From Obrimoposthia wandeli (taxonomy: Eukaryota): a stretch of 64,000 bases of DNA. Location: NCBI GenBank assembly GCA_977020255.1, contig CDROCS010000321.1, forward strand, positions 124,001 through 188,000. Direction: 5' to 3'. Shown piece after piece: positions 1 through 64,000 of this stretch; positions within the stretch are counted from its first letter, which is position 1; each line of letters starts with the position of its first letter. A program made the translations under genes and the position numbers. The notes under the pieces are model-generated. The model searched no databases and was not told where the DNA came from. It saw nothing but the letters and a program-made list of their open reading frames with translations.

Positions 1-109
1 CTAACCATTCACTTAATAATGCGGTTTGTCGTTCCACCCCGCCAATATGGCCGGAGTCTTCATCGGTTAATGCGCCGTAGGCATTGTTTGCGATAATACA
101 AATTTTCAT
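1..109 (-). CDS. Glycosyltransferase family 4 protein, N-terminus only (runs off the left edge; not in the ORF track)
   Basis: Manual translation from ATG at 109 on the minus strand gives MKICIIANNAYGALTDEDSGHIGGVERQTALLSEWL. The GG-x-ER motif after the first beta strand is typical of GT4. An AAGGAAGAG RBS-like sequence lies upstream. Confidence 0.75.
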   Translation of the reverse strand, partial: MKICIIANNAYGALTDEDSGHIGGVERQTALLSEWL

Positions 110-134
110 AATATTGATGCCTCTTCCTTAATCA

Positions 135-1160
135 TCAATTGTGCAACGCCGATATTGCATACAGTAATTTTTTGGGGTTTTTATGTGTCGGCATGTTAAA
201 ACGTTTTAGGGTCTGCATATTGCAGCCTATACTGTTCAATCCGGTGTCTGTGGTTAGCCCGCAGGCATACTGCCTGTCGCGTATCATGTTGATGGCGGCA
301 GGGCTATAACTATTGTCCGGGTAGCAAAAACTGCTACATTTAATCGCCAGTTTTTTCTCAATAATGTCTCTGGCTTGCTGTATTTCTGTGTCCATGGTAG
401 CCTCATCAACTAAGGCCAAACGGGCGTGGTTTAAGGTATGGTTGCCAATCTCAAAACTTCCGTCATTGATTACTTCAGCCAGCTGCCGCCAGGTTGCGAG
501 TGCACTCCAATCATCCCGAGTTATGATATCATTCAATGCTTTACCCGTTTCCTGCTCAATTTCACTGGTAATCTTATCGAGATAATTACGCATTTGTATG
601 TCGCAGGTAAATCTTGTTTTAATTATTTGGCGAAACTTAGCATATGAGCCTTTCAGGCTTGTTCGAGAACTGCAGTCAAAACAAAACTGGTCTTGCTCTA
701 ATTGCACCTGATAGTGGTTATCGGGTATTTGTTGCAAGGCATAATCTAGGCGGTCAAACCAAAATGGCCGATTGTGTTGGGTATGTTCTGTGGCTATATA
801 CAGGCTGGGGATGATTTTAAATCGTTTGAATATGGGGGCACCGTATTTGATATTATTCAAGTAGCCATCATCGAGGGTAATTACTAACGCATTGCCAACG
901 GGCGGTATTTCTTTGGTTAATATTTTTATCGCATCGGATAGAGAGATGAAAGTATATTGCTGACTTAATACGTGAAGGCTCGCGGCTAATTGCAGCGGTG
1001 ATAGCTGTTCTCTCAGTGGTGTCCATTGGCTATCTGGACCATTTTCCATAATACCATGCACATAAAGAATAGTTATTTTATGGCGACTGAAAAAGTGAAA
1101 TGTGCGATACACTCCCAGGCGGTGTAATAATGTCAGATATATATTTTTGATGAAATCCAT
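135..1160 (-). CDS. Polysaccharide deacetylase (NodB/CE4 family)
   Basis: CE4 motifs TLDDGY, GNHTLNH and FCYP are present. It lies directly upstream of the GT4 gene. Confidence 0.9.
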   Translation of the reverse strand: MDFIKNIYLTLLHRLGVYRTFHFFSRHKITILYVHGIMENGPDSQWTPLREQLSPLQLAASLHVLSQQYTFISLSDAIKILTKEIPPVGNALVITLDDGYLNNIKYGAPIFKRFKIIPSLYIATEHTQHNRPFWFDRLDYALQQIPDNHYQVQLEQDQFCFDCSSRTSLKGSYAKFRQIIKTRFTCDIQMRNYLDKITSEIEQETGKALNDIITRDDWSALATWRQLAEVINDGSFEIGNHTLNHARLALVDEATMDTEIQQARDIIEKKLAIKCSSFCYPDNSYSPAAINMIRDRQYACGLTTDTGLNSIGCNMQTLKRFNMPTHKNPKKLLYAISALHN

Positions 1161-1260
1161 TTCAGGTAGTCGCGCTATGTAAGGTTAACGCTGATATGTT
1201 GTTATGTTCCATAAATCATTCCCTTTATGCTTCACAATATGAACTTTCATTTTATGTTTG

Positions 1261-1275
1261 GCAAGAACTTGGCCG
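1261..1275 (-). promoter_or_regulatory. Candidate sigma-54 (-24/-12) promoter for the deacetylase/GT operon
   Basis: Minus strand reads CGGCCAAGTTCTTGC, i.e. GG-N10-GC with TTGC at -12, about 100 nt upstream of the ATG at 1160. The -24 box deviates from TGGCAC. Confidence 0.4.
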
Positions 1276-1338
1276 GCTTCATTTTTAGAAAATTGGAATT
1301 AAATTTGGTGATTTAAGCGTTTTAGTTCGAAATAAGAA

Positions 1339-2089
1339 TGAAGTCAACTAATTTTGGCCATTCTAAAAAGTATAATCGCTCTGATTCATTTGGAAAACAG
1401 TTATATTGATGTGGTCAACCTGGCTATAATATCTAGTGATGTAATTAGTTATTGTCATGGCTTTACGAATACATCCATTCAGATTTCAAAAACTTTAAAA
1501 AATCGCCACGTTATTTTGTATTATCTGATGGCGCCATAGATTTTGACGGAGTCTTGTATAATGTTTCGGTGGAACATCACGCCTTTTGGCTTTCCTCTGA
1601 CTCAAATGCTAGCGTGAATGTGAAACACCAGCGATTTCCTGACCAAATATAGGTCACATCACCGCAGACTTGATTTGAGAGGCGACTGCAAACTGACGAT
1701 TTAATGTATTTGGTATTGCTAAATGTTCTTTTTCAGCTCTTTATGCATGCTTTTGGAAAAACCTTTGGCCGGAACAATACCTAAATAGTCCTAGCACCAG
1801 CTGAGCCTGTTGTGCATCAAATTTGTAGCGGCTCGTCTTAAGTTTCTCAACTAGTGAGAATAGTTCAGGGAGTCTGACATTAAGAAGCGTAGCCTTTTTG
1901 GTACATAATTTTCTTTTTCAACTCTCGCGCTTTTGGCGTGATCCCGTATAGTTTTGGTCGAGTACTAATTGAGCTGCTTCGAGCTTGAATTCAAACGTTC
2001 TTTATTTTCTTTTCATGGTGTCACCTAAAGTTTGATGAGGTGCATTATAACACCTCTAGTTAGGTGGCCAAAATCACTCTACCACTTCA
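1339..2089 (-). mobile_element. Heavily deleted IS3-family (IS911-like) insertion sequence relic, 751 bp
   Basis: Terminal inverted repeats are TGAAGTGGTAGAGTGATTTTGGCCACC (minus strand, from 2089) and TGAAGTCAACTAATTTTGGCCA (from 1339). A 3-bp direct repeat GAA flanks it at 1336-1338 and 2090-2092. Broken OrfA fragment FEFKLEAAQLVLDQNY; OrfB fragments PNTLNRQFAV, CGDVTYIWSGNRW, KPKGVMFH, LWRHQI, LKSEW, ITNYI. Confidence 0.9.
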
Positions 2090-2324
2090 GAAAGGCCTTC
2101 AATACTATCTTGGAAAACAGCAAAAATTACTTTACCCTAGCGTTAACTTCATGATGTTGCGGTTACTGTGAGTATAGTTCAACTTAGCGTAAAGATTTAA
2201 TTTACTTATTGCATCCTAAATTGGAGTAAGTAATAAGACAAATTCAGCAACCTTGTATCTTAATTTCAATAAGGGTGCTTGAAACGTAAATATCCCAGAT
2301 AAAATTACCTCAGCGGCTAAAAGG

Positions 2325-2630
2325 TAAAAGACTCGACCAACGTATTCACTAGCATTCAACACGATGCCGTAAGTTTAGTCCTAGATAAAAATTAACGATA
2401 CAGGAAACCTGTGATGCTGTCGGTGTCGGATACACGGCAATGAAACGCTGGGTAACTTAACTAAGATCATAGTGGTATAACACCTGTTGCGAAGGCTATG
2501 GCGCGAGAACAATCTTTGGTCAGCTCAATAAAACAGGGGGAAGTGTAGGGCAATACAAGGCTGCGAATTAGATGAAAGAAGTCGCATTATCAGTAAACAG
2601 CAGAATAAACATAAATATAAGATATCTGAG
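2325..2630 (+). pseudogene. Second, different IS3-family transposase relic (OrfA plus OrfB start), frameshifted and truncated; boundaries approximate
   Basis: Fragments across frames read TRPTYSLAF, DAVSLVLDKN, IQETCDAVGVGYTAMKRWVT*L, SGITPVAKAM, VGQYKAAN*MKE and SKQQNKHKYKISE. No clear terminal repeats were found. Confidence 0.75.
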
Positions 2631-2715
2631 TTCGGCACGTACTTTAAGGCGATGCTACTATTCACAACAATCTACCGCTTATGCGTGAAGATGTGCAACA
2701 TTTTATTCCTCATAT

Positions 2716-2753
2716 AAAAAGAAAACACCGAACGTTTTCACGCTCAGTGTTTT
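2716..2753 (-). terminator. Rho-independent terminator of the SSS symporter operon
   Basis: Minus strand AAAACACTGAGCG-tgaaaa-CGTTCGGTGTTTT forms a 13-bp stem with two G-U pairs, followed by CTTTTT. Confidence 0.75.
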
Positions 2754-2849
2754 ACATACCGCCAAGATATCCGTTGAGATATAAGCCTAAAATTGTTTAA
2801 CTGAACGGCATTTTTATTACTTCAACATAATATTAACGACATGTAGTTA

Positions 2850-4586
2850 TTAATGGTCTGCTGCTGCACCTGCGCCACGTGGGTAACGTAAGTTTTCAAC
2901 TAGCTGTTGGATATGCAGTGGCGCATCACCGGTTACTTTGGTGACAACAAATGCCACGGTAAAGTTAACAATTGCGCCTACCGAACCAAATGCGTTAGGT
3001 GAGATACCAAAGAACCAGTTTTCTTCCATGCCACCGAGGAACGATGTACCTGGGATAAACATGATGCCTTTATGTTGGAATACATACAGCATAGTAATAC
3101 CTAAACCTGCACACATACCCGATACGGCAGCTGTGCCATTAATTTTCTTCGAGAAGATACCCATCATTAACGCTGGGAATAGCGATGAACCCGCTAAACC
3201 AAAGGCGAGGGCAACGGTACCTGCGGCGAATCCAGGCGGGTTTAAACCAAGATAACCAGCAATGATAATTGAAATTGTCATGACGATACGGCCTGCTTTG
3301 AGTTCGGCTTTCTCGGTCATATTTGGTGTTAGTATACCTTTCATTAAATCATGCGAAATAGCGGATGAAATGGCCAGTAGTAAACCTGCGGCAGTTGAGA
3401 GTGCAGCGGCTAGACCACCTGCGGCAACCAATGCAATCACCCAGTTTGGTAGGTTTGCAATAGCAGGATTCGCTAATACCATGATGTCACGGTCAACTTT
3501 AACCATTTCATTTTTAACAGGGTCAGCAACATAATTGATTTTGCCATCGCCATTTTTATCTTCAAATTTTAATAGACCTGTACCTTCCCAGTCTTTAAAC
3601 CATTGTGGACGTTTCTCATACTCAAGTTGTTGACCTGCTGATGGTTCAATCGTATTGATAAGGTTGAAACGAGCCATTGCGCCAACCGCTGGAGCAACAG
3701 TATAAAGTAAGGCGATAAATACTAGTGCGTAACCAGCTGATGCACGTGCCGCTTTCACTGTTGGAACGGTAAAGAAACGCATTATTACGTGTGGTAAACC
3801 AGCAGTACCAATCATCAATGATAGGGTATACGCGAACATGTTTAATGTGCCGCCCATGTTATCAGTCGTGTATTGGTTAAAGCCGAGGTCGGTTACAACC
3901 ATGTCAATTTTATCAAGCAGATAAACACCGCTACCATCGGCAAGGGTACTACCCAAACCAAGTTGTGGAATTGGATTACCTGTTAGTTGTAACGAAATGA
4001 ATACTGCTGGGATAGTATAAGCAAAGATAAGTACACAGTATTGTGCGATCTGCGTGTAAGTAATACCTTTCATACCACCAAGTACAGCATAAACCCATAC
4101 CACAACCATACCTATGCCTAGACCTAGGTCATAATCAACTTCTAAGAAGCGAGAGAAGGCAACACCAACACCTTTCATTTGGCCAATAATATAGGTCACA
4201 GAAGCGACGATTAAGCAGACAATTGCCACCACACGCGCTGTTTTTGAGTCATAGCGGTCGGCAATGAATTCTGGCACGGTAAACTTACCGTGTTTACGCA
4301 TATAGGGAGCGAGTAAGGTCGCTAGCAGTACAAAACCACCCGTCCAACCCATTAAGAACACTGAACCACCGTAACCAAGAAAGGCAATAAGACCAGCCAT
4401 TGATAAGAACGACGCGGCGCTCATCCAATCGGCGCCGATCGCCATCCCGTTTTGTAACGGGGTAATACCACCGCCTGCGGCATAGAAATCACTGGTTGTT
4501 TTAGCGCGAGCGAACCAAGCAATGGCAAAATATAAGGTGAACGAGCCGAATACGGCAATATACGTATAGAGTTTTAATTCGGTCAT
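2850..4586 (-). CDS. actP: Sodium:solute symporter, cation/acetate symporter ActP-like (VC_2705-type subfamily)
   Basis: SSS motifs GADWMSAASFLS, TAGLPHVIMRFFTV and GLAAALSTAAGLLL; about 13 TM segments; preceded by a DUF4212-type small subunit. Confidence 0.88.
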   Translation of the reverse strand: MTELKLYTYIAVFGSFTLYFAIAWFARAKTTSDFYAAGGGITPLQNGMAIGADWMSAASFLSMAGLIAFLGYGGSVFLMGWTGGFVLLATLLAPYMRKHGKFTVPEFIADRYDSKTARVVAIVCLIVASVTYIIGQMKGVGVAFSRFLEVDYDLGLGIGMVVVWVYAVLGGMKGITYTQIAQYCVLIFAYTIPAVFISLQLTGNPIPQLGLGSTLADGSGVYLLDKIDMVVTDLGFNQYTTDNMGGTLNMFAYTLSLMIGTAGLPHVIMRFFTVPTVKAARASAGYALVFIALLYTVAPAVGAMARFNLINTIEPSAGQQLEYEKRPQWFKDWEGTGLLKFEDKNGDGKINYVADPVKNEMVKVDRDIMVLANPAIANLPNWVIALVAAGGLAAALSTAAGLLLAISSAISHDLMKGILTPNMTEKAELKAGRIVMTISIIIAGYLGLNPPGFAAGTVALAFGLAGSSLFPALMMGIFSKKINGTAAVSGMCAGLGITMLYVFQHKGIMFIPGTSFLGGMEENWFFGISPNAFGSVGAIVNFTVAFVVTKVTGDAPLHIQQLVENLRYPRGAGAAADH

Positions 4587-4838
4587 TTATTCTTCCTCAA
4601 CATTGTGTTTTTTGTCCAGCTTATTCATCTGTACGGCATACCAAAAAACTAAACCAACGAAGGTATAAATAGACCCTTGTTGTGCGAACCAGAAACCAAG
4701 CTTATATCCACCGAGTCGAAACTCATTCAATTGTTCGACGAATAAAATGCCACAGCCAAATGACACTACAAACCAAATTACTAAACAGGTTAATATAAGT
4801 CGTATATTGGTTTGCCAATAGGCGTTTTCTTGTTCCAT
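4587..4838 (-). CDS. DUF4212 family small membrane subunit of the SSS transporter
   Basis: 83 aa, two TM helices, motif GYKLGFWFAQQGSIY; its stop codon abuts the symporter ATG. Confidence 0.9.
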   Translation of the reverse strand: MEQENAYWQTNIRLILTCLVIWFVVSFGCGILFVEQLNEFRLGGYKLGFWFAQQGSIYTFVGLVFWYAVQMNKLDKKHNVEEE

Positions 4839-4960
4839 ATCCTTTCTCCCAAAAAAAACGATTAAATCTTAATAAGTAAAATTAGTTAGTTATTGATCAC
4901 CGACATAAGTTGTCCTTAACTTGCATGACAAGTCGTTGGCGTTCGCACTAGCATGTTGTA

Positions 4961-5004
4961 AATTTAGCAACCTTTAAAAAATAACCCTATACAACTTTCG
5001 TCTA
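4961..5004 (-). promoter_or_regulatory. Candidate activator-dependent promoter: extended -10 (TG-C-TAAATT) with an imperfect dyad TAGAC-GAAA-GTTGTA just upstream of a poor -35
   Basis: -10 at 4961-4966 (minus strand) and dyad at 4990-5004. The geometry fits a class II activator site, plausibly for the neighbouring CrbR-like regulator (inference). Confidence 0.4.
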
Positions 5005-5046
5005 TATATTATTTTATGATGTTGACGATTTAGAGGTATAGGGTTA
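4982..5046. repeat. Perfect 11-bp inverted repeat TAACCCTATAC ... GTATAGGGTTA with a 43-bp spacer, in the divergent promoter region
   Basis: Arms at 4982-4992 and 5036-5046, read directly from the sequence. Confidence 0.65.
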
Positions 5047-5151
5047 AAACTGAACATACAAAGTGAATTATCAATACAAGGTGATTTACGACTATTAGTA
5101 TCGATACAAGCACAGATTCAAGTGCAGAGCAGTAGAGGCTAGAGTGAACAT

Positions 5152-6996
5152 ATGAATGCAGCGTTAAATGATATTGTTGATTTTATTAAAGTCATTCCAC
5201 CATTTAATTTATTAAATGATCAGGATTGTCATCTTATTGCCAAACGAACTTCAATCGGTTATTACCGCAATGAAACGATTTTGAATGTTCATCAAAACGA
5301 CCAGGTTATGCTGTATATCGTTAAAAAAGGTGTCATTGCCTATTACGATCACGCGGGTGAATTACAGGGTAAATTCTCAGAAGGGGATTTATGCAGTGTA
5401 CTATGCCGACCAGATACCGAAACGTTACAGATAAGCTTACGTGTTGAAGAAGATTGTTTACTATATGCTATTGATTTTAATGAATTAGAAGAGCTACTTA
5501 CTGAACAGCCCACTGCCTTACAATTTTTATTACAAACCGCCCCACAGCGACTGCAGAATACCATGGGCGCGATAACGGAATCGGCATTAATCGCGTCGAG
5601 TTTAACCAATGCGCCGATAACCGATTATTACAACAGCCCTGCGATCACAATCACCACACAAGCGAGTATTCAAGATGCCGCTAAATACATGACCGAAAAA
5701 GGCGTCTCGTGTCTGGTTATCATGGCAGATGAACAGCCGGCCGGTATTGTTACGGATAAAGACATTCGCCGACGTTGCGTTGCTGAAGGATTAAATATTC
5801 AACACGCGGTGACAGATATTATGACCGCCAATATGGCGACAATTGATATCAATCTTTGTGGTCATGATGCGCTCGCGTTAATGATAAGTCAGCGTATACA
5901 CCACTTACCTGTGACGAAACATGGGGCATTGGTTGGCATGTTGACGGCGACGGACTTAATGAATCAAGAAGGTCATCATGCGGTTAATTTAAGTTCGGTG
6001 ATCCATAAAGCCAGTTCTGTCGATGTCTTGGTTGAGTTAAGTTTGATGTTACCAAAACTACAAGTAAGCATGGCCAAGTTGGGCGCTAGTGCGGATTATT
6101 TAGGTAAAAACATCAGTGCACTGACCATGGCATTTACCATTCGATTAATTGAGTTAGCAGAGCTAAAATTGGGTAATGCACCTGTTGGTTACGCTTGGTT
6201 ATGTGCCGGTTCACAAGCGCGGCAAGAGCAGTTAGTTTATTCAGATCAAGATAATGCCCTGATCATTGATGATAGTGCGACACCCGAGCAAGAAGCGTGG
6301 TTTGAAGCATTTTCTCATTTTGTTTGTGATGGTCTAGCGGCTTGTGGTTATATTTATTGTCCGGGTAATATTATGGCGACTAACACCCAATGGCGGCAGA
6401 AAAAGCGCGTATGGCAAGGTTATTTTAATGATTGGGTCACACAGCCAGATCCGCAAGCATTGTTAAACAGTAGCGTATTTTTTGATCTTGCTACCGTCTA
6501 TGGTAACAGTTCTTTGTTACAAGATGTGCGTCGTAATATGTTAGTAAAAACGCAAAAGAACACCTTGTTTCAAGCGCATCTATCACGCAATGCGTTGTTA
6601 CAGAAACCGCCATTAGGATTCTTTCGTGATTTTGTTTTGATCCAAGATGGTAACAACAAAAAAGGCTTGGATCTTAAGCATAATGGCTTAGCGCCGATCA
6701 TTAATCTTGCGCGTATTTATGCTTTGGCTGAAGGTATCGAAGATGTAAATACTATTATGCGCTTAAGACTCGCGGCGGGCACGCCATCGCTGAGTCGTAC
6801 TGAATCGGCTAATTTGATTGATGCATTTGAGCTGTTAGGCATGTTACGTGCCGAGCATCAAGCCAAGCAATTAATCAAAGGTGAAGAGGCTGATAGCTAT
6901 CTGTTACCAAAAGAGATCTCTCGATTGGAACGCGAACATTTAAAAGATGCGTTCAAGGTAATTAAAGCCATGCAAAGTTACCGACAGATGGTGTAG
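5152..6996 (+). CDS. DUF294 nucleotidyltransferase-like protein (cNMP-binding, CBS pair, NTase, substrate-binding domains)
   Basis: N-terminal cNMP-binding-like region, CBS motifs (GIVTDKDIRRR, HHLPV), NTase signature GSQARQEQLVYSDQDN, C-terminal DLKHNGL. Confidence 0.92.
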   Translation: MNAALNDIVDFIKVIPPFNLLNDQDCHLIAKRTSIGYYRNETILNVHQNDQVMLYIVKKGVIAYYDHAGELQGKFSEGDLCSVLCRPDTETLQISLRVEEDCLLYAIDFNELEELLTEQPTALQFLLQTAPQRLQNTMGAITESALIASSLTNAPITDYYNSPAITITTQASIQDAAKYMTEKGVSCLVIMADEQPAGIVTDKDIRRRCVAEGLNIQHAVTDIMTANMATIDINLCGHDALALMISQRIHHLPVTKHGALVGMLTATDLMNQEGHHAVNLSSVIHKASSVDVLVELSLMLPKLQVSMAKLGASADYLGKNISALTMAFTIRLIELAELKLGNAPVGYAWLCAGSQARQEQLVYSDQDNALIIDDSATPEQEAWFEAFSHFVCDGLAACGYIYCPGNIMATNTQWRQKKRVWQGYFNDWVTQPDPQALLNSSVFFDLATVYGNSSLLQDVRRNMLVKTQKNTLFQAHLSRNALLQKPPLGFFRDFVLIQDGNNKKGLDLKHNGLAPIINLARIYALAEGIEDVNTIMRLRLAAGTPSLSRTESANLIDAFELLGMLRAEHQAKQLIKGEEADSYLLPKEISRLEREHLKDAFKVIKAMQSYRQMV

Positions 6997-7007
6997 TTGG
7001 TCGTTAA

Positions 7008-7037
7008 TTTGTAGTTTGTAGTTTGTAGTTTGTAGTT
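7008..7037. repeat. Tandem repeat (TTTGTAG)x4
   Basis: Four exact 7-bp copies at 7008-7035 plus TT, between the DUF294 and exonuclease genes. Confidence 0.9.
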
Positions 7038-7087
7038 AGTAACAGATAAAAGTAGACACTGGATAAACTGATGAGTAAGGACATAGT

Positions 7088-7792
7088 ATGAATCTGATAC
7101 ACTCTTTCTTTAGTTTAGAGACACAACGTAAACGCTTGTTGAGTAAAGCGCCTGAAGGGGCGTTGAAACAATACTTAAGTGTGCCGATTATCGATCTTGA
7201 ACAACCAATTATGGACAGTGATATTTTAGCTGTTGATTTTGAAACAACCGGGTTGAATGCGAAACAAGATAATATTTTGAGTATTGGTTACGTCACGCTG
7301 GCTGCTAGCCAAATTAGATTGGATAGTTGTTATCATCAAATTGTCGCTGCGCACTGCCAACTTGAAGATGATAATGTGACTATTCACACCATCACAGATC
7401 AGGAAAAAGCCAGCGGACGGCCATTGGCAAGCGTCGTCGAGGACTTGTTAACGGCATTAGCGGGAAAAGCCATGCTGGTTCATTATGCTCAGATAGAAAA
7501 AAACTTTCTCGAACAAGCCTGTATTAAGCTGTATGGCATGGCGCCTGTATTTCCGATCATTGATACATTAGCTTTGGCTAAAAAGCGGCACGACAGGTGT
7601 AGTCAGGCTTACGCGCCATCGACGCTGCATTTGACGAGCTTGCGTGATGAGTATGGATTACCACACTATGCAGCGCACAATGCTTTAAACGATGCGATTG
7701 CCACTGCTGAGTTGTTTATGGCTAAAATACAACATTCAGAATTAAAGGGTGATACAAAACTTAAGTCTTTGATCACAAGTGCTTTCGGTTAG
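7088..7792 (+). CDS. DEDDh 3'-5' exonuclease (DnaQ-like), the usual partner of DUF294 genes
   Basis: ExoI VDFETTG, ExoII HYAQIE and ExoIII HNALNDAIATAEL motifs. Confidence 0.9.
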   Translation: MNLIHSFFSLETQRKRLLSKAPEGALKQYLSVPIIDLEQPIMDSDILAVDFETTGLNAKQDNILSIGYVTLAASQIRLDSCYHQIVAAHCQLEDDNVTIHTITDQEKASGRPLASVVEDLLTALAGKAMLVHYAQIEKNFLEQACIKLYGMAPVFPIIDTLALAKKRHDRCSQAYAPSTLHLTSLRDEYGLPHYAAHNALNDAIATAELFMAKIQHSELKGDTKLKSLITSAFG

Positions 7793-7890
7793 CTAAGTCG
7801 CATGTCGTGCGTGAACCGAGTTAACTTGGTCACAGTTTGGCAACATGGTGTCATGTATAGTAGGGGTTAATTATTTGTAGTCATACATGG

Positions 7891-8559
7891 ATGAATATGC
7901 ACGTAATGCCAGAAAAAATCATCATTGCTGATGATCACCCCCTTTTTCGCCAAGCATTGTTGATTGCCTTAAAAGAACAATTTAATACTACACAATGGCT
8001 TGAAGCCGAAACGGTTGAAAGCCTTAGTGATTGTTTAGTTAAAAATAACGATGTCGATTTGTTATTACTGGATCTTAATATTCCCGGTGCGCATGGCTTT
8101 GATCATCTCATTCGTATTCGTAAGCAATACCCAGACATTCCGGTTGTGGTTATCTCTGCTTACAGTGACGAGACCATTATAGGTAAAGCGATGCAGCACG
8201 GTGCATCAGGTTTTGTGCCCAAGTCAGAATCTGTGCCGACAATTATTACCGCTATCAATAAAGTATTATCTGGACAGTTGTGGGTACCAGGCTCGTTTGA
8301 AAAAGCGCAAGAAGCAGTGAGCAATGTTGCTGACGAGGCGATAGCTAAATTAACCGTACAAGAATATCGCATATTAATGATGTTTTCTGAAGGCCTGCTG
8401 AATAAACAAATTGGAGACAAACTTTGTGTTGCTGAGGCGACAGTCAAAGCCCATGCAAGCGCTATTTTTCGTAAATTGAATGTGCGTAATAGAACACAAG
8501 CTGCAATGATGTTGGGGCAACTCGATGTAGCGGATTACAGTGATAATTTAAAGGAATAA
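7891..8559 (+). CDS. crbR: LuxR/NarL-family response regulator, CrbR/ErdR-like
   Basis: IIIADDHPLFR, LLLLDLNIPG, GFVPKS and the HTH EGLLNKQI...TVKAHASAIFRKL; located in an acetate module next to a CrbS-like kinase. Confidence 0.75.
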   Translation: MNMHVMPEKIIIADDHPLFRQALLIALKEQFNTTQWLEAETVESLSDCLVKNNDVDLLLLDLNIPGAHGFDHLIRIRKQYPDIPVVVISAYSDETIIGKAMQHGASGFVPKSESVPTIITAINKVLSGQLWVPGSFEKAQEAVSNVADEAIAKLTVQEYRILMMFSEGLLNKQIGDKLCVAEATVKAHASAIFRKLNVRNRTQAAMMLGQLDVADYSDNLKE

Positions 8560-8563
8560 ATTA

Positions 8564-8995
8564 ATGAATAAGCATACTAAAGTTGCCGTACTGGTCGCGC
8601 CATTATTAGCCGTACTCGGTTATGTCGCCTCGGATTATTTTATTGAAAACGATGCGGATGAAATCAAATTAATCACCTTAGTACCTGAATCATCTTGTGC
8701 TGTACTTGACGGTGAATGCGTATTGATAAGCGGTGATTTCAAAATCAACGTATTTGATAAAGCAGGTATAACGGTTGTCAACTCGACTTTCCCGCTAGAT
8801 GAAGCCGTGTTGTTTTTGGTTAACGATGATAATTCTGCGACAGCATATCCTCTGACTCAAGTTCAAAGTAACTATTATTGGCAAGTGCAAACACCACTGC
8901 GTGAGTTAGCCGCGACCTCGGCAAGTTATAAATTAAGATTGATCGCTTCGATTAAAGGCGGTAATTACATCAGCGAATTTGAAACGTTGCTCTAG
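8564..8995 (+). CDS. Hypothetical membrane-anchored periplasmic protein (143 aa)
   Basis: One N-terminal hydrophobic helix and a Cys pair (SCAVLDGEC); 4 nt after the crbR stop and 19 nt before the crbS ATG. Confidence 0.7.
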   Translation: MNKHTKVAVLVAPLLAVLGYVASDYFIENDADEIKLITLVPESSCAVLDGECVLISGDFKINVFDKAGITVVNSTFPLDEAVLFLVNDDNSATAYPLTQVQSNYYWQVQTPLRELAATSASYKLRLIASIKGGNYISEFETLL

Positions 8996-9014
8996 TTTTT
9001 TAGTAGGTTATATT

Positions 9015-12000
9015 ATGTTCGCTAATTGGCAGTTAATGCTATTAAGTTTTTTTTATATCGCGTTATTGTTTTTGATTGCTTATTTAGGCGATAAATATCG
9101 TCATCTTATCCAAGGAAAACGGCAAGCGTTAATTTATGCGTTTGCCGTTTCTGTTTATTGTACCTCATGGAGTTTTCTCGGTACCACGGGGCAGGCTGCA
9201 ACCAGTGTTTACTCGTACTTGCCCATTTATTTAGGTCCTATCTTACTGCTTGTCTTCGCATGGCCTTTTCTACAACGTATTATTCAGACCAGTATCAGTT
9301 TTAATTTAACCTCTATCGCCGATTTACTTGCCGCTCGCTTTGGTAAATCACATGCCTTGGCTATCTTGGTGACGATGGTCTCGTTACTTGGCACCATGCC
9401 TTATATCGCCTTACAAATTAAAGCGATTGTTTATTCCTTCCAGCAATTACAAATCCAGCAAGACTTTATGCCATGGCAACTTGGTTTAGTGACCAGTTTT
9501 GTACTGGCTGGTTTTAGTATTCTATTTGGGATTCGAAATATTGATGTCACAGAACGTCATCCCGGTATTATGCTGGCGATTGCGTTTGAAGCCTTGGTTA
9601 AAATCATCGCTTTTGCCAGTGTCGGTATTTTCATTTGTTATATTGTCTTTGATTCACCACGGGATATCTGGCAACAAGCCAGTGCCAATGCTGACTTAGC
9701 CAGTGCATTGCAATTCCCCGATTTAAGTGCGATGTTTGGTATGATCATTATTGTGATGGCCGCATTTTTTGTGTTACCGCGGCAATTCCACGTCATGATT
9801 GTGGAGTTACGTGATGAACAAGATGCTTGGTTGAGCCGCCGTATTTTTCCCTTGTACCTACTTGTGTTTGCGTTTTTCTCTGCACCACTGGGGCTAGCGG
9901 GTTATTTACTACTCGGTAACAGCGTACCTGCGGATATGTATGTATTGGTGTTACCTTGGTATCAAGATCAAATGTGGTTAACACTGTTTGCATTTTTAGG
10001 CGCGATCTCAGCAGCAAGCTCTATGGTTATCGTTTCAACGATTGCCTTGAGTACCATGCTCAGTAATGAGATCGTATTCCCGTTTCTATTCAAGAAGAAT
10101 AAACATCCCACGCAATACCATGCGTTTAGATTAAAGCTGCTTAACATTCGTAAAGTGTTAGTGCTGTTTGTTATTTTTCTGAGTTATCTGGTCTTTCTGT
10201 TTATCCCTCCTACTGCATTAGCGAACTTAGGCGCGACTGCATTAGGCGCATTAGCACAACTCACGCCGGCATTAGTAGCGGCTTTCTATTGGCGTCGTGC
10301 GACATTAAAAGGGGTGTTTACAGGCATAAGTTTAGGATTTTCATTATGGACACTGGTTAATTTTTTACCGCAGTTAGGTTTATATCAAGGGCCACTCGAA
10401 GGCACTGTTTTTGCAAGTTCAACGGCAATCAACTTACTTTGCTTGACCATTAATATTGTCGCGATGATCCTAATATCCTTAGTTACCCGTTCGAGTATTC
10501 AAGAACGGATACAGGGGGCGTTGTTTTTAAAGCGCCAGTTAACGCCATCATTAGTGGAAAGTAAGCGCAAAGCGAAGTCAAAACGACAAGCGATATCCAT
10601 TGATGAGTTGCTGTTATTGACCGCGCAGTTTGTCGGTGACGATAAAGCATCTAAAAGCTTCCAGGCTTTTGAACAGGTAGCGATTACTTTAGGCTATACC
10701 GCTAAGGAAAAATCGGAATATGCACTTGAGCATGCCGAGAAAGTCTTATCGAGTGTGATGGGCTCGTCATCTGCACGCTTAGTGCTCAATTCGGCATTGG
10801 ATGGACATGATTTTGCGTTGGATGAACTGGCTACATTAGTCGGTAACGCATCAAGTCACCGCCAAGAATTTAGTCAGAATTTGTTAAAAAGTGCGATAGA
10901 AAATACCAGAGATGGGATCTCGATTGTAAATGATGAACTCGAACTGGTTGCTTGGAACAAGCAGTATGCGATGTTGTTTGATTATCCTGATGATATTCTG
11001 AGTGTGGGTTGTTCGGTTGAGTCATTAATACGCTTTAATGCCGAGCGCGGTTTGTGTGGTGCAGGTGATACTGAGTTTCATGTAAAAAAACGTCTCGATT
11101 TTCTACGTTTAAGACAGTCGCATAACTCCGAACGCTTACGTGAAGACGGTAAGGTTATTAGAATCGAAGGCAACCCATTACCTGATGGTGGCTTCTTGAT
11201 GGTTTTTTCCGATATTACCGTATTTAGACAAGCAGAGCAGGTATTAAAAGAAGCTAATCAAGATCTAGAAACCAGAGTTACTGAGCGCACCAATAAACTC
11301 GAAAAAGCCAATAAAGAGTTAGCCAAGGCGAGGGTAGTTGCAGATGAAGCGCTGAGTAAGAAAAGTCATTATTTACAAGTGTGTAGTCATGATTTATTGC
11401 AGCCACTAGAAGCGGCACGTTTGTTCACATCGGCACTGGCAAGTCAGTCGACGTTAAATGAACATCAGCAGCGCCAAGTGAAGAGTATCGACTTGTCGTT
11501 AAAAGTCGCGAATGAAATGATTGTTAATTTAGCCGAAGTTGCTCGTATTGAGAGTGGCAGTATTAAACCGCATATTGAAACATTCGCGCTAAATGATCTC
11601 TTTAGCCAACTTGCTAACGAGTTTTCTGCAGCAGCGAAACAACATGGGGTGAGTTTTACCATTATGCCGACAAAGCATTGGGTTAATACCGATAAACACC
11701 TGCTACGTCGCATATTACAAAATTTAATTGGTAATGCCTTTCGCTATGCCAGTCCTGGACGAGTATTGCTCGGTTGTCGCCGAAAAAGTGGTCAGATCAG
11801 TATTCAGTTATTAGATAATGGGCCCGGTATTGCGGCAAAAAATCAAGCTAAGGTATTCGAACAATTCAGTCAATTAGAGGACAATAATGGTTCGAATGAT
11901 GGCTTAGGGCTAGGACTTAGTATTTGTAATAGCCTATCGGTATTGCTGCAGCATCAATTGAGTCTTGATTCTATTGAAGGTCGAGGTTGTCGTTTTAGTC

Positions 12001-12455
12001 TACAACTGTGCGAGGCGACCGCGTTACAACAAGATAATATTGTACCGATTCTTGCTCCGACGGACCTGACAGGGACAGCTGTACTGTGTATCGATAACAA
12101 TCCGGCTATTTTGGAAGGCATGTTAGAGCTAATGAGCAGTTGGGACTGTGAGGTTTACGGTGCTAATTCAATCGCCACGGCGAAAGCATTATTTAAGCAG
12201 TGTGATTTCGATATTTTGTTAGTGGATTATCAATTAGATAATAGTGAGGATGGATTAACGTTAATTTCAGCGTTAAGAGCAATTAATCCCACTACGCCAG
12301 CAATCCTTATTACCGCGACGACTGAAGCTGGCATTGCAGATAAGGCCGCTGCGGCTAACGTCGGTTTATTACGTAAACTGGTTAAGCCTGCTGCGCTTAG
12401 AGCGATGATGAGTGCGCAATTAACTGAATCACTACAAACACAGTTTAGTCGCTAA
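9015..12455 (+). CDS. crbS: SLC5(SSS)-STAC-PAS hybrid sensor histidine kinase with REC domain, CrbS-like (start moved to ATG 9015)
   Basis: N-terminal SSS-like TM domain (VYCTSWSFLGTTG), PAS (WNKQYAMLFDYP), H-box SHDLLQPL, N-box NLIGNAFRY, DNGPGI, GLGLGLSI and a C-terminal REC. Confidence 0.85.
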   Translation: MFANWQLMLLSFFYIALLFLIAYLGDKYRHLIQGKRQALIYAFAVSVYCTSWSFLGTTGQAATSVYSYLPIYLGPILLLVFAWPFLQRIIQTSISFNLTSIADLLAARFGKSHALAILVTMVSLLGTMPYIALQIKAIVYSFQQLQIQQDFMPWQLGLVTSFVLAGFSILFGIRNIDVTERHPGIMLAIAFEALVKIIAFASVGIFICYIVFDSPRDIWQQASANADLASALQFPDLSAMFGMIIIVMAAFFVLPRQFHVMIVELRDEQDAWLSRRIFPLYLLVFAFFSAPLGLAGYLLLGNSVPADMYVLVLPWYQDQMWLTLFAFLGAISAASSMVIVSTIALSTMLSNEIVFPFLFKKNKHPTQYHAFRLKLLNIRKVLVLFVIFLSYLVFLFIPPTALANLGATALGALAQLTPALVAAFYWRRATLKGVFTGISLGFSLWTLVNFLPQLGLYQGPLEGTVFASSTAINLLCLTINIVAMILISLVTRSSIQERIQGALFLKRQLTPSLVESKRKAKSKRQAISIDELLLLTAQFVGDDKASKSFQAFEQVAITLGYTAKEKSEYALEHAEKVLSSVMGSSSARLVLNSALDGHDFALDELATLVGNASSHRQEFSQNLLKSAIENTRDGISIVNDELELVAWNKQYAMLFDYPDDILSVGCSVESLIRFNAERGLCGAGDTEFHVKKRLDFLRLRQSHNSERLREDGKVIRIEGNPLPDGGFLMVFSDITVFRQAEQVLKEANQDLETRVTERTNKLEKANKELAKARVVADEALSKKSHYLQVCSHDLLQPLEAARLFTSALASQSTLNEHQQRQVKSIDLSLKVANEMIVNLAEVARIESGSIKPHIETFALNDLFSQLANEFSAAAKQHGVSFTIMPTKHWVNTDKHLLRRILQNLIGNAFRYASPGRVLLGCRRKSGQISIQLLDNGPGIAAKNQAKVFEQFSQLEDNNGSNDGLGLGLSICNSLSVLLQHQLSLDSIEGRGCRFSLQLCEATALQQDNIVPILAPTDLTGTAVLCIDNNPAILEGMLELMSSWDCEVYGANSIATAKALFKQCDFDILLVDYQLDNSEDGLTLISALRAINPTTPAILITATTEAGIADKAAAANVGLLRKLVKPAALRAMMSAQLTESLQTQFSR

Positions 12456-12574
12456 TCGTCATTATTGGTCGATTTACGACTGTGCTCGTGAGTAATAAGA
12501 ATCATGAGTACGAGTAGGGAAGCGTTCTTGTCAGCTTATCCTAAAATCGCTGTGATTCGCGAATGCTGAGCTAT

Positions 12575-12599
12575 ATTGTAGTGATTGTAGTGATTGTAG
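12575..12599. repeat. Tandem repeat (ATTGTAGTG)x2.8
   Basis: Copies start at 12575, 12584 and 12593, in the crbS-gltA intergenic region. Confidence 0.75.
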
Positions 12600-12636
12600 A
12601 AATGATCATAGCGAATGTGGAAATAATGATCGTAAT

Positions 12637-12671
12637 AAAAAAGGCTTCTGAATAAATCCAGAAGCCTTTTT
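12637..12671. terminator. Bidirectional terminator between crbS and gltA
   Basis: AAAAAAGGCTTCTG-aataaatc-CAGAAGCCTTTTT. Confidence 0.9.
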
Positions 12672-12697
12672 GCTATATACATAAAACGTTATATTAG

Positions 12698-13987
12698 TTA
12701 GTCGCGGTCAGCAAGTGACTCAAACGGACGGTGCGCTTCACCAGTATATAACTGACGAGGACGACCAATTTTCTGTCCAGGTTGACTTAACATTTCGTTC
12801 CAGTGAGCGATCCAGCCTACAGTACGGCCTAATGCAAAAATAACCGTGAACATAGAAACAGGGATACCAATAGCACGTAACGTAATGCCTGAGTAGAAAT
12901 CTACATTTGGATATAGTTTCTTCTCGATGAAGTAAGGGTCTTCAAGCGCAATACGCTCAAGTTCCATTGCTACATCTAATAGTGGATCAGAAATGTTTAA
13001 TTCACTAAGCACTTCGTGACAACTCTTACGCATTACTGTTGCACGTGGATCTTTGTTTTTGTAAACACGATGACCAAAGCCCATTAGACGGAACGGGTCA
13101 TCTTTGTCTTTCGCACGAGCGATAAATTCAGGAATACGATCAACGCTGCCAATCTCTTCAAGCATTGTTAGACAAGCTTCGTTTGCACCACCGTGAGCAG
13201 GCCCCCAAAGTGACGCAATACCTGCAGCAATACATGCAAATGGGTTAGCACCTGATGAACCAGCAAGACGAACAGTAGATGTTGATGCATTTTGTTCATG
13301 ATCAGCATGTAGTGTAAAGATACGGTCCATCGCTGTTTCAACAACAGGATTAACAACATATTCTTCACATGGTACTGAGAACATCATTTTTAAGAAGTTA
13401 CCAGCATACGACAAGCTGTTGTCTGGATATACAAACGGTTGACCGATTGAATATTTGTAACACATAGCAGCAATTGTTGGCATTTTTGATAATAAACGGA
13501 ATGCCGAGATTTCACGGTGACGTTGGTTAGTAACATCAAGTGAATCATGATAAAAGGCTGCTAGTGCGCCAGATACACCACAAAGAATAGACATTGGGTG
13601 AGAATCGCGACGGAAACCTTTAAAGAATGATGCGAATTGCTCATGCACCATTGTATGCTTGTGTACAGTTGCTTTGAATTGCTCGTATTGTTCTTTAGTT
13701 GGTGCATCACCATAAAGAATAATATAACAAACTTCTAAATAATCTGCATTAAATGCTAAATCATCAATAGCGTAACCGCGATGTAGTAGGATACCTTCTA
13801 CACCATCAATATAAGTAATTTTAGACTCACACGATGACGTTGCCATAAAACCTGGATCATGGGTGAAATATCCTTTACTACCTAGGGTACGAATGTCGAT
13901 AACATCGTGACCAGCTGTACCAGATAAAATTGGAAGTTCAACTGGCTCTTGACCGGGTAGGTTTAACGTGGCTTTTTGATTAGCCAT
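12698..13987 (-). CDS. gltA: Citrate synthase (type II)
   Basis: [32 protein letters not shown] and YPNVDFYSG motifs. Confidence 0.98.
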
Positions 13988-14159
13988 AGCACGTCTCCTT
14001 TGCTTATTTATAGTTAGATTTCTTCATGAAATTCGAAGCTAAAGCTACCTTTAATATTTACTAATGTCAATTTTGTTACAGAATAATCAAAGAAAAAACA
14101 CTAAAAGGTTAACCTATGTTTCAATTTCAACGTAAATGTTGCGAGAAGACCTTTTATAA

Positions 14160-14188
14160 TTGTAAATAAATTGTGATATAGGTATACT
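14160..14188 (+). promoter_or_regulatory. sigma-70 promoter of sdhCDAB
   Basis: TTGTAA-N17-TATACT, the same hexamers I recall for the E. coli sdhC promoter, in the gltA-sdhC divergent region. Confidence 0.7.
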
Positions 14189-14370
14189 TATACGCGGATT
14201 AAGAGTCCTTGTTTTAATTTTGTTCAAATGATGTAAGTGCTTATAATCGTTATTTTATTTGAACTTTGAACAAGAAATAAACAAGGGCTTTCATTTGAAA
14301 GGATTTTGTTATGGAAATAATACAATTCTGTGATCCGCATCATAATAATAATAATGCTCAATGGAGCTGA

Positions 14371-14757
14371 GTGAGCGATATCGTGAAAAAGCAAAGACCT
14401 GTAAATTTAGATCTGCAGACTATCAACATGCCAATCACAGCAATCGCATCGATTCTACACCGTATCTCTGGTGTAATAATGCTGTTTGCTGTGGGTATCC
14501 TGTTGTGGTTACTAGCAGAATCATTATCTTCTGAACAAGGTTTCCAAAACGCACAAGAAATTGTGTCTGGTTTCTTTGGTACATTCATTCTTTGGGGAAT
14601 CCTAACAGCACTTGCATATCATATTGCAGGTGGTATCCGTCATCTATTGATGGACATGGGTTACTTTGAAGAACTTGAATCGGGTGCATTAAGTGCGAAA
14701 GTATCTTTTGTTGCAACCGTTGTTTTATCAATCCTAGCGGGGATAATGGTATGGTAA
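14371..14757 (+). CDS. sdhC: Succinate dehydrogenase cytochrome b556 subunit
   Basis: RPVNLDL, SILHRISG and YHIAGGIRHLLMD motifs; GTG start. Confidence 0.97.
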   Translation: MSDIVKKQRPVNLDLQTINMPITAIASILHRISGVIMLFAVGILLWLLAESLSSEQGFQNAQEIVSGFFGTFILWGILTALAYHIAGGIRHLLMDMGYFEELESGALSAKVSFVATVVLSILAGIMVW

Positions 14758-15095
14758 CTAACGCAGCAAGTTATGGCCGCAGTGGTACACATGATTTTAT
14801 CATGATCCGTGCAACCGCCATCATTATGGCACTTTATACATTTTATTTTGTTGGTTTTGTAGCATTTAATGATCTTACATATCAAGTATGGACAGATTTT
14901 TTTGCAAGCACTGGCAATAAAGTATTCACCCTTCTTACCCTTATCGCTCTCGTCATCCACGCGTGGATTGGTGTATGGCAGGTATTAACTGACTATGTTA
15001 AATCAACCGGTTTACGTGGTGCATTACAGTTTGTTCTAACAACCACTGCATTTATTTATGCGCTTGTTGGTTTTGTTGTTCTTTGGGGGTTATAA
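14751..15095 (+). CDS. sdhD: Succinate dehydrogenase membrane anchor subunit
   Basis: GRSGTHDF...RATA and HAWIGVWQVLTDY motifs. Confidence 0.97.
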   Translation: MVTNAASYGRSGTHDFIMIRATAIIMALYTFYFVGFVAFNDLTYQVWTDFFASTGNKVFTLLTLIALVIHAWIGVWQVLTDYVKSTGLRGALQFVLTTTAFIYALVGFVVLWGL

Positions 15096-16877
15096 GTGAG
15101 TATTCCAGTTCGCGAATTTGATGCAGTAGTTATTGGCGCCGGTGGTGCTGGTATGCGTGCTGCGCTATCAATATCTAAGTCAGGTAAAAGTTGTGCACTT
15201 TTATCTAAAGTTTTTCCAACTCGTTCACATACCGTATCTGCTCAAGGTGGTATTACCGTTGCTTTAGGTAATTCACACGAAGACGATTGGACATGGCACA
15301 TGTACGATACTGTTAAAGGTTCTGATTATATCGGTGACCAAGACGCTATCGAATTTATGTGTAAAACGGGTCCAGAAGCAATTTTAGAACTTGAGCATAT
15401 GGGTCTACCATTCTCACGTTTTGAAGATGGTACTATTTACCAACGTCCATTTGGTGGTCAGTCACTTGCATACGGTGGCGCACAAGCGGCTCGTACTGCT
15501 GCTGCTGCCGATCGTACTGGTCATGCATTACTTCATCTTCTGTATCAACAAAACATTAAGAATGAAACGAAAGTTTTCTCTGAATGGTATGCGTTAGACC
15601 TCGTTAAAAATGACGAAGGTATCATCACTGGTTGTACAGCGATGGACATTGAAACAGGTGAAATTTGCTACTTCAAGTCTAAAGCGACTGTATTTGCTAC
15701 AGGTGGCGCAGGTCGTATCTATTCTTCTACAACGAATGCACACATTAATACTGGTGACGGTGTTGGTATGGCTATTCGTGCTGGTATCCCAGTACAAGAT
15801 ATGGAAATGTGGCAGTTCCACCCGACCGGTATTGCAGGTGCAGGTGTACTTGTAACTGAAGGTTGTCGTGGTGAAGGCGGTTACTTACTCAATAAAGATG
15901 GCGAACGTTTCATGGAACGTTATGCGCCAAACGCAAAAGATCTTGCTGGTCGTGACGTTGTTGCTCGTTCAATGATGACTGAAATTCGTGAAGGTCGTGC
16001 GTGTGATGGTCCTTGGGGTCCACACCTTAAATTGAAACTTGATCACCTTGGTGAAGACGTACTTGAATCTCGTCTACCAGGTATTTGTGAGCTATCTCGT
16101 ACGTTCGCTCACGTTGATCCAGTTAAAGAACCAATTCCAGTAATTCCAACGTGTCACTACATGATGGGCGGTTTACCTGCGAATGTTAACGGTGAAGTAC
16201 TAACACGTAATGAAGAAGGTAACATGGAAGTTGTTGCTGGTTTATTTGCTGTTGGTGAAATCGCTTGTGTATCAGTACATGGCGCGAACCGTTTAGGTGG
16301 TAATTCACTGCTTGATTTGGTTGTATTTGGTCGTGCTGCTGGTAACTATCTTGGTACTGCGCTGGATACTATTCCAGAGCCACAAGAAGCAACTGACGCA
16401 AACGTAGATGCATCGCTTGAACGTTTAAACCGTTGGGAAAATAATCAAGACGGTGAAGATCCTGCGCAAATCCGTAAAGATTTACAACAATGTATGCAAC
16501 TTAACTTCTCGGTATTCCGTGAAGGTGATTCAATGGCCGAAGGTCTTGAAGAGTTACGTACAATTCGTAAACGTTTACAAAATGCACGCTTAGATGACAC
16601 TTCTACAGAATTCAATACACAACGTATTGAATGTCTAGAACTGGATAACCTGATGGAAACGGCATATGCAACTGCGCATGCTGCAAATTTCCGTACAGAA
16701 AGTCGTGGTGCTCACAGTCGTTTTGATTATCCAGATCGTGATGATGTGAACTGGTTATGCCATTCACTGTATCAACCTGAATCAGAAACAATGGTTACGC
16801 GTGAAGTGAACTTATCACCTAACTTATTGACTGAAGAACAGTTGAAACACTTTGTGCCAAAAGCACGCGTTTATTAA
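15096..16877 (+). CDS. sdhA: Succinate dehydrogenase flavoprotein
   Basis: [16 protein letters not shown] (FAD-His), QFHPTG and [11 protein letters not shown] motifs. Confidence 0.99.
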
Positions 16878-16892
16878 ACATAAGGGATACCT

Positions 16893-17609
16893 ATGCAAGT
16901 TAAATTTTCAATTTATCGCTATAACCCTGATGTTGATAGCAAACCTAAAATGAAAGAAATGAGCCTTGAAGTGCCTGAAGGTTCAGACATGATGGTTCTT
17001 GATGCGTTGATTCTGTTAAAAGAAAAAGACGCATCATTATCTTTCCGTCGTTCTTGTCGTGAAGGTGTGTGTGGATCTGACGGTGTTAACATGAATGGCA
17101 AGAATGGCCTAGCATGTATCACGCCTTTGTCTGATTTAAATATGAACAACACGATCGTTATTCGTCCGCTTCCTGGTTTACCAGTGGTTCGAGATCTCGT
17201 GATTGATATGTCGCAGTTTTATGATAACTACGCACGTATCAAACCGTTCTTAATTACAGACGAAAGTGCTATTCCACCGTCTCGCGAAAACCTTCAGTCA
17301 CCTGAAGATCGTGAGAAGTTAGATGGTTTATATGAATGTATCTTATGTGCATGTTGTTCAACATCATGCCCATCATTCTGGTGGAACCCTGATAAGTTCG
17401 TGGGTCCTGCTGGTTTATTAGCGGCTTATCGTTTCTTAGTTGATAGTCGTGACACAGCAACAGACCAACGTTTATCAGAATTAGACGATGCGTTTAGTGT
17501 ATTCCGTTGTCACGGTATTATGAACTGTGTAAACGTGTGTCCTAAAGGTCTAAATCCTACAAAAGCAATCGGTAATATTAAATCTATGTTACTACAACGT
17601 GCGGTGTAG
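16893..17609 (+). CDS. sdhB: Succinate dehydrogenase iron-sulfur subunit
   Basis: SCREGVCGSDG, CILCACCSTSCP and CHGIMNCVNVCP motifs. Confidence 0.99.
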   Translation: MQVKFSIYRYNPDVDSKPKMKEMSLEVPEGSDMMVLDALILLKEKDASLSFRRSCREGVCGSDGVNMNGKNGLACITPLSDLNMNNTIVIRPLPGLPVVRDLVIDMSQFYDNYARIKPFLITDESAIPPSRENLQSPEDREKLDGLYECILCACCSTSCPSFWWNPDKFVGPAGLLAAYRFLVDSRDTATDQRLSELDDAFSVFRCHGIMNCVNVCPKGLNPTKAIGNIKSMLLQRAV

Positions 17610-17726
17610 CAATGTTTTTTGTTAGTTTTTAGTTACAATGGTCATTCCGTTGGGAATGGCCTAGTAATTTGAAATCTTTGCTACCATCTCTGGCGCGGTG
17701 GACATTTAAAGTAAAAAGGGCAGAGA

Positions 17727-20543
17727 ATGCAGAATAACGTCATGAAAGCCTGGTTAGAATCCTCTCATCTAGCCGGTGCGAACCAGACATATATTGAAGA
17801 TTTATATGAGCAATTTTTAGCAGATCCTGATTCAGTTGGCGAAGAATGGCAAACTGTATTTTTAGGTCTACCTAAAGTTGATAATGCGACTAAAGAAGTT
17901 CCACATGGTCCAGTTAAGGACTATTTCATTCGTCTTGCGAAAGACACCTCTCGCTATGCAGCGCAAGTAAGCGACCCGCATAACGATGCGAAACAAGTTA
18001 GAGTATTACAATTAATTAATGCTTTCCGTTTCCGTGGTCACCAGCATGCCAACTTAGACCCATTAGGTTTATGGGCACGCGATCGTGTACAAGACCTAGA
18101 TCCTGCATATCACACTCTTTCTGATGCCGATTTTGATGCCAATTTTAACGTTGGTTCATACGCTATTGGTCAAGAAAGCATGAAACTAAGTGACCTTTAT
18201 GCTTCGCTACAAAAAACTTACTGTGGTTCAATTGCTGCTGAATATATGCACATTGTCTCTACAGAAGAAAAGCGTTGGATTCAAAGTCGTTTAGAGTCTG
18301 TTGAAAGCAGTCCAGAATTTGAAAAAGAAGATAAATTACGATTTTTGGACAGCTTAACCGCTGCCGAAGGTCTTGAAAAATATCTTGGTGCTAAGTTCCC
18401 TGGTGCAAAACGTTTCTCCCTCGAGGGTGGTGATGCACTAATTCCAATGATGAAAGAATTAATTCGTCGTAGTGGTGAACAAGGTATCAAAGAAGCCGTT
18501 ATTGGTATGGCGCATCGCGGCAGACTGAATATGCTGGTTAACGTACTTGGTAAAAAACCAGCTGATCTGTTTGATGAATTTGCGGGTAAACACAGTGACG
18601 TATGGGGAGCGGGTGACGTTAAGTATCACCAAGGTTTCAGCTCAGATTTTAATACCCCAGGCGGTAATGTACATTTAGCTCTTGCGTTTAATCCATCGCA
18701 TTTAGAAATTGTTAACCCAGTAGTAATGGGATCTGTTCGTGCACGTCAAGAACGTCTTGGTAGCACAAATGGTGACGAAGTACTGGCGATCACAATTCAT
18801 GGTGATTCTGCAATTGCTGGTCAAGGTGTTGTGGCTGAGACATTCAATATGTCGCAAACACGCGCTTATGGCATCGGTGGTACTGTACGTATTGTTGTTA
18901 ATAACCAGGTTGGTTTTACAACGTCGAATCCAAAAGATATGCGCTCTACAGAATATTGTACGGATATCGCAAAAATGGTTCAGGCCCCTATCTTCCATGT
19001 AAATGCTGATGATCCTGAAGCCGTTGTTCTCGTTACTCAAATTGCGCTTGATTACCGTAATACATTTAAGCGTGATGTTGTCATCGATTTAGTTTGTTAT
19101 CGCCGCCACGGCCATAATGAAGCCGATGAGCCGAGTGCAACACAGCCATTAATGTACAAAAAAATTAAACAACATCCAACGCCACGTAAGATCTACGCTG
19201 ATCAGTTAGTCAATGAAAGCGTAATTGATGCCGCTGAAGCGACAGGTTTCATTAACGAATATCGTGATCTGCTTGACGGTGGTGAATGTGTCGTTAAAGA
19301 ATGGCGTCCAATGCAGCAGCACTCAGTTGATTGGAACCCATACTTAAAACACGAATGGGATATGCCTTATCAATCACAAGTGCCTGAAGATAAACTTGCT
19401 GCACTTGCATTGAAAATGACAGTTGTACCTGAAGGACATAAGATTCAATCTCGTGTTCAGAAAATTTACAACGATCGTATTTCAATGGCAAACGGTGAGA
19501 AACCGTGTGATTGGGGTTTTGCTGAAACATTGGCATATGCAACACTGCTTGATGATAACTATAAAGTACGTATTACTGGGCAAGATGTTGGCCGTGGTAC
19601 TTTCTTCCATCGACATGCTGTTGTACACAACCAAGAAAACGCAAGTACGTATACACCATTAGCCAATTTAAAACCTGATCAAGGTGAGTTAACTATCCAC
19701 GATTCAGTATTATCTGAAGAAGCGGTATTAGCGTTTGAATATGGTTATGCGACGACTGAACCAAGTGGTTTGACTATTTGGGAAGCACAATTCGGTGATT
19801 TCGCCAATGGTGCACAAGTTGTATTTGATCAATTCCTTTCTTCTGGTGAACAGAAATGGGGTCGTATGTGTGGTCTAACAGTGATGTTACCACATGGTTA
19901 TGAAGGACAAGGTCCTGAGCATTCATCTGCACGTCTAGAACGTTATATGCAAATGTGTGCTGAGCATAACTGGCAGGTGTGTGTACCGAGTACACCAGCG
20001 CAAGTTTATCATATGCTTCGTCGCCAAACTGTACGTCCTATGCGTCGTCCATTAATCGTTATGACACCTAAATCATTGTTACGTCATCCACTCGCTATTT
20101 CCGACATGTCTGAGCTAGCTGACGGTACGTTCCAAAATATCATTGGTGAAATTGATGTACTTGACTCAACGCAAGTTAAACGTGTTGTGATGTGTAGCGG
20201 TAAAGTGTATTTCGATTTACTCGAAACACGTCGTAAAACAGGTCAAACTGATGTTGCTATTGTGCGTATTGAACAGCTTTATCCTTTCCCACATGCGGAA
20301 ATTGCAGCTGTCTTCGCTGAATATCAACATGTTGAACAGTTTGTTTGGTGTCAGGAAGAACCTCAGAATCAGGGTGCTTGGTATTCAAGTCAGCATCACT
20401 TCTGGGAAGCTATCCCGCAAGGCGCTAAGCTAAGTTACGCTGGACGTGCTGCATCAGCATCACCAGCAGTCGGTTATATGTCTGTACATACAAAACAACA
20501 GCAAGCACTTATTGAAGATGCTCTTACTGTTGCGCAGAAATAG
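17727..20543 (+). CDS. sucA: 2-oxoglutarate dehydrogenase E1
   Basis: KRFSLEGG, GMAHRGRLN, IHGDSA and HGYEGQGPEHSSAR motifs. Confidence 0.99.
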   Translation: MQNNVMKAWLESSHLAGANQTYIEDLYEQFLADPDSVGEEWQTVFLGLPKVDNATKEVPHGPVKDYFIRLAKDTSRYAAQVSDPHNDAKQVRVLQLINAFRFRGHQHANLDPLGLWARDRVQDLDPAYHTLSDADFDANFNVGSYAIGQESMKLSDLYASLQKTYCGSIAAEYMHIVSTEEKRWIQSRLESVESSPEFEKEDKLRFLDSLTAAEGLEKYLGAKFPGAKRFSLEGGDALIPMMKELIRRSGEQGIKEAVIGMAHRGRLNMLVNVLGKKPADLFDEFAGKHSDVWGAGDVKYHQGFSSDFNTPGGNVHLALAFNPSHLEIVNPVVMGSVRARQERLGSTNGDEVLAITIHGDSAIAGQGVVAETFNMSQTRAYGIGGTVRIVVNNQVGFTTSNPKDMRSTEYCTDIAKMVQAPIFHVNADDPEAVVLVTQIALDYRNTFKRDVVIDLVCYRRHGHNEADEPSATQPLMYKKIKQHPTPRKIYADQLVNESVIDAAEATGFINEYRDLLDGGECVVKEWRPMQQHSVDWNPYLKHEWDMPYQSQVPEDKLAALALKMTVVPEGHKIQSRVQKIYNDRISMANGEKPCDWGFAETLAYATLLDDNYKVRITGQDVGRGTFFHRHAVVHNQENASTYTPLANLKPDQGELTIHDSVLSEEAVLAFEYGYATTEPSGLTIWEAQFGDFANGAQVVFDQFLSSGEQKWGRMCGLTVMLPHGYEGQGPEHSSARLERYMQMCAEHNWQVCVPSTPAQVYHMLRRQTVRPMRRPLIVMTPKSLLRHPLAISDMSELADGTFQNIIGEIDVLDSTQVKRVVMCSGKVYFDLLETRRKTGQTDVAIVRIEQLYPFPHAEIAAVFAEYQHVEQFVWCQEEPQNQGAWYSSQHHFWEAIPQGAKLSYAGRAASASPAVGYMSVHTKQQQALIEDALTVAQK

Positions 20544-20558
20544 TTTATTAAAGGAATT

Positions 20559-21752
20559 ATGAAAATGACAATTGAAATTGTGGTACCTGTACTACCAGAA
20601 TCAGTAGCGGACGCAGCGGTAGCAACTTGGCACAAACGCCCTGGCGATGCTGTTGAACGTGATGAAGTAATTGTAGAGATTGAAACCGATAAAGTTATTC
20701 TAGAAGTTCCAGCAGTTGAATCTGGTGTTCTTGTTGAAATTCTTGAAGAAGAAGGCGCAACGGTTCTTGGTCAGCAAGTGATTGGTCGATTAAAAGTTGG
20801 CGCTGTCGCTGGTGAAGAAACAAAAGATAAACCTGCTGCAGCAAGCGAAGAACCAGTAGACGCAAGTCCTGCTGTTCGTCGCCTTATTGCAGAGAACGGT
20901 TTAGACGCTGCGAAGATCACTGGTACTGGCAAAAATGGCTTAATCACCAAAGAAGATGTTGAAAAAGCATTAGCAGCACCAGCTGTAGCGCCAGTTGCAA
21001 AAGCCGCTGCGCCAGCACCTGTTGTTACTGCACCAGTAGAACTTCAAGCGGGCCGTAGTGAAAAACGTGTTGCGATGACACGTCTTCGCAAGCGTATCGC
21101 TGAGCGTTTATTAGAAGCTAAAAACTCAACGGCAATGCTAACAACGTTTAACGAAATCAACATGAAACCTATCATGGATATTCGTAAACAGTATAAAGAC
21201 GTATTTGAAGAACGTCACGGCATCCGTTTAGGCTTCATGTCTTTCTATGTGAAAGCCGTTGTTGAAGCACTAAAACGTTACCCTGAAGTGAACGCGTCAA
21301 TCGATGGTACTGACATCGTTTATCACAACTACTTTGATGTGAGCATCGCTATTTCAACACCACGTGGTCTAGTTACACCGGTATTACGTGATTGCGATAC
21401 GATGAGTCTTGCTGATATCGAAAAGAACATTCGTCAATTAGCCCTTAAAGGTCGTGACGGTAAACTGTCAATTGAAGATCTTACTGGTGGTAACTTTACG
21501 GTTACAAACGGTGGTGTATTTGGTTCATTGATGTCTACACCTATCATCAACCCACCACAAAGCGCAATCTTAGGTATGCACAAAATCCAAGATCGCCCAA
21601 TGGCTGTTGATGGTCAAGTTGTTATTCAACCTATGATGTACCTAGCACTTTCTTACGATCACCGCCTAGTTGATGGTAAAGAGTCTGTTGGTTTCTTAGT
21701 AACAATCAAAAACTTATTAGAAGACCCAACTCGTCTTCTTTTAGATGTGTAA
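20559..21752 (+). CDS. sucB: Dihydrolipoamide succinyltransferase E2
   Basis: Lipoyl motif ETDKV, Ala/Pro linker and catalytic YDHRLVDG. Confidence 0.99.
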
Positions 21753-21775
21753 TTTTTAGTTTACTTATTTAGTTG

Positions 21776-21800
21776 CTTACGCCTTATCTTGAGGCGTAAG
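21776..21800 (+). other. Intercistronic stem-loop between sucB and sucC
   Basis: CTTACGCCT-tatcttg-AGGCGTAAG, a perfect 9-bp stem with no strong U tract. Confidence 0.6.
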
Positions 21801-21844
21801 TTCTTAGGACAAGCCCTTGTGGCTATTAACATGGATATACGAGC

Positions 21845-23011
21845 ATGAATCTGCATGAATATCAGGCAAAACAACTTTTTGCTGAATATGGTTTGCCAGT
21901 TCCAGAAGGTTACGCTACAAACGTACCTCATGAAGCTGCAGCTTTCGCTGACAAAATTGGTGGCGATAAATGGGTTGTTAAATGTCAAGTTCACGCCGGT
22001 GGCCGTGGCAAAGCAGGTGGTGTTAAGCTTGTTACATCGAAAGATGAAATTACTGCATTTGCTGAGCATTGGTTAGGTAAGAACTTAGTTACTTATCAGA
22101 CAGATGAGAAAGGCCAGCCAGTTTCACAAATCTTAGTTGAAGCGGCAGGTGATATCGCTAATGAACTTTACCTTGGCGCGGTTATTGACCGTGGTTCACG
22201 TAGAGTTGTATTTATGGCATCAACTGAAGGTGGTGTTGACATTGAGACGGTTGCAGAGCAAACGCCTGAATTGATTCACAAAGCAACGATTGATCCACTT
22301 GTTGGCGCTCAACCTTACCAAGCACGTGAACTTGCATTCAAACTTGGTTTACAAGGCGCTCAAATCAAGCAGTTTACACAGATCTTTATGGGTCTAGCTA
22401 AAATGTTCACTGATTCTGATATGGCACTACTTGAAATCAATCCACTTATCGTTACTGGTGCGGGTGATTTGGTTTGTTTAGATGGTAAAATTACTATCGA
22501 TTCAAATGCACTTTATCGCCAACCTAAACTACGTTTAATGCAAGACGTTACTCAAGAAGATGCACGTGAAGCTCACGCTGCTAAATTTGAGTTAAACTAC
22601 GTAGCATTAGACGGTAGCATTGGTTGCATGGTAAACGGTGCAGGTCTAGCAATGGGTACGATGGATATTGTTAACATCCATGGTGGCAAACCAGCTAACT
22701 TCCTAGATGTTGGCGGCGGCGCGACAAAAGAACGTGTTGCTGAAGCATTTAAAATCATTCTTTCTGATGAAAATGTTAAAGCTGTACTAGTAAACATCTT
22801 TGGTGGCATCGTCCGTTGTGACATGATTGCTGAAGGTATTGTTGGTGCAGTACAAGAAGTTGGCGTAAAAGTGCCAGTTGTTGTACGTCTAGAAGGTAAC
22901 AATGCAGAATTAGGCCGTGAAGTTTTAGCTAAATCTGGATTAAATATTATCGCAGCATCTAGCCTAACGGATGCAGCGCAACAAGTTGTTGCAGCAGCGG
23001 AGGGCAAATAA
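21845..23011 (+). CDS. sucC: Succinyl-CoA synthetase beta subunit
   Basis: [21 protein letters not shown] and [11 protein letters not shown] motifs. Confidence 0.99.
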
Positions 23012-23881
23012 ATGAGCGTTTTAATTAATAAAGATACGAAAGTAATCTGTCAAGGTTTCACTGGTGGTCAAGGTACTTTCCACTCAGAGCAAGCTGCTGA
23101 ATACGGCACTCAAATGGTTGGTGGTGTTTCTCCTGGTAAAGGCGGCACAACACATTTAGGTCTTCCTGTATTCAACACAGTACGTGATGCAGTAGAAACA
23201 ACTGGCGCAACAGCGTCTGTTATCTATGTTCCAGCACCGTTCTGTAAAGATGCTATCTTAGAAGCTATTGATGCAGGTATTGAACTTATCGTTTGTATTA
23301 CAGAAGGTATCCCGACTGTAGATATGATCGAAGTTAAAGTTAAACTTGATCAACAAAACGTTCGTATGATCGGTCCTAACTGTCCGGGTGTTATCACTCC
23401 GGGTGAATGTAAGATTGGTATCATGCCTGGTCACATTCACAAGCCAGGTAAAATCGGTATTGTTTCACGCTCTGGTACATTAACGTATGAAGCTGTAAAA
23501 CAAACGACTGACGAAGGCTACGGTCAATCAACTTGTGTTGGTATCGGTGGTGATCCAATCCCAGGTACTAACTTTATTGATGTACTTGAATTGTTTGAAA
23601 AAGATCCACAAACTGAAGCAATCGTAATGATTGGTGAAATTGGTGGTACTGCAGAAGAAGAAGCTGCTGCTTATATTAAAGCACATGTAACTAAACCTGT
23701 TGTTTCTTACATTGCCGGTGTTACAGCTCCTGCTGGTAAACGTATGGGTCATGCTGGCGCAATTATCGCTGGCGGTAAAGGTACTGCAGACGAGAAATTT
23801 GCAGCCCTTGAAGACGCAGGCGTGTCAACAGTGCGTTCATTAGCTGATATTGGCTCGGCATTACGTGCTAAATTAGGTTAA
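23012..23881 (+). CDS. sucD: Succinyl-CoA synthetase alpha subunit
   Basis: QGFTG, GPNCPG and RMGHAGA (phospho-His) motifs. Confidence 0.99.
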
Positions 23882-23900
23882 TACTTGTTTTTATTATATT

Positions 23901-23924
23901 AAACCACCTTCGGGTGGTTTTTTT
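23901..23924 (+). terminator. Terminator of the sdh-suc operon
   Basis: AAACCACC-TTCG-GGTGGTTT followed by a T run. Confidence 0.93.
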
Positions 23925-24045
23925 ATTTGTGCATTTTATGGTTTTAAGGTCTATATTATTAACTATGAGCTTGAAAAATATTAATGTTTTTTGAACGTTA
24001 TTTTTTTCCTCTGAGTTAACTTTGTATTCTTTAGGAGAATTTATA

Positions 24046-24381
24046 ATGGACATATTACGACCTCATGACGGAATCATAATTTTACCTATCGCTACAGACC
24101 TCGATACCGAGCACGTAGTTAGTATTCAGCCTAGCTTAGAGGCGTTGGTTGATGATCATGCTGAAAACATTATCTTAGATTTTACTCATGTTACTTTTAT
24201 TGACTCAACGGGTATTGGCGCTATTGTTTTTTTGTTCAAAAGACTCACTTCACAACGTCGTACTCTTTCTCTTCTTAAAGTCTCAGGCCAACCGCATAAA
24301 TTGATGACGATGTTACGAGTCGAAAACGCAATCCCTTTTATTGAAGACATTCCTGAATCTACTGCAGGTCACTCGGCATAA
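24046..24381 (+). CDS. STAS-domain anti-sigma-factor antagonist, SypA-like (start moved to ATG 24046 after AGGAG)
   Basis: IILDFTHVTFIDSTGIGAIVFLFKRL with the phosphorylatable Ser at position 54; first gene of a syp-like operon. Confidence 0.9.
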   Translation: MDILRPHDGIIILPIATDLDTEHVVSIQPSLEALVDDHAENIILDFTHVTFIDSTGIGAIVFLFKRLTSQRRTLSLLKVSGQPHKLMTMLRVENAIPFIEDIPESTAGHSA

Positions 24382-24403
24382 CTAAATCGCCGTAAGGTAT
24401 TGA

Positions 24404-25537
24404 ATGAATAGATTATTGCTATGGACAGCTATATGTATTTTCCTTTCTGGTTGCACAAACTGGCCTAGTGTTGGCTACTTTGAGAATACAACAATCCATA
24501 CTGAAGAAAGAATTCAATTTAAACAACATTATGACTATTTGAATTTACATTTTTCAGTAGCTAATCTACGCGGTGCACAAACGTGTACACCTGCCTACGT
24601 AAAAACGGTTGAAAATATTAATAGTCGTGTTGAGAAAGCCATTGCCGTTGAAGACCCGCGAGATGTGAAAATAGAAATCGCCATTCTAGAAAAAAACATC
24701 ACCAACTTAATTCTGCACCTCAATCGAGTCACGAGTAACACTAATTGTGCTCAACCACCACGTTTAGTCACGTCTAATTTTGTTCACCCGTTAATTTATC
24801 AGCTCGATCTCTTACTGTACTGTGCACCACAATTTGAAAAAGGTAATGCTACTTTGACTGAAGAGTACAAAGTGTGTCTTCGCCAAGTAAGCTTTTTGCT
24901 GTTAGATAATCCAGAAATTATAATTGAATACACTAAATACAGATTGTTTGAAAATAGCATTAGTGCAAAAAAATCACAATCAAATATCAATTACACCAAC
25001 AATATAGTGACTCATAATGTCACGACCATTGTTGATAAAGAAAGTGAAAATTTAGCGGTTACAGTTAATCAAAATGATGAAGATTATAATGACATCATGC
25101 GCCAATATTTACTCTTTGAACAAGTGCCTGGCGTGAGTGTGCAGCAAATTTCTCGATTACAGTTAGACCTAGATCAAGTGCATAACCCCGTTCAAATTCA
25201 TGAGATAGCTGCAACAGACGCGCGTCAGAATCAACCTCAGTTATCTACAGTCGATGATTATGCGACAAGCCTAAAGGATGTTGAGTTACTTAATTTACGT
25301 ACAGATGTGATCTTGGATTATGTTTTGAACATCACTGCTGACCCACTACGTCACAAGGTTATCTATGAAGACTTACGACTCAGTTCTGTCACTTCAATAA
25401 CGCCAGTGATTAGCACGTTATTGTGGCAATCAAAGCATAATCAAGATGTCGACCATAAAGTAAAAAATTGGCGGTTTTTGTTGAACGAAGACGAGCTTTT
25501 TTCCGATGCGTCACTGCCAAAAGGAGTCGCATTATGA
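24404..25537 (+). CDS. Lipoprotein with a degenerate, interrupted OmpA-like domain, SypB-like
   Basis: Lipobox LSGC; FEKGNATLTEEYKVCLRQVSFLLLDNPEI resembles the start of an OmpA-C domain; occupies the sypB position in the operon. Confidence 0.6.
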   Translation: MNRLLLWTAICIFLSGCTNWPSVGYFENTTIHTEERIQFKQHYDYLNLHFSVANLRGAQTCTPAYVKTVENINSRVEKAIAVEDPRDVKIEIAILEKNITNLILHLNRVTSNTNCAQPPRLVTSNFVHPLIYQLDLLLYCAPQFEKGNATLTEEYKVCLRQVSFLLLDNPEIIIEYTKYRLFENSISAKKSQSNINYTNNIVTHNVTTIVDKESENLAVTVNQNDEDYNDIMRQYLLFEQVPGVSVQQISRLQLDLDQVHNPVQIHEIAATDARQNQPQLSTVDDYATSLKDVELLNLRTDVILDYVLNITADPLRHKVIYEDLRLSSVTSITPVISTLLWQSKHNQDVDHKVKNWRFLLNEDELFSDASLPKGVAL

Positions 25538-27654
25538 AATTTTCATTACTGTGTTGTACTTTCTGTTTAACACTGTGTTTTACTTTGATATCAACGTCGT
25601 CAATAGCTTATGCAGAAAGCGATCTTGTTGATTCTGGCGACCAACTGTTTATTTTTATGCCAGGTGAAAGCGATTTCGAAGAACCGTTTCAAGTTGATGC
25701 AAGTGGTTACATTCAAATACCTGAAATAGGGCGGATACAAGTCAAAGGTAAAACCCTAGCGGCAGTACTTAAAGAATTAAAAACCGCATTGAGTGTGGTG
25801 TTTCGTGATATATCGAAACTGTACATTGAGTTTAGAGCGCGCGAGAAGTTAGTGACCGTATTAGGCTATGTTAATGATCCACATGAAGTTGTACTGCCTG
25901 AATTTGGTAATGTACAGATGGCATTGAATAAAGCTGGCGGCATGCTTGCAGGCGCTCAACTGGACAATATGCAATTGCAACGAGGCGCTAAAGTGATCAT
26001 TTTCGACTTTAAGCGTTACTTGGAAACGGGTGATGACAACGTATTGCCAGTGCTTAGATCGGGCGATGTTATTTTTGTGCCTTCATCGCCGCTTACTGGC
26101 AATGTACAAATGACTTTTGATGCGACAACGTTAAAATCGGGCGGTGATGCAAGTGATACCCAAAAAGCGGTGACTGTTTTTGGTGAGGTTAATGCACCAG
26201 GCACGTTCTCTTATGTACCGGGTATGACGGTGATAGAAAGTTTAATGAAGGCTAATGGCGTTACCCGTTATGGTAATGTAAGTAAGATTCGAGTCATGGG
26301 GTTAAAAGAGCCACAAACATTCGATTTAAAGCTTTACCTAGATACCGGTGATGTTTCTGAATTACCGATAATACGACCAGGCACGACTATTTTTGTACCG
26401 ATTCAAGTTGCAGATATCAAAGTGGGCCTACAAGTTGTTTATGTCATGGGGCAAGTGAATAAACCAGGTGCTTATGAAGGCCGGGAAGGCATTACGTTTA
26501 TGGATATGCTTGCCAATGCCGGTGGTCCTAATCGATATGCTGATACGCAACAAATCCGCGTGTTGAAAGTGTCTGGTGACACAATCCAGTTTAATTTAAA
26601 GAAATATACCGATGATCCTGTAAATAACCCTTATCCTAAAATCACCGGTGGCGATGTCATTTTCTTACCCGAAAAAGCCGATATGATTGAGAAATCCTGG
26701 TTAATTGAAGCGCATAACGAGGCCATTAAAATCATCGGTGCAGTGAAGAATCCAGGCCGCTATCAATGGGACGATGATATGACATTCCTTGATTTGTTAG
26801 GGCATGCCGAAGGACCGACTGAAAAAGCCGATTTAGCCAAAATAATTATCGTTGGTAACGATGGTTTAGGTGAGCGGCAGTCTTTTGATTTAGAAAAATT
26901 CATGAAAGAGGGTGGTGATTATTTAATACTACCGCAGTTATCTGCTGGTGATACTGTGATGTTCAACGAACTACCTGATGATCCAACAGACAATAAATCT
27001 AAATGGATTAAGCAAGAATCTGAGTCTTCAATTTATATACTTGGTGCGGTTGGATCACCAGGGCGTTATGCTTTTAATAGCCGATTAGACTTTTTAGACT
27101 TATTATCTGCTGCTGATGGGCCGACGAATGAAGCTGATATCAAACACATTAAAGTCACTCATCGTAATAGACGTTATGCGAAAACCTCCACCCTTGATCT
27201 CGATATGTACTTTGAGACGGGTGATGAAAGTCTGTTACCGCAAATACTACCTGGTGATACCATTTACATTCCAGCGAAGACAGATCAAGGGATATTGAAC
27301 AATACCGCTAATATCGTTCAAGTATTAGGAGCTGTTCACAACCCTGGGCGTTACAAATATGATTCCTCATTGGATGTGGTGGGTATATTAACAATGGCTG
27401 GAGGGCCAACGTCAGAGGCTTACATTGACCGTATTGTCATCGTGACTAAACGTGGTGAAATGGAACACACTGCAAGGTCGTTCAACATGAAGCATTATTT
27501 TACCCAACCAGACTATCGCGATATACCGATTATACATGCGGGGGATACCATTTATGTACCTAACGAAAAAGACTCAAACTGGAGCCAGCTAATGGATATA
27601 TTAGGCAGTGCACTGAGTATCGTAACACTCTTTATTGTCGGCTCTTCCCTATGA
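25534..27654 (+). CDS. Polysaccharide export protein with Poly_export and six SLBB repeats, SypC/Wza-like (start moved to ATG 25534, ATGA overlap)
   Basis: Signal peptide (AYA-ES), VDASGYIQIPEIGRI, six V-x-V/I-x-G-x-V-x-x-P repeats and a C-terminal amphipathic helix. Confidence 0.9.
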   Translation: MKFSLLCCTFCLTLCFTLISTSSIAYAESDLVDSGDQLFIFMPGESDFEEPFQVDASGYIQIPEIGRIQVKGKTLAAVLKELKTALSVVFRDISKLYIEFRAREKLVTVLGYVNDPHEVVLPEFGNVQMALNKAGGMLAGAQLDNMQLQRGAKVIIFDFKRYLETGDDNVLPVLRSGDVIFVPSSPLTGNVQMTFDATTLKSGGDASDTQKAVTVFGEVNAPGTFSYVPGMTVIESLMKANGVTRYGNVSKIRVMGLKEPQTFDLKLYLDTGDVSELPIIRPGTTIFVPIQVADIKVGLQVVYVMGQVNKPGAYEGREGITFMDMLANAGGPNRYADTQQIRVLKVSGDTIQFNLKKYTDDPVNNPYPKITGGDVIFLPEKADMIEKSWLIEAHNEAIKIIGAVKNPGRYQWDDDMTFLDLLGHAEGPTEKADLAKIIIVGNDGLGERQSFDLEKFMKEGGDYLILPQLSAGDTVMFNELPDDPTDNKSKWIKQESESSIYILGAVGSPGRYAFNSRLDFLDLLSAADGPTNEADIKHIKVTHRNRRYAKTSTLDLDMYFETGDESLLPQILPGDTIYIPAKTDQGILNNTANIVQVLGAVHNPGRYKYDSSLDVVGILTMAGGPTSEAYIDRIVIVTKRGEMEHTARSFNMKHYFTQPDYRDIPIIHAGDTIYVPNEKDSNWSQLMDILGSALSIVTLFIVGSSL

Positions 27655-28370
27655 ATATATTACCGGAAACATTTATAGAAATAGACCAAATTTATCAGCT
27701 AATTATGAATGAAAATATTAAGTCGTTAGCGATCAACTGCGCTCAAGGAGGGGAAGGTACTACTGAGTTGGTTTTAGCGCTTGCTCGGCGTCATAAAGCG
27801 GCTGGAAGTCGAGTCCTTATTGTAGATCTCAATACATTCAAACCAGCAATCACCAATGAATATGTTCAGGAAAAGCAGTCATGGTCTCTTGATGATACTG
27901 ATTTACAAACCGCCTCCATGACTCAATTTTCTGAAATGATTGATATTTTACCTGCCCCACAAGGTGAGCAAGATCAAAATATTAGCTTCCGAGACGAAAA
28001 GAAGATCAAAAATGCGATCGACTTTTGGTTACAACACTATAATTTTATTATATTTGATACATGTGCAATTACGCTAACAAATTTTTCAAACATACCAGGT
28101 GAAGTGATTGCTAGGGGTTGTGATGCCAGTTTACTTATTATCGCACCCGGTATTTCACTCGAGAGTCGGGTATTAAAGACACTCGAGATGCTTAAGCAGA
28201 ATAATGTGACATTACTTGGCACTGTTATTAATGATGTTAAGTGCCCACCGCTCGATATGCAACTTAGAAACTCAGTACGTAGACGACTCAAGCGCTTACC
28301 GATACTGAAGCAATGGTTACTTAATCGAATTTCGAATATTGAATTATTAAAAGGAAGAATCGGCCGTTGA
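27651..28370 (+). CDS. Wzc/CapB-like P-loop protein (chain-length/tyrosine-kinase domain), SypD-like
   Basis: Deviant Walker A GGEGTT, A' LIVDLN, Walker B IIFDT and LLGTVIND; no TM segments. Confidence 0.8.
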   Translation: MNILPETFIEIDQIYQLIMNENIKSLAINCAQGGEGTTELVLALARRHKAAGSRVLIVDLNTFKPAITNEYVQEKQSWSLDDTDLQTASMTQFSEMIDILPAPQGEQDQNISFRDEKKIKNAIDFWLQHYNFIIFDTCAITLTNFSNIPGEVIARGCDASLLIIAPGISLESRVLKTLEMLKQNNVTLLGTVINDVKCPPLDMQLRNSVRRRLKRLPILKQWLLNRISNIELLKGRIGR

Positions 28371-29857
28371 TGAAAACACAACTTTTTGCCAAGCAATATC
28401 CGCTAAAACTTGATTCAATCAGTGAGGTTCGACGTTTACTGACTACTTTATGTCATCAGTTAGCGCTTGAACAAGCTGAAATAGATCGGGTCACAATAGT
28501 ATTGGCTGAATATTTGTCTAATTTGTATTTTCATAATTCCGACGCTGTTCACTGGTTTAGTATTGAACTGGCTGGTAGAAATGCTGATTGGTATTTTGCA
28601 GTGTTCGATAATGGTGATACTTTCAATCCCTATGACGTTGATACTAAAGATATATTTAATGGCGAGTTACTAACTGGTGGTATGGGGTTAGCGTTAATTC
28701 AAAAAAATAATCCTGATGGTTGTTATGTCAGTGAAAATGGCATTAATAAATTAACTTGCCCATTGAGGAAGCTGGAAAAAAAGCTAAACGTTGTCATTGT
28801 TGATGATGATCGTATTTTATTATCTGCGTATCATGCTTATCTTAAAAATGATTTTGTCGTACACATTTTTTCTGATGCATCTTTAGCGCTTAAATTTATT
28901 GCTCACGAAGGTTGTGATCTTATTATTGCCGACATACACATGCCTGAGATGTCTGGATTTGAATTCAGAAAAAAGGTTGAAGACCTTGATAAGGGCGCAT
29001 TAACACCGTTCGTATTCTTAACTGGCGATGAGAATTTATCGGTGCAAGAACAAGCTGCAGAAGTGTCTATTGACGGTTACTTAATTAAACCTATTACCAA
29101 AACATCATTACTCGCTGTTTGTAACCGGGTAATACGCAGAACTAACCAGTTAGCGCTACATTATCAACAACGAATAGTAGAGTCTCTGAGCAGACCGTTT
29201 AAGCCTTCACTACCTGCAAGTTGTAGACACTGGAATTTTGCGTTAGCACATACACCTGCGACTGAAGGAGGTGGTGACTTTGCATTTTTTCATGATTTTG
29301 GAGAGAGTCAAATTATCGTTTTGGGCGATATTATGGGGCATGGGCCTGTTGCTAAATTTCATAGTTTTGCCATCATGGGGTATTTGGAAGGGGTTGTAAC
29401 GTCGGCAGAAACATCCCCCTCGACCTTGCTTGCTGGATTATCCAATAGACTCTTTTCAAATCAGTTGTTAGAAACCAGTATGCTCACCTGTATGGTGATC
29501 AAACTGACCGATAACCAATGTGAAATCGCCACTGCAGGTCATCCTCAACCTTACTTATTGCAAGATTCTGGTTATCAAGCCATTGACTGCAAAGGAACCG
29601 TATTAGGCTTGTTACCTGATGAGCAATATTCATCGGTGATTCTGCAATTAACACCAGAGGATAAGATTTTTTGTTATTCAGACGGCATTTTTGAAAATAT
29701 TGACCGCCATTGTGACTGTATTGATAATATACTTGTTGATATCAAAGGGAAAACAGCTCAAAGTACGTTAGATAAACTGTGGTTGCGGTTTGAATCACTA
29801 TCGCCTGAACAGTTACAAGATGATGTCACTGCGCTTATTATAGATTTCAATATTTAA
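28367..29857 (+). CDS. Tri-domain partner-switching regulator: RsbW-like Ser kinase, REC and PP2C/SpoIIE phosphatase, SypE-like
   Basis: Kinase: EYLSN(52), DNG, GGMGL. REC: VDDD, D189, FLT, IKP. PP2C: GGGDF, GDIMGHG, SDG, QDD. Alternative ATG start at 28370. Confidence 0.92.
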   Translation: MMKTQLFAKQYPLKLDSISEVRRLLTTLCHQLALEQAEIDRVTIVLAEYLSNLYFHNSDAVHWFSIELAGRNADWYFAVFDNGDTFNPYDVDTKDIFNGELLTGGMGLALIQKNNPDGCYVSENGINKLTCPLRKLEKKLNVVIVDDDRILLSAYHAYLKNDFVVHIFSDASLALKFIAHEGCDLIIADIHMPEMSGFEFRKKVEDLDKGALTPFVFLTGDENLSVQEQAAEVSIDGYLIKPITKTSLLAVCNRVIRRTNQLALHYQQRIVESLSRPFKPSLPASCRHWNFALAHTPATEGGGDFAFFHDFGESQIIVLGDIMGHGPVAKFHSFAIMGYLEGVVTSAETSPSTLLAGLSNRLFSNQLLETSMLTCMVIKLTDNQCEIATAGHPQPYLLQDSGYQAIDCKGTVLGLLPDEQYSSVILQLTPEDKIFCYSDGIFENIDRHCDCIDNILVDIKGKTAQSTLDKLWLRFESLSPEQLQDDVTALIIDFNI

Positions 29858-29914
29858 CGAGCTGCAACAAGTAACGATTAGTTAAGATTATAATTTACGG
29901 TATGAGGTAATGAA

Positions 29915-30259
29915 ATGGAAAACACAGTTATAAATGAAACGGTATTCACGCAATTATTGGTTGATGTCGGAGACGAAATGTTACCGGCATTAGTTGAAGT
30001 TTTTAATGAAGAAACAACAGAGCGGATTTCAGACCTACAAGCTCTAATGGCTAATCTCGACAATGATAAAGTTGCGCAGAACTGTCACAGTATAAAAAGT
30101 AGTGCAGGAACGTATGGGGCGTTAATTGTGCAGCAACATGCTGAGGAGTTGGAAGTGATGGCAAAATCAAATAACACGGCTGACGTTCAAGTGAAATTAC
30201 CATTATTAATAAAAAGTTTAGAAGATGCGATTAGTGCGCTGACGTTAAAATGTGATTAA
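29915..30259 (+). CDS. Stand-alone Hpt phosphotransfer protein, LuxU-like
   Basis: 114 aa; CHSIKSSAGTYGA with His58; convergent with yvcK. Confidence 0.9.
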   Translation: MENTVINETVFTQLLVDVGDEMLPALVEVFNEETTERISDLQALMANLDNDKVAQNCHSIKSSAGTYGALIVQQHAEELEVMAKSNNTADVQVKLPLLIKSLEDAISALTLKCD

Positions 30260-31142
30260 CGACAGATTCGATTGCTGCTTTTAACTTTTGTCTATCGTGA
30301 TAGTTTTTATTTTCATCTTCACGTAAATCATGGGAGTAGGTCGGATAAGTTAAGTCAGATTGTTTATCTATATCCTGTATCACTGCATTAATCAGCGGAA
30401 AGCCAAGCGTATCCTCGCACCATTGTAAGCGTTCTTGCAGTGGAATCGTTGATGCTGGCCCCATCTCATGCTGTAAGTTACCTAAGTAAATTACTTTTGC
30501 GTTGGTTCTACGTAAAGCTTTTTGTATATCTTTAAGCAGAAGTGGTGGCATGATACTGGTTAGGAATGAACCTGGACCTAATAGTATAAGTTCTGCTTTT
30601 TCAATTGCCTCTACAGCTTCAAGTGTCGCTGAGACATTTGGTTGAACTGTTAATTGATTTGGAAACTCATGCATCTTATCGACAGATACTTCGCCGTGTA
30701 CATCACTGCCACAAGGCGTTACTGCAATTAAGTCACTAGGCTGTTCTGACATCGGAATCAGCTGGCATTCGACGTGTAACATATTACGAATAAGATTTAC
30801 CGCATCTAACGGGCGCACACAAAGATTATCTAATGCCACAAGCATGAGATTACCTAAGTTATGATTCTTCAGCTCACCTTCATTTTGAAAGCGATATTCA
30901 AACAATAAAGAGCCAATGTCTGGTTGAGTGACTAACTGATTTATACAATTTCGAATATCACCCCAAGCAATACAATTCTCAGAATTTCTTAGCCGACCTG
31001 TTGAACCACCATTGTCGGTTGTTGTTACAATACCCGTTAATCTTGGCCCTAAAAAGGAAAGTGAAGACAGCACTCGTCCGAGTCCATGACCACCGCCAAT
31101 AGCGACAACTTTATTAAGATCTGAAAGTGATTTTTGCAACAT
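30231..31142 (-). CDS. yvcK: YvcK/YbhK (CofD-related, UDP-GlcNAc-binding) family protein
   Basis: VVAIGGGHGL, TTTDNGGSTGRLR, HNLGNL and GPGSFLTSI motifs; start taken at ATG 31142. Confidence 0.95.
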   Translation of the reverse strand: MLQKSLSDLNKVVAIGGGHGLGRVLSSLSFLGPRLTGIVTTTDNGGSTGRLRNSENCIAWGDIRNCINQLVTQPDIGSLLFEYRFQNEGELKNHNLGNLMLVALDNLCVRPLDAVNLIRNMLHVECQLIPMSEQPSDLIAVTPCGSDVHGEVSVDKMHEFPNQLTVQPNVSATLEAVEAIEKAELILLGPGSFLTSIMPPLLLKDIQKALRRTNAKVIYLGNLQHEMGPASTIPLQERLQWCEDTLGFPLINAVIQDIDKQSDLTYPTYSHDLREDENKNYHDRQKLKAAIESVVNHILTSAH

Positions 31143-31294
31143 AGGATGAATCAAAATTAAGTAAAGTAGATAACATCATCATATCTTGAAATAAATTATT
31201 TTGATAATTAAGTTAGCTTTATTTGACGAATTAATAAGCAAAATTTAAATGATTTCGTTGTTTTGAGTTATCAGACAGCTATTTATCAAAATGT

Positions 31295-31876
31295 TTATAT
31301 GGGCATTAACTCTTTAAGTATTGCAACAGTGCTATTGCAATCAGGCTGTTGCAATAAAAGTTGTTTTTCTGAGACTGAAAGTGGTAATAGTTCTATCCAA
31401 CGTTGTGAAACCCAACTTATATTGGCCATTTCTTTTAATGTATAAAGTTGATTTATATCTGCGTGTTGGACATATATTTCTTCTAATTTTTCAGCTAAAT
31501 AATATTCTTTTGGGGTTATTTTTTGATCGGGCCAGTTGCTGATGTAGTGGACGTTAGCCTTTTTTAAACCATCAGACTCAGTGGTTATATCGTCGATAAT
31601 AAAACGCCGACTACCTTCAACATTAATGCCAAGAAAACCATCATCTAGGGTATAAAAATCAATAATTTCAACGTGAGTGCCAATCGATGATATACGTCCA
31701 AAGGGTCCGTTTTGGTTAGGGTCGATCATGACAACACCAAATCCACTCATTGCTTTAGTACTTTCTTTGATCATCCGAATATAGCGTTCTTCTATGATGC
31801 GTAAAGGTAGTCTACCATGAGGTAAAATATGGGATGTTAATGGCAGTAATGCGAGTTGGGTAGTTTGCAAGAGCAA
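31295..31876 (-). CDS. LON peptidase substrate-binding (N-terminal) domain protein, stand-alone
   Basis: LALLPL...ILPHGRLPLRIIEERYIRM, FGVV, GINVEGSRRF and KQLLL motifs; no protease domain. Confidence 0.88.
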   Translation of the reverse strand: MLLQTTQLALLPLTSHILPHGRLPLRIIEERYIRMIKESTKAMSGFGVVMIDPNQNGPFGRISSIGTHVEIIDFYTLDDGFLGINVEGSRRFIIDDITTESDGLKKANVHYISNWPDQKITPKEYYLAEKLEEIYVQHADINQLYTLKEMANISWVSQRWIELLPLSVSEKQLLLQQPDCNSTVAILKELMPI

Positions 31877-31963
31877 GCCTTAGTCATTGGAAGTATAACT
31901 AATGATAGCCTTGTTTAAAGAGTCTGCACTGCGGAATGAAGTTGATCGAAGATTGGATTGGAA

Positions 31964-32007
31964 AATAGAAGTGAAAATATGACGAGATCACTATTTTCAC
32001 TTCTATT
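31964..32007 (-). terminator. Long hairpin, probable terminator after narP
   Basis: Perfect 16-bp inverted repeat AATAGAAGTGAAAATA / TATTTTCACTTCTATT with a 12-nt loop. Confidence 0.75.
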
Positions 32008-32025
32008 AATTGATTGTGTAGTTGA

Positions 32026-32673
32026 TTATGCGCTTGTTTTATTGAACTCAAGATACATAACAGCAGCTTCAACACGTGAGCTTGCTTCTAATTTTTTCAA
32101 TAGACTCTTAACGTGAACCTTCACTGTACCTTCTGAAATGTGTAAGTTACTTGCAACATGCTTGTTGCTATAACCTTTTGAAATTTCTAGTAAGATTTGG
32201 TTTTCACGTTTAGTTAGCTTAGCCAACTTTTCTGCAAAGTTATTATCTTCATGCAGACAGTCTAAATAGCCAAGTAAGCTTTCTGAAAGCGCTTGCTGCC
32301 CAGATAATACATCTTGAAGTTGTGCTAATAAAAGATCAGGTTCTGAATCTTTTAATAAGTAACCATCAGCACCCGCATTGATTAAACGGATCACATCTTG
32401 TTTGTTATCAGAAACAGTTAAAATAACAACGCGCGAGCTTAATTCTTCTGCTCGAAGTGCTTTTAACGTATCGAGTCCTGACATACCTTTCATGTTCAAA
32501 TCAAGTAATACCAGATCCGGTTCATGTTGTTTAGCAAGAGTGATAGCTTCCACACCATCGCTGGCTTCACCAATCACATTGAACTTTTCTTCTAGTGAAA
32601 GTAGTTGAACAATGCCTTTACGCATTAGTGGGTGATCATCAACAACTAATATTGTGTAACTATTCTCATGCAT
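32026..32673 (-). CDS. narP: Nitrate/nitrite response regulator NarP (start moved to ATG 32673)
   Basis: VDDHPLMRKG and LLDLNMKGMSGLDTL match NarP rather than NarL; ATGCATGA overlap with the sensor gene. Confidence 0.9.
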   Translation of the reverse strand: MHENSYTILVVDDHPLMRKGIVQLLSLEEKFNVIGEASDGVEAITLAKQHEPDLVLLDLNMKGMSGLDTLKALRAEELSSRVVILTVSDNKQDVIRLINAGADGYLLKDSEPDLLLAQLQDVLSGQQALSESLLGYLDCLHEDNNFAEKLAKLTKRENQILLEISKGYSNKHVASNLHISEGTVKVHVKSLLKKLEASSRVEAAVMYLEFNKTSA

Positions 32674-34384
32674 GTTTGTTTTCCCTGTCGAAGGTGAGTA
32701 ATACCAAGGTGCCATTTGTTATATTATTTTTAATTTCTAGTTTAGCACCTAGTTTTGAAGCGCGTTCTCCCATTATGCTTAAACCATAATGGTTGGATTT
32801 TACTGGATTGGCTGGAATGCCGTTTCCATTATCCGAAATAGATACTTCAATAGTACCATTTTTATTCGTGCCACAGTCAATTATTATTTCATCTGAATCG
32901 GCATGTTTGATGGAATTTAATACAGCTTCTCGTATGATTTGGAGAATATGTATATGTTGGTTGGGTTTAAATAAATGTTCTTCTAATTCATAGCTTAGAT
33001 GAATTTTGGTCGGAGTGCGCTGACGTAACTGTGCAAGCATGATCGAAATTGCTTCAGATAAGTTAGCATCGTCGAGTGTTAACCTAAATGTATTCAGCAA
33101 TTCTCTTAATTGCGTATAAGACAATCTTAGGTTGGTATCTATTTCTTCGACAATTTCATTGGTTGTCACGGAGATCTCTTGATTCTTTAAATGTCGTTTC
33201 AGTAACGCCACTTGAATTTTTAAATAGGACAGGGCTTGGGCAAGTGAATCATGTAATTCACGGGCAATAACGGCGCGTTCTTCCATTAATAGTGAGCGCT
33301 GGGCTTCTAAATTACTTTGAGAACGATGTTGGGCACGCGAAATAATACGGCAATAACTGCTTAGATGATCTTGGTCGGTCGCTTCTCGTTGTAAGACCGT
33401 TAATGTACCAAAAGATTGTTCTTCGAGTTCCAACCTTAAATCAATTGTTTGTTCACCGTTATCTGAGCCCGCATTGAGGTAGATCGTCTCTACTTCTGAA
33501 CCCGTTAGTACCAGTTTATAAAAGCTAAGGCCATTGAGCGCTGAAACACTCTGTAGTGTTTGTTCTAACATGTCGGCGTTGAGGTGTGTTACATGTAATT
33601 TTTGCGATGTGGTATATAAAAAATTAATCTTATCTTTGGCTTCTTTCAACTGTTTTGTTTTCGCGTCAACTTGTTGTTCTAGCGTGCTGTATAGCTGATT
33701 TAAGTCATTAGCCATGTGCGAAATGTTACTCGCCAATGAACCAATTTCATTCTCATAAACAAAATCAAACGAGACATCAAACTCACCGCGTCTAATTTGA
33801 TTTGATGCGGTGAATATTTGTTGTAATGGCTTTAAAACCTGCACTTGCATTAGGCGAATGGTGATAATACAGACCGCGAAAATAAGACCGATACCCAGTC
33901 CTTTAATAAGCGTAATAATTTTAACTTTATATTCGGAGTGGTTTTGTAGATTTTGCACAAAAGTATCAATTTGTAATACAAACTCATCAACATTGCTCAA
34001 GAATAGGTCAGGGTTATCACTGTGTAGAATGTCAGACTGTATTTGCCAGTCGGTCTCCACTGTCATGAATTCTTGTTTTAACTTTGAGGTGATGTCCCAA
34101 TTATCGACTATATTATTTTTAATGTGAGCCAGTGATTGATTAAAAGTATCAATATGAACCTGACGTTTGACCTCTGACTCATCGATGGATAAATTATAAG
34201 CAATTTGATAACTTTGCATTCTTAATGCGCCGGCTTTATTGATAGACGCTGCATCAGACAGGCTGAGTGACAACGCGACTAATGAAATAAAGGTTAGTAA
34301 TGAAGCAAGTGCTAGTATGCTAAACATACCACGGCCGATTAAAATGATAATAGACTGATGGGAAGGGATTATATTTTTTATCAT
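32666..34384 (-). CDS. narQ: Nitrate/nitrite sensor kinase NarQ
   Basis: P-box DAASINKAGALRMQSY, HAMP domain and H-box EERAVIARELHDSLAQ. Confidence 0.92.
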   Translation of the reverse strand: MIKNIIPSHQSIIILIGRGMFSILALASLLTFISLVALSLSLSDAASINKAGALRMQSYQIAYNLSIDESEVKRQVHIDTFNQSLAHIKNNIVDNWDITSKLKQEFMTVETDWQIQSDILHSDNPDLFLSNVDEFVLQIDTFVQNLQNHSEYKVKIITLIKGLGIGLIFAVCIITIRLMQVQVLKPLQQIFTASNQIRRGEFDVSFDFVYENEIGSLASNISHMANDLNQLYSTLEQQVDAKTKQLKEAKDKINFLYTTSQKLHVTHLNADMLEQTLQSVSALNGLSFYKLVLTGSEVETIYLNAGSDNGEQTIDLRLELEEQSFGTLTVLQREATDQDHLSSYCRIISRAQHRSQSNLEAQRSLLMEERAVIARELHDSLAQALSYLKIQVALLKRHLKNQEISVTTNEIVEEIDTNLRLSYTQLRELLNTFRLTLDDANLSEAISIMLAQLRQRTPTKIHLSYELEEHLFKPNQHIHILQIIREAVLNSIKHADSDEIIIDCGTNKNGTIEVSISDNGNGIPANPVKSNHYGLSIMGERASKLGAKLEIKNNITNGTLVLLTFDRENKHA

Positions 34385-34442
34385 AGAAGTCTTACTATTT
34401 AGTTAATTAAGCTGTGGATTAGCCTATAATTTACAGGGCAAT

Positions 34443-34456
34443 TTAATTTCGATCAA
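34443..34456. promoter_or_regulatory. Candidate FNR site in the narQ-moaA divergent region
   Basis: TTAAT-TTCG-ATCAA, one mismatch to TTGAT-N4-ATCAA. Confidence 0.55.
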
Positions 34457-34552
34457 TGATTTATCATTTTCTACTATAATTACCTGTACCTATCCCTTTA
34501 AATTTACTAAAAAATAGTTTAAGTTTAACGACCATAAAATTTAATATAACTC

Positions 34553-34680
34553 AAACTCCGATCCTTAATGATCTAAATTTATAAATTTAAATATGATATT
34601 AAGGACTCATAGCATTCGAAATTGCTATAAGGGTTTAATCAGAAATGATTAGGCCTCCCGTATTTGGAAAGGTGTTTATG
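34553..34680 (+). ncRNA. Moco (molybdenum cofactor) riboswitch / RNA motif in the moaA leader
   Basis: The 3' part GAAATGATTAGGCCTCCCGTATTTGGAAAGGTGTTTATG is nearly identical to the E. coli moaA leader as I recall it. Stems TCCTTAAT/ATTAAGGA and ATAGCA/TGCTAT are visible, and 5' AAACTCC pairs over the RBS. Confidence 0.88.
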
Positions 34681-35655
34681 CAACTTCAAGATCAGTTTTC
34701 GCGTAAATTTTATTATTTACGCCTATCAATTACAGACGTCTGTAATTTCAAATGTAACTATTGCTTACCAGATGGCTATAAAGCCGACGGTAAACCTGAA
34801 TTTTTAGGGCGTGACGAATTACGTCGTATTGTTACCGGGTTTGCTGAAATGGGCACTGAAAAAGTCCGTATTACTGGTGGTGAACCTTCATTAAGAAAAG
34901 ACTTCACGGATATCATCTCAGACATCGCTGCGATCCCTAAAATTAATAAGGTCGCGACAACCACTAACGGTTTTAATCTAGAAAAGTATGCGCAACAATG
35001 GCGTGATGCTGGACTTGATGCAATAAATGTCAGTATCGACAGTTTAGATGCTCGCATGTTTCGCCAGATTACCGGTAAGAATATGTTCCACAAAGTGATG
35101 GCCGGTCTAGATGCCGCTTTTACTGCTGGATTTGAAACCGTTAAAGTCAATACGGTATTGATGCGCAATTTAAATGATATTGAATTAGATGATTTTTTAA
35201 ATTGGATCAAAACCAGACCCATTCAATTACGTTTTATTGAGTTAATGCAGACTGGTGATAATCAGGCATTGTTTGATAAACACCACGTATCCGGTGCAAG
35301 TATTCGTGACAAGTTGATATTACAAGGTTGGGTAAGTAAAGTCAGAGGTAAGGCCGATGGGCCTGCGCAAGTCTTTATTCATCCTGACTATGTTGGTGAA
35401 ATTGGCTTGATTATGCCTTATGAGAAGAACTTTTGTTCGACTTGTAACCGTTTACGTGTATCCACTAAAGGGCGCTTACATCTGTGTTTATTTGGTGAGG
35501 CGGGTGTTGAGTTACGTGATCTAGTGCAAGATGATAATCAACAGCAAGCATTGATAAATCGGGTTGTTGAGCATATGTCAGATAAAAAATCGACTCATTT
35601 CCTACAAGATGGTTTCACCGCGAATACACCTCATTTAGCATCAATTGGTGGTTAA
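34678..35655 (+). CDS. moaA: GTP 3',8-cyclase (start moved to ATG 34678)
   Basis: Radical [18 protein letters not shown]-terminal FCSTCNRLR...LCL and a terminal IGG. Confidence 0.98.
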
Positions 35656-35719
35656 TCATCCAAATAGATAAGTAGTTATCCTTCCTGTATCTCTTTTTTT
35701 TTATTTTTCTATTTTTAAA

Positions 35720-35752
35720 TAATATAGCGTAATACAAGCTTACGCTATATTA
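35720..35752. terminator. 13-bp perfect inverted repeat after moaA
   Basis: TAATATAGCGTAA-tacaagc-TTACGCTATATTA. Confidence 0.55.
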
Positions 35753-35908
35753 AATCCCCACAATAAAGGCACCTAGTGCAACTGTGAGCTATAATTCTAA
35801 GCATTTATTGTCACAATTTGTCACATTTAGCCTTTGCTTATCATAAATAGCCACAAAGCGTCATAAGTTACATTTGTAAATACGTAAATTGTATTTAAGA
35901 ACCATTTG

Positions 35909-35922
35909 TTGATCTAAATTAT
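35909..35922. promoter_or_regulatory. Candidate FNR site upstream of napF
   Basis: TTGAT-CTAA-ATTAT: perfect left half, two mismatches in the right half. Confidence 0.5.
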
Positions 35923-35935
35923 GTTTTTAGTCGCT

Positions 35936-35951
35936 TATCTATTAAGGAGTA
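35936..35951. promoter_or_regulatory. NarP/NarL 7-2-7 site upstream of napF
   Basis: TATCTAT-TA-AGGAGTA, one mismatch to TACYYMT-N2-AKRRGTA. Confidence 0.65.
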
Positions 35952-36056
35952 TTTTCGGCTGGCACTATATGTATCATCATGAAACAAATATCTTTTAGAC
36001 CGATGTGCGTTTTTAAATTTCACATTTAGAGATGAATTATTTCACAAGGTAGTTTT

Positions 36057-36539
36057 ATGAGTATTAATCTGGCACGACGTTCGTTATTTCGTCGTAAAGA
36101 ACAAAGTGATGTTGTACGCCTACCTTGGTTAAAAGCAGATTTAGACTTTACAGAAAAGTGTACACGTTGTGGTGATTGCACCGCTGCTTGCCCAGAGCAA
36201 ATAATAATTGTCGGTGACGGTGGTTTTCCTGAAATTGATTTTAGCGTATCGGAATGCAATTTTTGTAAAGAATGTGTAAATCACTGTAAAGAAGATTTGT
36301 TTGATTTAACACAACAACAAGCATGGGCGAATAAAGCTACTATTTCAAATAGCTGCTTGAATCTTGAGTCAGTATATTGCCGAAGTTGTGCAGAATCATG
36401 CGAAACTGAAGCGCTGGTATTTAATTTTACTAGTACTACATTTGTCAGCCCCGATGTTGTATTAGATGATTGTAACGGTTGTGGCGCTTGCGTGTCTATT
36501 TGTCCTGTAAATGCAATTTCAGTGACAGCTAATCGTTAA
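36057..36539 (+). CDS. napF: Ferredoxin-type protein NapF
   Basis: RRSLF, RLPW and four CxxC-rich 4Fe-4S motifs. Confidence 0.96.
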   Translation: MSINLARRSLFRRKEQSDVVRLPWLKADLDFTEKCTRCGDCTAACPEQIIIVGDGGFPEIDFSVSECNFCKECVNHCKEDLFDLTQQQAWANKATISNSCLNLESVYCRSCAESCETEALVFNFTSTTFVSPDVVLDDCNGCGACVSICPVNAISVTANR

Positions 36540-36594
36540 ATTTAGTTATTAAGAATACGTTTTATAAAAATTATAATAATTATAAGGTCATAAA

Positions 36595-36867
36595 ATGGCA
36601 GAACAAGAAGTACATATCTCAAGTTTAATTATTCACGTGAAACCAGAACATTTGGTTGAAGTGAAGAATAAAATCTCAGCTTTCCCTGATGCTGAAATTT
36701 ACGGTGATAGTGAAGAGGGTAAAATTATTGTCGTATTAGAAACGAGTAATCAAAAATTTGTTACCGATATTATTGATAAAATCAATAATCTGGAACATGT
36801 CTTAAGTACTTCTCTTGTTTTTCATCAAATTGAAACTATCGATCCATCATGTGAGGATGATCTATGA
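36595..36867 (+). CDS. napD: NapA signal-peptide chaperone NapD
   Basis: [19 protein letters not shown] and SLVFHQ motifs. Confidence 0.95.
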
Positions 36868-39350
36868 AATTAACCAGACGTGCGTTTGTTAAAGCAAATG
36901 CTGCAGTTTCTGCTGCCGCGATTGCTGGCGTTACTCTTCCTGCTAGTGCAACTAATCTTATTGCCATTAGCGATGAAACAAAAATAAAATGGGATAAAGC
37001 CCCATGTCGTTTCTGTGGTACAGGTTGCTCTGTATTAGTCGGAACACAAGGCGGTAAAGTTGTTGCGACCCAAGGTGACCCAGAAGCACCGGTGAACAAA
37101 GGCCTTAACTGTGTTAAAGGCTATTTCTTGTCTAAAATCATGTACGGTAAAGATCGTTTAACGACACCTTTACTGCGTATGAAAGACGGTAAGTTTGCTA
37201 AAGATGGTGAATTCGCACCAATTTCATGGGATCAAGCCTTTGATATCATGGCTGAAAAGTGGAAAGCATCACTTAAAGCAAACGGTCCTACATCTGTTGG
37301 TATGTTTGGTTCTGGTCAATGGACAGTGATGGAAGGTTATGCCGCTGTTAAATTGATGAAAGCCGGTTTCCGTTCAAATAATATCGATCCGAATGCGCGT
37401 CACTGTATGGCTTCTGCTGTTGGTGGCTTTATGCGTACGTTTGGTATTGATGAGCCAATGGGTTGTTATGATGACTTTGAAGAATCAGATGCGTTCGTTC
37501 TTTGGGGTTCAAACATGGCTGAAATGCATCCGATTCTATGGACGCGTATCACAGACCGACGTTTAAGTAATCCACACGTTAGAGTTAATGTATTATCAAC
37601 GTACAAGCATCGTTCTTTTGAACTTGCTGATACCGGTGTTATTTTCAATCCGCAATCAGATCTAGCAATGGCTAACTTTATTGCTAACTACATCATCCAA
37701 AACGATGCTGTAAACTGGGATTTCGTTAACAAGCACACTCATTTCAAACGTACAGCAACGGATATTGGTTACGGCTTACGTGACGAACATCCAATGCAAG
37801 CTAAAGCTAAAAACCCTAACTCGGGCAAAATGACAGCAATGACATTTGAAGAGTATAAGGCGTCTGTTGCTGAATATACTGTTGAGAAAGCATCTGAAAT
37901 ATCAGGTGTATCAGTAGAAAAACTGATTATTCTTGCTAAACAATATGCCGATCCAAATATCAAAGTAATGTCGTTATGGACTATGGGTATGAATCAACAC
38001 ACACGTGGTGTGTGGATGAACAGCCTAGTATATAACATTCATTTACTTGTGGGCAAAATCTCACAGCCAGGTAATGGTCCATTCTCGCTAACGGGTCAAC
38101 CGTCAGCTTGTGGTACTGCGCGTGAAGTGGGTACATTCTCGCATCGTTTGCCTGCTGATATGGTTGTTAAAAATCCAAAACATCGCGCCATTGCTGAAAA
38201 AATCTGGAAACTACCAGAAGGTACTATTCCACCTAAACCAGGTCTACATGCTGTTGCACAAAACCGTGCATTAAAAGACGGTACATTGAACGCGTACTGG
38301 ACTATGTGTAATAACAACATGCAAGCAGCGCCAAACATGATGGAAGAGGGATTACCGGGTTACCGTAATCCAGCTAACTTCATCGTTTGTTCTGACCCGT
38401 ACCCAACAGTAACAGCACAAGCATCTGATCTTATTTTACCAACAGCAATGTGGGTAGAAAAAGAAGGTGCATACGGTAACGCTGAGCGTCGTACACAAGC
38501 ATGGTATCAACAAGTTAAACCTATCGAAGGTGCAAAATCAGATCTTTGGCAGTTAATGGAATTTGCTAAACGCTTCAAGATTGAAGAAGTGTGGGGCGAA
38601 GACCTACTAGCTAAGATGCCTGAGCATCGTGGCAAAACTATGTACGATGTATTGTACAAAAACGGCAATGTTGATGCATTCCCAATTAGCGAAGCACAAG
38701 AGCTGAATGATGATGCTCATGATCAAGGTTACTACGTACAAAAAGGCTTATTCGAAGAGTACGCTACATTTGGCCGTGGTCACGGACATGATCTAGCCCC
38801 TTACGATATGTACCATAAAGTACGTGGCTTACGTTGGCCTGTAGTGAACGGTGTTGAAACTAAATGGCGTTTTGCTGAAGGTAGTGATCCGTATGTTGGT
38901 AAAGGTAAAGGCTTCGAGTTCTATGGTAAGCCAGACGGTAAAGCAAATATTATCTTTGCACCGTATGAAGCGCCACCAGAAGTACCAAACGAAGAGTACG
39001 ACATGTGGTTATGTACAGGGCGTGTACTAGAGCATTGGCATTCAGGTTCGATGACAGCGCGTGTACCTGAGTTGTACCGTGCAATGCCAGATGCACTTTG
39101 TTATATCCACCCTGATGATGCGAAGAAACGTAATGTACGTCGTGGTGATGAAGTTATTATTGAATCTCTTCGTGGTGAAGTACGTTGTCGTGTGGAAACA
39201 CGTGGCCGTAACCGTCCACCGGTAGGCTTAGTATTTGTACCTTGGTTTGATGCGCGTGTATTAATCAACAAGGTATGTCTAGATGCTACCGATCCGTTGT
39301 CAAAACAAACGGATTATAAAAAGTGTGCGATTAAAATTACCAAAGCGTAA
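36864..39350 (+). CDS. napA: Periplasmic nitrate reductase catalytic subunit
   Basis: Tat signal [15 protein letters not shown]...NCVKG and NARHCMASA. Confidence 0.99.
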
Positions 39351-39377
39351 TTTTAACGAATAGCTTTTTAATTGATT

Positions 39378-39402
39378 TTTGCCAGCCAATTGCGCTGGCA
39401 AA
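39378..39402 (+). other. Intercistronic stem-loop between napA and napB
   Basis: TTTGCCAGC / GCTGGCAAA, a 9-bp inverted repeat. Confidence 0.55.
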
Positions 39403-39438
39403 TAACGGATTTATTTGCCGATAGGTGGAGAACATAAT

Positions 39439-39906
39439 ATGAGAAAATTATTGGCTGTGCTGCTAACTGCAGGGACTTTATTCTCTGTGTCAGCGCAAAG
39501 TAACGAGACGGCTGTAATCGAAAATGTAAACAATGGTGGCGTAGCATCACTGCGTGGTATTACGGAATTAGACATAACGCGTAAAGCGGATGAGTTGAAA
39601 CGTGTCATTAAGGATCGTAGTCCAATCGATCGTGACTATGTATACCAACCGCCGTTGATTCCACATCAAACGCGTCATTACGAAGTGTCTTTAAATGCGA
39701 ACAAATGTTTGTCGTGTCACAGCTGGAAATATGCTGGTGAAATGGGTGCGACTAAAATTAGTGTGACGCATTACCAATCACGTGAAGGCGAAGTATTATC
39801 TGATGTGTCACCACGTCGTTACTTCTGCTTACAGTGCCATGTTACACAAGCAGATGCATCGCCGTTAATCGACAATGACTTTAAACGTGTAGATTCATTA
39901 CGCTAA
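39439..39906 (+). CDS. napB: Diheme cytochrome c NapB (start moved to ATG 39439)
   Basis: QPPLIPH, CLSCH, CLQCH and a signal peptide. Confidence 0.97.
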   Translation: MRKLLAVLLTAGTLFSVSAQSNETAVIENVNNGGVASLRGITELDITRKADELKRVIKDRSPIDRDYVYQPPLIPHQTRHYEVSLNANKCLSCHSWKYAGEMGATKISVTHYQSREGEVLSDVSPRRYFCLQCHVTQADASPLIDNDFKRVDSLR

Positions 39907-39924
39907 CGGCAAAGAGGCGATAAA

Positions 39925-40497
39925 ATGAAACTGATTTTAAATTTTTGGCGCAAGTTAACCACGCCGAGTAAAGCTGCTGTTGGTACTGTTCTAGCAATGG
40001 GTTTTCTTGGCGGTATTATTTTTTGGGGTGCCTTTAACATGGGTATGGAAGCGACAAATACAGAAGAGTTTTGTTCTGCTTGTCACGCACCTATTGTTAA
40101 AGAATTAAAAGAAACAATTCACTACTCGAATCGTTCTGGTGTTCGTGCTATCTGTTCAGATTGCCACGTACCACACAAATGGACGGATAAAATTGTACGT
40201 AAAGTACAAGCAAGTAATGAGATTGTGGCATTCTTAATGGGTAAAATATCTACCCAAGAGAAATTTGAAGCACGTCGTAAACATTTAGCTGTGCGCGAAT
40301 GGCAACGTATGAAAGAAAATGATTCACAGGAATGTCGTAATTGTCATAACTTTGAATACATGGACTTTTCAGAACAAGGCCCGCGTAGTAGAAAACAACA
40401 TTCTACAGCACTAGCAAGTGGCGAAAAAACATGCGTTGATTGCCATAAAGGTATTGCCCATCAACTACCAGATATGTCTGACGTACCTGGTTGGTAG
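39925..40497 (+). CDS. napC: Tetraheme quinol dehydrogenase NapC
   Basis: N-terminal TM helix and four CxxCH motifs (CSACH, CSDCH, CRNCH, CVDCH). Confidence 0.97.
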   Translation: MKLILNFWRKLTTPSKAAVGTVLAMGFLGGIIFWGAFNMGMEATNTEEFCSACHAPIVKELKETIHYSNRSGVRAICSDCHVPHKWTDKIVRKVQASNEIVAFLMGKISTQEKFEARRKHLAVREWQRMKENDSQECRNCHNFEYMDFSEQGPRSRKQHSTALASGEKTCVDCHKGIAHQLPDMSDVPGW

Positions 40498-40518
40498 AGA
40501 GTAAAAGGAAACACGATT

Positions 40519-40653
40519 ATGAGCACGTTAGAATACGTTATTTGGCATATCTTAGGTTACAGTGCAATGCCGGTTATCTTCCTCGCTGGTTTTGTTGGCG
40601 TAGCTGGATTTGCGGTACTTGCTTTGTCACTCACTGCAGATAAAAACAAATAG
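40519..40653 (+). CDS. Small membrane protein, TIGR02808 family (44 aa; below the ORF-track cutoff)
   Basis: Manual translation MSTLEYVIWHILGYSAMPVIFLAGFVGVAGFAVLALSLTADKNK; AAGGAA RBS; lies between napC and the terminator. Confidence 0.85.
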   Translation: MSTLEYVIWHILGYSAMPVIFLAGFVGVAGFAVLALSLTADKNK

Positions 40654-40681
40654 TAACAACGTAAACGAGAGTAATAATATG

Positions 40682-40712
40682 AAGGCCGTATTAATGTAAT
40701 ACGGCCTTTTTT
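40682..40712 (+). terminator. Terminator of the nap operon
   Basis: AAGGCCGTATTA-atg-TAATACGGCCTT followed by TTTT. Confidence 0.92.
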
Positions 40713-40804
40713 GTTCTCTGCGTTACTGCCTTGAGGTAGGCCCCATATCCCTGTATTATAACCCGCACAAGATCCCGTTCATTATTGATAAAATAAAGCC
40801 TTGA

Positions 40805-41314
40805 ATGAAAAATAAAAATGTATCAATTGGTTTAACCAATCCTAAAAGTCCGGCTAATGTCGGAGCGGTAATGCGAGCAGCTGGTTGTTACCAAGCTGAT
40901 GCCGTTTATTACACTGGCAGAAGATACGATCGCGCTTCTGCTTTCCAAACCGACACTAAAAATGTAGCATCTAGAACACCGTTAACAGGTGTCGATAATT
41001 GGCTCGATAGTATCCCAGAATCAACCAATATTGTTTGTGTCGAACTTGCGGAAGGGGCAATCCCATTACCAGCGTTTGAACATCCAGACAATGTTATCTA
41101 CATTTTCGGACCTGAAGACGGCACTATAGATCAAAAAGTGATTGATCGCGCAGCTGCGGTTGTCTATGTGCCGACAGTCGGTTGCATGAATCTTGCTGCG
41201 ACAGTGAATGTATTACTCTATGATCGCCTTGCTAAATCTGTGGATACCATCGCCAATGATGCATTAATCCGTGAAAGTCGTGATAACAACAATAAAGTGA
41301 AAGTCACAAGCTGA
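40805..41314 (+). CDS. SpoU/TrmH-family (SPOUT) RNA methyltransferase
   Basis: NPKSPANVGAVMRAAG, IFGPEDG and CMNLAATVNV motifs. Confidence 0.92.
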   Translation: MKNKNVSIGLTNPKSPANVGAVMRAAGCYQADAVYYTGRRYDRASAFQTDTKNVASRTPLTGVDNWLDSIPESTNIVCVELAEGAIPLPAFEHPDNVIYIFGPEDGTIDQKVIDRAAAVVYVPTVGCMNLAATVNVLLYDRLAKSVDTIANDALIRESRDNNNKVKVTS

Positions 41315-41388
41315 TCAAGATCAACGACCGACAAGCGTAATCTTCTATAATTACTGCGCTTACATGACCGAATTTAAAAGGAAAAATA

Positions 41389-41895
41389 ATGAGCCATGCT
41401 GAATCAGGGTTTAAAGCTGCAAAATTGGCAGTATTGACCGTATCCGATACCCGTAATGAAGAAACAGATACTTCAGGGCGCTTTCTCGCTGAAGCGCTTG
41501 TTGCTGACGGTCATATTTTAATGGATAAAATGATCGTTATTGATGATAAATATAAGATCCGTGCCATTGTCTCTCAGTGGATTGCTGACGAAGATATTCA
41601 AGGCGTACTCATCACTGGCGGTACGGGTTTTACTGCGCGTGATATGACACCTGAAGCGGTACTGCCATTATTTGATAAAGCGATTGAAGGTTTTGGTGAA
41701 TTGTTCCGCGCTGTGTCATACGATGAAATTGGTACATCAACAATTCAAAGTCGTGCTGTTGGCGGCTTTGCTAACAAAACAGTTATCTTCTGTATGCCAG
41801 GATCAACTGGTGCGTGCAAAACCGGTTGGAATAAGATCTTACGTGAGCAATTGAATAATTCTCATCGTCCATGTAATTTCATGCCACATATTTAA
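41389..41895 (+). CDS. moaB: Molybdenum cofactor biosynthesis protein B
   Basis: [17 protein letters not shown] and MPGSTGAC motifs. Confidence 0.97.
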
Positions 41896-41925
41896 GCTAT
41901 TGTATTTAAGTTATAGGAATTATAA

Positions 41926-42402
41926 ATGTCTCAACAATTTACGCATGTGAACGCTTCTGGTGAAGCAAATATGGTTGATGTAACAGAAAAAACCATCACC
42001 CAACGTGAAGCAAGAGCGGAAGCGATTGTTCGTATGTCTGCAGAAACGCTGGCGCTTATTATGTCGGGTGATCACCATAAAGGCGATGTATTCGCAACGG
42101 CGCGTATAGCTGGTATTCAAGCCGCGAAGAAAACCTCTGATATTATCCCACTTTGTCATCCACTTATGTTGACTAAAGTGACTGTAGAATTAACGCCAGA
42201 GCCAGAGAACAACCTTGTTCGAATCGAAACTTGTTGTAAGCTTTCGGGTAAGACAGGCGTCGAAATGGAAGCGTTAACAGCGGCATCAGTCGCTGCATTA
42301 ACAATTTATGATATGTGTAAAGCTGTACAAAAAGATATCATTATTGATGGCGTGAAGTTGCTTGAGAAAACAGGCGGTAAATCAGGTCATTTCAAAGTTT
42401 AG
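41926..42402 (+). CDS. moaC: Cyclic pyranopterin monophosphate synthase
   Basis: NMVDV, KGDV, IPLCHP and TGVEMEALT motifs. Confidence 0.98.
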
Positions 42403-42419
42403 ATTGCGCAGGGTATATC

Positions 42420-42665
42420 ATGATTAAAGTATTATTTTTTGCACAAATTAGAGAATTGGTTGACTGCGCAGAAATAGAAGTGACAGGTCCATTTGAATCA
42501 GTTAATGCTTTACGTGCTGAGTTAGCCGCTAAAGGCGGGAAGTGGGCTTTAGCACTGGATTCAGACAAGTTGTTAGTGGCTGTTGATCAAGAGATCTGTA
42601 GCCTTGATTCACCCGTTGCTGATGGTGTGGAAGTTGCATTTTTCCCACCTGTAACTGGGGGGTAA
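42420..42665 (+). CDS. moaD: Molybdopterin synthase sulfur carrier
   Basis: VLFFAQIRE and C-terminal FFPPVTGG. Confidence 0.98.
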   Translation: MIKVLFFAQIRELVDCAEIEVTGPFESVNALRAELAAKGGKWALALDSDKLLVAVDQEICSLDSPVADGVEVAFFPPVTGG

Positions 42666-42668
42666 GTT

Positions 42669-43124
42669 ATGTCTGCTGATGTAATTCAAATCCAAACTGA
42701 AGACTTTGATCTGGCGACTGAATATGCCGCGTTAGGTAAAAGTCATAGTACAGGTGCCGTTGTTACTTTTATTGGTAAAGTGCGGGATTTTAACCAAGGT
42801 GATAACGTGTCGGGTTTAACACTTGAACATTATCCCGGTATGACCGAAAAATCATTAGCTAAGATCTTAGTTGAAGCTGAAACACGTTGGTCAATTCAAG
42901 GTGTTAAAGTTATTCATCGCATTGGTGAATTAGCGTTAGGTGATCAAATTGTTTTTGTTGGTGTGGCAAGTATGCACCGCGGCGATGCTTTTCAAGCCTG
43001 CGAATTCATTATGGATTACTTAAAAACCCAAGCACCATTCTGGAAAAAAGAAGTAACTGAAGACGGCTCACATTGGGTTGACGCTCGTGAAACCGATACT
43101 ACAGCTGCTGACCGCTGGAAATAA
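42669..43124 (+). CDS. moaE: Molybdopterin synthase catalytic subunit
   Basis: LEHYPGMT, HRIG, HRGDAF and LKTQAPFWKKE motifs. Confidence 0.98.
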   Translation: MSADVIQIQTEDFDLATEYAALGKSHSTGAVVTFIGKVRDFNQGDNVSGLTLEHYPGMTEKSLAKILVEAETRWSIQGVKVIHRIGELALGDQIVFVGVASMHRGDAFQACEFIMDYLKTQAPFWKKEVTEDGSHWVDARETDTTAADRWK

Positions 43125-43149
43125 TATTTTCCTAGATGAATGAACATCG

Positions 43150-43184
43150 CCGCCAATATATAGCTGAACGCGCTATATTGGCGG
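43150..43184. terminator. Hairpin between convergent moaE and the QEGLA gene
   Basis: CCGCCAATATA / TATATTGGCGG, an 11-bp inverted repeat with no U tract. Confidence 0.6.
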
Positions 43185-43240
43185 GATATTTATCGTTATT
43201 AGCACATTAGCGTGGTCATTTTTGGCAATGCCAATGCTAA

Positions 43241-45220
43241 CTAAATAGAATCAAGAATGAATGTCATAATGGCATCTTCTTTATTCTCCATATCCAACGC
43301 TTTGGGTATGTAGTGCGGCGCTTTCAATATGCCTCTCGCAATTAACTCATCCAATAATCCTTTTGACTCAAAGCCAGTTTTACCGATAAACAAGCTTGAT
43401 ATATCACCTTGCTTATATATTTGTAACGCTTCTTTAAGTCCACGTAAATACAAATAATCTTTGGTAAAACCACCCCCTCGATAAGCTCTTAACGTAATAG
43501 TAAAGGCATCATCACTGGCGACGGTATAGTCATTGATTAAATCCAGATAACATTGATTAAACGACTCACCAGCCACCATTTTTGACACGGCAATAACACG
43601 TAATGCTAGCGTCTTTAAACGGTGTAATGGTAAATGCCCTGACAAATACTCACATAAAATGGCTAAACCTTCTTGTGCATGGGTATTACCGGGTAAACCT
43701 AATTTAAAAATGTGTAATGGCTGTACTTCCGCGTTGGCGGTTGTTAATAAATGTACGCCGAGTTCATGGTGAATAAGCGCGTTAAGATCGGTTTGGTTAA
43801 ATCGACACTCGTTATTCACCTTGATCGTACGACCACTTACCATCGCTCTGGCAATCATATTTTTAGCTTCGACAACCTTACATTTAACCCCGTATTCAAC
43901 CGCCGCTTGTTGAAATGCCACCACAGCGTCTGCAGCATCCATACTGGTTTCAATAACAGGCAAGTATTCACACGCGTGCAAAATGAACTTGGCGTTACTA
44001 ATGTCTTCTTTATTTGGCTCACCGTAATAGCGCAGTGAGTTATATAAGAATTGCTCGGTGCCAATACTGGCTAATAAATCAATGCGCATTGCCAGTTGTT
44101 CAATGACAGTGCGGTACATCTTTTGAATATCCGCATCTAAAATCGTTTCCACAGGAAGTCGATACAAGTTTTCTTTAAGCTTGTAGGGGTCGATGTCTAA
44201 CTGACGATACGTAAAATTAGGCAAATAGGAAAACGGATTATGTAAGAATCGTTTCTTTTCCTGCTTCAAATTTTTTGGCGTAATATAGTTAAGTGTATTA
44301 ATGCCACGGGCTAGGGCGTATAGCTCTTTATCTAGCTTCACGACTTCTGTCGGTAAGCAAGAAGATAATACATGCCGTAACGGTTTTCGTTTACCTTTGC
44401 TGTAATGGGTGATTGTTGCTGCAGCATGTTCGTTTATTGCTGTTTTCATGCCTTCTTTTAGTTTTTCGATGACCAGTGGAAAAGATTCTCCACCCACTTC
44501 ATTCATGTAAACCTTTTTAACTTCAATCGGCATGATTAAGGTATTACGAAAATGCTCAGTAACAAAACTAGCTTGGTAACCGAGACCTTTAAATACGTCA
44601 TTTTCAGCCACTGATACCGTAATGTTCGGTAGCTCAATGTGCTTTAATTTACGTTGTAGGTTATCGAGTACTTTACGCCAGTGACGGCTATTTAATTGCT
44701 GTGTACCAATATTAAATGTCGGCGTATTAGTGTCGATACGCTGATAATTATAAGCGTGAATATCATAAAGCAAACATAAACCAAACTTTGCCTCTAAGGT
44801 GCTAATCAAACACTTTAAAATACGGTAATAGCGGCTGTGTTTTGCTTTGCTTAACGCTATCTCGCTTGCAGGTAAAGCCGCTGACCAGACATCTTTACCC
44901 CAGGCTGTTTGGTACACACAATCCGTTAACGGCCTGTTTAAATCATATTCATAACGCGAGTCTTCAACTTGCAAGACGATCGGTTGTGAAGAGATGAAGT
45001 CGCCGGTAAAGGGATCTTCTTCAAAATAGCGTTCTTGTTCCGTCAATGCTATATGTTGGCTTAATGATTCTCGTAATTGATGCCCGTGATGAATCGCAGT
45101 TGCTATATGTGGCTGATACTCACTGATCCGTAATGTTAAACTCCCGTCCTCTAACTGTGCAGAGAAAGGGATTTGTTTACGAATATTATTGAGTATCGCC
45201 TTTTCAGTAAGCCGCTGCAT
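43241..45220 (-). CDS. Fusion of an N-formylglutamate amidohydrolase-like domain and a DUF1704 / QEGLA-motif metallopeptidase domain
   Basis: N-half: TAIHHGH, EEDPFT, SRYEYDLNR, YDIHAY. C-half: HHELGVH, QEGLA, RAYRGGGFTKDYLYLRG. Confidence 0.88.
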   Translation of the reverse strand: MQRLTEKAILNNIRKQIPFSAQLEDGSLTLRISEYQPHIATAIHHGHQLRESLSQHIALTEQERYFEEDPFTGDFISSQPIVLQVEDSRYEYDLNRPLTDCVYQTAWGKDVWSAALPASEIALSKAKHSRYYRILKCLISTLEAKFGLCLLYDIHAYNYQRIDTNTPTFNIGTQQLNSRHWRKVLDNLQRKLKHIELPNITVSVAENDVFKGLGYQASFVTEHFRNTLIMPIEVKKVYMNEVGGESFPLVIEKLKEGMKTAINEHAAATITHYSKGKRKPLRHVLSSCLPTEVVKLDKELYALARGINTLNYITPKNLKQEKKRFLHNPFSYLPNFTYRQLDIDPYKLKENLYRLPVETILDADIQKMYRTVIEQLAMRIDLLASIGTEQFLYNSLRYYGEPNKEDISNAKFILHACEYLPVIETSMDAADAVVAFQQAAVEYGVKCKVVEAKNMIARAMVSGRTIKVNNECRFNQTDLNALIHHELGVHLLTTANAEVQPLHIFKLGLPGNTHAQEGLAILCEYLSGHLPLHRLKTLALRVIAVSKMVAGESFNQCYLDLINDYTVASDDAFTITLRAYRGGGFTKDYLYLRGLKEALQIYKQGDISSLFIGKTGFESKGLLDELIARGILKAPHYIPKALDMENKEDAIMTFILDSI

Positions 45221-46232
45221 CTGCGATCACTTGGCGAAATTCATTTTTACGTGAAATACTGATATTTTTTGCGTGCACAACACTTTCTACAAAATCAATG
45301 ATCTCAACTTGTAATTTAGTGCGATTCAAACGGTTAATACGGGTGATACCACCTGGGCTTAACACATTCACTTCGACTAACTTACCGTTAATGAGATCAA
45401 GGCCAACAAGATATAAACCATCTCTGACTAACTTAGGACCAATGTGTTTACACAAACGTAATTCTTGTTTTGTCAGTACATGTTTTACTTCTTTACCGCC
45501 AGCGTGAATATTTGAACGCACATCCCCGTCTGCTGGTATACGTTTCATTGCACCAATCGGTTGTCCGTTTAACATCATAATACGAACGTCACCTTCTTCA
45601 GCACCTTCAATATAGTCTTGCAGGATGACGTAGTTTTGATTGTCACCAATATAAAAATCAAGCAAGGATTTAACACTCGATTTAGCTTTCTTATCTAATA
45701 AGATCACACCTGAACCACCATAGCCGTTTAATGGCTTAAGGATCATGCAGTCTTTGGTGTTTTCGGCTAGCACTGATTCGAGGTAATCACGTTGCTTTGA
45801 TACATGCGTTACTGGAATGAATTCTTTATTCAAATCAGACATTGACGCCGTATACAATTTATTGTTCGCTACACGCAAACCATCAATGTCATTCATGATA
45901 AAAGTATCATCACGCACTGAGTCTAAAAAGTTTAATGCCATGGTATCGAGCGGCGGATTAGAGCGCATAATAATGGCGTCAAAACCGGCTAAAGGTAACT
46001 GTGCTTCTCTAAATTCTGCCTTGCGATAAAAACCAGGAATATTTGCTGATACAGCCCCTTTTTTAAGCACTTTGCAAAAAGCGATCGACATGCTGTCACG
46101 CATCGTTAAATTATTTGGTGTCGTAATAGCAACAGTGTGACCGCGACTCGCCACTTCATGGATCATGCGAAGTGTAGAATCATTTTCTGGCTCAACACTT
46201 TCCCACGGGTACATAACAAAACAAATTTTCAT
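45204..46232 (-). CDS. Prokaryotic glutathione synthetase-like ATP-grasp ligase
   Basis: MRSNPP, NNKLY, KPLNGYGG, LQDYI, RSNIHAGG and EVNVLSPGG; 17-bp overlap with the downstream fusion gene. The symbol gshB is withheld because orthology is uncertain. Confidence 0.88.
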   Translation of the reverse strand: MKICFVMYPWESVEPENDSTLRMIHEVASRGHTVAITTPNNLTMRDSMSIAFCKVLKKGAVSANIPGFYRKAEFREAQLPLAGFDAIIMRSNPPLDTMALNFLDSVRDDTFIMNDIDGLRVANNKLYTASMSDLNKEFIPVTHVSKQRDYLESVLAENTKDCMILKPLNGYGGSGVILLDKKAKSSVKSLLDFYIGDNQNYVILQDYIEGAEEGDVRIMMLNGQPIGAMKRIPADGDVRSNIHAGGKEVKHVLTKQELRLCKHIGPKLVRDGLYLVGLDLINGKLVEVNVLSPGGITRINRLNRTKLQVEIIDFVESVVHAKNISISRKNEFRQVIADAAAY

Positions 46233-46293
46233 AGCATTCTACCAAGGTGTATAGGGGTTATTTTTCGGCGATGGTAGGGCCAGAATAGATTTG

Positions 46294-46306
46294 TGTAAAA
46301 CGAACA
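46294..46306. promoter_or_regulatory. Candidate LysR-type T-N11-A box
   Basis: TGT-AAAACGA-ACA dyad in the divergent region between the ligase gene and the LysR gene. Confidence 0.35.
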
Positions 46307-46401
46307 ATTTTGCTGCTGACGATAAGAATATTTTGTTATTGAAAATTCAAACTATATTGTATTATATGGTTATTTATTTTTATTGAATGAAGAGTAAACC
46401 C

Positions 46402-47265
46402 GTGGATACAGAACTACTTAAAACATTTTTGGAAGTCACTAGAACAAGACATTTTGGTCGTGCGGCAGATAATTTATTTTTAACGCAATCTGCGGTAAGT
46501 TTTAGGATCCGTCATTTAGAGTCGCAGTTAGGTAACCCGTTGTTTTCACGACAGCGTGGTAATTTACAGCTAACAAGCGCTGGTGACCGTTTATTGCCGT
46601 ATGCCGAATCCATTTTACAAATGTGGGGACGAGCGAAGCATGATATTGCCTTATCAGACGAGTTATCGGTCCAAATAACATTGGGCGCCTCAGCAATATT
46701 CTGGGAGTTCGACGGTATTTCCGATTGGATTAACCGTATTTCCAGCGCGGATCCTGGCCTTGCTTTACGATTGGAATCTGTTCCGCGCCAGCATATGTCT
46801 AAGCGATTGCTTGATAAGAGTATTGATCTGTCAATTACCAGCGAGCCACCGGTTAACGACGATTTTAATATTGTTAAAGTGCGTGATTATCAACTGCAAC
46901 TCGTCACCCATAAACCGTACTGTGATATGAATAATATTAGCGAATTACCTTTGGTCTATTTGGATTGGAGTACGCGCTTTTCTATTCAACATAATAAAAT
47001 AGCAGCGCTACAACGGACGGCTGTTATCCATACCGACTCATGCCGTGTTGCCTTGGATCATATTATCGGTAACGGTGGGGTGGGTTATTTGCCTTCACCG
47101 GTGATTGCACTGAGTGTGGAAGCGGGTTTATTGCATCTAGTACAGGATGCGCCAGTGATGGATCAAGCGTTATATCTTGTGTGCCGCGCTGATCATGAAA
47201 AACAAAGCATGATTGATAGTTTACTTGCGGTGCCGTTTAATAAAATTATCGAAAGTATTGATTAA
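46402..47265 (+). CDS. LysR-family regulator, HdfR-like (GTG start assumed)
   Basis: DTELLKTFLEVTRTRHFGRAADNLFLTQSAVSFRIR is nearly identical to the HdfR N-terminus. Confidence 0.88.
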   Translation: MDTELLKTFLEVTRTRHFGRAADNLFLTQSAVSFRIRHLESQLGNPLFSRQRGNLQLTSAGDRLLPYAESILQMWGRAKHDIALSDELSVQITLGASAIFWEFDGISDWINRISSADPGLALRLESVPRQHMSKRLLDKSIDLSITSEPPVNDDFNIVKVRDYQLQLVTHKPYCDMNNISELPLVYLDWSTRFSIQHNKIAALQRTAVIHTDSCRVALDHIIGNGGVGYLPSPVIALSVEAGLLHLVQDAPVMDQALYLVCRADHEKQSMIDSLLAVPFNKIIESID

Positions 47266-47329
47266 TATTACGGATATAAACCGCGAGTGAAATAGTACTG
47301 AAACGAGTACTAGAATTGAAAACAATAAA

Positions 47330-47373
47330 AAAGCCCCATTAAATAAACCGTTAGGAAAATTTAATGGGGCTTT
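47330..47373. terminator. Terminator between the LysR gene and the helicase gene
   Basis: AAAGCCCCATTAAAT / ATTTAATGGGGCTTT, a 15-bp inverted repeat; the A run reads as a U tract on the minus strand. Confidence 0.85.
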
Positions 47374-47419
47374 AAAGATATTTTAATCAGTTAACAAATC
47401 ATTAGATTAATGACGCTGA

Positions 47420-48739
47420 TTAGTTACCTTTACGGTGCAGTTTAGCACTTGTCTTACGGTGCTTACCTTTACCGGCTTTTTTCGTTGGTGCAGTTGTTTT
47501 TGGTTTGTGCTCAACTTTTTCTTCACCAACTGCTTTATTACGACGAGGTTGACGACGCTCATGCGAAGCACGACCACTAATGTCTGCAATAAGGCGTTCA
47601 CGGTTACTTACTTCATAACCCTTAACCATTTCACGATCAATTTTATAACCAATCAGTGTTTCGATATCCGCTAGGCCATGTTCTTCTTCACGACATACAA
47701 ATGATACTGCATTACCAGTTTCGCCAGCACGACCAGTACGGCCGATACGGTGAACGTAATCTTCCGCTAGGAATGGTAGGTCAAAGTTAACTACAAATTT
47801 AAGACCTTGAACATCAAGACCACGCGCAGCAACATCTGTCGCTACAAGTGCGCGGATTTTACCTTCTTTAAATTCAGCTAGAGCACGACGACGTGCGCCT
47901 TGGCCTTTATCACCGTGACAAACATCAGCTTTAATACCGTCAAGTTTTAATTCTTTAACGATGTTGTCTGCCGCTTCTTTAGTGTTAACAAAAACTAAAA
48001 CTTGTTTCCAATTTTTAGTACCGATTAACTCAGACAGTAACTCTTGCTTACGACGTTGCTCAACAGGATGGATGATGTGCTTGATTGTTGATGCAGTTGA
48101 ATTCTCTTTTGAAGCAGAAACGATCACTGGGTTAGACAGTAATTCATTTGCTAAATGCTTCATTTGTTGAGAAAGCGTTGCCGAGAACAGCATTGTTTGG
48201 AACTTGTTAGACATTGATTCTAAGATCTTACGGATGTCAGTAATGAAACCCATATCGAGCATACGATCGGCTTCATCAAGTACCAAGTGTTCAACGTTAG
48301 CAAGGTTAGTATTGCAAAGTTGTAGGTGTTCTAATAAACGACCTGGCGTTGCAACTAAAACATCAACACCTTGTTTAAGTTGTTTAGTTTGCGTTTCCAT
48401 TTTAGCGCCGCCATATACACTCATTACGCTAAGTGACATGAATTGGCTATACGCTTGGATGTTCTCTGTTACTTGCGCTGCAAGTTCACGGGTTGGCACT
48501 AAGATTAGCGCACGTACGTTACCAGAGTGGATGTCTTTTGGCGTATCTGCGATTTGTTGCAAGATAGGTAAAGCAAACGCGGCTGTTTTACCAGTACCTG
48601 TTTGTGCATTTGCTAGAATATCTTTACCGCGACCAGCTGCTGGAATAGCTTGCTGTTGTACAGGCGTCATTTGGTCATAATTACAAGCATCTAGCGCGCG
48701 TAAAATTTCGGGAGTAAAACTATATGATGAAAATTTCAT
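47420..48739 (-). CDS. DEAD-box RNA helicase (RhlE-like) with a basic C-terminal tail
   Basis: Q motif, AQTGTGKT, PTRELA, DEAD, SAT and HRIGRTGRAG. Confidence 0.95.
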   Translation of the reverse strand: MKFSSYSFTPEILRALDACNYDQMTPVQQQAIPAAGRGKDILANAQTGTGKTAAFALPILQQIADTPKDIHSGNVRALILVPTRELAAQVTENIQAYSQFMSLSVMSVYGGAKMETQTKQLKQGVDVLVATPGRLLEHLQLCNTNLANVEHLVLDEADRMLDMGFITDIRKILESMSNKFQTMLFSATLSQQMKHLANELLSNPVIVSASKENSTASTIKHIIHPVEQRRKQELLSELIGTKNWKQVLVFVNTKEAADNIVKELKLDGIKADVCHGDKGQGARRRALAEFKEGKIRALVATDVAARGLDVQGLKFVVNFDLPFLAEDYVHRIGRTGRAGETGNAVSFVCREEEHGLADIETLIGYKIDREMVKGYEVSNRERLIADISGRASHERRQPRRNKAVGEEKVEHKPKTTAPTKKAGKGKHRKTSAKLHRKGN

Positions 48740-48946
48740 TGAATATCCTAGCAGTTAGGCAATATGCCTCATTAGGCGGCATATTATACAGGAATAAATA
48801 ACTTAGGTGAATGTATGATTTACGTTAACAGATAAAATTTTACCGTTAAATCTCATAAATTGTTTAGATGTTAAACAAGTTTGAGCTTGGAACACACAAT
48901 CAATATGCTATAATCCGGCGCTTATATTAGCATCATAGGTTTTATA

Positions 48947-49585
48947 ATGAGTAATGAGCAAACGTTTAAACTAGTCGCAATTGAAGGTAACATCGGTGTT
49001 GGTAAGTCAACATTACTGCCTTTACTGGCTAAAGAATTAACAGAAAATGACAACGCTAACTGGCAGTTAATTTTAGAAGATGTTGATTCAGACCCTGAAT
49101 TTCAACGCTTATTACAAGCGTTTACGGTTGACGCTACACGCCGCATTGAATTTCAACGCTACATTACCAATAAAAGATCGGATATCTGTAAAGACTTAGA
49201 TCCTACGTTCAATTACATTATTGAGCGTTCATTATTTTCTGATCTTGTGTTTTGCCAAGCAAATCTAGCAGAAGCTTGCCGCCCGGATGGTAAAGATCTT
49301 GATTATTATTATGATATTCAAACAAAATTGAAAGATTACCCACGCGTATCTGCTGTGGTCTATCTACGTTGTGAAGCTGAAACTGCATACACGCGTATGC
49401 TTTCACGTGCTCGTGATGCCGAACAAGGTACGCCACGTGATTACCTGCAGTTAATTTCTGATTGTCATGATACATTCTTACCGCATATTTGCCGTAAGTA
49501 TGACACCGTATTATTGACTGAAGACTGGACTGATTTTGGTTGTCCAGCAACATTAGCTAAACGCATCATTAGCGAAGGTCTTTAG
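48947..49585 (+). CDS. Deoxynucleoside kinase (dNK family)
   Basis: IEGNIGVGKST, IERSLFSD and the lid RMLSRARDAE. Confidence 0.9.
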   Translation: MSNEQTFKLVAIEGNIGVGKSTLLPLLAKELTENDNANWQLILEDVDSDPEFQRLLQAFTVDATRRIEFQRYITNKRSDICKDLDPTFNYIIERSLFSDLVFCQANLAEACRPDGKDLDYYYDIQTKLKDYPRVSAVVYLRCEAETAYTRMLSRARDAEQGTPRDYLQLISDCHDTFLPHICRKYDTVLLTEDWTDFGCPATLAKRIISEGL

Positions 49586-49594
49586 TTTTAATTC

Positions 49595-49628
49595 AATGGT
49601 GTAGTAAATACTGCACCATTGTTATTTT
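49595..49628 (+). terminator. Terminator after the dNK gene
   Basis: AATGGTGTAGTA-aa-TACTGCACCATT followed by a T-rich tail. Confidence 0.65.
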
Positions 49629-49720
49629 ATGGTAATTAGACTAATCTGTAACTCATCATTTTCCTTCACATGGAAAGTACGATTCTATATTTGAACTGTG
49701 CTAAGTTAAGGTCTCAGTTA

Positions 49721-51454
49721 GTGAAATTATCAGCGTTACTCGCATTTTTTCTTGTTTTATCTTCTTCAACTTTCTCTCCTTCTGCGTTTGCAGTCTCAAG
49801 TGTTGACTTCGACATTAAAGGTGTCTCTGGTGATATCGAAGATAATATCGATTCATACCTATCCACAATTGCAGTTCCTAAAGGTAATAATTACACTTTC
49901 TTTGAATCAAAGGTTCGAAAAAATATTACCGAATCTATTCAAGTCTTTGGTTTTTATACGCCAGAAATAACGATTAACCTGACCTTGGATGATGATGAAT
50001 TACTTGCATTTATCAATATTAAGCTCGGTCCAAGAGTGAAACTTGCTCACGTTAATATTCAAGTTAACGGTGACGCGGGCGATGACCCCCTATTTGTGAA
50101 GTTACTTAACACTAAGCCACTTACATCTGGTACCAATTTATCGCATAAAGATTACGAAAAATTGAAAGCTGATATCACTAAGCTTGCTCTCGCACGTGGT
50201 TATTTTGATGGTAAGTGGCAAAAAAGTGAAATCCGAGTCAGTATTAAAAAACACCTAGCAGACATAGATCTTATCTTTGATAGTAAAGCGCGTTATACAT
50301 TTGGTGAATCAGTTTTATCTAATCAAACTAAATCGGCGTCAATTATCTCTGAGTTAGCGACTTTTAACGTTGGGCAAGAATACGAATCAAATTTGGTTGC
50401 TGAATACAGTTTAGCATTATTTAACAGTCGTTATTTCCAGTCCGCGTCGGTCGCGCCTGATCTAAATGCCAGGAAAGACGGTAAGGTGCCGATAATTATT
50501 ACGGTGGTTAACCACCCGAGTAATACCTATGAAGTCGGTGTTGGTTTTTTGAGTGATGTTGGTTTTAGGGGCTCGTTAGGTTGGAAGAAGCCTTGGATAA
50601 ATAGTCGTGGAGATAGTATTTCTGCGGATATTGAATATTCGACAATACAGCAAGAATTTACATTAAACTATGACATACCCATTGAAGATCCAATTACCAA
50701 TCTCGCTAAAATTCAGTTAGGTTTTCAACGTAAAGATAATAAAGATACCTACAGTAAATTATTTACGTTTCAATTACAGCGTCAGTTTGAGCTAGAATCA
50801 AAATGGTTACGTACTTGGTTTATCAAATTTGAACAAGAGGATTATACCCAAGCCAGTCAATCGGATAGTACTGTGATGGTGTTACCGGGGGTAAGCTTTG
50901 CGCGAACCAAACAACGTGGTGGTGTCGACCCTTATTGGGGGAATCAACAATTGTTTAGTTTTGAAACGGCGAGTAAATACTGGGGCGCAGATACTGACAT
51001 GCTCAAAATACAGAGCAGAACTAAATATTTACGTTCTATTAATAGAACGCATTTCTTCACTAGCCGTGTCGATCTTGGTGCTATATATGTAGACGAAATT
51101 GAAAGTGTGCCTGCCTCAATGCGTTTCTTTGCTGGTGGTAGTCAGAGTATTCGTGGCTATGATTATGAAACGGTGACGCCAGTGGATGATGCCAATGCCT
51201 ATATCGGTGGTCGCTACTTAACGGTTGGCTCGCTTGAATACGGTTATCAATTTGCTGAAAAGTGGCGTATTGGATTTTTTGCCGATGCCGGTACTTCAAC
51301 CAATGATTTCTCCGAACCTATTAGTGTCGGTATCGGTACCGGCATACGCTGGTTGACGCCTATTGGACCGGTTAAACTTGATTTTGCGGTGCCTGTTAAT
51401 TCAGATACAGATACTAAGTATACTTTTCACCTGTACATCGGACCGGAATTGTAA
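49721..51454 (+). CDS. tamA: Translocation and assembly module outer-membrane subunit TamA (GTG 49721 probable start)
   Basis: Three POTRA-like domains, the Omp85 barrel motif RFFAGGSQSIRGY and C-terminal HLYIGPEL. Confidence 0.95.
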   Translation: MKLSALLAFFLVLSSSTFSPSAFAVSSVDFDIKGVSGDIEDNIDSYLSTIAVPKGNNYTFFESKVRKNITESIQVFGFYTPEITINLTLDDDELLAFINIKLGPRVKLAHVNIQVNGDAGDDPLFVKLLNTKPLTSGTNLSHKDYEKLKADITKLALARGYFDGKWQKSEIRVSIKKHLADIDLIFDSKARYTFGESVLSNQTKSASIISELATFNVGQEYESNLVAEYSLALFNSRYFQSASVAPDLNARKDGKVPIIITVVNHPSNTYEVGVGFLSDVGFRGSLGWKKPWINSRGDSISADIEYSTIQQEFTLNYDIPIEDPITNLAKIQLGFQRKDNKDTYSKLFTFQLQRQFELESKWLRTWFIKFEQEDYTQASQSDSTVMVLPGVSFARTKQRGGVDPYWGNQQLFSFETASKYWGADTDMLKIQSRTKYLRSINRTHFFTSRVDLGAIYVDEIESVPASMRFFAGGSQSIRGYDYETVTPVDDANAYIGGRYLTVGSLEYGYQFAEKWRIGFFADAGTSTNDFSEPISVGIGTGIRWLTPIGPVKLDFAVPVNSDTDTKYTFHLYIGPEL

Positions 51455-54400
51455 TGCGTTTTTTTCAAATCATAATTGCCTTACTAATCGTTATTCTTGG
51501 TGGCTTTATAGCGTTACTGAGTAGTCATGCTGGTAACCAATACATTATTAATAAATTGAATAAAACCGACTTGCCACTTCATCTGGTTTTAGAGCAGGGC
51601 ACGGTATTAAGCCAAGCGCGCTGGAAAGAAATTAATTGGCAAGGTGATTTACTGCAACTGGCGATTACAGATTTAGATTACGATATCGACCTATCTTGTT
51701 TATTCAGTGGCGAGGTTTGCATTAATTCAATTAACGCTGCGGCAGTTAGTTATTCGATGGCACTTAAAAAACAACCACAGGTACTTTTAGGCATAGATTT
51801 AGGTGATGCTTTAACCCGTATCGCAGCGCTAGATGATCAAATTAGTAATAACGATTGGCAACTTAATATCCCGCTGTTTATCCGTGTGAAGGGCATCGAT
51901 ATTCATAATATCAATGTTGAAATTGCCAATACCAGCATCACTGCCGATCGACTCGAAGGTGCGGTCAATTTATCTGGACGTGATATCACCGTCACAACAC
52001 TTCGCACCACCAATGTGTTTGTTCAAGTCATGACGGGAATAACAGACGATAATACTGTCGATAGTACTGTTGAAAGTACTGTTGAAAGTACTGTTGAAAT
52101 TAAACCCGAAAAAGCTATCGTTGAAAGTAATAAACAGTTAGATATCGTCTCTGAACTATTAAATGAATTTTCACTTTATCAAGTCTCTATCCCATTACGT
52201 GTCGATGTACACGATGCAACATTATTGCAATCTAAGCTCCAAGTTAATGACTTATTTCTGGATTTCAACGTCATCGATTTAATCGGTTTTATTGATGCTG
52301 GCGAGGTGGGTATTGAAAAACTAAATGTTGATATGCCACAGGCTGATACCAGCTTAACAGGTCAAATCGTGTTACAACAAGGCTACCCTTTGTTTGTAAA
52401 TATTAACTCGGTATTCAAACAACCTGAAGTATTGAATCAGTTAGTCGTCGATGTGCAAGCTGGTGGTAGTCTTGATAAAATCAATCTGGCTGTTAAAACC
52501 TCAGGCCCTATCAATACCAATATTAATGCGTCGTTATCGCCGTTAAAACCTGCGTTACCGTTTTCTGTTGATGCAGATTGGCAACAGTTAGGTTGGCCAT
52601 TACGGTCTCCTGCCACGATAAAAACGACAGACGGTTCGTTATCGTTACAAGGTGATTTAGACGACTATAATATTGCTATTACTGGCCTACTTGATATTGA
52701 TAATGCCCCGTTATTCGATCTTGATGCGAAAGGAAAAGGTAATTTTAACGGTCTCTCACTTTCAACTATCAAGGCTAAGACTTTAGGCGGTAAAGTGGCC
52801 GCTTCAGCTAAGGTGGATTGGGTTGATGGTATTACGGTTACCAGTAAACTTTCGACGAGTGGCGTGCAATTAGACAAATACTGGCCTGCAGTAAAGCTAA
52901 AACCAAGCGGTGATGCACGCGTTGATTTTAAGCTCGAGTCAGAATCCAATAATAATTGGCTTGTCGATGTGCATGATATTAATGTTGCCGCAGATGTTGA
53001 AGGTTATCCACTCACTCTGAAGGGACAGCTTACGTTAAACCAAGATTTGTATTGGCATTTGAATAATTTCTCTCTTTTGCGTGGTGACGATTCGATTCAA
53101 TTGGACGGCATCATTAACGAGCAATTCAAGCTAGGTGGTGAAGTTGATGTAAAATCATTCGCACCTTATCTTGCAGGAAGTGAAGGCAGTGCTTTTGGTT
53201 ATTTTACTGTTATCGGTCATCAATCTAAGCCTTGGTTAAACTTCGACTTTTTTACGGATAATGTCTCTTTAGAAGACAATGAATTAAAACGTGCAGAATT
53301 AAATGGTCGTATTAGTTTAACAGAGCGACCAGAAGGCGTGATCTCATTCTCGGGTGAAGAAATAAGCATTGGCGATCAGGTTATTAATAATATCGACGTG
53401 GATTATAAAGCAGAGAACAATCGTAATAGTATTAGCCTCAATGTTGAAAATGATAAAAACAACGCACAATTAAAGATAGCTGGATCTTGGTTGGGTGATA
53501 CTTGGCAGGGCAAAGTGACTAAAGGACGGCTTAATACCGACTATGGTAGTTGGATAATCGATCCAAATGTGCAATTTTCATATGCAAGTAAAGACAATTA
53601 CCTTTCTCTTGATCAACATTGTTGGAATGAAAAGCAAGCAACGCTTTGTTTAGGTTTTGATGGCAAGCTTGATCAAGCAGATAAATTTGAATTCCAATTA
53701 CATGACTATGATATTAATAAGTTGAAATTAGAAACGGCGAATAACCTTGAAATTGAAGGCTTACTGAATATCGAGAGTCAAGTGACTTGGCGTAAAGGCG
53801 CTCCATTTAAATTAGACTCTGAAATGAGTATCATCAATGGTTCGGCACTTATTTATAATGAAGAAGAAAGTAATGCGGCTAATTTTGAAACGTTGACAAT
53901 GAACATTGCTTTAGACGATTCCAGGTTATCAGTCAAAGCCGATATTAAGTCTCGGGAGTTAGGTGGCGTTACTGCTGATATCCATATAGATGATGTATTT
54001 GCTACACGGGAACTGAGCGGTGATATAAATATTGTTGATATTGATCTGGCATTCATTGAACCGTTAATTTATCAAATTGATGTACTTAATGGTGTAGTGT
54101 CTGGCGCTGGTATCATAGATGGAACGCTAGATAAACCTGAAGTGATTGGCCAATTTAATGTTAACAATGGCTATTTAGCCGGAGACGAATTACCGGTCAC
54201 ATTGGAAAGTTTTCAATTCAATATTGAGTCGAGTGGTCAGCATGCCAGTATTACCGGTACTGCTAATTCAGGCAAGGGGCTAGCCAAAGCCGTTGGTAGT
54301 CTCTCTTGGGGAGATTCGTTCAGCTACGAAATACTTCTTCATGGTGATAATTTTGAATTTGATGATAATAAAGGGGTTAAATTAAATTTCAGCCCAAAAA

Positions 54401-55275
54401 TTAAAATTGCAGGGAATGATGTTGGTGCTAAAATTACCGGTGATATTGTTATCCCGTATGCGTTAATTAAAGTTGAGCAATTACCACAGAGTGCGATCCA
54501 AGTATCTAATGATGTCATCATTATTGATGCCGATAAACCTGTTGGTAATAAATCCTATCCCCTTGATATTAAAGTTAATATTAAGCTGTTAGATGATGTT
54601 AAAATTGATTCATTTGGTCTGAAGTCTAATATAACTGGTGCGGTAAGCATAGTACTCGATGAAGATGGTAACTTGTTTTCTGACGGTATGCTGGAGTTTG
54701 AAAATGGCCGTTACCGCTCATTTGGACAAGACCTTTCTATTCGTACGGGTCAAGTTGTGTTCTCTGGCTCGATGGATAATCCACTCATTAATGTTGAAGC
54801 GATACGCAATACTGAGCTGACAGAAGATAACGTAATTGTCGGGGTCCGCCTAATTGGTCGCGCTAAAAAACCGACATTTACTCTCTTTTCAGAACCAGAT
54901 ATGGAACAGACTCGTATGATTTCATATTTGCTACGTGGTCGCGATGTCGGTTCTGAAGATGAGACCAGCCAGGATGATGTTATTAAGACATTGCTTATTA
55001 GCTCAAGTCTCGGTCAAGGTGAGGGGGTTATCGGCTTTGTCGGTGATACATTAGGTGTTAAAGATTTTGCTATTGATACTCAAGGGCAGGGCAGTGATAC
55101 GCGTGTTGAAATGAGCGGTTATGTATTACCTGGTGTGCAGATCCGGTATGGTATCGGTATATTCTCAGAACTGAGTGAAGTGATTGTGCGATATGAGATC
55201 ATACCTAAACTTTATATCGAGTTGATGAGTGGTGTTGATAGCGCGGTTGATGTGTATTATAAATTTAGCCGTTAA
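51454..55275 (+). CDS. tamB: Translocation and assembly module subunit TamB
   Basis: N-terminal anchor and a C-terminal DUF490 region (GRYRSFGQDL, VDVYYKF); 1-bp overlap with tamA. Confidence 0.95.
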   Translation: MRFFQIIIALLIVILGGFIALLSSHAGNQYIINKLNKTDLPLHLVLEQGTVLSQARWKEINWQGDLLQLAITDLDYDIDLSCLFSGEVCINSINAAAVSYSMALKKQPQVLLGIDLGDALTRIAALDDQISNNDWQLNIPLFIRVKGIDIHNINVEIANTSITADRLEGAVNLSGRDITVTTLRTTNVFVQVMTGITDDNTVDSTVESTVESTVEIKPEKAIVESNKQLDIVSELLNEFSLYQVSIPLRVDVHDATLLQSKLQVNDLFLDFNVIDLIGFIDAGEVGIEKLNVDMPQADTSLTGQIVLQQGYPLFVNINSVFKQPEVLNQLVVDVQAGGSLDKINLAVKTSGPINTNINASLSPLKPALPFSVDADWQQLGWPLRSPATIKTTDGSLSLQGDLDDYNIAITGLLDIDNAPLFDLDAKGKGNFNGLSLSTIKAKTLGGKVAASAKVDWVDGITVTSKLSTSGVQLDKYWPAVKLKPSGDARVDFKLESESNNNWLVDVHDINVAADVEGYPLTLKGQLTLNQDLYWHLNNFSLLRGDDSIQLDGIINEQFKLGGEVDVKSFAPYLAGSEGSAFGYFTVIGHQSKPWLNFDFFTDNVSLEDNELKRAELNGRISLTERPEGVISFSGEEISIGDQVINNIDVDYKAENNRNSISLNVENDKNNAQLKIAGSWLGDTWQGKVTKGRLNTDYGSWIIDPNVQFSYASKDNYLSLDQHCWNEKQATLCLGFDGKLDQADKFEFQLHDYDINKLKLETANNLEIEGLLNIESQVTWRKGAPFKLDSEMSIINGSALIYNEEESNAANFETLTMNIALDDSRLSVKADIKSRELGGVTADIHIDDVFATRELSGDINIVDIDLAFIEPLIYQIDVLNGVVSGAGIIDGTLDKPEVIGQFNVNNGYLAGDELPVTLESFQFNIESSGQHASITGTANSGKGLAKAVGSLSWGDSFSYEILLHGDNFEFDDNKGVKLNFSPKIKIAGNDVGAKITGDIVIPYALIKVEQLPQSAIQVSNDVIIIDADKPVGNKSYPLDIKVNIKLLDDVKIDSFGLKSNITGAVSIVLDEDGNLFSDGMLEFENGRYRSFGQDLSIRTGQVVFSGSMDNPLINVEAIRNTELTEDNVIVGVRLIGRAKKPTFTLFSEPDMEQTRMISYLLRGRDVGSEDETSQDDVIKTLLISSSLGQGEGVIGFVGDTLGVKDFAIDTQGQGSDTRVEMSGYVLPGVQIRYGIGIFSELSEVIVRYEIIPKLYIELMSGVDSAVDVYYKFSR
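52054..52101 (+). repeat. In-frame 12-bp tandem repeat x4 in tamB (TVDS-TVES-TVES-TVEI)
   Basis: ACTGTCGATAGT, ACTGTTGAAAGT x2 and ACTGTTGAAATT. Confidence 0.9.
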
Positions 55276-55298
55276 TTTAGCATCATTTAAAATTTGAT

Positions 55299-55321
55299 AA
55301 AAAGCAGCCAGGCTGCTTTTT
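55299..55321. terminator. Bidirectional terminator between tamB and cspD
   Basis: AAAAAGCAGCC-A-GGCTGCTTTTT. Confidence 0.88.
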
Positions 55322-55339
55322 ATCACGGTAAGAGACACG

Positions 55340-55561
55340 TTATTCTATTTCGCTTGCCTCATGCGTTGAAATGGAAATAGCGTGAGAACCTTTTGGCCCT
55401 TCGTCTATTTCATAATCTACCATTTGTCCCGCTTTTAATGTGCGATATCCATCCATCTGTATGATCGAAAAATGTGCGAACACATCATCACCACCAGATT
55501 CAGGGCAAATGAAACCGAATCCTTTTGCATTGTTGAACCATTTAACCGTACCGGTTGCCAT
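55340..55561 (-). CDS. cspD: Cold-shock domain protein CspD (start moved to ATG 55561)
   Basis: GTVKWFNNAKGFGFI and IQMDGYRTLKAGQ; conserved cspD-clpS-clpA arrangement. Confidence 0.96.
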   Translation of the reverse strand: MATGTVKWFNNAKGFGFICPESGGDDVFAHFSIIQMDGYRTLKAGQMVDYEIDEGPKGSHAISISTHEASEIE

Positions 55562-55826
55562 ACTTCTGCATCCTTTCTGTAATTGCAAATTGTTTGATTA
55601 CTAAACTGTCTCGCCCCCTTTTTAATCTGAGGGGTTATAGATGTATATAACGATTAACGTAGCAGGTTGCCGCGATGTTAATTTTATTATTCATCTTGTT
55701 AATAAATTTAGTTTATTCGCGATTATAGTCAAGTTAATATTCCTAAAAATGACTAAAATGGGGTAAACTTAGTCGAAAGGTTGAAACTTATTAGCCCAAA
55801 TCTGTGATAGGTACTAAGATATAATT

Positions 55827-56141
55827 ATGAGTAAGTTAGATGAACTGATTGATTTCAAAACAAGTATAGAAAGTGAGATAGAACTCAAACCACCTTCATT
55901 TTACAAAGTGTTTTTGAATAATGATGACTATACTCCAATGGATTTCGTTGTAGATGTACTACAAAGGTTTTTTTCTATGGATATAGATAAGGCTAACCAA
56001 ATCATGTTAACTGTGCATTATCGGGGCAGGGGGGTTTGTGGTGTATTTACGGCTGAGATAGCCGAGACAAAAGTATCACAGGTGATGCAATATGCGAAAG
56101 ACAACGAACAGTCCTTATTATGTACCATGGAACAAGCATAA
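55827..56141 (+). CDS. clpS: ClpAP adaptor ClpS
   Basis: [21 protein letters not shown] and LCTMEQA motifs. Confidence 0.97.
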
Positions 56142-56189
56142 GCGTAATGGTAATAATGTTACGCAACACGTAGTTATAGGGAGATGCCT

Positions 56190-58463
56190 ATGTTAAGCAA
56201 AGATCTTGAAATTACGCTCAATGAAGCGTTTAAAACTGCACGTGAAAATCGTCATGAATTTATGACGGTTGAACACCTACTGGTTTCACTATTAAGTAAC
56301 AAATCTGCCTGCGAAGCAATTAAAGGCTGTTCTGGTGATATCGATGCTATTCGTGATGAATTACTGCTGTTTTTAGAACAAACAACACCGATCCTACCTG
56401 AGTCAGACGATGACAGAGAAACACAACCTACGCTTGGTTTTCAGCGAGTATTACAACGTGCAGTGTTTCATGTTCAGTCTTCAGGCAACAATGAAGTAAC
56501 TGGTGCAAATGTACTTGTCGCTATCTTTAGTGAACAAGAATCACAAGCTGCTTATATTTTGAAAAAATCAGGCATGAGCCGCTTAGACGTTATTAATTTT
56601 ATTTCACACGGTATTCGTAAAAACGATGAAGAACCCGGTGTTGAAGACAGTAATGATGTATCCGAACAAGCAGTTAATGATAGTGACGATCAATCAACAC
56701 AACTTGAAAACTTTTCATCTAACCTAAATAAATTGGTTGTTGAAGGGCGTATTGATCCGCTTATTGGCCGTGATGAAGAGCTTAACCGAACGATTCAAAT
56801 CCTATGTCGTCGCCGTAAGAATAATCCATTATTAGTGGGTGAAGCTGGTGTGGGTAAAACCGCGATTGCTGAAGGCCTCGCCTATAGAATTGTAAACGAA
56901 GAAGTACCTGATGTAATGAAAAATACCCAGGTATTCTCACTCGATCTTGGTGCGCTACTTGCTGGTACTAAGTACCGTGGTGATTTTGAAAAACGCTTCA
57001 AGTCGTTACTCAAGCAGTTACAAAAACACGATGATGCTATTTTATTTATCGATGAAATCCATACCATCATTGGTGCGGGTGCCGCGTCGGGTGGTCAACT
57101 TGATGCCGCAAACTTAATTAAGCCACTACTCAGTAATGGTACATTGCGCTGTATTGGTTCAACGACGTATTCGGAATACAGTCAAATTTTTGAAAAAGAC
57201 AGTGCATTAGCACGACGCTTCCAAAAAGTAGACGTTGTAGAGCCATCGATAGATGATACGGTGAAGATCCTGCTAGGGTTGAAATCACGATACGAAGAAC
57301 ATCATGATGTACGCTATACCGCGAAAGCGTTACGTGCGGCCACAGAGTTATCTGCGAAGTATATTAATGAACGTCAATTACCTGATAAAGCCATTGATGT
57401 GATGGATGAAGCGGGTGCGAAACAGCGTTTATTACCTGTTGGCAAACGTAAAAAAACGATCGGTATTAGTGAAGTTGAGTCTATTGTTGCAAAAATGGCT
57501 CGAATTCCAGAGAAATCTGTGTCATCCAATGATCGCGATGTACTTAAAAACTTAGAACGAAATCTGAAAATGGTTGTTTTCGGTCAAGACCCTGCGATTG
57601 AAGTGCTGACTGATGCGATCCGTTTATCACGTTCTGGTCTAGGTGCAGAGAAAAAACCAATTGGTTCATTCTTGTTTGCTGGTCCTACCGGTGTTGGTAA
57701 AACGGAAGTTACACAACGTTTAGCCAAAATTATGGGTGTTGAGCTGATTCGTTTTGATATGTCTGAGTATATGGAAAGTCATACTGTATCTCGCCTTATT
57801 GGTGCGCCTCCTGGTTATGTCGGTTACGATCAAGGTGGTTTATTAACGGACGCTGTTATCAAACAGCCACACGCTGTTGTACTTTTGGATGAAATCGAAA
57901 AAGCACATCCAGATGTATTTAACTTGTTATTACAAGTGATGGATAACGGTACATTAACGGATAATAACGGCCGCAAAGCTGACTTCCGTAATATCATTCT
58001 CGTGATGACGACCAATGCGGGTGCCGCTGAAACTGTTCGTCAATCGATTGGTTTTAAAGAACAAGACAATAACAGCGATGCGTTAGGGGAAGTAAACAAA
58101 CTGTTTGCACCTGAATTCCGTAATCGTCTTGATAATATTATTTGGTTTAATCACCTAAATATGGATGTTATCCATATGGTTGTTGATAAATTCTTGGTTG
58201 AATTAGAAGCACAATTAGATGATAAACAAGTTGCCTTGAATGTGTCTAATGAAGCACGTAAATGGTTAGCGAATAAAGGTTATGATAAAACCATGGGTGC
58301 AAGGCCAATGGCACGTGTTATTCAAGATAAAATTAAGCGTAACCTCGCTAATGAAATCTTGTTTGGCAAACTGTCTAATGGTGGCGCCGTTGACATTCAG
58401 CTAAAAGATGATGAGTTAACGTTTACCTATACTGATGTTAAGGTGACAGCAACAGAAACTTAA
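56190..58463 (+). CDS. clpA: ATP-dependent Clp protease ATPase subunit ClpA (start ATG 56190)
   Basis: HEFMTVEHLL, GEAGVGKT, GPTGVGKT and GARPMARV motifs. Confidence 0.98.
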   Translation: MLSKDLEITLNEAFKTARENRHEFMTVEHLLVSLLSNKSACEAIKGCSGDIDAIRDELLLFLEQTTPILPESDDDRETQPTLGFQRVLQRAVFHVQSSGNNEVTGANVLVAIFSEQESQAAYILKKSGMSRLDVINFISHGIRKNDEEPGVEDSNDVSEQAVNDSDDQSTQLENFSSNLNKLVVEGRIDPLIGRDEELNRTIQILCRRRKNNPLLVGEAGVGKTAIAEGLAYRIVNEEVPDVMKNTQVFSLDLGALLAGTKYRGDFEKRFKSLLKQLQKHDDAILFIDEIHTIIGAGAASGGQLDAANLIKPLLSNGTLRCIGSTTYSEYSQIFEKDSALARRFQKVDVVEPSIDDTVKILLGLKSRYEEHHDVRYTAKALRAATELSAKYINERQLPDKAIDVMDEAGAKQRLLPVGKRKKTIGISEVESIVAKMARIPEKSVSSNDRDVLKNLERNLKMVVFGQDPAIEVLTDAIRLSRSGLGAEKKPIGSFLFAGPTGVGKTEVTQRLAKIMGVELIRFDMSEYMESHTVSRLIGAPPGYVGYDQGGLLTDAVIKQPHAVVLLDEIEKAHPDVFNLLLQVMDNGTLTDNNGRKADFRNIILVMTTNAGAAETVRQSIGFKEQDNNSDALGEVNKLFAPEFRNRLDNIIWFNHLNMDVIHMVVDKFLVELEAQLDDKQVALNVSNEARKWLANKGYDKTMGARPMARVIQDKIKRNLANEILFGKLSNGGAVDIQLKDDELTFTYTDVKVTATET

Positions 58464-58546
58464 TTAATTGAATGTTTCTATACGCTTGTATTTTTTATAA
58501 TTAGTGTTACTTTGTAACTATGCTTGACTTAAAAAGGGAATGCAAT

Positions 58547-58912
58547 ATGGATATTTCCGCATTAACTAGAGTCGAAATTAGTATCCCTGATGGGATTAGT
58601 TTTGATTCATTAGGACTTGAACTTGATGATGACGGTAGTATTTCCTTTGACATCGAAACATTGGAAGCTGTGGCATTTGAAAGTGGTATTGACGTAGCGT
58701 TATTAGATGAAGACTATGTATTACAAGTATTACTGATTAGTTTTTATCAATGGCACCGTGTACATGACGGCGAATTAAATCGGGTTATGGAAGATATTAT
58801 CGAACAAGCTAACGACTTGTCTGCTTACTCTGATGATGAATTGATCATGATTCTGGGTTCTGCAGAGATGGATAAGCAAGCTAATGTTGCTATCTCGCAA
58901 ATTGTTCATTAA
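58547..58912 (+). CDS. Highly acidic hypothetical protein (121 aa)
   Basis: RBS AAGGGAA before ATG 58547; followed by a strong terminator. Confidence 0.75.
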   Translation: MDISALTRVEISIPDGISFDSLGLELDDDGSISFDIETLEAVAFESGIDVALLDEDYVLQVLLISFYQWHRVHDGELNRVMEDIIEQANDLSAYSDDELIMILGSAEMDKQANVAISQIVH

Positions 58913-58950
58913 TCCATTATTAAGCATTAAAATTACAGTGACGTAGAACG

Positions 58951-58980
58951 AAAAATGGAAGCCAATTGGCTTCCATTTTT
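58951..58980. terminator. Bidirectional terminator, a perfect 30-bp palindrome
   Basis: AAAAATGGAAGCCAATTGGCTTCCATTTTT. Confidence 0.9.
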
Positions 58981-59049
58981 ATTACTATTAACTTTAATTT
59001 CAGAACGCTCTACTTTTTATAGCTTGTCCCTTAACTAGGCTAACGTATA

Positions 59050-59898
59050 TTATTCGCTGTCTTTAACTTGTAAACCGACGTTACCAGTCTTAACGATATC
59101 AATGATACCTTTCTTGAATAATTGACCTACAGCGCTTTTAAAGGTTTTCTTACTTACGCCAAATAAACGAGAGATTGTTTCAGGGTCAGTTTTATCTGTC
59201 ACTGGCATGAAACCACCGTGTTTATTTAGTTCTGACAATAATACTTGGCTGAAGTCAGACACTTTACCGTGACCAGGTTCGTTAAGCAGGATATCAATTT
59301 TGCCATCTTCACGCACTTTTTGAATATATGCTTTTTGCTTTTCGCCACGGTTTAATTTCTTAAACATTTCGTTCTTATAAACAACGCCCCAATGAGTATT
59401 GTTTACAATCACTTTGTAACCAAGTTCAGTTGGATCAACTGGCGTGATTTCAACTTCTTCGTGTATTTTGTAACGAGCCGGCACATTATCTACGTGACGG
59501 TCTAGTTTAGTTGTTGCAGTGATTCGACCGTGGATACGATCTAAATAAATAGCAACAAGGTATTCACGCCCTACTTGTAATGGAGTGCGTTGTTCACTGT
59601 AAGGAACTAACAAATCTTTGTCTAAACCCCAATCAAGGAATGCACCAACATTGTTTACTTGTTTTACTTTCAGCATGACGAATTCGCCAACAGCACCCAG
59701 TGTTTTTTGTGTTGTTGCAATGATACGGTCTTCTGAATCAAGGTAGATAAATACCTCAAGATCATCACCGATATCAATATCCATTGGTGAGTTTGTAAAA
59801 GGTAATAGTATTTCACCTAATACACCGCCGTCCAGGTAGAAGCCCGATCCAGTTTCTTTGATAATTTCTAAGGTATTTAACTTACCTAATTCTGCCAT
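59050..59898 (-). CDS. cvfB: CvfB/YitL-family S1 RNA-binding protein (start moved to ATG 59898)
   Basis: GAFLDWGLDKDLLVP, DGKIDI and SKKTFKSAVGQLFK motifs. Confidence 0.9.
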   Translation of the reverse strand: MAELGKLNTLEIIKETGSGFYLDGGVLGEILLPFTNSPMDIDIGDDLEVFIYLDSEDRIIATTQKTLGAVGEFVMLKVKQVNNVGAFLDWGLDKDLLVPYSEQRTPLQVGREYLVAIYLDRIHGRITATTKLDRHVDNVPARYKIHEEVEITPVDPTELGYKVIVNNTHWGVVYKNEMFKKLNRGEKQKAYIQKVREDGKIDILLNEPGHGKVSDFSQVLLSELNKHGGFMPVTDKTDPETISRLFGVSKKTFKSAVGQLFKKGIIDIVKTGNVGLQVKDSE

Positions 59899-60159
59899 AG
59901 TTCTTTGCTCTGTCTTGAAATAATGAGGGTTATTATAGATCACCCAATAATGTGGGCAATGTACCACGAAGCGCGAAAAAAACCCAATATTTGCGGATGA
60001 ATTAATATTAATTACTAGAAAGGTTAAATATATGCACTAATATTGCTTGATAATAATGCCTTCTGTTATACTTCGCGCACTTAATTGCGTTTTTCTGAAG
60101 TATAAATTCTCAAAACCTTTGCGCAATTCCCAATTCCCTTAATATTAGTATAAATTATC

Positions 60160-61371
60160 ATGACACAACAAGACATTAAACTAACACGACTTAATAAATA
60201 TATCAGTGACACAGGTTACTGCTCTCGCCGCGAGGCGGACCGCTTAATTGAGCAAGGTCGCGTAACTATCAATGGTGTTATTCCTGAAATGGGAACGAAA
60301 GTGTCAGATGATGATGTGGTCTCTGTAAATGGTAAGCCAGTAAAAGAAAAACAAAAGCGTATCTACATTGCCTTAAACAAGCCAGAAGGTATTACCTGTA
60401 CAACTGAGCGTCACATTCAAGGTAACGTGATCGACTTTATTGATTACAGTACCCGTATTTTTCCAATTGGTCGTCTTGATAAACCATCTGAAGGTCTTAT
60501 CTTCCTGACCAATGACGGTGATATAGTTAACAAAATTTTGCGTGCCGGTAATGCGCACGAAAAAGAATACACAGTGAAAGTTGATAGTACCGTGACAGAT
60601 AAATTCTTAACGGATATGGCGCGCGGTGTACCCATCTTAGATACGATCACTAAACCGTGTAAAGTGACGCGTGAAAGTCGCTTTGAATTTAAAATAATTT
60701 TAACGCAAGGTCTGAATCAACAGATCCGTCGTATGTGTGAACACTTTGGTTTTCAAGTTAAAGCACTTACACGTACACGTATTATGAACATCGATATGAA
60801 AGGGTTAAGTACAGGTCAGTGGCGTCTGCTTACTGACAAAGAAATGGCTGAGATAAACAGCATGGTTGAAAGCTCAAGTAGTACTGAAGAAGCTTCTGAC
60901 TACGGCCAGGAAAAGCCTAAAACAAAAGGTCTGCATTCTAAACGTGGTGTGAATAGTGCCGCACGTCAAAAACGATTTGGTTATGGCGACTATGCACCGA
61001 CAGCGGGTCAAGTTTTGAATGAAGAATCTACGTCTGACTTTTGGAATCAAGGTGAAGCAAACGCTGATGTCGATGAGCAAGATGAACCGATTGGCGATTT
61101 CTGGGCTCAAAATGCAGTAAAGACTGCTGTTGATAGTCACCAAGATGAATCGACAGATGAGTCTACTGATGACGTTTGGAAACAAGCTAAAGCGACGACT
61201 TACTCTGATGAGCAGATTGCATCAAGAGCGCGTTTTAACAAGAAAGAAAAAGAAAAAACAAAAACTCGTTTTGCTGATATCGCAGAAAATGAAAAAGCAA
61301 AACAGGATTCGAGTAATACAAAGCCTGCTGCGCCGCGTGTGAAAGGCACTCTCTCGTTGAAAAAGAAGTAG
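60160..61371 (+). CDS. rluF: 23S rRNA pseudouridine(2604) synthase with a long acidic C-terminal extension
   Basis: S4 domain RLNKYIS...CSRREAD, catalytic GRLDKPSEGL and ILRAGNAHEKEY. Confidence 0.93.
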   Translation: MTQQDIKLTRLNKYISDTGYCSRREADRLIEQGRVTINGVIPEMGTKVSDDDVVSVNGKPVKEKQKRIYIALNKPEGITCTTERHIQGNVIDFIDYSTRIFPIGRLDKPSEGLIFLTNDGDIVNKILRAGNAHEKEYTVKVDSTVTDKFLTDMARGVPILDTITKPCKVTRESRFEFKIILTQGLNQQIRRMCEHFGFQVKALTRTRIMNIDMKGLSTGQWRLLTDKEMAEINSMVESSSSTEEASDYGQEKPKTKGLHSKRGVNSAARQKRFGYGDYAPTAGQVLNEESTSDFWNQGEANADVDEQDEPIGDFWAQNAVKTAVDSHQDESTDESTDDVWKQAKATTYSDEQIASRARFNKKEKEKTKTRFADIAENEKAKQDSSNTKPAAPRVKGTLSLKKK

Positions 61372-61380
61372 TCAGATATA

Positions 61381-62037
61381 ATGTCAGTTGATAATTACGC
61401 TCAGATAGACATTCCGTTTAATGCTCGCTACACCTGTTTATTTTGTGGTGAACCATCTAACGATGCTGTTAATATTCCATATTCTGTCGATGATATACCC
61501 TACGCGCCGCATGAGCCTTTATCTGTGCCTGCATGTAGCGAGTGTCTGGTAGTGGTTAAAAAAGCCCGTTGTCAGTCTATTTATCAATATCGTAATGCTG
61601 TTAAAGCCGCGTTAACACGTAAATATCAAAAAGCGTTAAGCATAGGTTCAAATTGGACTGAGCAAGAGCTTAAAGACTCTGAATTTGAAGGTGCTGCATT
61701 TGAAGGTTTCAAACGCAGTGCATGGATGATGTATACAATGGCAAAGGAAAGGGTTAACTACTCGGGCTGGGCGCTGTGTCTTGATGGTATCCCGCTTGAA
61801 GCGGATGATGACGCTGGTGGATTTGCCTTTGATGGTACCGAGTTTGTCAGTATTGAACATGCTATTGAACATTACATCAAAACATTTCATCTCGACGCGG
61901 TATTATTACCAGAACTTGTTAAGTTATTAGGTAAAGATAAGTTTGGTTATTCGGTACGTATCAGCCGTCTATACTTGAATATCACGGCAGCTGAACGTAC
62001 TCAAATTATCGCTGATCTTGTCGAAAATCAGTCCTAA
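61381..62037 (+). CDS. Conserved hypothetical protein with two CxxC pairs (HNH-like zinc-binding N-terminus)
   Basis: CLFCGEP and VPACSEC; starts 9 nt after the rluF stop. Confidence 0.75.
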   Translation: MSVDNYAQIDIPFNARYTCLFCGEPSNDAVNIPYSVDDIPYAPHEPLSVPACSECLVVVKKARCQSIYQYRNAVKAALTRKYQKALSIGSNWTEQELKDSEFEGAAFEGFKRSAWMMYTMAKERVNYSGWALCLDGIPLEADDDAGGFAFDGTEFVSIEHAIEHYIKTFHLDAVLLPELVKLLGKDKFGYSVRISRLYLNITAAERTQIIADLVENQS

Positions 62038-62055
62038 ATTTATTATATGAACTAT

Positions 62056-62121
62056 AGCTGATTTGAATAGCGCCACGTGGGGATGTTAAATTATCATCAC
62101 GTGGGTTATTCAGTTTTAGCT
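62056..62121. other. Long imperfect hairpin between convergent genes
   Basis: Nested arms TGAATAGC/GTTATTCA, CCACGT/ACGTGG and GATG/CATC. Confidence 0.45.
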
Positions 62122-62173
62122 TCAATCAGGCAATTAACCAGTAAATTAATGAAATAGGGGTGTAATCAAACAA

Positions 62174-63226
62174 TTAGAAGATAAAATTAACCATCAATGT
62201 ATACAGTTGCGCATCAAAATCGCCATCGACTGGATCTGTAATTAATTCACCGTTATCACCACCATTTGCATCCGTATATTTCCATTCTGTATTTAACGAC
62301 ACTGTTGTTGTCAAATCATAGCGAACCCCGAGTAACAGCGAATTGTTTTTTTGATAATGATGTGATTCAGCATAAGTAATATAGGGTGTGAATTGGTCCA
62401 TATTATACGCTAAGCTTGAATACCAATTGAAATGCATCGTATCGATGAGCATTTCGGTTGTTAACATCAATTGGTCCCATGATTTCTCAATACCTAAGGT
62501 ATAAATATTAATACTATCCGCAGCATATGGTTGTGAAAATCCTTGATAATTTAACTCAACCGCATATTTGAAATGTGAATAATTAAACATAATACGGTAA
62601 TCAAAACCACTTAGCTCAGTGTATACACCCGCCGTTTTATCGATGGTAAAATGGTAACGTGTCGAACCAAGATTAACGTCACTTTCACTTTCTAAACCGA
62701 CATACGGTGTGATAGATAAATAATGCTTATCATTTATTTCTATATCCCACGTGCCAGAAATACCATCATAAGAAGTAATGCCGAGTATCGAGTTGTATAC
62801 TTCTTGGGGAGGCCGTGCGGATGTATAAGCTTGCCCGACATAGTAATACTCTGAGCTGAGGAATAATGGCAGGCGCAATCGACCAATTTTAAAATTAAAA
62901 TCAGAGACACTATAACCTATATAAGCCCATTCAAGCTCGGGTGACGACCAATCATCTTGAGGGCGTTTAACAACCTGAACTGACGCATTGAAGCTGTCGT
63001 TAAAACGGATATCACCTTGTAAACCAAATGTCGTATCACAATCGTAACAAGTGTCGTCGGTGATTTCATGATTTACATATAAGGGGGTCTCATTATCAGA
63101 TTGGGTGATTGATGTAGAGCCAAATCCACTGATGGAAATATCATCGGTCAGATTGAATTTCGCATTTACGCCGAACGTACTGATTGATAGTGTTATTGCT
63201 ATAAAGCAAATTTTGGACATGTCCAT
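62174..63226 (-). CDS. Outer-membrane porin-like beta-barrel protein
   Basis: Signal peptide, WAYIGY...FKIGRLRLPLF...YYYVGQAY and a C-terminal aromatic beta-signal NFIF. Confidence 0.82.
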   Translation of the reverse strand: MDMSKICFIAITLSISTFGVNAKFNLTDDISISGFGSTSITQSDNETPLYVNHEITDDTCYDCDTTFGLQGDIRFNDSFNASVQVVKRPQDDWSSPELEWAYIGYSVSDFNFKIGRLRLPLFLSSEYYYVGQAYTSARPPQEVYNSILGITSYDGISGTWDIEINDKHYLSITPYVGLESESDVNLGSTRYHFTIDKTAGVYTELSGFDYRIMFNYSHFKYAVELNYQGFSQPYAADSINIYTLGIEKSWDQLMLTTEMLIDTMHFNWYSSLAYNMDQFTPYITYAESHHYQKNNSLLLGVRYDLTTTVSLNTEWKYTDANGGDNGELITDPVDGDFDAQLYTLMVNFIF

Positions 63227-63229
63227 GCT

Positions 63230-63709
63230 TTATTCCTCCGGATCTAAAACGAATAAAACATTAACATTTTCTGGTAATGACTTGATGGTGGCGTAAGCAA
63301 TACCATTAGGATTATCTTCTAACCAATCAATAATGGATGCAATGTCGTTATTTGATATTGTTACGGGTAAGTTACCTTTGCCTGAAAATGCTAAACTGGC
63401 TCTGTAGCCGTTCATCTGAGATAGCGACTTTCCCAGTAGGTTTTGGTAAAAATTGGCTTTGTCGTGGTTCTCTTCCGTCAAATCGACAAGATCAATATGT
63501 TCCTTGTTGATTCGTTTTACTTTTCCTTTATAAATCATCCTTACTTTGCTTTTACTAAGTTCTGGAAAAGAATCATTTAATGAAAATACGGCGAAATGCC
63601 GTCCCTCATCCTCACCAATGTTTTCTTTCACGGAGGCTGAAAGTGGTGGCGAGAGCGAAATAATGAGTAGTCCAACGCAAAAACTGTGTAAGTTTAATCC
63701 TTTAAACAT
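63230..63709 (-). CDS. Small periplasmic protein, phosphate-ABC substrate-binding-like fold
   Basis: Signal peptide, LSKSKVRMIYKG, FYQNLLGKS...FSGKG and DNPNGIAYA; co-oriented with the porin gene, 3 nt apart. Confidence 0.7.
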   Translation of the reverse strand: MFKGLNLHSFCVGLLIISLSPPLSASVKENIGEDEGRHFAVFSLNDSFPELSKSKVRMIYKGKVKRINKEHIDLVDLTEENHDKANFYQNLLGKSLSQMNGYRASLAFSGKGNLPVTISNNDIASIIDWLEDNPNGIAYATIKSLPENVNVLFVLDPEE

Positions 63710-63804
63710 GTTTACCTGCTAATTTCGATTCTATTATCTATCATTTAAGTTAGTAACAATAAGAGTAAATAACAAATTAAATTTAACATGGAAGTCAAAA
63801 ACTT

Positions 63805-64000
63805 ATGCTAAATACGCTATCGATCAAAAAACGGCTGATAATTTTATTACTATGCCCATTATTATTACTCACGTTGTTGATTGGCGGTCGAGTCAGTGAG
63901 TCTGTGTCTACATTAACAGTACTTAATAAGTTGCAGTCTAGAATAGAGTTATTAACTGAATCTTTAGCGTTGAACTCCTTACTGCATACGTTAAGAGTGG
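63805..64000 (+). CDS. N-terminus of a membrane sensor, probably a methyl-accepting chemotaxis protein (runs off the right edge; not in the ORF track)
   Basis: 65 open codons: MLNTLSIKKRLIILLLCPLLLLTLLIGGRVSESVSTLTVLNKLQSRIELL..., the classic MCP/sensor start followed by a TM helix. Confidence 0.6.
   Translation, partial: MLNTLSIKKRLIILLLCPLLLLTLLIGGRVSESVSTLTVLNKLQSRIELLTESLALNSLLHTLRV

Follow-up and report, generated by a model that had tools for sequence, protein, structure and literature searches.

Gene content of the locus

The window analysed is a stretch of DNA of 64,000 nucleotides (64 kb). It contains six tightly packed open reading frames, all on the forward strand, at positions 24046-30259. 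These genes and the features that bound them are as follows.

23901-23920, forward strand: intrinsic terminator of sucD (8-bp stem followed by a T-run), the upstream boundary
24046-24381, forward strand: SypA-type single-domain STAS protein, 111 aa (PF01740, E 1e-17)
24404-25537, forward strand: SypB-related lipoprotein, 377 aa, with lipobox LSGC
25534-27654, forward strand: SypC-like OPX (outer-membrane polysaccharide export) protein, with a Poly_export domain, 6 SLBB domains and a signal peptide
27651-28370, forward strand: SypD-like cytoplasmic P-loop protein, 239 aa, with an ATGA overlap at the exporter stop codon
28370-29857, forward strand: SypE-type HATPase_c_2-REC-SpoIIE/PP2C enzyme, domains present and motifs intact
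29915-30259, forward strand: LuxU-family stand-alone Hpt, 114 aa, with His58 in HSIKSSAGTYGA
30231-31154, reverse strand: yvcK/CofD-like gene, convergent with the Hpt gene (29 nt overlap), an address marker outside the system

The original prediction described six co-oriented genes flanked by sucD and yvcK. All six reading frames exist and each encodes the domains that had been assigned to it. The flanks are also as described, with sucD and its terminator on one side and the convergent yvcK gene on the other. The position of the terminator means that the operon requires its own promoter, within positions 23921-24045. This intergenic region contains no σ54 −24/−12 element. Similarly, the SypG-enhancer-like motif TTC[GT]CA-N3-TG had no match here or near the operon. 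The most likely start of the exporter gene is the ATG at 25534, which forms an ATGA overlap with the lipoprotein stop codon. For the SypE-like gene the most likely start is the ATG at 28370. This overlaps the upstream gene (TGATG) and yields a product of 495 aa, and the M. dasanensis homologue is similar in length.

Moritella sp. PE36 and a Moritella MAG have the same gene order, as does L001, a relative with a SypE-like protein of only 45% identity. Hence, the six-gene arrangement is not a product of chance. All six genes are conserved across at least 14 Moritella clusters, and reading frames and catalytic motifs are intact across Moritella. Every gene is under purifying selection, with dN/dS values of 0.04-0.20 (dS was saturated for the SypE-like gene). 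The exporter gene had a dN/dS of 0.04-0.05, and the STAS and Hpt genes each had a value of 0.09. The SypB-like gene (0.17-0.18) was, along with the SypD-like gene, among the highest of the six.

We also examined the window for other syp functions. No glycosyltransferase, flippase, polymerase or co-polymerase genes (sypH-R type) were found in the 64 kb, and neither a σ54-activator gene (sypG type) nor an Hpt-bearing kinase (sypF type) was present. Thus, the predicted local absence of sypF, sypG and glycosyltransferase genes holds for the whole window. In a profile search for SypQ-like proteins, the best 120 of 641 matches included neither Moritella nor Aliivibrio nor Vibrio.

The STAS protein and the three-domain enzyme

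The predicted phosphorylation site of the STAS protein is Ser54, inside an FIDSTG motif, as had been proposed. The core of the protein (V-F-DS-GIGAIVFLFKRL ... GQP ... LR) is common to the STAS proteins of five syp-type loci. Identity to STAS proteins from syp-type loci, including that of the Vibrionaceae member Thaumasiovibrio, is 33-43%. A second, divergent STAS protein in locus L087 gave 21% identity.

The SypE-like enzyme is predicted from its sequence to be a bifunctional regulator, in which an N-terminal RsbW-like Ser kinase is followed by a REC domain and a C-terminal PP2C phosphatase. The N-box Asn and REC Asp are N51 and D188 when counted from the ATG start. The numbering N52 and D189, given in the original prediction, applies to a TTG start. 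The PP2C motifs GGDF, GDIMGHG, YSDG and DDVT are all intact, and so the predicted kinase-REC-PP2C architecture, with its PP2C aspartates, is correct. Taken individually, the kinase, REC and PP2C domains each match SypE-like proteins of syp-type loci best. We considered whether the REC domain had been swapped into the enzyme from LuxO. This was rejected because identity to the LuxO REC is 27%, compared with 36-42% for SypE-type REC domains.

The HATPase_c_2 and STAS domains belong to the RsbW and RsbV families, and the STAS protein scores 50.8 bits against TIGR00377 (anti-sigma factor antagonist), just below the cutoff. Both observations are compatible with a classical RsbW/RsbV/RsbU switch, in which the N-terminal kinase sequesters a σ factor and the link to export is secondary. 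We regard this as very improbable. No gene for a σ or anti-σ factor is present in the operon or the 64-kb window, and homologues of the switch proteins are found consistently within polysaccharide loci. Furthermore, V. fischeri SypE and SypA act below transcription (PMC3843225). The Bacillus systems RsbU/RsbV/RsbW and SpoIIE/SpoIIAA/SpoIIAB draw on the same families of PP2C phosphatase, STAS antagonist and HATPase_c_2 Ser kinase. However, in the Moritella switch a single protein carries the kinase and the phosphatase on either side of a REC domain, a σ factor is absent, and export genes lie alongside.

Divergence of the export proteins

The SLBB stretches of the exporter correspond to six copies of SLBB_2. 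The protein scores 179 bits against TIGR03027 and shares 44-45% identity with its counterparts in the syp-type loci L002 and L003.

The other two proteins correspond in part to what had been predicted. The 'OmpA-like lipoprotein' is indeed a lipoprotein, and over residues 1-182 it shows homology to SypB-like lipoproteins of the OmpA type (hhalign probability 98.8%, E 5.7e-17). Homology is confined to these residues. No Pfam match to an OmpA domain was obtained even at E<=10, and TKYR stands in place of the GHAD motif. Hence, the OmpA peptidoglycan-binding domain is probably degenerate or has been replaced. An AlphaFold2 model, generated from a four-sequence input, had a mean pLDDT of 41.6, a confidence too low for assigning a fold to the C-terminal part. 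The 'Wzc-like ATPase' is a SypD-like P-loop protein, 28-33% identical to the SypD-like proteins of L001-L003. The resemblance to Wzc is weak. The best score is 55.8 bits against TIGR01007, for which the cutoff is 108, the Walker A motif is deviant (GGEGTT, lacking the Lys) and the C-terminus has no Tyr cluster. All four SypD-like proteins compared lack the Walker A lysine.

Loss of the OmpA domain, the deviant Walker A motif and the missing biosynthetic genes, together with outright decay of the block in relatives, could be taken as signs of a non-working remnant of an ancestral full syp locus. We find this scarcely credible given the low dN/dS of every gene (with the caveat of saturated dS for the SypE-like gene) and the intact reading frames and motifs across Moritella. 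The deviant Walker A motif is, moreover, also a property of SypD-like proteins encoded by full loci.

Relationship to syp-type loci

To place the operon among its relatives, homologues of the three-domain enzyme were collected at E<=1e-30 and clustered at 50% identity. This returned 264 clusters of SypE-type enzymes. All of the relatives examined outside Moritella sit in full syp-type loci, with glycosyltransferases, a σ54 regulator or a hybrid kinase. By comparison, the cassette in Moritella is reduced. The order STAS protein, OmpA-lipoprotein, SLBB exporter, SypD-like protein and SypE-like enzyme is also found in L002, L003, L088 and L089. SypE-type enzymes are encoded in syp-type loci of Thaumasiovibrio, of Motilimonas and of several metagenomic lineages, and homologues were also named from Plesiomonas, Hahellaceae and Spartinivicinus. 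The occurrence of such a cassette outside Aliivibrio, which had been presented as a surprise, is therefore not one. Conversely, the assignment of the operon to the syp type, and not to generic RsbU/RsbV systems, is supported, since the enzyme domains and the STAS core match full syp-type loci best.

Relatedness to syp was judged through proxies, namely the Thaumasiovibrio, Motilimonas and metagenomic loci. The 28-45% identity of the Moritella proteins refers to these proxies and not to the A. fischeri proteins themselves. One protein, P0148, was the only match to the N52/D192 numbering and was considered as A. fischeri SypE. It was rejected because its locus is non-Aliivibrio and differently arranged.

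The A. fischeri syp locus has the same order of STAS protein, lipoprotein, SLBB exporter, P-loop protein and kinase-REC-PP2C enzyme. The phosphorylated Ser lies in a DS(S/T)G motif and is S56 there, compared with S54 here. In SypE the N-box Asn is N52 and the REC Asp is D192 (PMC3610818), which are nearly the same positions as in the Moritella enzyme. In both cases the phosphoryl input to the REC domain is expected to come from an Hpt, and published work already implicates LuxU in the control of syp (PMC12369376). The Moritella block differs in having no sypF, sypG or sypH-R nearby and no σ54 promoter. Its SypB-like protein lacks the OmpA domain, and its Hpt is a separate gene at the luxU address, whereas in SypF the Hpt is one domain within a hybrid kinase. 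The Moritella operon is a variant of a known syp-type system and not a new kind of system.

The Hpt gene belongs to the luxU address

The best NCBIfam match of the Hpt is LuxU_Vib (NF041948), at 46.9 bits against an equivalog cutoff of 140. This cutoff is strict; the bona fide LuxU of Photobacterium profundum scores just 91.7 bits. The best match in the PDB is LuxU (1Y6D), and the phospho-His motif is of the H-x-x-KSSA type shared with LuxU proteins.

The genomic position of the Hpt gene is also shared. It is convergent with yvcK in 28 of 28 Vibrionaceae, 18 of 19 Aeromonas and both Moritella loci. The tail-to-tail overlap of luxU and yvcK is 39 nt in Photobacterium profundum, and beyond yvcK the address continues with a Lon-N-domain gene and moaA. 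The Vibrionaceae and Aeromonas loci at this address have the Hpt and lack the syp block. In all 28 Vibrionaceae loci the gene directly upstream of the Hpt is luxO. LuxO is the known acceptor of the Hpt phosphoryl group in Vibrionaceae. In Moritella, the Hpt is not downstream of luxO, and the SypE-like gene occupies the upstream position. The Aeromonas Hpt has a FIST protein and a hybrid kinase encoded nearby and no adjacent REC-output gene.

The original prediction held that SypF had been reduced to a free Hpt within a portable plug-in, so that all six genes would form one self-contained module that entered the interval between sucD and yvcK together. The co-orientation and tight packing of the genes are as such a module would require. 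In addition, when compared with the Hpt domain of a SypF-like kinase from Motilimonas, the Hpt scores 47 bits, close to the 32-45 bits obtained with true LuxU proteins. A SypF origin is also compatible with the Hpt tree, which has long branches and leaves LuxU and SypF-type Hpt domains unseparated. Nevertheless, we give this explanation only an outside chance. The same tail-to-tail arrangement of Hpt and yvcK genes exists in Vibrionaceae and Aeromonas in the absence of any syp block there. The closest outside relatives of the Moritella Hpt are the Aeromonas address-Hpts (54-69 bits), with which the Moritellaceae proteins group in the tree (84/83 support). A free Hpt is absent from all five syp-type loci examined. 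Finally, the Hpt is kept intact in two Moritella relatives (L004 and L005/L006) where the block has been deleted or truncated, and base composition shows no anomaly. Recent horizontal transfer was rejected on the same compositional grounds. Hence, the Hpt is very probably not a remnant of SypF, nor part of a portable six-gene unit; it is the resident gene of an address shared with Vibrionaceae and Aeromonas. Because it is retained after loss of the block, the Hpt must act with one or more further partners.

Taken together, these data are best explained if the block is a reduced syp-type switch and export cassette that has become the operon neighbour of a resident LuxU-family Hpt. We put the probability of this at roughly 60%.

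Possible coupling of the Hpt to the switch

The placement of the switch before a LuxU-type Hpt gene suggests that the relay protein drives the switch. In the mechanism that we propose, hybrid sensor kinases lacking their own Hpt would phosphorylate His58; BinK orthologues are reported from M. dasanensis and M. marina (PMC5019070). The SypE-like enzyme would then accept the phosphoryl group from the Hpt on its REC Asp (D188, ATG start). This phosphorylation would turn the enzyme from a Ser kinase into a PP2C phosphatase. STAS protein unphosphorylated at Ser54 would then allow polysaccharide export via the SypB/C/D-like apparatus. The genes for building the sugar, the flippase/polymerase and the membrane co-polymerase partner would have to be located elsewhere in the genome. 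In V. fischeri, phosphorylated SypE favours biofilm formation through SypA (PMC3843225, PMC3610818).

The adjacency of the Hpt and SypE-like genes could be incidental. An Hpt-bearing hybrid kinase encoded elsewhere would then feed the REC domain, and the Hpt would serve another regulator, such as a LuxO-like protein elsewhere. The survival of the Hpt without the block points to such another role, and the Aeromonas Hpt has no REC-output gene beside it. A perfect TATAAT (29889-29894) in the spacer between the SypE-like and Hpt genes could also permit independent transcription. Even so, we consider it unlikely that the adjacency is meaningless. The two genes are linked in the same orientation in Moritella and in L001, despite just 45% identity of the SypE-like proteins, with a spacing of 57 nt here and 17 nt in L001. 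In Vibrionaceae, the gene at the equivalent upstream position encodes the true acceptor of the Hpt. In addition, a published study of M. viscosa found no complete quorum-sensing cascade (PMC4462113).

We compared the reduced cassette and its Hpt neighbour with two phosphorelays. The LuxO-LuxU pair of Vibrionaceae has an Hpt at the same address, of similar size (114-119 aa) and with a similar H-x-x-KSSA motif. As in Moritella, a gene for a REC protein is directly upstream on the same strand. However, this protein is a SypE-type partner-switch enzyme in Moritella and the σ54 activator LuxO in Vibrionaceae. Furthermore, no Rfam match to a Qrr sRNA was found within the 64-kb window, and the Hpt falls well below the LuxU cutoff. 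The second system is HptB-HsbR-HsbA of P. aeruginosa, where several orphan hybrid kinases act through a free Hpt on the REC domain of a kinase/phosphatase (PMC5085249). HsbR sets the phosphorylation of a STAS protein (Ser56), and hence the choice between motile and biofilm lifestyles, and the genes form one operon (PMC5085249). A free Hpt, a REC kinase/phosphatase and a STAS protein are likewise encoded by one operon here, and the likeness to HptB-HsbR-HsbA is a functional analogy only. The P. aeruginosa output is FlgM/σ28 and a diguanylate cyclase, not an exporter, and the operon has no export genes. HsbR also has its domains in the order REC-PP2C-kinase, not kinase-REC-PP2C. It is plausible that the Moritella Hpt opens the switch to input from any hybrid kinase; input from several kinases through a free Hpt is already the known logic of the Pseudomonas system (PMC5085249).

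Control of biofilm formation by SypE and SypA is a well-studied model. HahK signalling in V. fischeri runs via both SypF and LuxU, and the model preferred by the authors has LuxU phosphorylating SypE (PMC12369376). The Moritella operon encodes only the switch, the export proteins and a LuxU-type Hpt. The likely target of SypA is thereby narrowed to the export proteins or something encoded elsewhere, and the operon offers a simple system for studying phosphotransfer from LuxU to SypE.

A broader interpretation, which we advance tentatively and at somewhat less than even odds, is that the LuxU-family hub has been rewired in Moritellaceae. Output would have changed from transcriptional, through LuxO, to post-translational, with the Hpt directly toggling a SypE-type enzyme that gates the exporter via the STAS protein. 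The export and switch half of the system would have been split from the biosynthetic half. If true, this would be a natural, hard-wired example of the LuxU-to-SypE link, which was proposed for V. fischeri in 2025 (PMC12369376) and has so far only been hypothesised there. What lies next to the conserved Hpt at the luxU address depends on the family, namely LuxO in Vibrionaceae, a SypE-type enzyme in Moritella and, in Aeromonas, a FIST protein with a hybrid kinase close by. The survey of this address is thus a useful case of phosphorelay rewiring.

Six genes between sucD and yvcK

The window is part of a Moritella genome; in a sequence search, its three-domain enzyme was 99% identical to a M. 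dasanensis protein. As first described, six co-oriented open reading frames (ORFs) fill the interval from the sucD terminator (23901-23920) to a yvcK/CofD-like gene that is convergent with them.

24046-24381, + strand: STAS protein (SypA-like), Ser54
24404-25537, + strand: lipoprotein, 377 aa (SypB-like)
25534-27654, + strand: Poly_export plus 6xSLBB exporter (SypC-like), ATG 25534 being the most likely start
27651-28370, + strand: P-loop protein, 239 aa (SypD-like)
28370-29857, + strand: HATPase_c_2-REC-SpoIIE/PP2C enzyme (SypE-like), ATG 28370 being the most likely start
29915-30259, + strand: Hpt protein, 114 aa, His58

Start and stop codons overlap at three junctions (ATGA, ATGA and TGATG). 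The STAS Ser54, Hpt His58, enzyme N-box Asn, REC Asp and PP2C motifs are all present as first described; counted from the ATG start, the enzyme residues are one lower (N51/D188). All six genes are kept in Moritella sp. PE36 and in one Moritella MAG, with 65-88% amino-acid identity. Across the six, dN/dS was 0.04-0.20, with dS saturated for the SypE-like gene. These are working genes.

Two of the proteins were described only partly correctly. No OmpA domain was detected in the 'OmpA-like' lipoprotein by Pfam search. Profile comparison (98.8%, E 6e-17) nevertheless relates residues 1-182 to the OmpA-type lipoproteins that syp-type loci encode at this place. The homology ends where the OmpA fold begins, with TKYR in place of GHAD there, leaving ~190 lineage-specific residues at the C-terminus. 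The protein's AlphaFold2 model was too poor for use. The 'Wzc-like ATPase' does match tyrosine-autokinase and BcsQ models weakly but, on inspection of the sequence, has neither a Walker A lysine nor a tyrosine cluster. The lysine is absent from 4/4 SypD-like proteins compared, which have GEG, then T or V, then S/T (window 27651-28370; L001, a locus of Moritella-like order, 3924-4634; L002 from Motilimonas, 5808-6581; L003 from a MAG, 9285-9995). The deviant motif is therefore a family trait. The four proteins may bind nucleotide and yet not hydrolyse it normally, or they may be pseudo-ATPases.

The spacer of 57 nt that separates the Hpt from the SypE-like gene contains a perfect TATAAT (29889-29894), without a good -35 element, that may be a weak independent promoter of the Hpt. 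The spacer sequence differs between species.

The block is related to syp-type loci

In an exhaustive HMMER search (E<=1e-30), sequences of the three-domain enzyme fell into 264 clusters at 50% identity. The Moritella clade branches deeply, and its next best matches are 34-36% identical. Genomic context was fetched for five relatives: Motilimonas sp. (L002), a gammaproteobacterial MAG (L003), the metagenomic contig with the closest outside match (L089), Thaumasiovibrio sp. DFM-14, one of the Vibrionaceae (L088), and a rearranged locus (L087). The order STAS, OmpA lipoprotein, SLBB exporter, SypD-like protein was kept in all except the rearranged locus (4/5). In those four, the SypE-like gene follows directly or stands behind a hybrid kinase gene (and, in L089, a periplasmic-binding-protein gene). 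A sigma54 activator is nearby in three of the four (L002, L003 and L089). In the relatives, genes for glycosyltransferases and for a Bac_transf priming enzyme flank the block, with a GNVR co-polymerase in L003 and a Wzy-type polymerase in L089.

All three domains of the Moritella enzyme have their closest matches in the SypE-like proteins of these loci, and the STAS core is common to the Moritella protein and their STAS proteins. An assignment to unrelated RsbU/RsbV systems therefore fails. With the Motilimonas, Thaumasiovibrio and metagenomic loci as stand-ins for A. fischeri SypA-E, gene order and protein similarity identify the five genes from STAS to SypE-like (hereafter, the block) as syp-like, in agreement with the original prediction. 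Its occurrence outside Aliivibrio is no surprise, since the enzyme is widespread and several further lineages of gammaproteobacteria have syp-type cassettes. In the literature, sypE is noted as missing from V. vulnificus and V. parahaemolyticus (PMC4517449).

In the Thaumasiovibrio locus, an hnoX gene and a hybrid kinase gene adjoin the syp-type genes, resembling the HnoX-HahK input of V. fischeri (PMC12369376). The same locus encodes a 609-aa fusion of a SypQ-like GT2 enzyme with a Bac_transf priming enzyme. The L088 coordinates for the fusion and the hnoX/kinase pair are 4207-6036 and 12806-15068.

The absence of sypG-R from the Moritella locus was correctly noted and extends across the window. 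Pfam scans of essentially every ORF >100 aa in the 64 kb found no glycosyltransferase, flippase, polymerase or co-polymerase, and no sigma54 activator or Hpt-bearing kinase. Motif searches upstream of the operon found neither a sigma54 promoter nor a SypG-type enhancer. An exporter and a cytoplasmic P-loop partner, without a membrane co-polymerase or biosynthetic genes, cannot make a polysaccharide alone. Given the strong purifying selection on the block, partner genes are expected elsewhere in the genome.

The Hpt occupies the luxU address

The Hpt closing the module had been read as a reduced SypF or as its replacement. We fetched 80 yvcK loci from reference genomes and scored each for a short Hpt ORF that converges on yvcK and touches or overlaps its 3' end, the position of luxU in Vibrionaceae.

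Occurrence of an Hpt gene at the luxU address
Vibrionaceae: 28/28 loci; LuxO directly upstream in 28/28, uvrB within the locus in 27/28
Aeromonas: 18/19 loci; no LuxO directly upstream
Moritella: 2/2 loci; SypE-like gene directly upstream
Shewanella: 0/15 loci
Enterobacterales: 0/13 loci
Motilimonas: 0/2 loci
Psychromonadaceae MAG: 0/1 loci

Against the NCBIfam equivalogs, LuxO of P. profundum scored 886 bits and its LuxU 91.7 bits. Beyond yvcK, the Lon-N-domain gene and moaA are shared too. Hpt and yvcK overlap by 29 nt in the window, compared with 39 nt for the P. profundum genes. The phospho-His motif reads HSIKSSAGTYGA in Moritella, HSMKSSCGSYGA in Aeromonas and HAIKSSAASFGA in LuxU. For the Moritella Hpt, LuxU is the best NCBIfam model (46.9 bits, under cutoff), and among solved structures V. 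harveyi LuxU (1Y6D) matches best. Of the relatives outside the clade, the Aeromonas Hpts at this address score highest (54-69 bits), compared with 47 bits for a Motilimonas SypF-like Hpt domain and 32-45 bits for true LuxU proteins. A tree grouped Moritellaceae with Aeromonas (support 84/83) and did not separate LuxU from SypF-type domains. With these two types undivided in the tree, the case for a resident Hpt rests mainly on synteny, by which the window Hpt is the LuxU-address gene and not what is left of SypF.

In Aeromonas salmonicida (L028, 6586-9887), two genes near the Hpt, between the Lon-N gene and yvcK, encode a protein with a FIST domain and a HisKA-HATPase-REC hybrid kinase without Hpt. 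The two proteins may be a phosphodonor pair for the Hpt.

The Hpt outlives the block

Two Moritella-related lineages have lost the block and kept the Hpt at its address, with the phospho-His motif intact. In the first (L004, GCA_052426985.1), sucD is followed by a 100-aa ORF (9675-9977), Hpt and yvcK, the remaining syp-like block being deleted. By hhalign (89.8%, E 2e-6), the ORF aligns to residues 1-66 of the SypB-like lipoprotein, and it looks like the surviving N-terminus of that protein. In the second (JGI metagenomes L005 and L006), only an 88-aa C-terminal PP2C remnant is left before the Hpt, corresponding to the last ~80 residues of the domain (E 3e-20). Upstream of it, an integrase fragment, a DDE_3 transposase and an 829-aa lipase gene stand in place of most of the block (L005 224-4697; L006 221-4693). 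With relics left beside an intact Hpt in two lineages, the block is old in the clade and dispensable. The Hpt has at least one role independent of the block, and does not behave as part of a portable six-gene module.

We favour, with a probability of about 0.6, a syp-type cassette of switch and export genes, reduced and split off, that has docked on a resident LuxU-family Hpt. The observations and the syp kinship of the original prediction stand; the SypF-derived Hpt, the self-contained plug-in and the undescribed kind of system do not. Of interest are the natural linkage of sypE and luxU, and the separation of switch and export genes from biosynthesis genes.

A proposed relay

In V. fischeri, unphosphorylated SypE phosphorylates SypA, blocking biofilm formation below transcription; phosphorylated SypE is a phosphatase, and biofilm formation is permitted (PMC3843225, PMC3610818). 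HahK signals by way of SypF and LuxU there, and the route preferred by the authors is phosphorylation of SypE by LuxU (PMC12369376). BinK, a hybrid kinase listed with DHp, CA and REC domains and no Hpt, represses syp biofilm formation; M. dasanensis and M. marina encode orthologues of it (PMC5019070). A complete quorum-sensing cascade was not found in M. viscosa (PMC4462113). In the HptB-HsbR-HsbA system of Pseudomonas, several orphan hybrid kinases feed a free Hpt, which passes phosphoryl groups to the REC domain of a kinase/phosphatase acting on a STAS protein (PMC5085249).

Because of the SypE/SypA, BinK and HptB-HsbR-HsbA precedents, we propose a relay of the same logic as the last. Hybrid kinases would phosphorylate Hpt His58, which would pass the phosphoryl group to the REC domain of the SypE-like enzyme. 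The enzyme would turn from kinase to phosphatase, and STAS Ser54, left unphosphorylated, would allow export through the SypB/C/D-like proteins. Hpt-to-REC transfer is inferred, as are the output and the direction in which the enzyme switches. At this address in Vibrionaceae, the true acceptor of the Hpt is the REC protein of the gene directly upstream. Together with a SypE-like-to-Hpt spacing of 17-57 nt across the clade, this lends the chain positional support.

Other features of the window

A cluster at 2850-12455 encodes an SSF symporter, a DUF294-CBS nucleotidyltransferase, an exonuclease, a REC-GerE regulator and a 1158-aa PAS_7 hybrid kinase, and looks like the acetate-switch type. The kinase has a REC domain and no Hpt, and is potentially another client of a free Hpt. 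Four ORFs of 218, 350, 159 and 130 aa (61381-63709 and 58520-58912) have no Pfam match. Two overlapping genes at 43241-46232 (- strand) encode a glutathione-synthetase-like ATP-grasp protein and an FGase amidohydrolase/MATCAP-type metallopeptidase fusion. A molybdenum cofactor (Moco) riboswitch (34544-34690, 96 bits) precedes moaA, with the nap operon and moaBCE downstream.

What the first reader, a model, noticed from the sequence alone, without database searches (positions are those of the whole stretch)
29915..31142. LuxU look-alike at the luxU genomic address, with a SypE-type regulator where luxO should be
Seen: a 114-aa Hpt with His58 in CHSIKSSAGTYGA, convergent with yvcK, with moaA a few genes further on. 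Established: V. harveyi LuxU is 114 aa with His58 (SHALKSSAASFGA), and Vibrio genomes carry luxO-luxU convergent with yvcK, followed by moaA-E. LuxU also promotes syp biofilm formation in A. fischeri. Inference: this may be a true luxU orthologue whose upstream partner is the partner-switch enzyme rather than the sigma-54 activator LuxO. That would suggest either an ancestral biofilm role for LuxU before its recruitment to quorum sensing, or replacement of luxO by the syp block.
Basis: partly seen in the sequence, partly recalled or inferred. Interest (0 to 1): 0.85.

Follow-up and report, generated by a model that had tools for sequence, protein, structure and literature searches.

The report
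LuxU-type phosphorelay gene wired to SypE
In the marine bacterium Moritella, the small phosphate-passing protein that sits where Vibrio keeps its quorum-sensing relay LuxU follows a biofilm partner-switch regulator (SypE) instead of LuxO, a natural rewiring between the quorum-sensing and biofilm circuits.

Summary
Window 29915-30259 (+) encodes a 114-aa stand-alone Hpt with His58. Its 3' end overlaps convergent yvcK by 29 bp, and it lies 57 bp after a SypE-type regulator (kinase-REC-PP2C) that closes a sypABCDE-like block.

The window is a Moritella contig (99% to M. dasanensis) inside a 1.35-Gb mixed assembly. The layout is the same in all 11 Moritella genomes checked.

The tail-to-tail Hpt/yvcK junction is shared with:
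- Vibrionaceae, as uvrB-luxO-luxU/yvcK/moaA;
- Aeromonas, where the Hpt also has no luxO next door.

This makes the gene the positional counterpart of luxU. Sequence agrees but does not prove it:
- LuxU is its best curated family (47 bits, cut-off 140), but A. fischeri's own LuxU also fails that cut-off (101 bits).
- SypF-Hpt domains score lower (18-35 bits).
- The Hpt tree is an unresolved polytomy.

Each of four Moritella genomes searched has one LuxO/SypG-family activator, unlinked and beside a SypK-like flippase. None has a second LuxU or a recognisable Qrr.

Most likely the Hpt is the cell's single phosphorelay hub, feeding SypE-REC and that activator. This is a new variant of a known kind. 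Pseudomonas HptB-HsbR-HsbA is a mechanistic precedent. Interest is moderate.

The scan's note s1-250207, on this same window, covers the syp block.

The parts
29915..30259 (+). Stand-alone Hpt of the LuxU type, 114 aa with His58. It is the only stand-alone Hpt in M. dasanensis.
   Evidence: The AF2 model has pLDDT 92.7 and a helical-bundle fold.
28367..29857 (+). SypE-type partner-switch response regulator: an RsbW-like kinase domain, a REC domain (Asp189) and a PP2C phosphatase domain.
   Evidence: Pfam hits. The full-length alignment to ES114 SypE conserves N52, D189, K241 and the PP2C aspartates.
24046..24381 (+). SypA-like STAS protein, the presumed substrate of SypE. Its Ser54 is equivalent to SypA Ser56.
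   Evidence: STAS domain at 64 bits. The DSxG motif is invariant in the alignment with ES114 SypA.
24404..28370 (+). SypB-like gene (no Pfam match), SypC-like Wza/SLBB exporter, and SypD-like ATPase related to tyrosine kinases.
   Evidence: The same genes occur in the same order in Vibrionaceae syp loci.
30231..31142 (-). yvcK (CofD-related), convergent with the Hpt. The two 3' ends overlap by 29 bp (30231-30259).
31295..31876 (-). Gene for a LON N-terminal domain protein. It is also found next to yvcK in Aeromonas and on contig C1674.
32026..34384 (-). narL/narP-like response regulator and narX/narQ-like sensor kinase. This is a conserved right-hand flank shared with Aeromonas.
34645..35655 (+). 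moaA.

Best explanation
The gene is Moritella's copy of the LuxU-type stand-alone histidine phosphotransfer protein. It has kept the ancestral position, tail-to-tail with yvcK. Its upstream neighbour, probably in the same operon, is a SypE-type partner-switch regulator rather than LuxO.

Proposed mechanism (inferred):
1. Hybrid sensor kinases that lack their own Hpt domain phosphorylate His58. Candidates in M. dasanensis are the H-NOX-associated kinase and BinK-like kinases.
2. The Hpt passes the phosphoryl group to Asp189 of the SypE receiver domain. This sets the balance between SypE's kinase and PP2C activities on Ser54 of the STAS protein SypA, and so gates polysaccharide and biofilm output.
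3. The Hpt probably also feeds the genome's single LuxO/SypG-family sigma-54 activator, which is encoded elsewhere beside a SypK-like flippase.

Shown here: gene identity, domain content, catalytic residues, conserved synteny, and the Hpt being the only stand-alone Hpt. Inferred: every phosphotransfer step and the biofilm output.
For: Position:
- The Hpt and yvcK are tail-to-tail, either overlapping by 12-39 bp or separated by less than 45 bp. This holds in most Vibrionaceae loci, A. fischeri ES114, contig C1674, Aeromonas and all Moritella genomes.
- The Moritella layout sucCD-sypABCDE-Hpt/yvcK/lonN/narLX/moaA is found in 11/11 genomes.

Sequence:
- The best NCBIfam model is LuxU, at 46.9 bits over positions 3-102 of 110.
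- On the same model, genuine ES114 LuxU scores 100.7, Celerinatantimonas 65, Aeromonas 52-58 and Psychromonas 44. SypF-Hpt domains score 18-35 and prefer the TorS model.
- Against group HMMs built without Moritella, the Hpt scores 84 bits (luxO-adjacent Celerinatantimonas type), 78 (Aeromonas yvcK-adjacent type), 46 (Vibrio LuxU) and 41 (SypF).
- A profile of Moritella, Aeromonas and Celerinatantimonas sequences hits V. harveyi LuxU at 61 bits and HptB at 40 bits.

Uniqueness:
- There is one LuxU-model hit per Moritella genome.
- It is the only stand-alone Hpt among the 7 Hpt domains of M. dasanensis.

Partners:
- sypE ends 57 bp upstream on the same strand, with no terminator-like site between.
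- SypE and SypA keep their catalytic and acceptor residues.
- An H-NOX gene with an Hpt-less hybrid kinase is present.
- BinK orthologues in M. dasanensis and M. marina are reported in PMC5019070.
- There is a single LuxO/SypG-family activator (645-651 bits, next best 377), beside a GT4 gene and a SypK-like flippase.

Predicted binding:
- Complex prediction on SypE-REC plus Hpt gave weak support: score 0.59, best control 0.00.
- The mark was reached by 51 of 78 solved complexes and 2 of 108 mismatched pairs.
- At 0.60 or under, it was reached by only 5 of those 78 solved complexes and by all 4 mismatches that passed.
- The runs agree in at least 97% of contacts, and the partner's pLDDT is at least 88.

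Precedent:
- In V. fischeri, LuxU feeds SypG and is suspected of acting on SypE. The SypF Hpt domain alone was used to complement a sypF deletion there (PMC12369376).
Against: - The curated LuxU cut-off is missed by a wide margin (46.9 against 140).
- The Hpt ML tree is a polytomy. AU tests do not reject a clade of Moritella with SypF-Hpt (p 0.27), with Vibrio LuxU (p 0.095) or with Aeromonas (p 0.23).
- The slot directly after sypE is exactly where sypF lies in Vibrionaceae. Aliivibrio sifiae naturally has an Hpt-only SypF there.
- No expression data were found.
- The complex prediction is weak and may reflect solved Hpt-REC complexes remembered by the model.
- Co-transcription is not shown. 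Promoter-like sites lie inside the 3' end of sypE.
Confidence: 0.58

Rival explanations
1. The Hpt is a remnant of SypF. On this view a syp block carrying sypA-F landed next to yvcK, and sypF was later reduced to its C-terminal Hpt domain. The luxU-like address would then be a coincidence.
For: - The gene occupies the sypF slot immediately after sypE.
- Hpt-only 'short SypF' genes (237-247 aa) exist between sypE and sypG in Aliivibrio sifiae and relatives.
- The AU test does not reject a Moritella + SypF clade (p 0.27).
- The SypF Hpt domain alone was used to complement a sypF deletion in V. fischeri (PMC12369376).
Against: - The SypF-group HMM gives 41 bits, against 78-84 for LuxU-type Hpts that are not linked to syp.
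- SypF-Hpt domains score 18-35 on the LuxU model and prefer TorS. The Moritella protein scores 47 and prefers LuxO's partner model, LuxU.
- The ML tree places SypF Hpts in a clade (92/91 support) that excludes Moritella.
- The tight tail-to-tail junction with yvcK, and the lonN/narLX/moaA flank, are shared with Aeromonas and Vibrio, where no syp genes are present.
- The protein has no N-terminal remnant. The short SypF proteins keep about 120 extra residues.
Confidence: 0.15
2. The Hpt is an ordinary LuxU that serves only a LuxO-type quorum-sensing or global regulatory pathway. On this view its adjacency to sypE is a rearrangement scar with no functional link.
For: - A LuxO/SypG-family activator exists in every Moritella genome searched.
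- Aeromonas shows that the luxU-type gene can sit next to unrelated housekeeping genes (GATase_4, NIF3).
- Promoter-like sites upstream of the Hpt could give it independent transcription.
Against: - The sypE-Hpt adjacency, with a 57-bp gap, is conserved across Moritella species whose Hpt and SypE proteins are only about 76-90% identical to those of the window.
- SypE has a receiver domain that needs a phosphodonor, and this is the only stand-alone Hpt.
- No Qrr hit reaches the gathering score; the best is 28 bits against 50.
- LuxU already cross-talks to the Syp pathway in V. fischeri (PMC12369376).
Confidence: 0.2
3. The Hpt is generic, HptB-like or of another kind, and has no specific relation to LuxU.
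For: - As a single sequence, it hits LuxU (26.5 bits) and P. aeruginosa HptB (25.8 bits) almost equally.
- The predicted fold matches many Hpt proteins equally well.
Against: - Its family profile prefers LuxU (61 bits) over HptB (40 bits).
- The best curated family is LuxU.
- The synteny with luxU loci is conserved.
Confidence: 0.05

Closest known systems
LuxU of Vibrionaceae (V. harveyi PDB 1y6d; A. fischeri ES114 LuxU; NCBIfam NF041948)
   Same: - A stand-alone protein of about 114 aa with a helical-bundle Hpt fold and the phospho-acceptor His at position 58.
- Encoded tail-to-tail with yvcK, with moaA nearby.
- LuxU is its best curated family match.
- In V. fischeri, LuxU also feeds the Syp pathway (PMC12369376).
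   Different: - It scores only 47 bits against a cut-off of 140, and shares about 29% identity with a LuxU from this assembly.
- It is not preceded by luxO or uvrB.
- No Qrr was recognised in Moritella.
- Its upstream neighbour is SypE.
Aeromonas stand-alone Hpt next to yvcK, referred to as the LuxU homologue in the Aeromonas literature (PMC5247445)
   Same: - The same yvcK/lonN/narLX/moaA neighbourhood.
- No luxO next door, while a LuxO-like activator (663-667 bits) is encoded elsewhere.
- The Aeromonas group HMM gives the Moritella protein 78 bits.
   Different: - Aeromonas has housekeeping genes upstream, and a FIST protein plus an Hpt-less hybrid kinase beside yvcK.
- Moritella has no FIST gene and has the sypA-E block upstream.
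SypF Hpt domain of A. fischeri ES114, and the Hpt-only short SypF of Aliivibrio sifiae
   Same: - Encoded directly after sypE.
- It serves, or here would serve, as phosphodonor to SypE and SypG.
- It belongs to the same broad LuxU/SypF-like group of Hpt domains.
   Different: - SypF is a 766-1025-aa hybrid kinase, or a 237-aa protein with an N-terminal extension, and is followed by sypG.
- The sequence profile match is weaker (41 bits).
- It is not next to yvcK.
HptB-HsbR-HsbA of Pseudomonas aeruginosa (PMC6482189)
   Same: Here too a stand-alone Hpt collects input from several hybrid kinases and phosphorylates a response regulator. That regulator carries PP2C and anti-sigma-type kinase domains, which set the phosphorylation of a STAS protein. 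The output is a biofilm/motility switch.
   Different: - The domain order differs: HsbR is REC-PP2C-kinase, and the regulator here is kinase-REC-PP2C.
- The Hpt family differs: the profile gives LuxU 61 bits and HptB 40 bits.
- Here the module is embedded in polysaccharide export genes.

Membership tests
Pfam Hpt (PF01627) | Profile match above the gathering score, with a conserved phospho-acceptor His | tested here: met
   40.3 bits against a cut-off of 24.6. His58 lies in an HSxKSSA motif that is invariant across relatives.
LuxU (NF041948 equivalog) | Score at or above the curated cut-off of 140 bits | tested here: not met
   46.9 bits. The experimentally studied A. fischeri ES114 LuxU also fails at 100.7 bits, so this cut-off defines Vibrio sensu stricto and not the wider orthologue group.
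LuxU (NF041948 equivalog) | Stand-alone protein of about 110-120 aa with a helical bundle and His near position 58 | tested here: met
   114 aa with His58. The AF2 model has pLDDT 92.7 and five helices, with TM 0.76-0.81 to solved Hpt proteins.
LuxU (NF041948 equivalog) | Encoded immediately downstream of luxO | tested here: not met
   The upstream gene is SypE-type. The only LuxO/SypG-family gene lies on another contig.
LuxU (NF041948 equivalog) | Convergent, tail-to-tail with yvcK (positional orthology) | tested here: met
   The overlap here is 29 bp. In most Vibrionaceae loci it is 12-15 bp, on C1674 it is 39 bp, and in Aeromonas it ranges from a 21-bp overlap to a 41-bp gap.
LuxU (NF041948 equivalog) | Groups with LuxU in a phylogeny | tested here: inconclusive
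   The backbone is a polytomy. AU p is 0.095 for Moritella + Vibrio LuxU, 0.27 with SypF and 0.23 with Aeromonas.
LuxU (NF041948 equivalog) | Relays phosphate from the quorum-sensing receptors LuxN/LuxQ/CqsS to LuxO, controlling Qrr sRNAs | tested here: inconclusive
   No Qrr hit reaches the gathering score in 4 Moritella genomes; the best is 28 bits against 50, and the model is Vibrio-centred. The receptors were not searched. The biochemistry is not testable here.
SypF Hpt domain | C-terminal domain of a hybrid kinase encoded between sypE and sypG | tested here: not met
   The protein is stand-alone at 114 aa, and the next gene is yvcK, not sypG. Hpt-only SypF variants do exist in A. sifiae.
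SypF Hpt domain | Closest sequence relatives are SypF Hpt domains | tested here: not met
   The SypF HMM gives 41 bits against 78-84 for LuxU-type groups. The SypF clade (92/91 support) excludes Moritella. The AU test does not reject the alternative.
SypE (upstream partner) | RsbW-like kinase, REC and PP2C domains in that order, with the catalytic Asn, the acceptor Asp and the PP2C Asp residues | tested here: met
   Pfam domains. N52, D189, K241, D304, D321, D439 and D485/486 are invariant with ES114 SypE.
HptB-HsbR-HsbA type module | Stand-alone Hpt clustered with a partner-switch response regulator and a STAS protein | tested here: met
   The gene content is analogous (PMC6482189). The domain order and the Hpt family differ. 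This is a working analogy, not membership.

The most novel reading that the evidence does not exclude
Moritella may preserve, or have reverted to, a minimal circuit. In it, one LuxU-type Hpt and one LuxO/SypG-type activator control a Syp-like partner switch and polysaccharide genes, with no Qrr/HapR quorum-sensing branch. If so, the LuxU/LuxO pair was originally a biofilm and polysaccharide phosphorelay. The Vibrionaceae SypF-Hpt/SypG pair and the quorum-sensing LuxU/LuxO pair would then be specialised duplicates of that one module.
Probability: 0.2. Interest if true: 0.7.

Novelty: new variant of a known kind. Interest (0 to 1): 0.45.

Why it matters
Work in V. fischeri has repeatedly found cross-talk between the LuxU/LuxO quorum-sensing relay and the SypF/SypE/SypG biofilm relay. 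A 2025 paper speculates that LuxU can act on SypE directly. Moritella offers a natural genome where the LuxU-position Hpt is physically joined to sypE. It is also the only stand-alone Hpt there, alongside one LuxO/SypG-type activator. That makes the proposed LuxU-to-SypE transfer directly testable in a simpler background. It also gives comparative data on how the two relays diverged. Finally, it shows that luxO-luxU linkage is not a reliable marker of LuxU orthologues outside Vibrionaceae, and that the NCBIfam LuxU cut-off misses even A. fischeri LuxU.

Tried and rejected
- **Hpt phylogeny.** An ML tree of 62 Hpt domains gave well-supported groups but an unresolved backbone. AU tests rejected none of three placements, and a fourth test did not finish.
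- **Activator phylogeny.** A tree of LuxO/SypG-family activators recovered a strong superclade. The Moritella branch could not be assigned to LuxO or to SypG.
- **Fold search.** The AF2 model against the PDB returned only generic Hpt matches, with no E-value at or below 0.001 and LuxU not near the top. This does not discriminate.
- **Sigma-54 promoters.** No -24/-12 motif was found upstream of sypA or near the Moritella activator. A genome-wide count of a stricter -24/-12 motif was no higher than the control.
- **Qrr.** The Rfam model found nothing above 28 bits in 4 Moritella genomes. This is weak negative evidence because the model is Vibrio-based.
- **FIST domain.** FIST accompanies the Hpt in Aeromonas and Celerinatantimonas but is absent from 3 Moritella genomes.
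- **RNA evidence.** No RNA sequencing run holds the stretch.
- **luxOU elsewhere in the assembly.** Searching the assembly itself for luxOU is confounded. Contig C1674 carries genuine luxO-luxU, but its YvcK is only 57% identical to the window's, so it belongs to another organism.
- **SypE in a first Vibrio sample.** A search of 17 Vibrionaceae genomes found only REC-PP2C proteins. A wider sample then found full-length SypE in 80 of 201 genomes.
Full report
**What is there.** Window 29915-30259 (+) is an ORF of 114 codons whose product has His at position 58 in CHSIKSSAGTYGA.
- It matches Pfam Hpt at 40.3 bits, above the cut-off of 24.6.
- AlphaFold2 gives a confident all-helical bundle (pLDDT 92.7) that superposes on solved Hpt proteins at TM 0.76-0.81.
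- A GAGG ribosome-binding site precedes the ATG.
- The ORF begins 57 bp after the stop of the upstream gene, on the same strand, with no terminator-like site between them.
- Its last 29 bp overlap the 3' end of the convergent gene 30231-31142, which is YvcK (TIGR01826, 318 bits).
- Further right lie a LON-N-domain gene, narL/narX-like genes, moaA and napFDABC.
- To the left lies a five-gene block placed directly after sucABCD. It comprises a STAS protein, a 377-aa protein with no Pfam match, a Wza/SLBB exporter, a ParA/BY-kinase-like ATPase, and a 496-aa protein with HATPase_c_2, REC and PP2C domains.
- The 496-aa protein aligns end to end with SypE of Aliivibrio fischeri ES114 at about 30% identity. 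It keeps Asn52 (kinase), Asp189 and Lys241 (receiver) and the PP2C aspartates. The STAS protein keeps the Ser of the DSxG motif, Ser54 here and Ser56 in ES114 SypA.

**Which organism.** The assembly holding the window is 1.35 Gb in 6912 contigs and contains several bacteria.
- The Hpt is 99% identical to that of Moritella dasanensis ArB 0140. All close homologues come from Moritella.
- A second Moritella is present on contigs C1101 and C506.
- An unrelated bacterium is present on contig C1674. It carries ruvAB-uvrB-luxO-luxU/yvcK/lonN, with LuxO at 882 bits (cut-off 800) and LuxU at 90 bits.
- The YvcK of C1674 is only 57% identical to the window's, so C1674 is not part of the window's genome.
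- Genome-wide questions were therefore asked of Moritella reference genomes.

**Synteny.** I fetched about 16 kb around LuxU-model hits in a sample of 301 genomes of the same GTDB order. I annotated them against reference proteins from the window and from C1674. Taxa were then named by exact protein look-ups.
- *Vibrionaceae.* The order is uvrB-luxO-luxU, convergent yvcK, then moaA.
- *Moritella.* The order is sucCD-sypABCDE-Hpt, convergent yvcK, lonN, narL, narX, moaA. It holds in 11 of 11 genomes, although the Hpt and SypE proteins diverge to about 76-90% identity.
- *Aeromonas.* The order is a housekeeping gene (GATase_4 or NIF3), the Hpt, convergent yvcK, a FIST protein plus an Hpt-less hybrid kinase, then lonN, narL, narX, moaA. 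This was seen in 12 genomes.
- *Celerinatantimonas, Psychromonas and a Shewanella.* These have a LuxO-like gene followed by the Hpt, but away from yvcK.
- *The junction.* The Hpt/yvcK junction is tight wherever it occurs: a 12-39 bp overlap or a gap under 45 bp in all but three Vibrionaceae loci.
- This junction, shared across at least three families and combined with variable left flanks, is the strongest evidence that the Moritella gene is the positional orthologue of luxU.
- It also shows that losing the luxO neighbour is not peculiar to Moritella. Aeromonas has a LuxO-like activator (663-667 bits) about 0.5 Mb from its Hpt.

**Sequence evidence.** The best curated family for the Moritella Hpt is LuxU (NF041948), at 46.9 bits over model positions 3-102 of 110. 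This is far below the 140-bit cut-off.
- That cut-off is very strict. The genuine LuxU of A. fischeri ES114 scores only 100.7.
- Other scores on the same model:

| Protein | Bits on NF041948 |
|---|---|
| C1674 LuxU | 90 |
| Celerinatantimonas Hpt | 65 |
| Aeromonas Hpt | 52-58 |
| Psychromonas Hpt | 44 |
| SypF Hpt, ES114 | 20 |
| Short SypF, A. sifiae | 18 |
| SypF Hpt, Enterovibrio | 35 |

- The Aliivibrio SypF Hpt domains prefer the TorS model over LuxU, and the Enterovibrio domain scores about equally on both.
- Against group HMMs built without Moritella, the Moritella proteins score 84 bits (Celerinatantimonas type), 78 (Aeromonas type), 46 (Vibrio LuxU) and 41 (SypF). Moritella's own ArcB, BarA and other Hpt domains score about 12 bits against the Moritella-Hpt HMM and at most about 21 against any group HMM.
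- A profile of Moritella, Aeromonas and Celerinatantimonas sequences finds V. harveyi LuxU as the clear best solved structure (61 bits), ahead of P. aeruginosa HptB (40 bits).
- The single Moritella sequence does not separate the two: LuxU 26.5 bits, HptB 25.8 bits.
- An ML tree of 62 Hpt domains recovers each group with good support. SypF Hpts form a clade (92/91 support) that excludes Moritella. The backbone is a polytomy.
- AU tests reject none of Moritella + SypF (p 0.27), Moritella + Vibrio LuxU (p 0.095) or Moritella + Aeromonas (p 0.23).
- Phylogeny is therefore inconclusive. Profile similarity and synteny both favour the LuxU type over SypF.

**The rest of the circuit in Moritella.**
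- Each Moritella genome has exactly one hit to the LuxU model, and it is this gene.
- In M. dasanensis it is the only stand-alone Hpt among seven Hpt domains.
- Each of the four Moritella reference genomes searched has one protein that scores 645-651 bits on the LuxO model. The cut-off is 800 and the next activator scores 377.
- A 98%-identical copy of that activator is present in this assembly on contig C2849.
- In trees it falls in a strongly supported LuxO/SypG superclade (100/99) as its own branch, resolved to neither LuxO nor SypG.
- Its upstream neighbours are a GT4 glycosyltransferase and a flippase homologous to ES114 SypK (26% identity over 450 residues, E 1e-44).
- No Qrr was found above 28 bits, against a gathering score of 50.
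- M. dasanensis also encodes an H-NOX protein followed by an Hpt-less hybrid kinase. This is the HqsK/HahK arrangement, which signals through LuxU in V. harveyi and through SypF and LuxU in V. fischeri (PMC12369376).
- BinK orthologues were reported in M. dasanensis and M. marina (PMC5019070).
- The window itself holds a CrbS-like Hpt-less hybrid kinase.

**Mechanism proposed.** The Hpt most likely acts as the single relay between Hpt-less hybrid kinases and two receivers.
- The first receiver is SypE, whose gene lies immediately upstream. Phosphorylation of its Asp189 would switch it between phosphorylating and dephosphorylating SypA.
- The second is the unlinked LuxO/SypG-type activator.
- This corresponds to what the SypF Hpt domain does in V. 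fischeri, where LuxU itself can drive SypG-dependent biofilm and is suspected of acting on SypE (PMC12369376).
- SypG is LuxO's closest paralogue (PMC10162802).
- The general design has a worked-out precedent in Pseudomonas HptB-HsbR-HsbA (PMC6482189): a stand-alone Hpt, a response regulator with PP2C and anti-sigma-kinase domains, and a STAS substrate.
- A structure-based test of SypE-REC with the Hpt gave only weak support: score 0.59, best control 0.00.
  - The mark was reached by 51 of 78 solved complexes and 2 of 108 mismatches.
  - Scores of 0.60 or less were reached by only 5 of those 78 solved complexes and by all 4 mismatches that passed.
  - The runs agree in at least 97% of contacts, and the partner's pLDDT is at least 88.
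  - It may simply reflect solved Hpt-REC complexes.
- All phosphotransfer steps are inferred.

**Rivals.**
- *A SypF remnant.* This fits the position after sypE and the natural Hpt-only SypF of A. sifiae. It fits the sequence profiles and the shared yvcK junction less well.
- *An ordinary LuxU with only accidental adjacency to sypE.* This cannot be excluded without experiments. The adjacency is, however, conserved across the genus, and SypE needs a phosphodonor.
- *A generic or HptB-type Hpt.* This is disfavoured by the family profile and by synteny.

luxO-luxU adjacency occurs in Vibrionaceae, C1674, Celerinatantimonas, Psychromonas and a Shewanella.
- 'Ancestral biofilm role' remains possible but untested.
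- The arrangement is a new variant of known kinds (LuxU-family relay, SypE partner switch, HptB-like logic). It is not a new kind of system.
- I found no paper describing it in Moritella.

Noticed in passing
G000 contig C1674 (L042 1-10000): A different bacterium in the same assembly carries ruvAB-uvrB-luxO-luxU/yvcK/lonN, with LuxO above the curated cut-off (882 bits). None of four of its proteins looked up (RuvB, UvrB, LuxO, LuxU) has an exact match in the 15-billion-protein collection. It may be an unsequenced Vibrionaceae-like associate of the host.
   Followed up: partly
L169 8539-9252, L170 8506-9234, L174 8506-9249 (L169 is Aliivibrio sifiae by exact look-up; L170 and L174 are related genomes that were not named): Between sypE and sypG these genomes encode a 237-247-aa protein with only an Hpt domain and an N-terminal extension. 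A full-length SypF hybrid kinase is absent. This is a natural 'SypF-Hpt only' variant.
   Followed up: partly
L175, L176, L177, L179, L180 (Vibrionaceae): Several Vibrionaceae genomes have a compact sypABCDE block with no sypF or sypG next to it, as Moritella does. The SypE receiver in these genomes must be fed by an Hpt encoded elsewhere.
   Followed up: no
L103-L118 (Aeromonas); L097, L098, L100, L102, L109 (L097 and L109 are Celerinatantimonas by exact look-up; the others group with them): Outside Vibrio, the LuxU-type Hpt is regularly accompanied by a FIST-domain protein (confirmed by Pfam only in Aeromonas L112) plus an Hpt-less hybrid kinase. In Aeromonas the pair is divergent from yvcK. 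In Celerinatantimonas it lies in a luxO-like/Hpt/FIST/kinase row. This pair is a likely conserved input to the relay and is absent from Moritella.
   Followed up: partly
L194 1471-1827 (A. fischeri ES114 luxU): The experimentally studied LuxU of A. fischeri scores 100.7 bits on NCBIfam NF041948, below its 140-bit cut-off. Automatic annotation will therefore call it, and all non-Vibrio orthologues, only 'Hpt domain-containing protein'.
   Followed up: yes
L193 2044-4354 (M. dasanensis G001 contig C4): An H-NOX gene is followed by a 586-aa hybrid kinase (HisKA-HATPase-REC, no Hpt). This is the HnoX/HqsK-HahK arrangement known to signal through LuxU or SypF in vibrios. H-NOX was found in only one of three Moritella genomes searched.
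   Followed up: partly
L064 7074-11284 (M. dasanensis); G000 contig C2849 20900-22405: Moritella's single LuxO/SypG-family sigma-54 activator sits after a GT4 glycosyltransferase and a SypK-like flippase. In the activator tree, SypG is weakly sister (68/88) to the Aeromonas LuxO-like proteins and not to Vibrio LuxO.
   Followed up: partly
window 7891-12455: A REC-GerE response regulator, a 143-aa ORF and a 1158-aa PAS_7-HisKA-HATPase-REC hybrid kinase without an Hpt form a CrbR/CrbS-like set. An SSF symporter and a DUF294 nucleotidyltransferase lie nearby.
   Followed up: no
window 24404-25537: The gene in the SypB position encodes 377 aa with no Pfam or NCBIfam match. It is only 20-25% identical to the SypB of Vibrionaceae, and it is the least conserved gene of the block within Moritella (63-83% identity).
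   Followed up: no

Follow-up and report, generated by a model that had tools for sequence, protein, structure and literature searches.

Does a glutathione synthetase-like ligase whose gene overlaps that of a two-domain hydrolase make glutathione, or does the pair add and remove a peptide or tag? The original prediction, made from the window alone (the whole stretch of 64,000 nucleotides that was analysed, DNA of a marine Moritella from contig CDROCS010000321.1 of assembly GCA_977020255.1), favoured the latter, proposing that an ATP-grasp ligase with no gshA nearby builds a peptide or tag that the two hydrolase domains remove under the control of a divergent LysR regulator. By extending that prediction to profile searches, structural comparisons and neighbourhood surveys of related genomes, it was possible to confirm that the gene pair is exactly as it had been described, and to establish that the proposed interpretation is supported in part.

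Architecture of the overlapping gene pair

The two open reading frames, both on the minus strand, are a 342-aa ligase (45204-46232) and a 659-aa fusion protein (43241-45220). The ATG of the fusion at 45220 and the TGA of the ligase at 45206-45204 define a 17-nt overlap (45204-45220), implying translational coupling. The same overlap occurs in Photobacterium damselae (557979-559007 and 558991-560973), and overlaps of 4-23 nt occur in most other loci examined.

Pfam and NCBIfam scans assigned the ligase a GSH-S_N domain (45873-46232) and a GSH-S_ATP domain (45324-45863), followed by a family-specific, conserved C-terminal extension of about 25 aa beyond the end of canonical GshB (45207-45281). 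It scored 467 bits against the NF009110/PRK12458 'glutathione synthetase' subfamily (cut-off 408; model positions 1-345 of 349), 232 bits against the GshB equivalog TIGR01380 (cut-off 299), and 278.9 bits against NF003573 'glutathione synthase' (cut-off 272). Against E. coli GshB (1GSA) the score was 129 bits, with the ATP, Mg and acyl-phosphate residues retained. By way of contrast, the substrate-side motifs DSSFA, RGNLAAGG and SPTC, invariant in six canonical GshBs, are replaced by DSTLR, RSNIHAGG (45495-45518, -) and SPGG (45348-45359, -), the last two corresponding to RSNLHRGG and SPGL in RimK. Equivalents of R64, R189, R211, H215 and N262 of P. aeruginosa RimK are present as R90, R217, R239, H243 and N289, although R216 is Ala here; in RimK, R211 and H215 form the 'lower substrate binding loop', and these loops line the poly-Glu site (PMC10092738). 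The ligase is nevertheless not a member of the RimK family as defined by TIGR00768 (79 bits, cut-off 143), its N-domain being GSH-S_N rather than Rimk_N. The RimK-like states RSN.H.GG, SPG and S-T-x-R are shared by both module-linked ligase clades, but the ligase tree did not resolve whether these clades are sisters, and the shared residues may be ancestral states.

The fusion protein combines an FGase-like amidohydrolase domain (residues 1-275; 44396-45220, -) with a MATCAP/QEGLA domain (residues 297-656; 43253-44332, -), a predicted HExxxH zinc metallocarboxypeptidase. PF05013 matched residues 37-233 (E 1.3e-14; 55 bits, cut-off 28.9) and PF08014 residues 323-656 (E 2.9e-102; 343 bits, cut-off 27), while TIGR02421 QEGLA returned 430 bits (cut-off 339). 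Translation placed HELGVH at 43751-43768 and QEGLA at 43661-43675; these align with human MATCAP HEIGTH and EEGLA, and H485, E486, H490 and E517 are invariant in 37 sequences. An AF2 model of the fusion (pLDDT 91.5, pTM 0.86) compared by Foldseek matched 7Z5G/7Z6S for the MATCAP domain (TM 0.61-0.67; E 1.5e-8), and 2Q7S (TM 0.72) and 2ODF (TM 0.70) for the FGase-like domain. The latter carries invariant H44, R64, E67, E68, D93, D153, H155, K235, K236 and E241, shared with the stand-alone FGase-like proteins of a second gene order (vide infra), although its metal ligands are assigned by conservation only, since a profile of the domain found no solved structure by sequence.

A divergent LysR gene (46387-47265, +; 292 aa) scored 223 bits against HdfR (NF002946; cut-off 240), with the next-best family at 90 bits, and is described as HdfR-like rather than as a proven orthologue. 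The intervening 154-bp AT-rich region (46233-46386) holds one promoter-like site for the ligase strand (46299 to 46271, TTTACA-17-TACCAT), a consensus match only, and promoter-like sites were not more frequent than in shuffled sequence. Other neighbours are moaCDE and RhlE. No gshA or canonical gshB match lies on the contig, and no PADLOC defence match was recorded.

Conservation and genomic context of the module

Whether the ligase is the only GshB of the genome, and whether its pairing with DUF1704 is conserved, had been named in advance as points that could overturn the prediction. Canonical gshB (462 bits) and gshA (623 bits) were found elsewhere in the proxy genome of Moritella dasanensis, which is 99% identical over the fusion protein and 98% in adjacent DNA. 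Canonical GshB is likewise present in Photobacterium and Marinobacterium. The ligase is therefore a paralogue and not the housekeeping enzyme. Of six module genomes outside Pseudomonadota, none has an E. coli-type GshA and four have no detectable GCS2-type gamma-Glu-Cys ligase. However, Magnetococcales with the second gene order have a plant-type gamma-Glu-Cys ligase (714-862 bits) and no canonical GshB besides the ligase of the module.

The three predicted activities recur as a unit in at least five phyla and in two gene orders: the fused form described here in Gammaproteobacteria, and FGase > long MATCAP > ligase in Magnetococcales, Planctomycetota, Acidobacteriota, Chloroflexota and KSB1. 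In the Pseudomonadota sample, every complete long-MATCAP locus but one (designated L093) has a GshB-like ligase next door. A second natural fusion, of MATCAP to the ligase in one acidobacterial protein in genome G747, together with the FGase::MATCAP fusion, ties the three activities together. For the clustering of the same functions in Bacteroidota that the original prediction had stated, only an Atlas cluster of stand-alone DUF1704 proteins, commonest in Bacteroidota, was found, no genome of that phylum being among those sampled; the conserved cluster was documented in the other phyla instead.

The association with a LysR recurs across Pseudomonadota, always as an HdfR-type LysR, and the LysRs beside distant modules are also best matched by HdfR. 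In P. damselae at low salt, the DUF413, ligase and fusion genes rise 9x, 38x and 27x, respectively, while the HdfR-type LysR falls 2.3x; no RNA run was found to contain the Moritella stretch itself. The same HdfR-LysR/DUF413 cassette fronts either RimK operons or this module, and DUF413 tails are acidic and, in all 6 Photobacterium checked, Tyr-capped. Adjacency of DUF413 to an ATP-grasp gene is not a general rule, however, since it fails in the 5 genomes without a ligase-linked module, and DUF413, whose constant partner is the HdfR-like LysR, occurs in only 5 of 301 sampled Gammaproteobacteria. DUF413 is absent from the window and from the 4 of 5 type-2 Magnetococcales genomes searched. A 53-aa acid/aromatic-tailed protein, considered as a possible universal substrate, was rejected as such because it was detected only in Photobacterium.

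Three non-homologous families whose characterised members include N-substituted-glutamate hydrolases sit next to RimK- or GshB-type ligases or, in L093, beside a long MATCAP: the FGase-like family (this module), an AstE/AspA-like family (L093 and two further loci, L122 and L123) and a formimidoylglutamase-like family (the Moritella RimK cluster). In two genomes a stand-alone MATCAP lies convergent to MscS-PF05618-RimK operons.

Possible functions of the module

The analysis itself established the GshB fold of the ligase with its full set of ATP, Mg and acyl-phosphate residues, the RimK (alpha-L-glutamate ligase) state of its substrate-side loops and of an N-domain Arg, the union in the hydrolase of an FGase-like domain bearing a full invariant polar set with a MATCAP-type HExxxH/QEG domain, the joint conservation and differing fusions of the three activities across phyla, and the fact that the ligase is not the cell's glutathione synthetase. 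What follows, including every catalytic activity, the identity of the substrate and the control exerted by the LysR, is inferred. In this view the two genes encode one co-translated add-and-trim machine, probably under the divergent HdfR-type LysR. The ligase would activate a terminal carboxylate as an acyl-phosphate and add an amino acid, most likely L-glutamate (suggested by loop similarity only). The MATCAP domain would remove alpha-linked C-terminal residues one at a time, and the FGase-like domain would cleave the last acyl-NH-Glu bond, a C-terminal glutamate being chemically an N-acyl-glutamate. Together they would set the presence or length of a short acidic tail. This write/erase logic fits the residue-level evidence of RimK-like loops in the ligase and an intact MATCAP active site. 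MATCAP/TMCP enzymes remove C-terminal Tyr and Glu and shorten poly-Glu (PMC10499314), and a bacterial precedent exists in RimK/RimB, but a literature search on bacterial MATCAP (QEGLA, DUF1704, TIGR02421) proteins found no functional study, Iyer et al. 2009 on ATP-grasp amidoligase neighbourhoods lying outside its reach. Addition and trimming of glutamate-type residues, whatever the acceptor, is considered more likely than not. That the acceptor is a protein or peptide C-terminus, with acid-tailed DUF413/MaoP-family proteins or an S6-like tail as candidates, is only tentatively preferred; such a system would work like RimK/RimB in bacteria or TTL/TTLL versus MATCAP/CCP on tubulin. No candidate target gene is conserved across phyla.

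The nearest alternative, judged somewhat less likely, is that the module makes and degrades a small molecule: an N-acyl-Glu-X compound comparable to NAAG or beta-citrylglutamate, or free oligo/poly-alpha-glutamate that buffers the glutamate pool. The ligase would then add Glu to a small carboxylate, MATCAP would remove the terminal residue and the FGase-like domain would hydrolyse the remaining N-acyl-glutamate. This reading is consistent with the retained GshB architecture, including the N-domain with its insert, and with the fact that characterised FGase, AstE/AspA and formimidoylglutamase enzymes all act on small molecules. Metabolites are also hinted at by a GGACT/AIG2-like gene directly upstream of the module in Planctomycetota, by three tandem ligases in Acidobacteria that suggest stepwise assembly, by a CitMHS-type carboxylate transporter following the module in G747, and by a distant fold similarity to phage poly-gamma-glutamate hydrolase, while the strong low-salt response fits osmolyte or glutamate-pool handling. 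Against it, the only characterised MATCAP-family enzymes act on protein tails (PMC10499314), the ligase loops resemble those of RimK, a protein-tail ligase, the HdfR/DUF413 cassette is shared with RimK operons, and no transporter or other biosynthetic gene is consistently linked.

A second glutathione synthetase, or a ligase making a gamma-Glu-Cys-X analogue, with MATCAP removing Gly (or X) and the FGase-like domain cleaving gamma-Glu-Cys, appears unlikely. The NF003573 score just above its cut-off, the Magnetococcales that lack any canonical GshB, and the GSH-peroxidase, DsbD and thioredoxin-fold genes near the P. damselae locus favour it. So does the family's name, derived from an effect on flavohaemoglobin expression; any nitrosative-stress role rests only on that name, which comes from a P. 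aeruginosa PA3697 phenotype cited in PMC8070244. Set against these are the TIGR01380 score below its cut-off, the RimK state of the discriminating loops, the canonical GshB already present in Moritella, Photobacterium and Marinobacterium, the module genomes without a gamma-Glu-Cys ligase, and the futility of co-translating a glutathione synthetase with enzymes that undo its product. That the genes share no substrate and are co-located and co-expressed for unrelated reasons, the hydrolase being for example a general peptide-scavenging enzyme and the ligase an unrelated stress enzyme, is very unlikely. Stand-alone QEGLA proteins without any ligase are common in Vibrio, and V. maerlii keeps a fusion without a ligase, but the latter has lost FGase residues (H155 to T), which suggests decay once uncoupled, and adjacency is kept, with start/stop overlaps and two different fusions, across both gene orders and at least five phyla.

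A bolder possibility, unlikely on present evidence though not excluded, is that bacteria have a counterpart of the tubulin tyrosination/glutamylation cycle, in which the ligase and hydrolase reversibly remodel the acidic C-terminal tails of DUF413/MaoP-family proteins, Tyr-capped in Photobacterium, and perhaps of other acid-tailed proteins. This would link the HdfR/MaoP cassette, known in E. coli for Ori-macrodomain organisation, to salinity or glutamate status, and the E. coli hdfR-maoP pair would then be a remnant of such a module. Irrespective of the acceptor, the annotation of the ligase as 'glutathione synthetase' in databases, and its discussion as GshB in a published transcriptome (PMC10308900), are probably wrong, which matters for reading redox and virulence data in Vibrionaceae. 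The module also gives the bacterial MATCAP family, present in about 10% of sampled Pseudomonadota, a testable biochemical context, and ties it to RimK-type modification, to the HdfR/MaoP cassette and to a strong low-salinity response.

Comparison with known systems

In the RimK/RimB (RimABK) system for polyglutamylation of ribosomal protein S6, as is proposed here, an ATP-grasp ligase is co-transcribed with a peptidase that trims what the ligase adds. The RSN.H.GG and SPG loops and conserved Arg positions match RimK (PMC10092738), and RimK operons in related genomes carry the same HdfR/DUF413 cassette and an N-acyl-amino-acid hydrolase. The present ligase differs in its N-domain and in its TIGR00768 score, the putative erasers are MATCAP plus FGase-like domains rather than the PF05618 retropepsin-like protease, and Moritella has a bona fide RimK elsewhere (444 bits). 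Relative to E. coli GshB, the two-domain architecture, a closing loop of the same length and equivalents of K125, K160, R210, R225, R233, D273, E281 and N283 (numbered from the alignment) are kept. However, identity to the organism's own GshB is only about 36%, and the ligase has replaced substrate-side motifs and a C-terminal extension, is always coupled to hydrolases, and is present in genomes without a gamma-Glu-Cys ligase. The FGase-like domain shares its predicted fold with N-formylglutamate amidohydrolase HutG, but it scored only 16.6 bits against the HutG equivalog TIGR02017 (cut-off 279), has no hut genes nearby and is fused to a predicted carboxypeptidase.

In mammalian NAAG and beta-citrylglutamate metabolism (RIMKLA/B, GCPII/III and aspartoacylase) the same three chemical roles are found, namely a RimK-type ligase adding Glu to a small carboxylate, a carboxypeptidase removing it and an N-acyl-amino-acid deacylase, although the hydrolases are not homologous (M28 there, MATCAP here) and no metabolite is known for the present module. 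In the eukaryotic tubulin tail cycle, in which TTL/TTLL ATP-grasp ligases oppose MATCAP/TMCP and M14 CCP carboxypeptidases, the writer is likewise an ATP-grasp enzyme. The C-domain of the fusion shares the MATCAP fold and HExxxH...EG active site, the fold of its N-domain is distantly related to M14/CCP-like carboxypeptidases, and acidic tails ending in Tyr occur on the operon's DUF413 protein in Photobacterium. The bacterial protein is, however, only about 19% identical to human MATCAP, has no microtubule-binding parts and no demonstrated substrate, and its ligase partner belongs to the GshB/RimK rather than the TTL branch; the module is a compact system, spanning several phyla, that joins a putative ATP-grasp writer to homologues of both classes of eukaryotic tubulin-tail erasers.

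Gene organisation and source of the locus

Two overlapping ORFs were located on the minus strand of the window, a 342-aa ORF (45204-46232) followed by a 659-aa ORF (43241-45220), the overlap of 17 nt being evident from the positions of the downstream ATG (45220) and the upstream TGA (45206-45204). The upstream protein has the two domains of prokaryotic glutathione synthetase, and passed the cut-off of the NCBIfam subfamily NF009110 (467 bits; cut-off 408) but failed that of the GshB equivalog TIGR01380 (232 bits; cut-off 299). The downstream protein combines PF05013 (FGase, residues 37-233) with PF08014/TIGR02421 (MATCAP/QEGLA, residues 297-656; 430 bits, cut-off 339), and the motifs HELGVH and QEGLA were verified by translation. 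A LysR gene (46387-47265, +), for which HdfR was by far the best family (223 bits; next best 90), lies divergent across a 154-bp AT-rich spacer, and the flanks are occupied by moaCDE and an RhlE-type helicase. The original prediction, which had described a GshB-like ligase overlapping an amidohydrolase-metallopeptidase fusion beside a divergent LysR regulator, was thereby confirmed as an observation in every particular.

The assembly that holds the window comprises 1.35 Gb in 6912 contigs and contains many different bacteria, including at least 7 canonical gshB genes, 13 gshA genes and 4 copies of the ligase plus fusion pair (contigs C321, C1101, C666 and C253), so that searches of it mix organisms. 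It also contains (contig C356, 398651-402653) a divergent GshB-like paralogue (353 bits against NF009110, below cut-off) about 2.4 kb from a RimK-like gene, with no MATCAP match on that contig. As the fusion protein is 99% identical, and adjacent DNA 98% identical, to Moritella dasanensis ArB 0140, the genome of the latter was used as a clean proxy.

A canonical gshB (462 bits) and gshA (623 bits) were found on other contigs of the M. dasanensis genome, and the same holds for Photobacterium profundum and Marinobacterium arenosum, both of which also carry the pair. The paralogue is only about 36% identical to what is probably the same organism's own GshB (locus L002, contig C506), yet is 84% identical between Moritella and Photobacterium, and hence more conserved than canonical GshB between what are probably the same lineages (75%). 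The condition set beforehand as one that would refute the proposal, which required among other things that the ligase be the only GshB in the genome, was thereby removed.

Conservation and alternative gene orders

In 24 of 25 related genome loci the ligase directly precedes the fusion, with the same overlap. In a sample of 401 Pseudomonadota, 39 carry a MATCAP-family gene: the stand-alone forms (about 390-500 aa) mostly lack a ligase neighbour, although in two small genomes (loci L086 and L087) a stand-alone MATCAP gene lies convergent to an MscS-channel/PF05618 protease/RimK operon, a further link between MATCAP and ATP-grasp genes with an osmotic flavour. By way of contrast, the long forms (about 630-690 aa) have a GshB-like ligase next door wherever the locus is complete, the one exception being a Magnetococcales locus (L093; genome G121, contig C24) in which the long MATCAP is paired with an AstE/AspA-type deacylase in place of FGase plus ligase.

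Two gene orders were apparent. Type 1, that of the window, consists of the ligase followed by the FGase::MATCAP fusion, whereas type 2 runs from a stand-alone FGase-like gene through a long MATCAP to a ligase (26-31% identical to that of the window). Type 2 is found in Magnetococcales and, with 4-nt start/stop overlaps, in Planctomycetota, Acidobacteriota, Anaerolineae and KSB1. In one Magnetococcales locus (L077, 2765-5777) a PF05618 protease and an inactive-transglutaminase/7TM protein, the neighbours typical of RimK-related ligases, lie directly downstream of the type-2 ligase. In Planctomycetota (locus L099, 4444-5145) a GGACT/AIG2 (gamma-glutamyl-cyclotransferase-like) gene lies immediately upstream of the FGase-MATCAP-ligase operon, while in Acidobacteriota (GCA_027624045.1; locus L100, 5207-11133) FGase and long MATCAP are followed by three tandem GshB-like ligases of 348 aa each. 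In one acidobacterial genome (G747) a single 984-aa protein (locus L105, 4205-7159, -) carries a long MATCAP followed by both ligase domains, preceded by an FGase gene and an M15 peptidase and followed by a CitMHS/TrkA_C transporter. The FGase::MATCAP and MATCAP::ligase fusions together constitute Rosetta-stone evidence that the three predicted activities form one unit. The clustering in Bacteroidota suggested by the original prediction remains no more than a suggestion on present evidence.

Sequence features, expression and genomic partners

Alignment with E. coli GshB (1GSA, 129 bits) indicated that the ATP, Mg and acyl-phosphate residues of the ligase are retained. However, at positions invariant in six canonical GshBs, both module-linked ligase clades share different residues: DSSFA becomes (D/Y)(S/T)TxR, RGNLAAGG becomes RSN.HAGG, and SPTC becomes SPGG. 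Alignments to RimK structures showed these to be the RimK states (RSNLHRGG, SPGL). In P. aeruginosa RimK, R64, R189 and N262 contact a bound poly-Glu chain, and R211/H215/R216 form the lower substrate loop (PMC10092738); the equivalents in the present ligase are R90, R217, N289, R239 and H243. Both clades also share a C-terminal extension of about 25 residues that GshB lacks, and the tree gave three deep clades without resolving their order. It was concluded that the enzyme has the GshB fold with a RimK-like substrate side, its addition of glutamate being an inference.

AlphaFold2 returned a confident two-domain model of the hydrolase (pLDDT 91.5, pTM 0.86), and Foldseek matched the N-domain to FGase structures (2Q7S at TM 0.72) and the C-domain to human MATCAP (TM 0.61-0.67), with M14/CCP-like carboxypeptidases and phage poly-gamma-glutamate hydrolase as more distant hits. 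HELGVH aligns with human HEIGTH, whose E281 is the catalytic residue, and QEGLA with EEGLA, where the third metal ligand is proposed to lie; the same study showed that MATCAP/TMCP enzymes remove C-terminal Tyr and then Glu, and shorten poly-Glu chains (PMC10499314). The FGase-like domain keeps an invariant polar set (H44, R64, E67, E68, D93, D153, H155, K235, K236 and E241) which is shared by the stand-alone FGase-like proteins of type 2, whereas the N-terminal part of the type-2 long MATCAPs has lost all of these residues and is, on sequence grounds, a dead pseudo-domain. Three type-1 fusions, those of Aliivibrio salmonicida, Vibrio maerlii and Thaumasiovibrio subtropicus, have lost FGase residues such as H155, and the V. 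maerlii gene also lacks a neighbouring ligase.

The LysRs examined beside type-1 and type-2 modules in Pseudomonadota are best matched by HdfR (173-225 bits; next family below 100), but none accompanies the module in the other phyla. In Photobacterium damselae the orthologous genes, which have the same lengths and the same 17-nt overlap, are among the most induced at 1% versus 3% NaCl (ligase 38x, fusion 27x, the upstream DUF413 gene 9x and a nearby 56-aa ORF 19x), while the HdfR-type gene falls 2.3x (PMC10308900). That study treats the ligase (RS17020) as glutathione synthetase GshB and cites V. cholerae gshB colonisation data; since the gene is the module's paralogue (342 aa, overlapping the QEGLA gene by 17 nt), the inference is doubtful and the assignment was considered to be mistaken.

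An unexpected partner was a DUF413 (MaoP/YifE-family) gene, which sits between the LysR and the ligase in Photobacterium, Thaumasiovibrio and two further genomes (G349 and G178), and beside the LysR in another (G394). Nearly all DUF413 proteins examined have acidic C-terminal tails, that of G394 being without one, and in all six Photobacterium checked, and in genome G122, the tail ends in Tyr (...DNDIDY, ...NNLDY, ...SDLEY). A conserved 52-57-aa basic protein (MAKLDQKF..., KKKRR core) with no Pfam family, encoded downstream of the LysR in Photobacterium (L098, 5077-5244, -, and 18 other loci), also has an acidic C-terminus ending in Y or F in 15 of 19 species; it is 18.6x induced at low salt in P. 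damselae, and was not detected outside that genus.

No DUF413 was found in the Moritella window. Elsewhere in M. dasanensis (contig C23, 4000-17000), however, a DUF413 gene is followed by two HSP20 genes, a formimidoylglutamase-like arginase-family gene, a bona fide rimK (S6-Glu ligase, 444 bits) and then a second DUF413. In Marinobacterium and G349, DUF413 and an HdfR-like LysR front operons of RimK, AstE/AspA-like and PF05618 (RimB-type protease) genes, whereas in five genomes without a ligase-linked module DUF413 pairs only with the LysR. The LysR/DUF413 cassette is therefore the constant, to which the ligase operons attach.

Functional interpretation

Three unrelated families, FGase-like, AstE/AspA-like and formimidoylglutamase-like, sit next to RimK- or GshB-type ligases or, in locus L093, beside a long MATCAP, and their characterised members include enzymes that free L-glutamate from an N-substituent. 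A C-terminal glutamate is chemically an N-acyl-glutamate. Combined with the RimK-like ligase loops and the known deglutamylase activity of MATCAP enzymes, this points to the addition and removal of terminal glutamate-type residues.

The alternative of a role in glutathione synthesis found support in the type-2 Magnetococcales, which have a plant-type gamma-Glu-Cys ligase (714-862 bits) and no canonical GshB. However, in six module genomes outside Pseudomonadota neither canonical GshB nor E. coli-type GshA was found, and in four of these no GCS2-type ligase was found either; although absence is not proven in draft genomes, the pattern argues that the ligase does not generally depend on gamma-Glu-Cys. 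A protein target for the module is only tentatively preferred, by a narrow margin, to a small-molecule target, itself a doubtful but not much weaker possibility. The 'flavohemoglobin' name traces to a P. aeruginosa PA3697 phenotype (cited in PMC8070244) and says nothing about mechanism.

The module is thus real, conserved and hitherto uncharacterised: its gene organisation, its recurrence across phyla and the residues of its domains were established directly from sequence, whereas its catalytic activities, the identity of the added residue and the nature of the target are inferred. The proposal in the original prediction that the ligase may build a peptide or tag which the hydrolase domains remove was supported in part, and it remains the best-supported frame, by analogy with the RimK/RimB and TTL/MATCAP systems.
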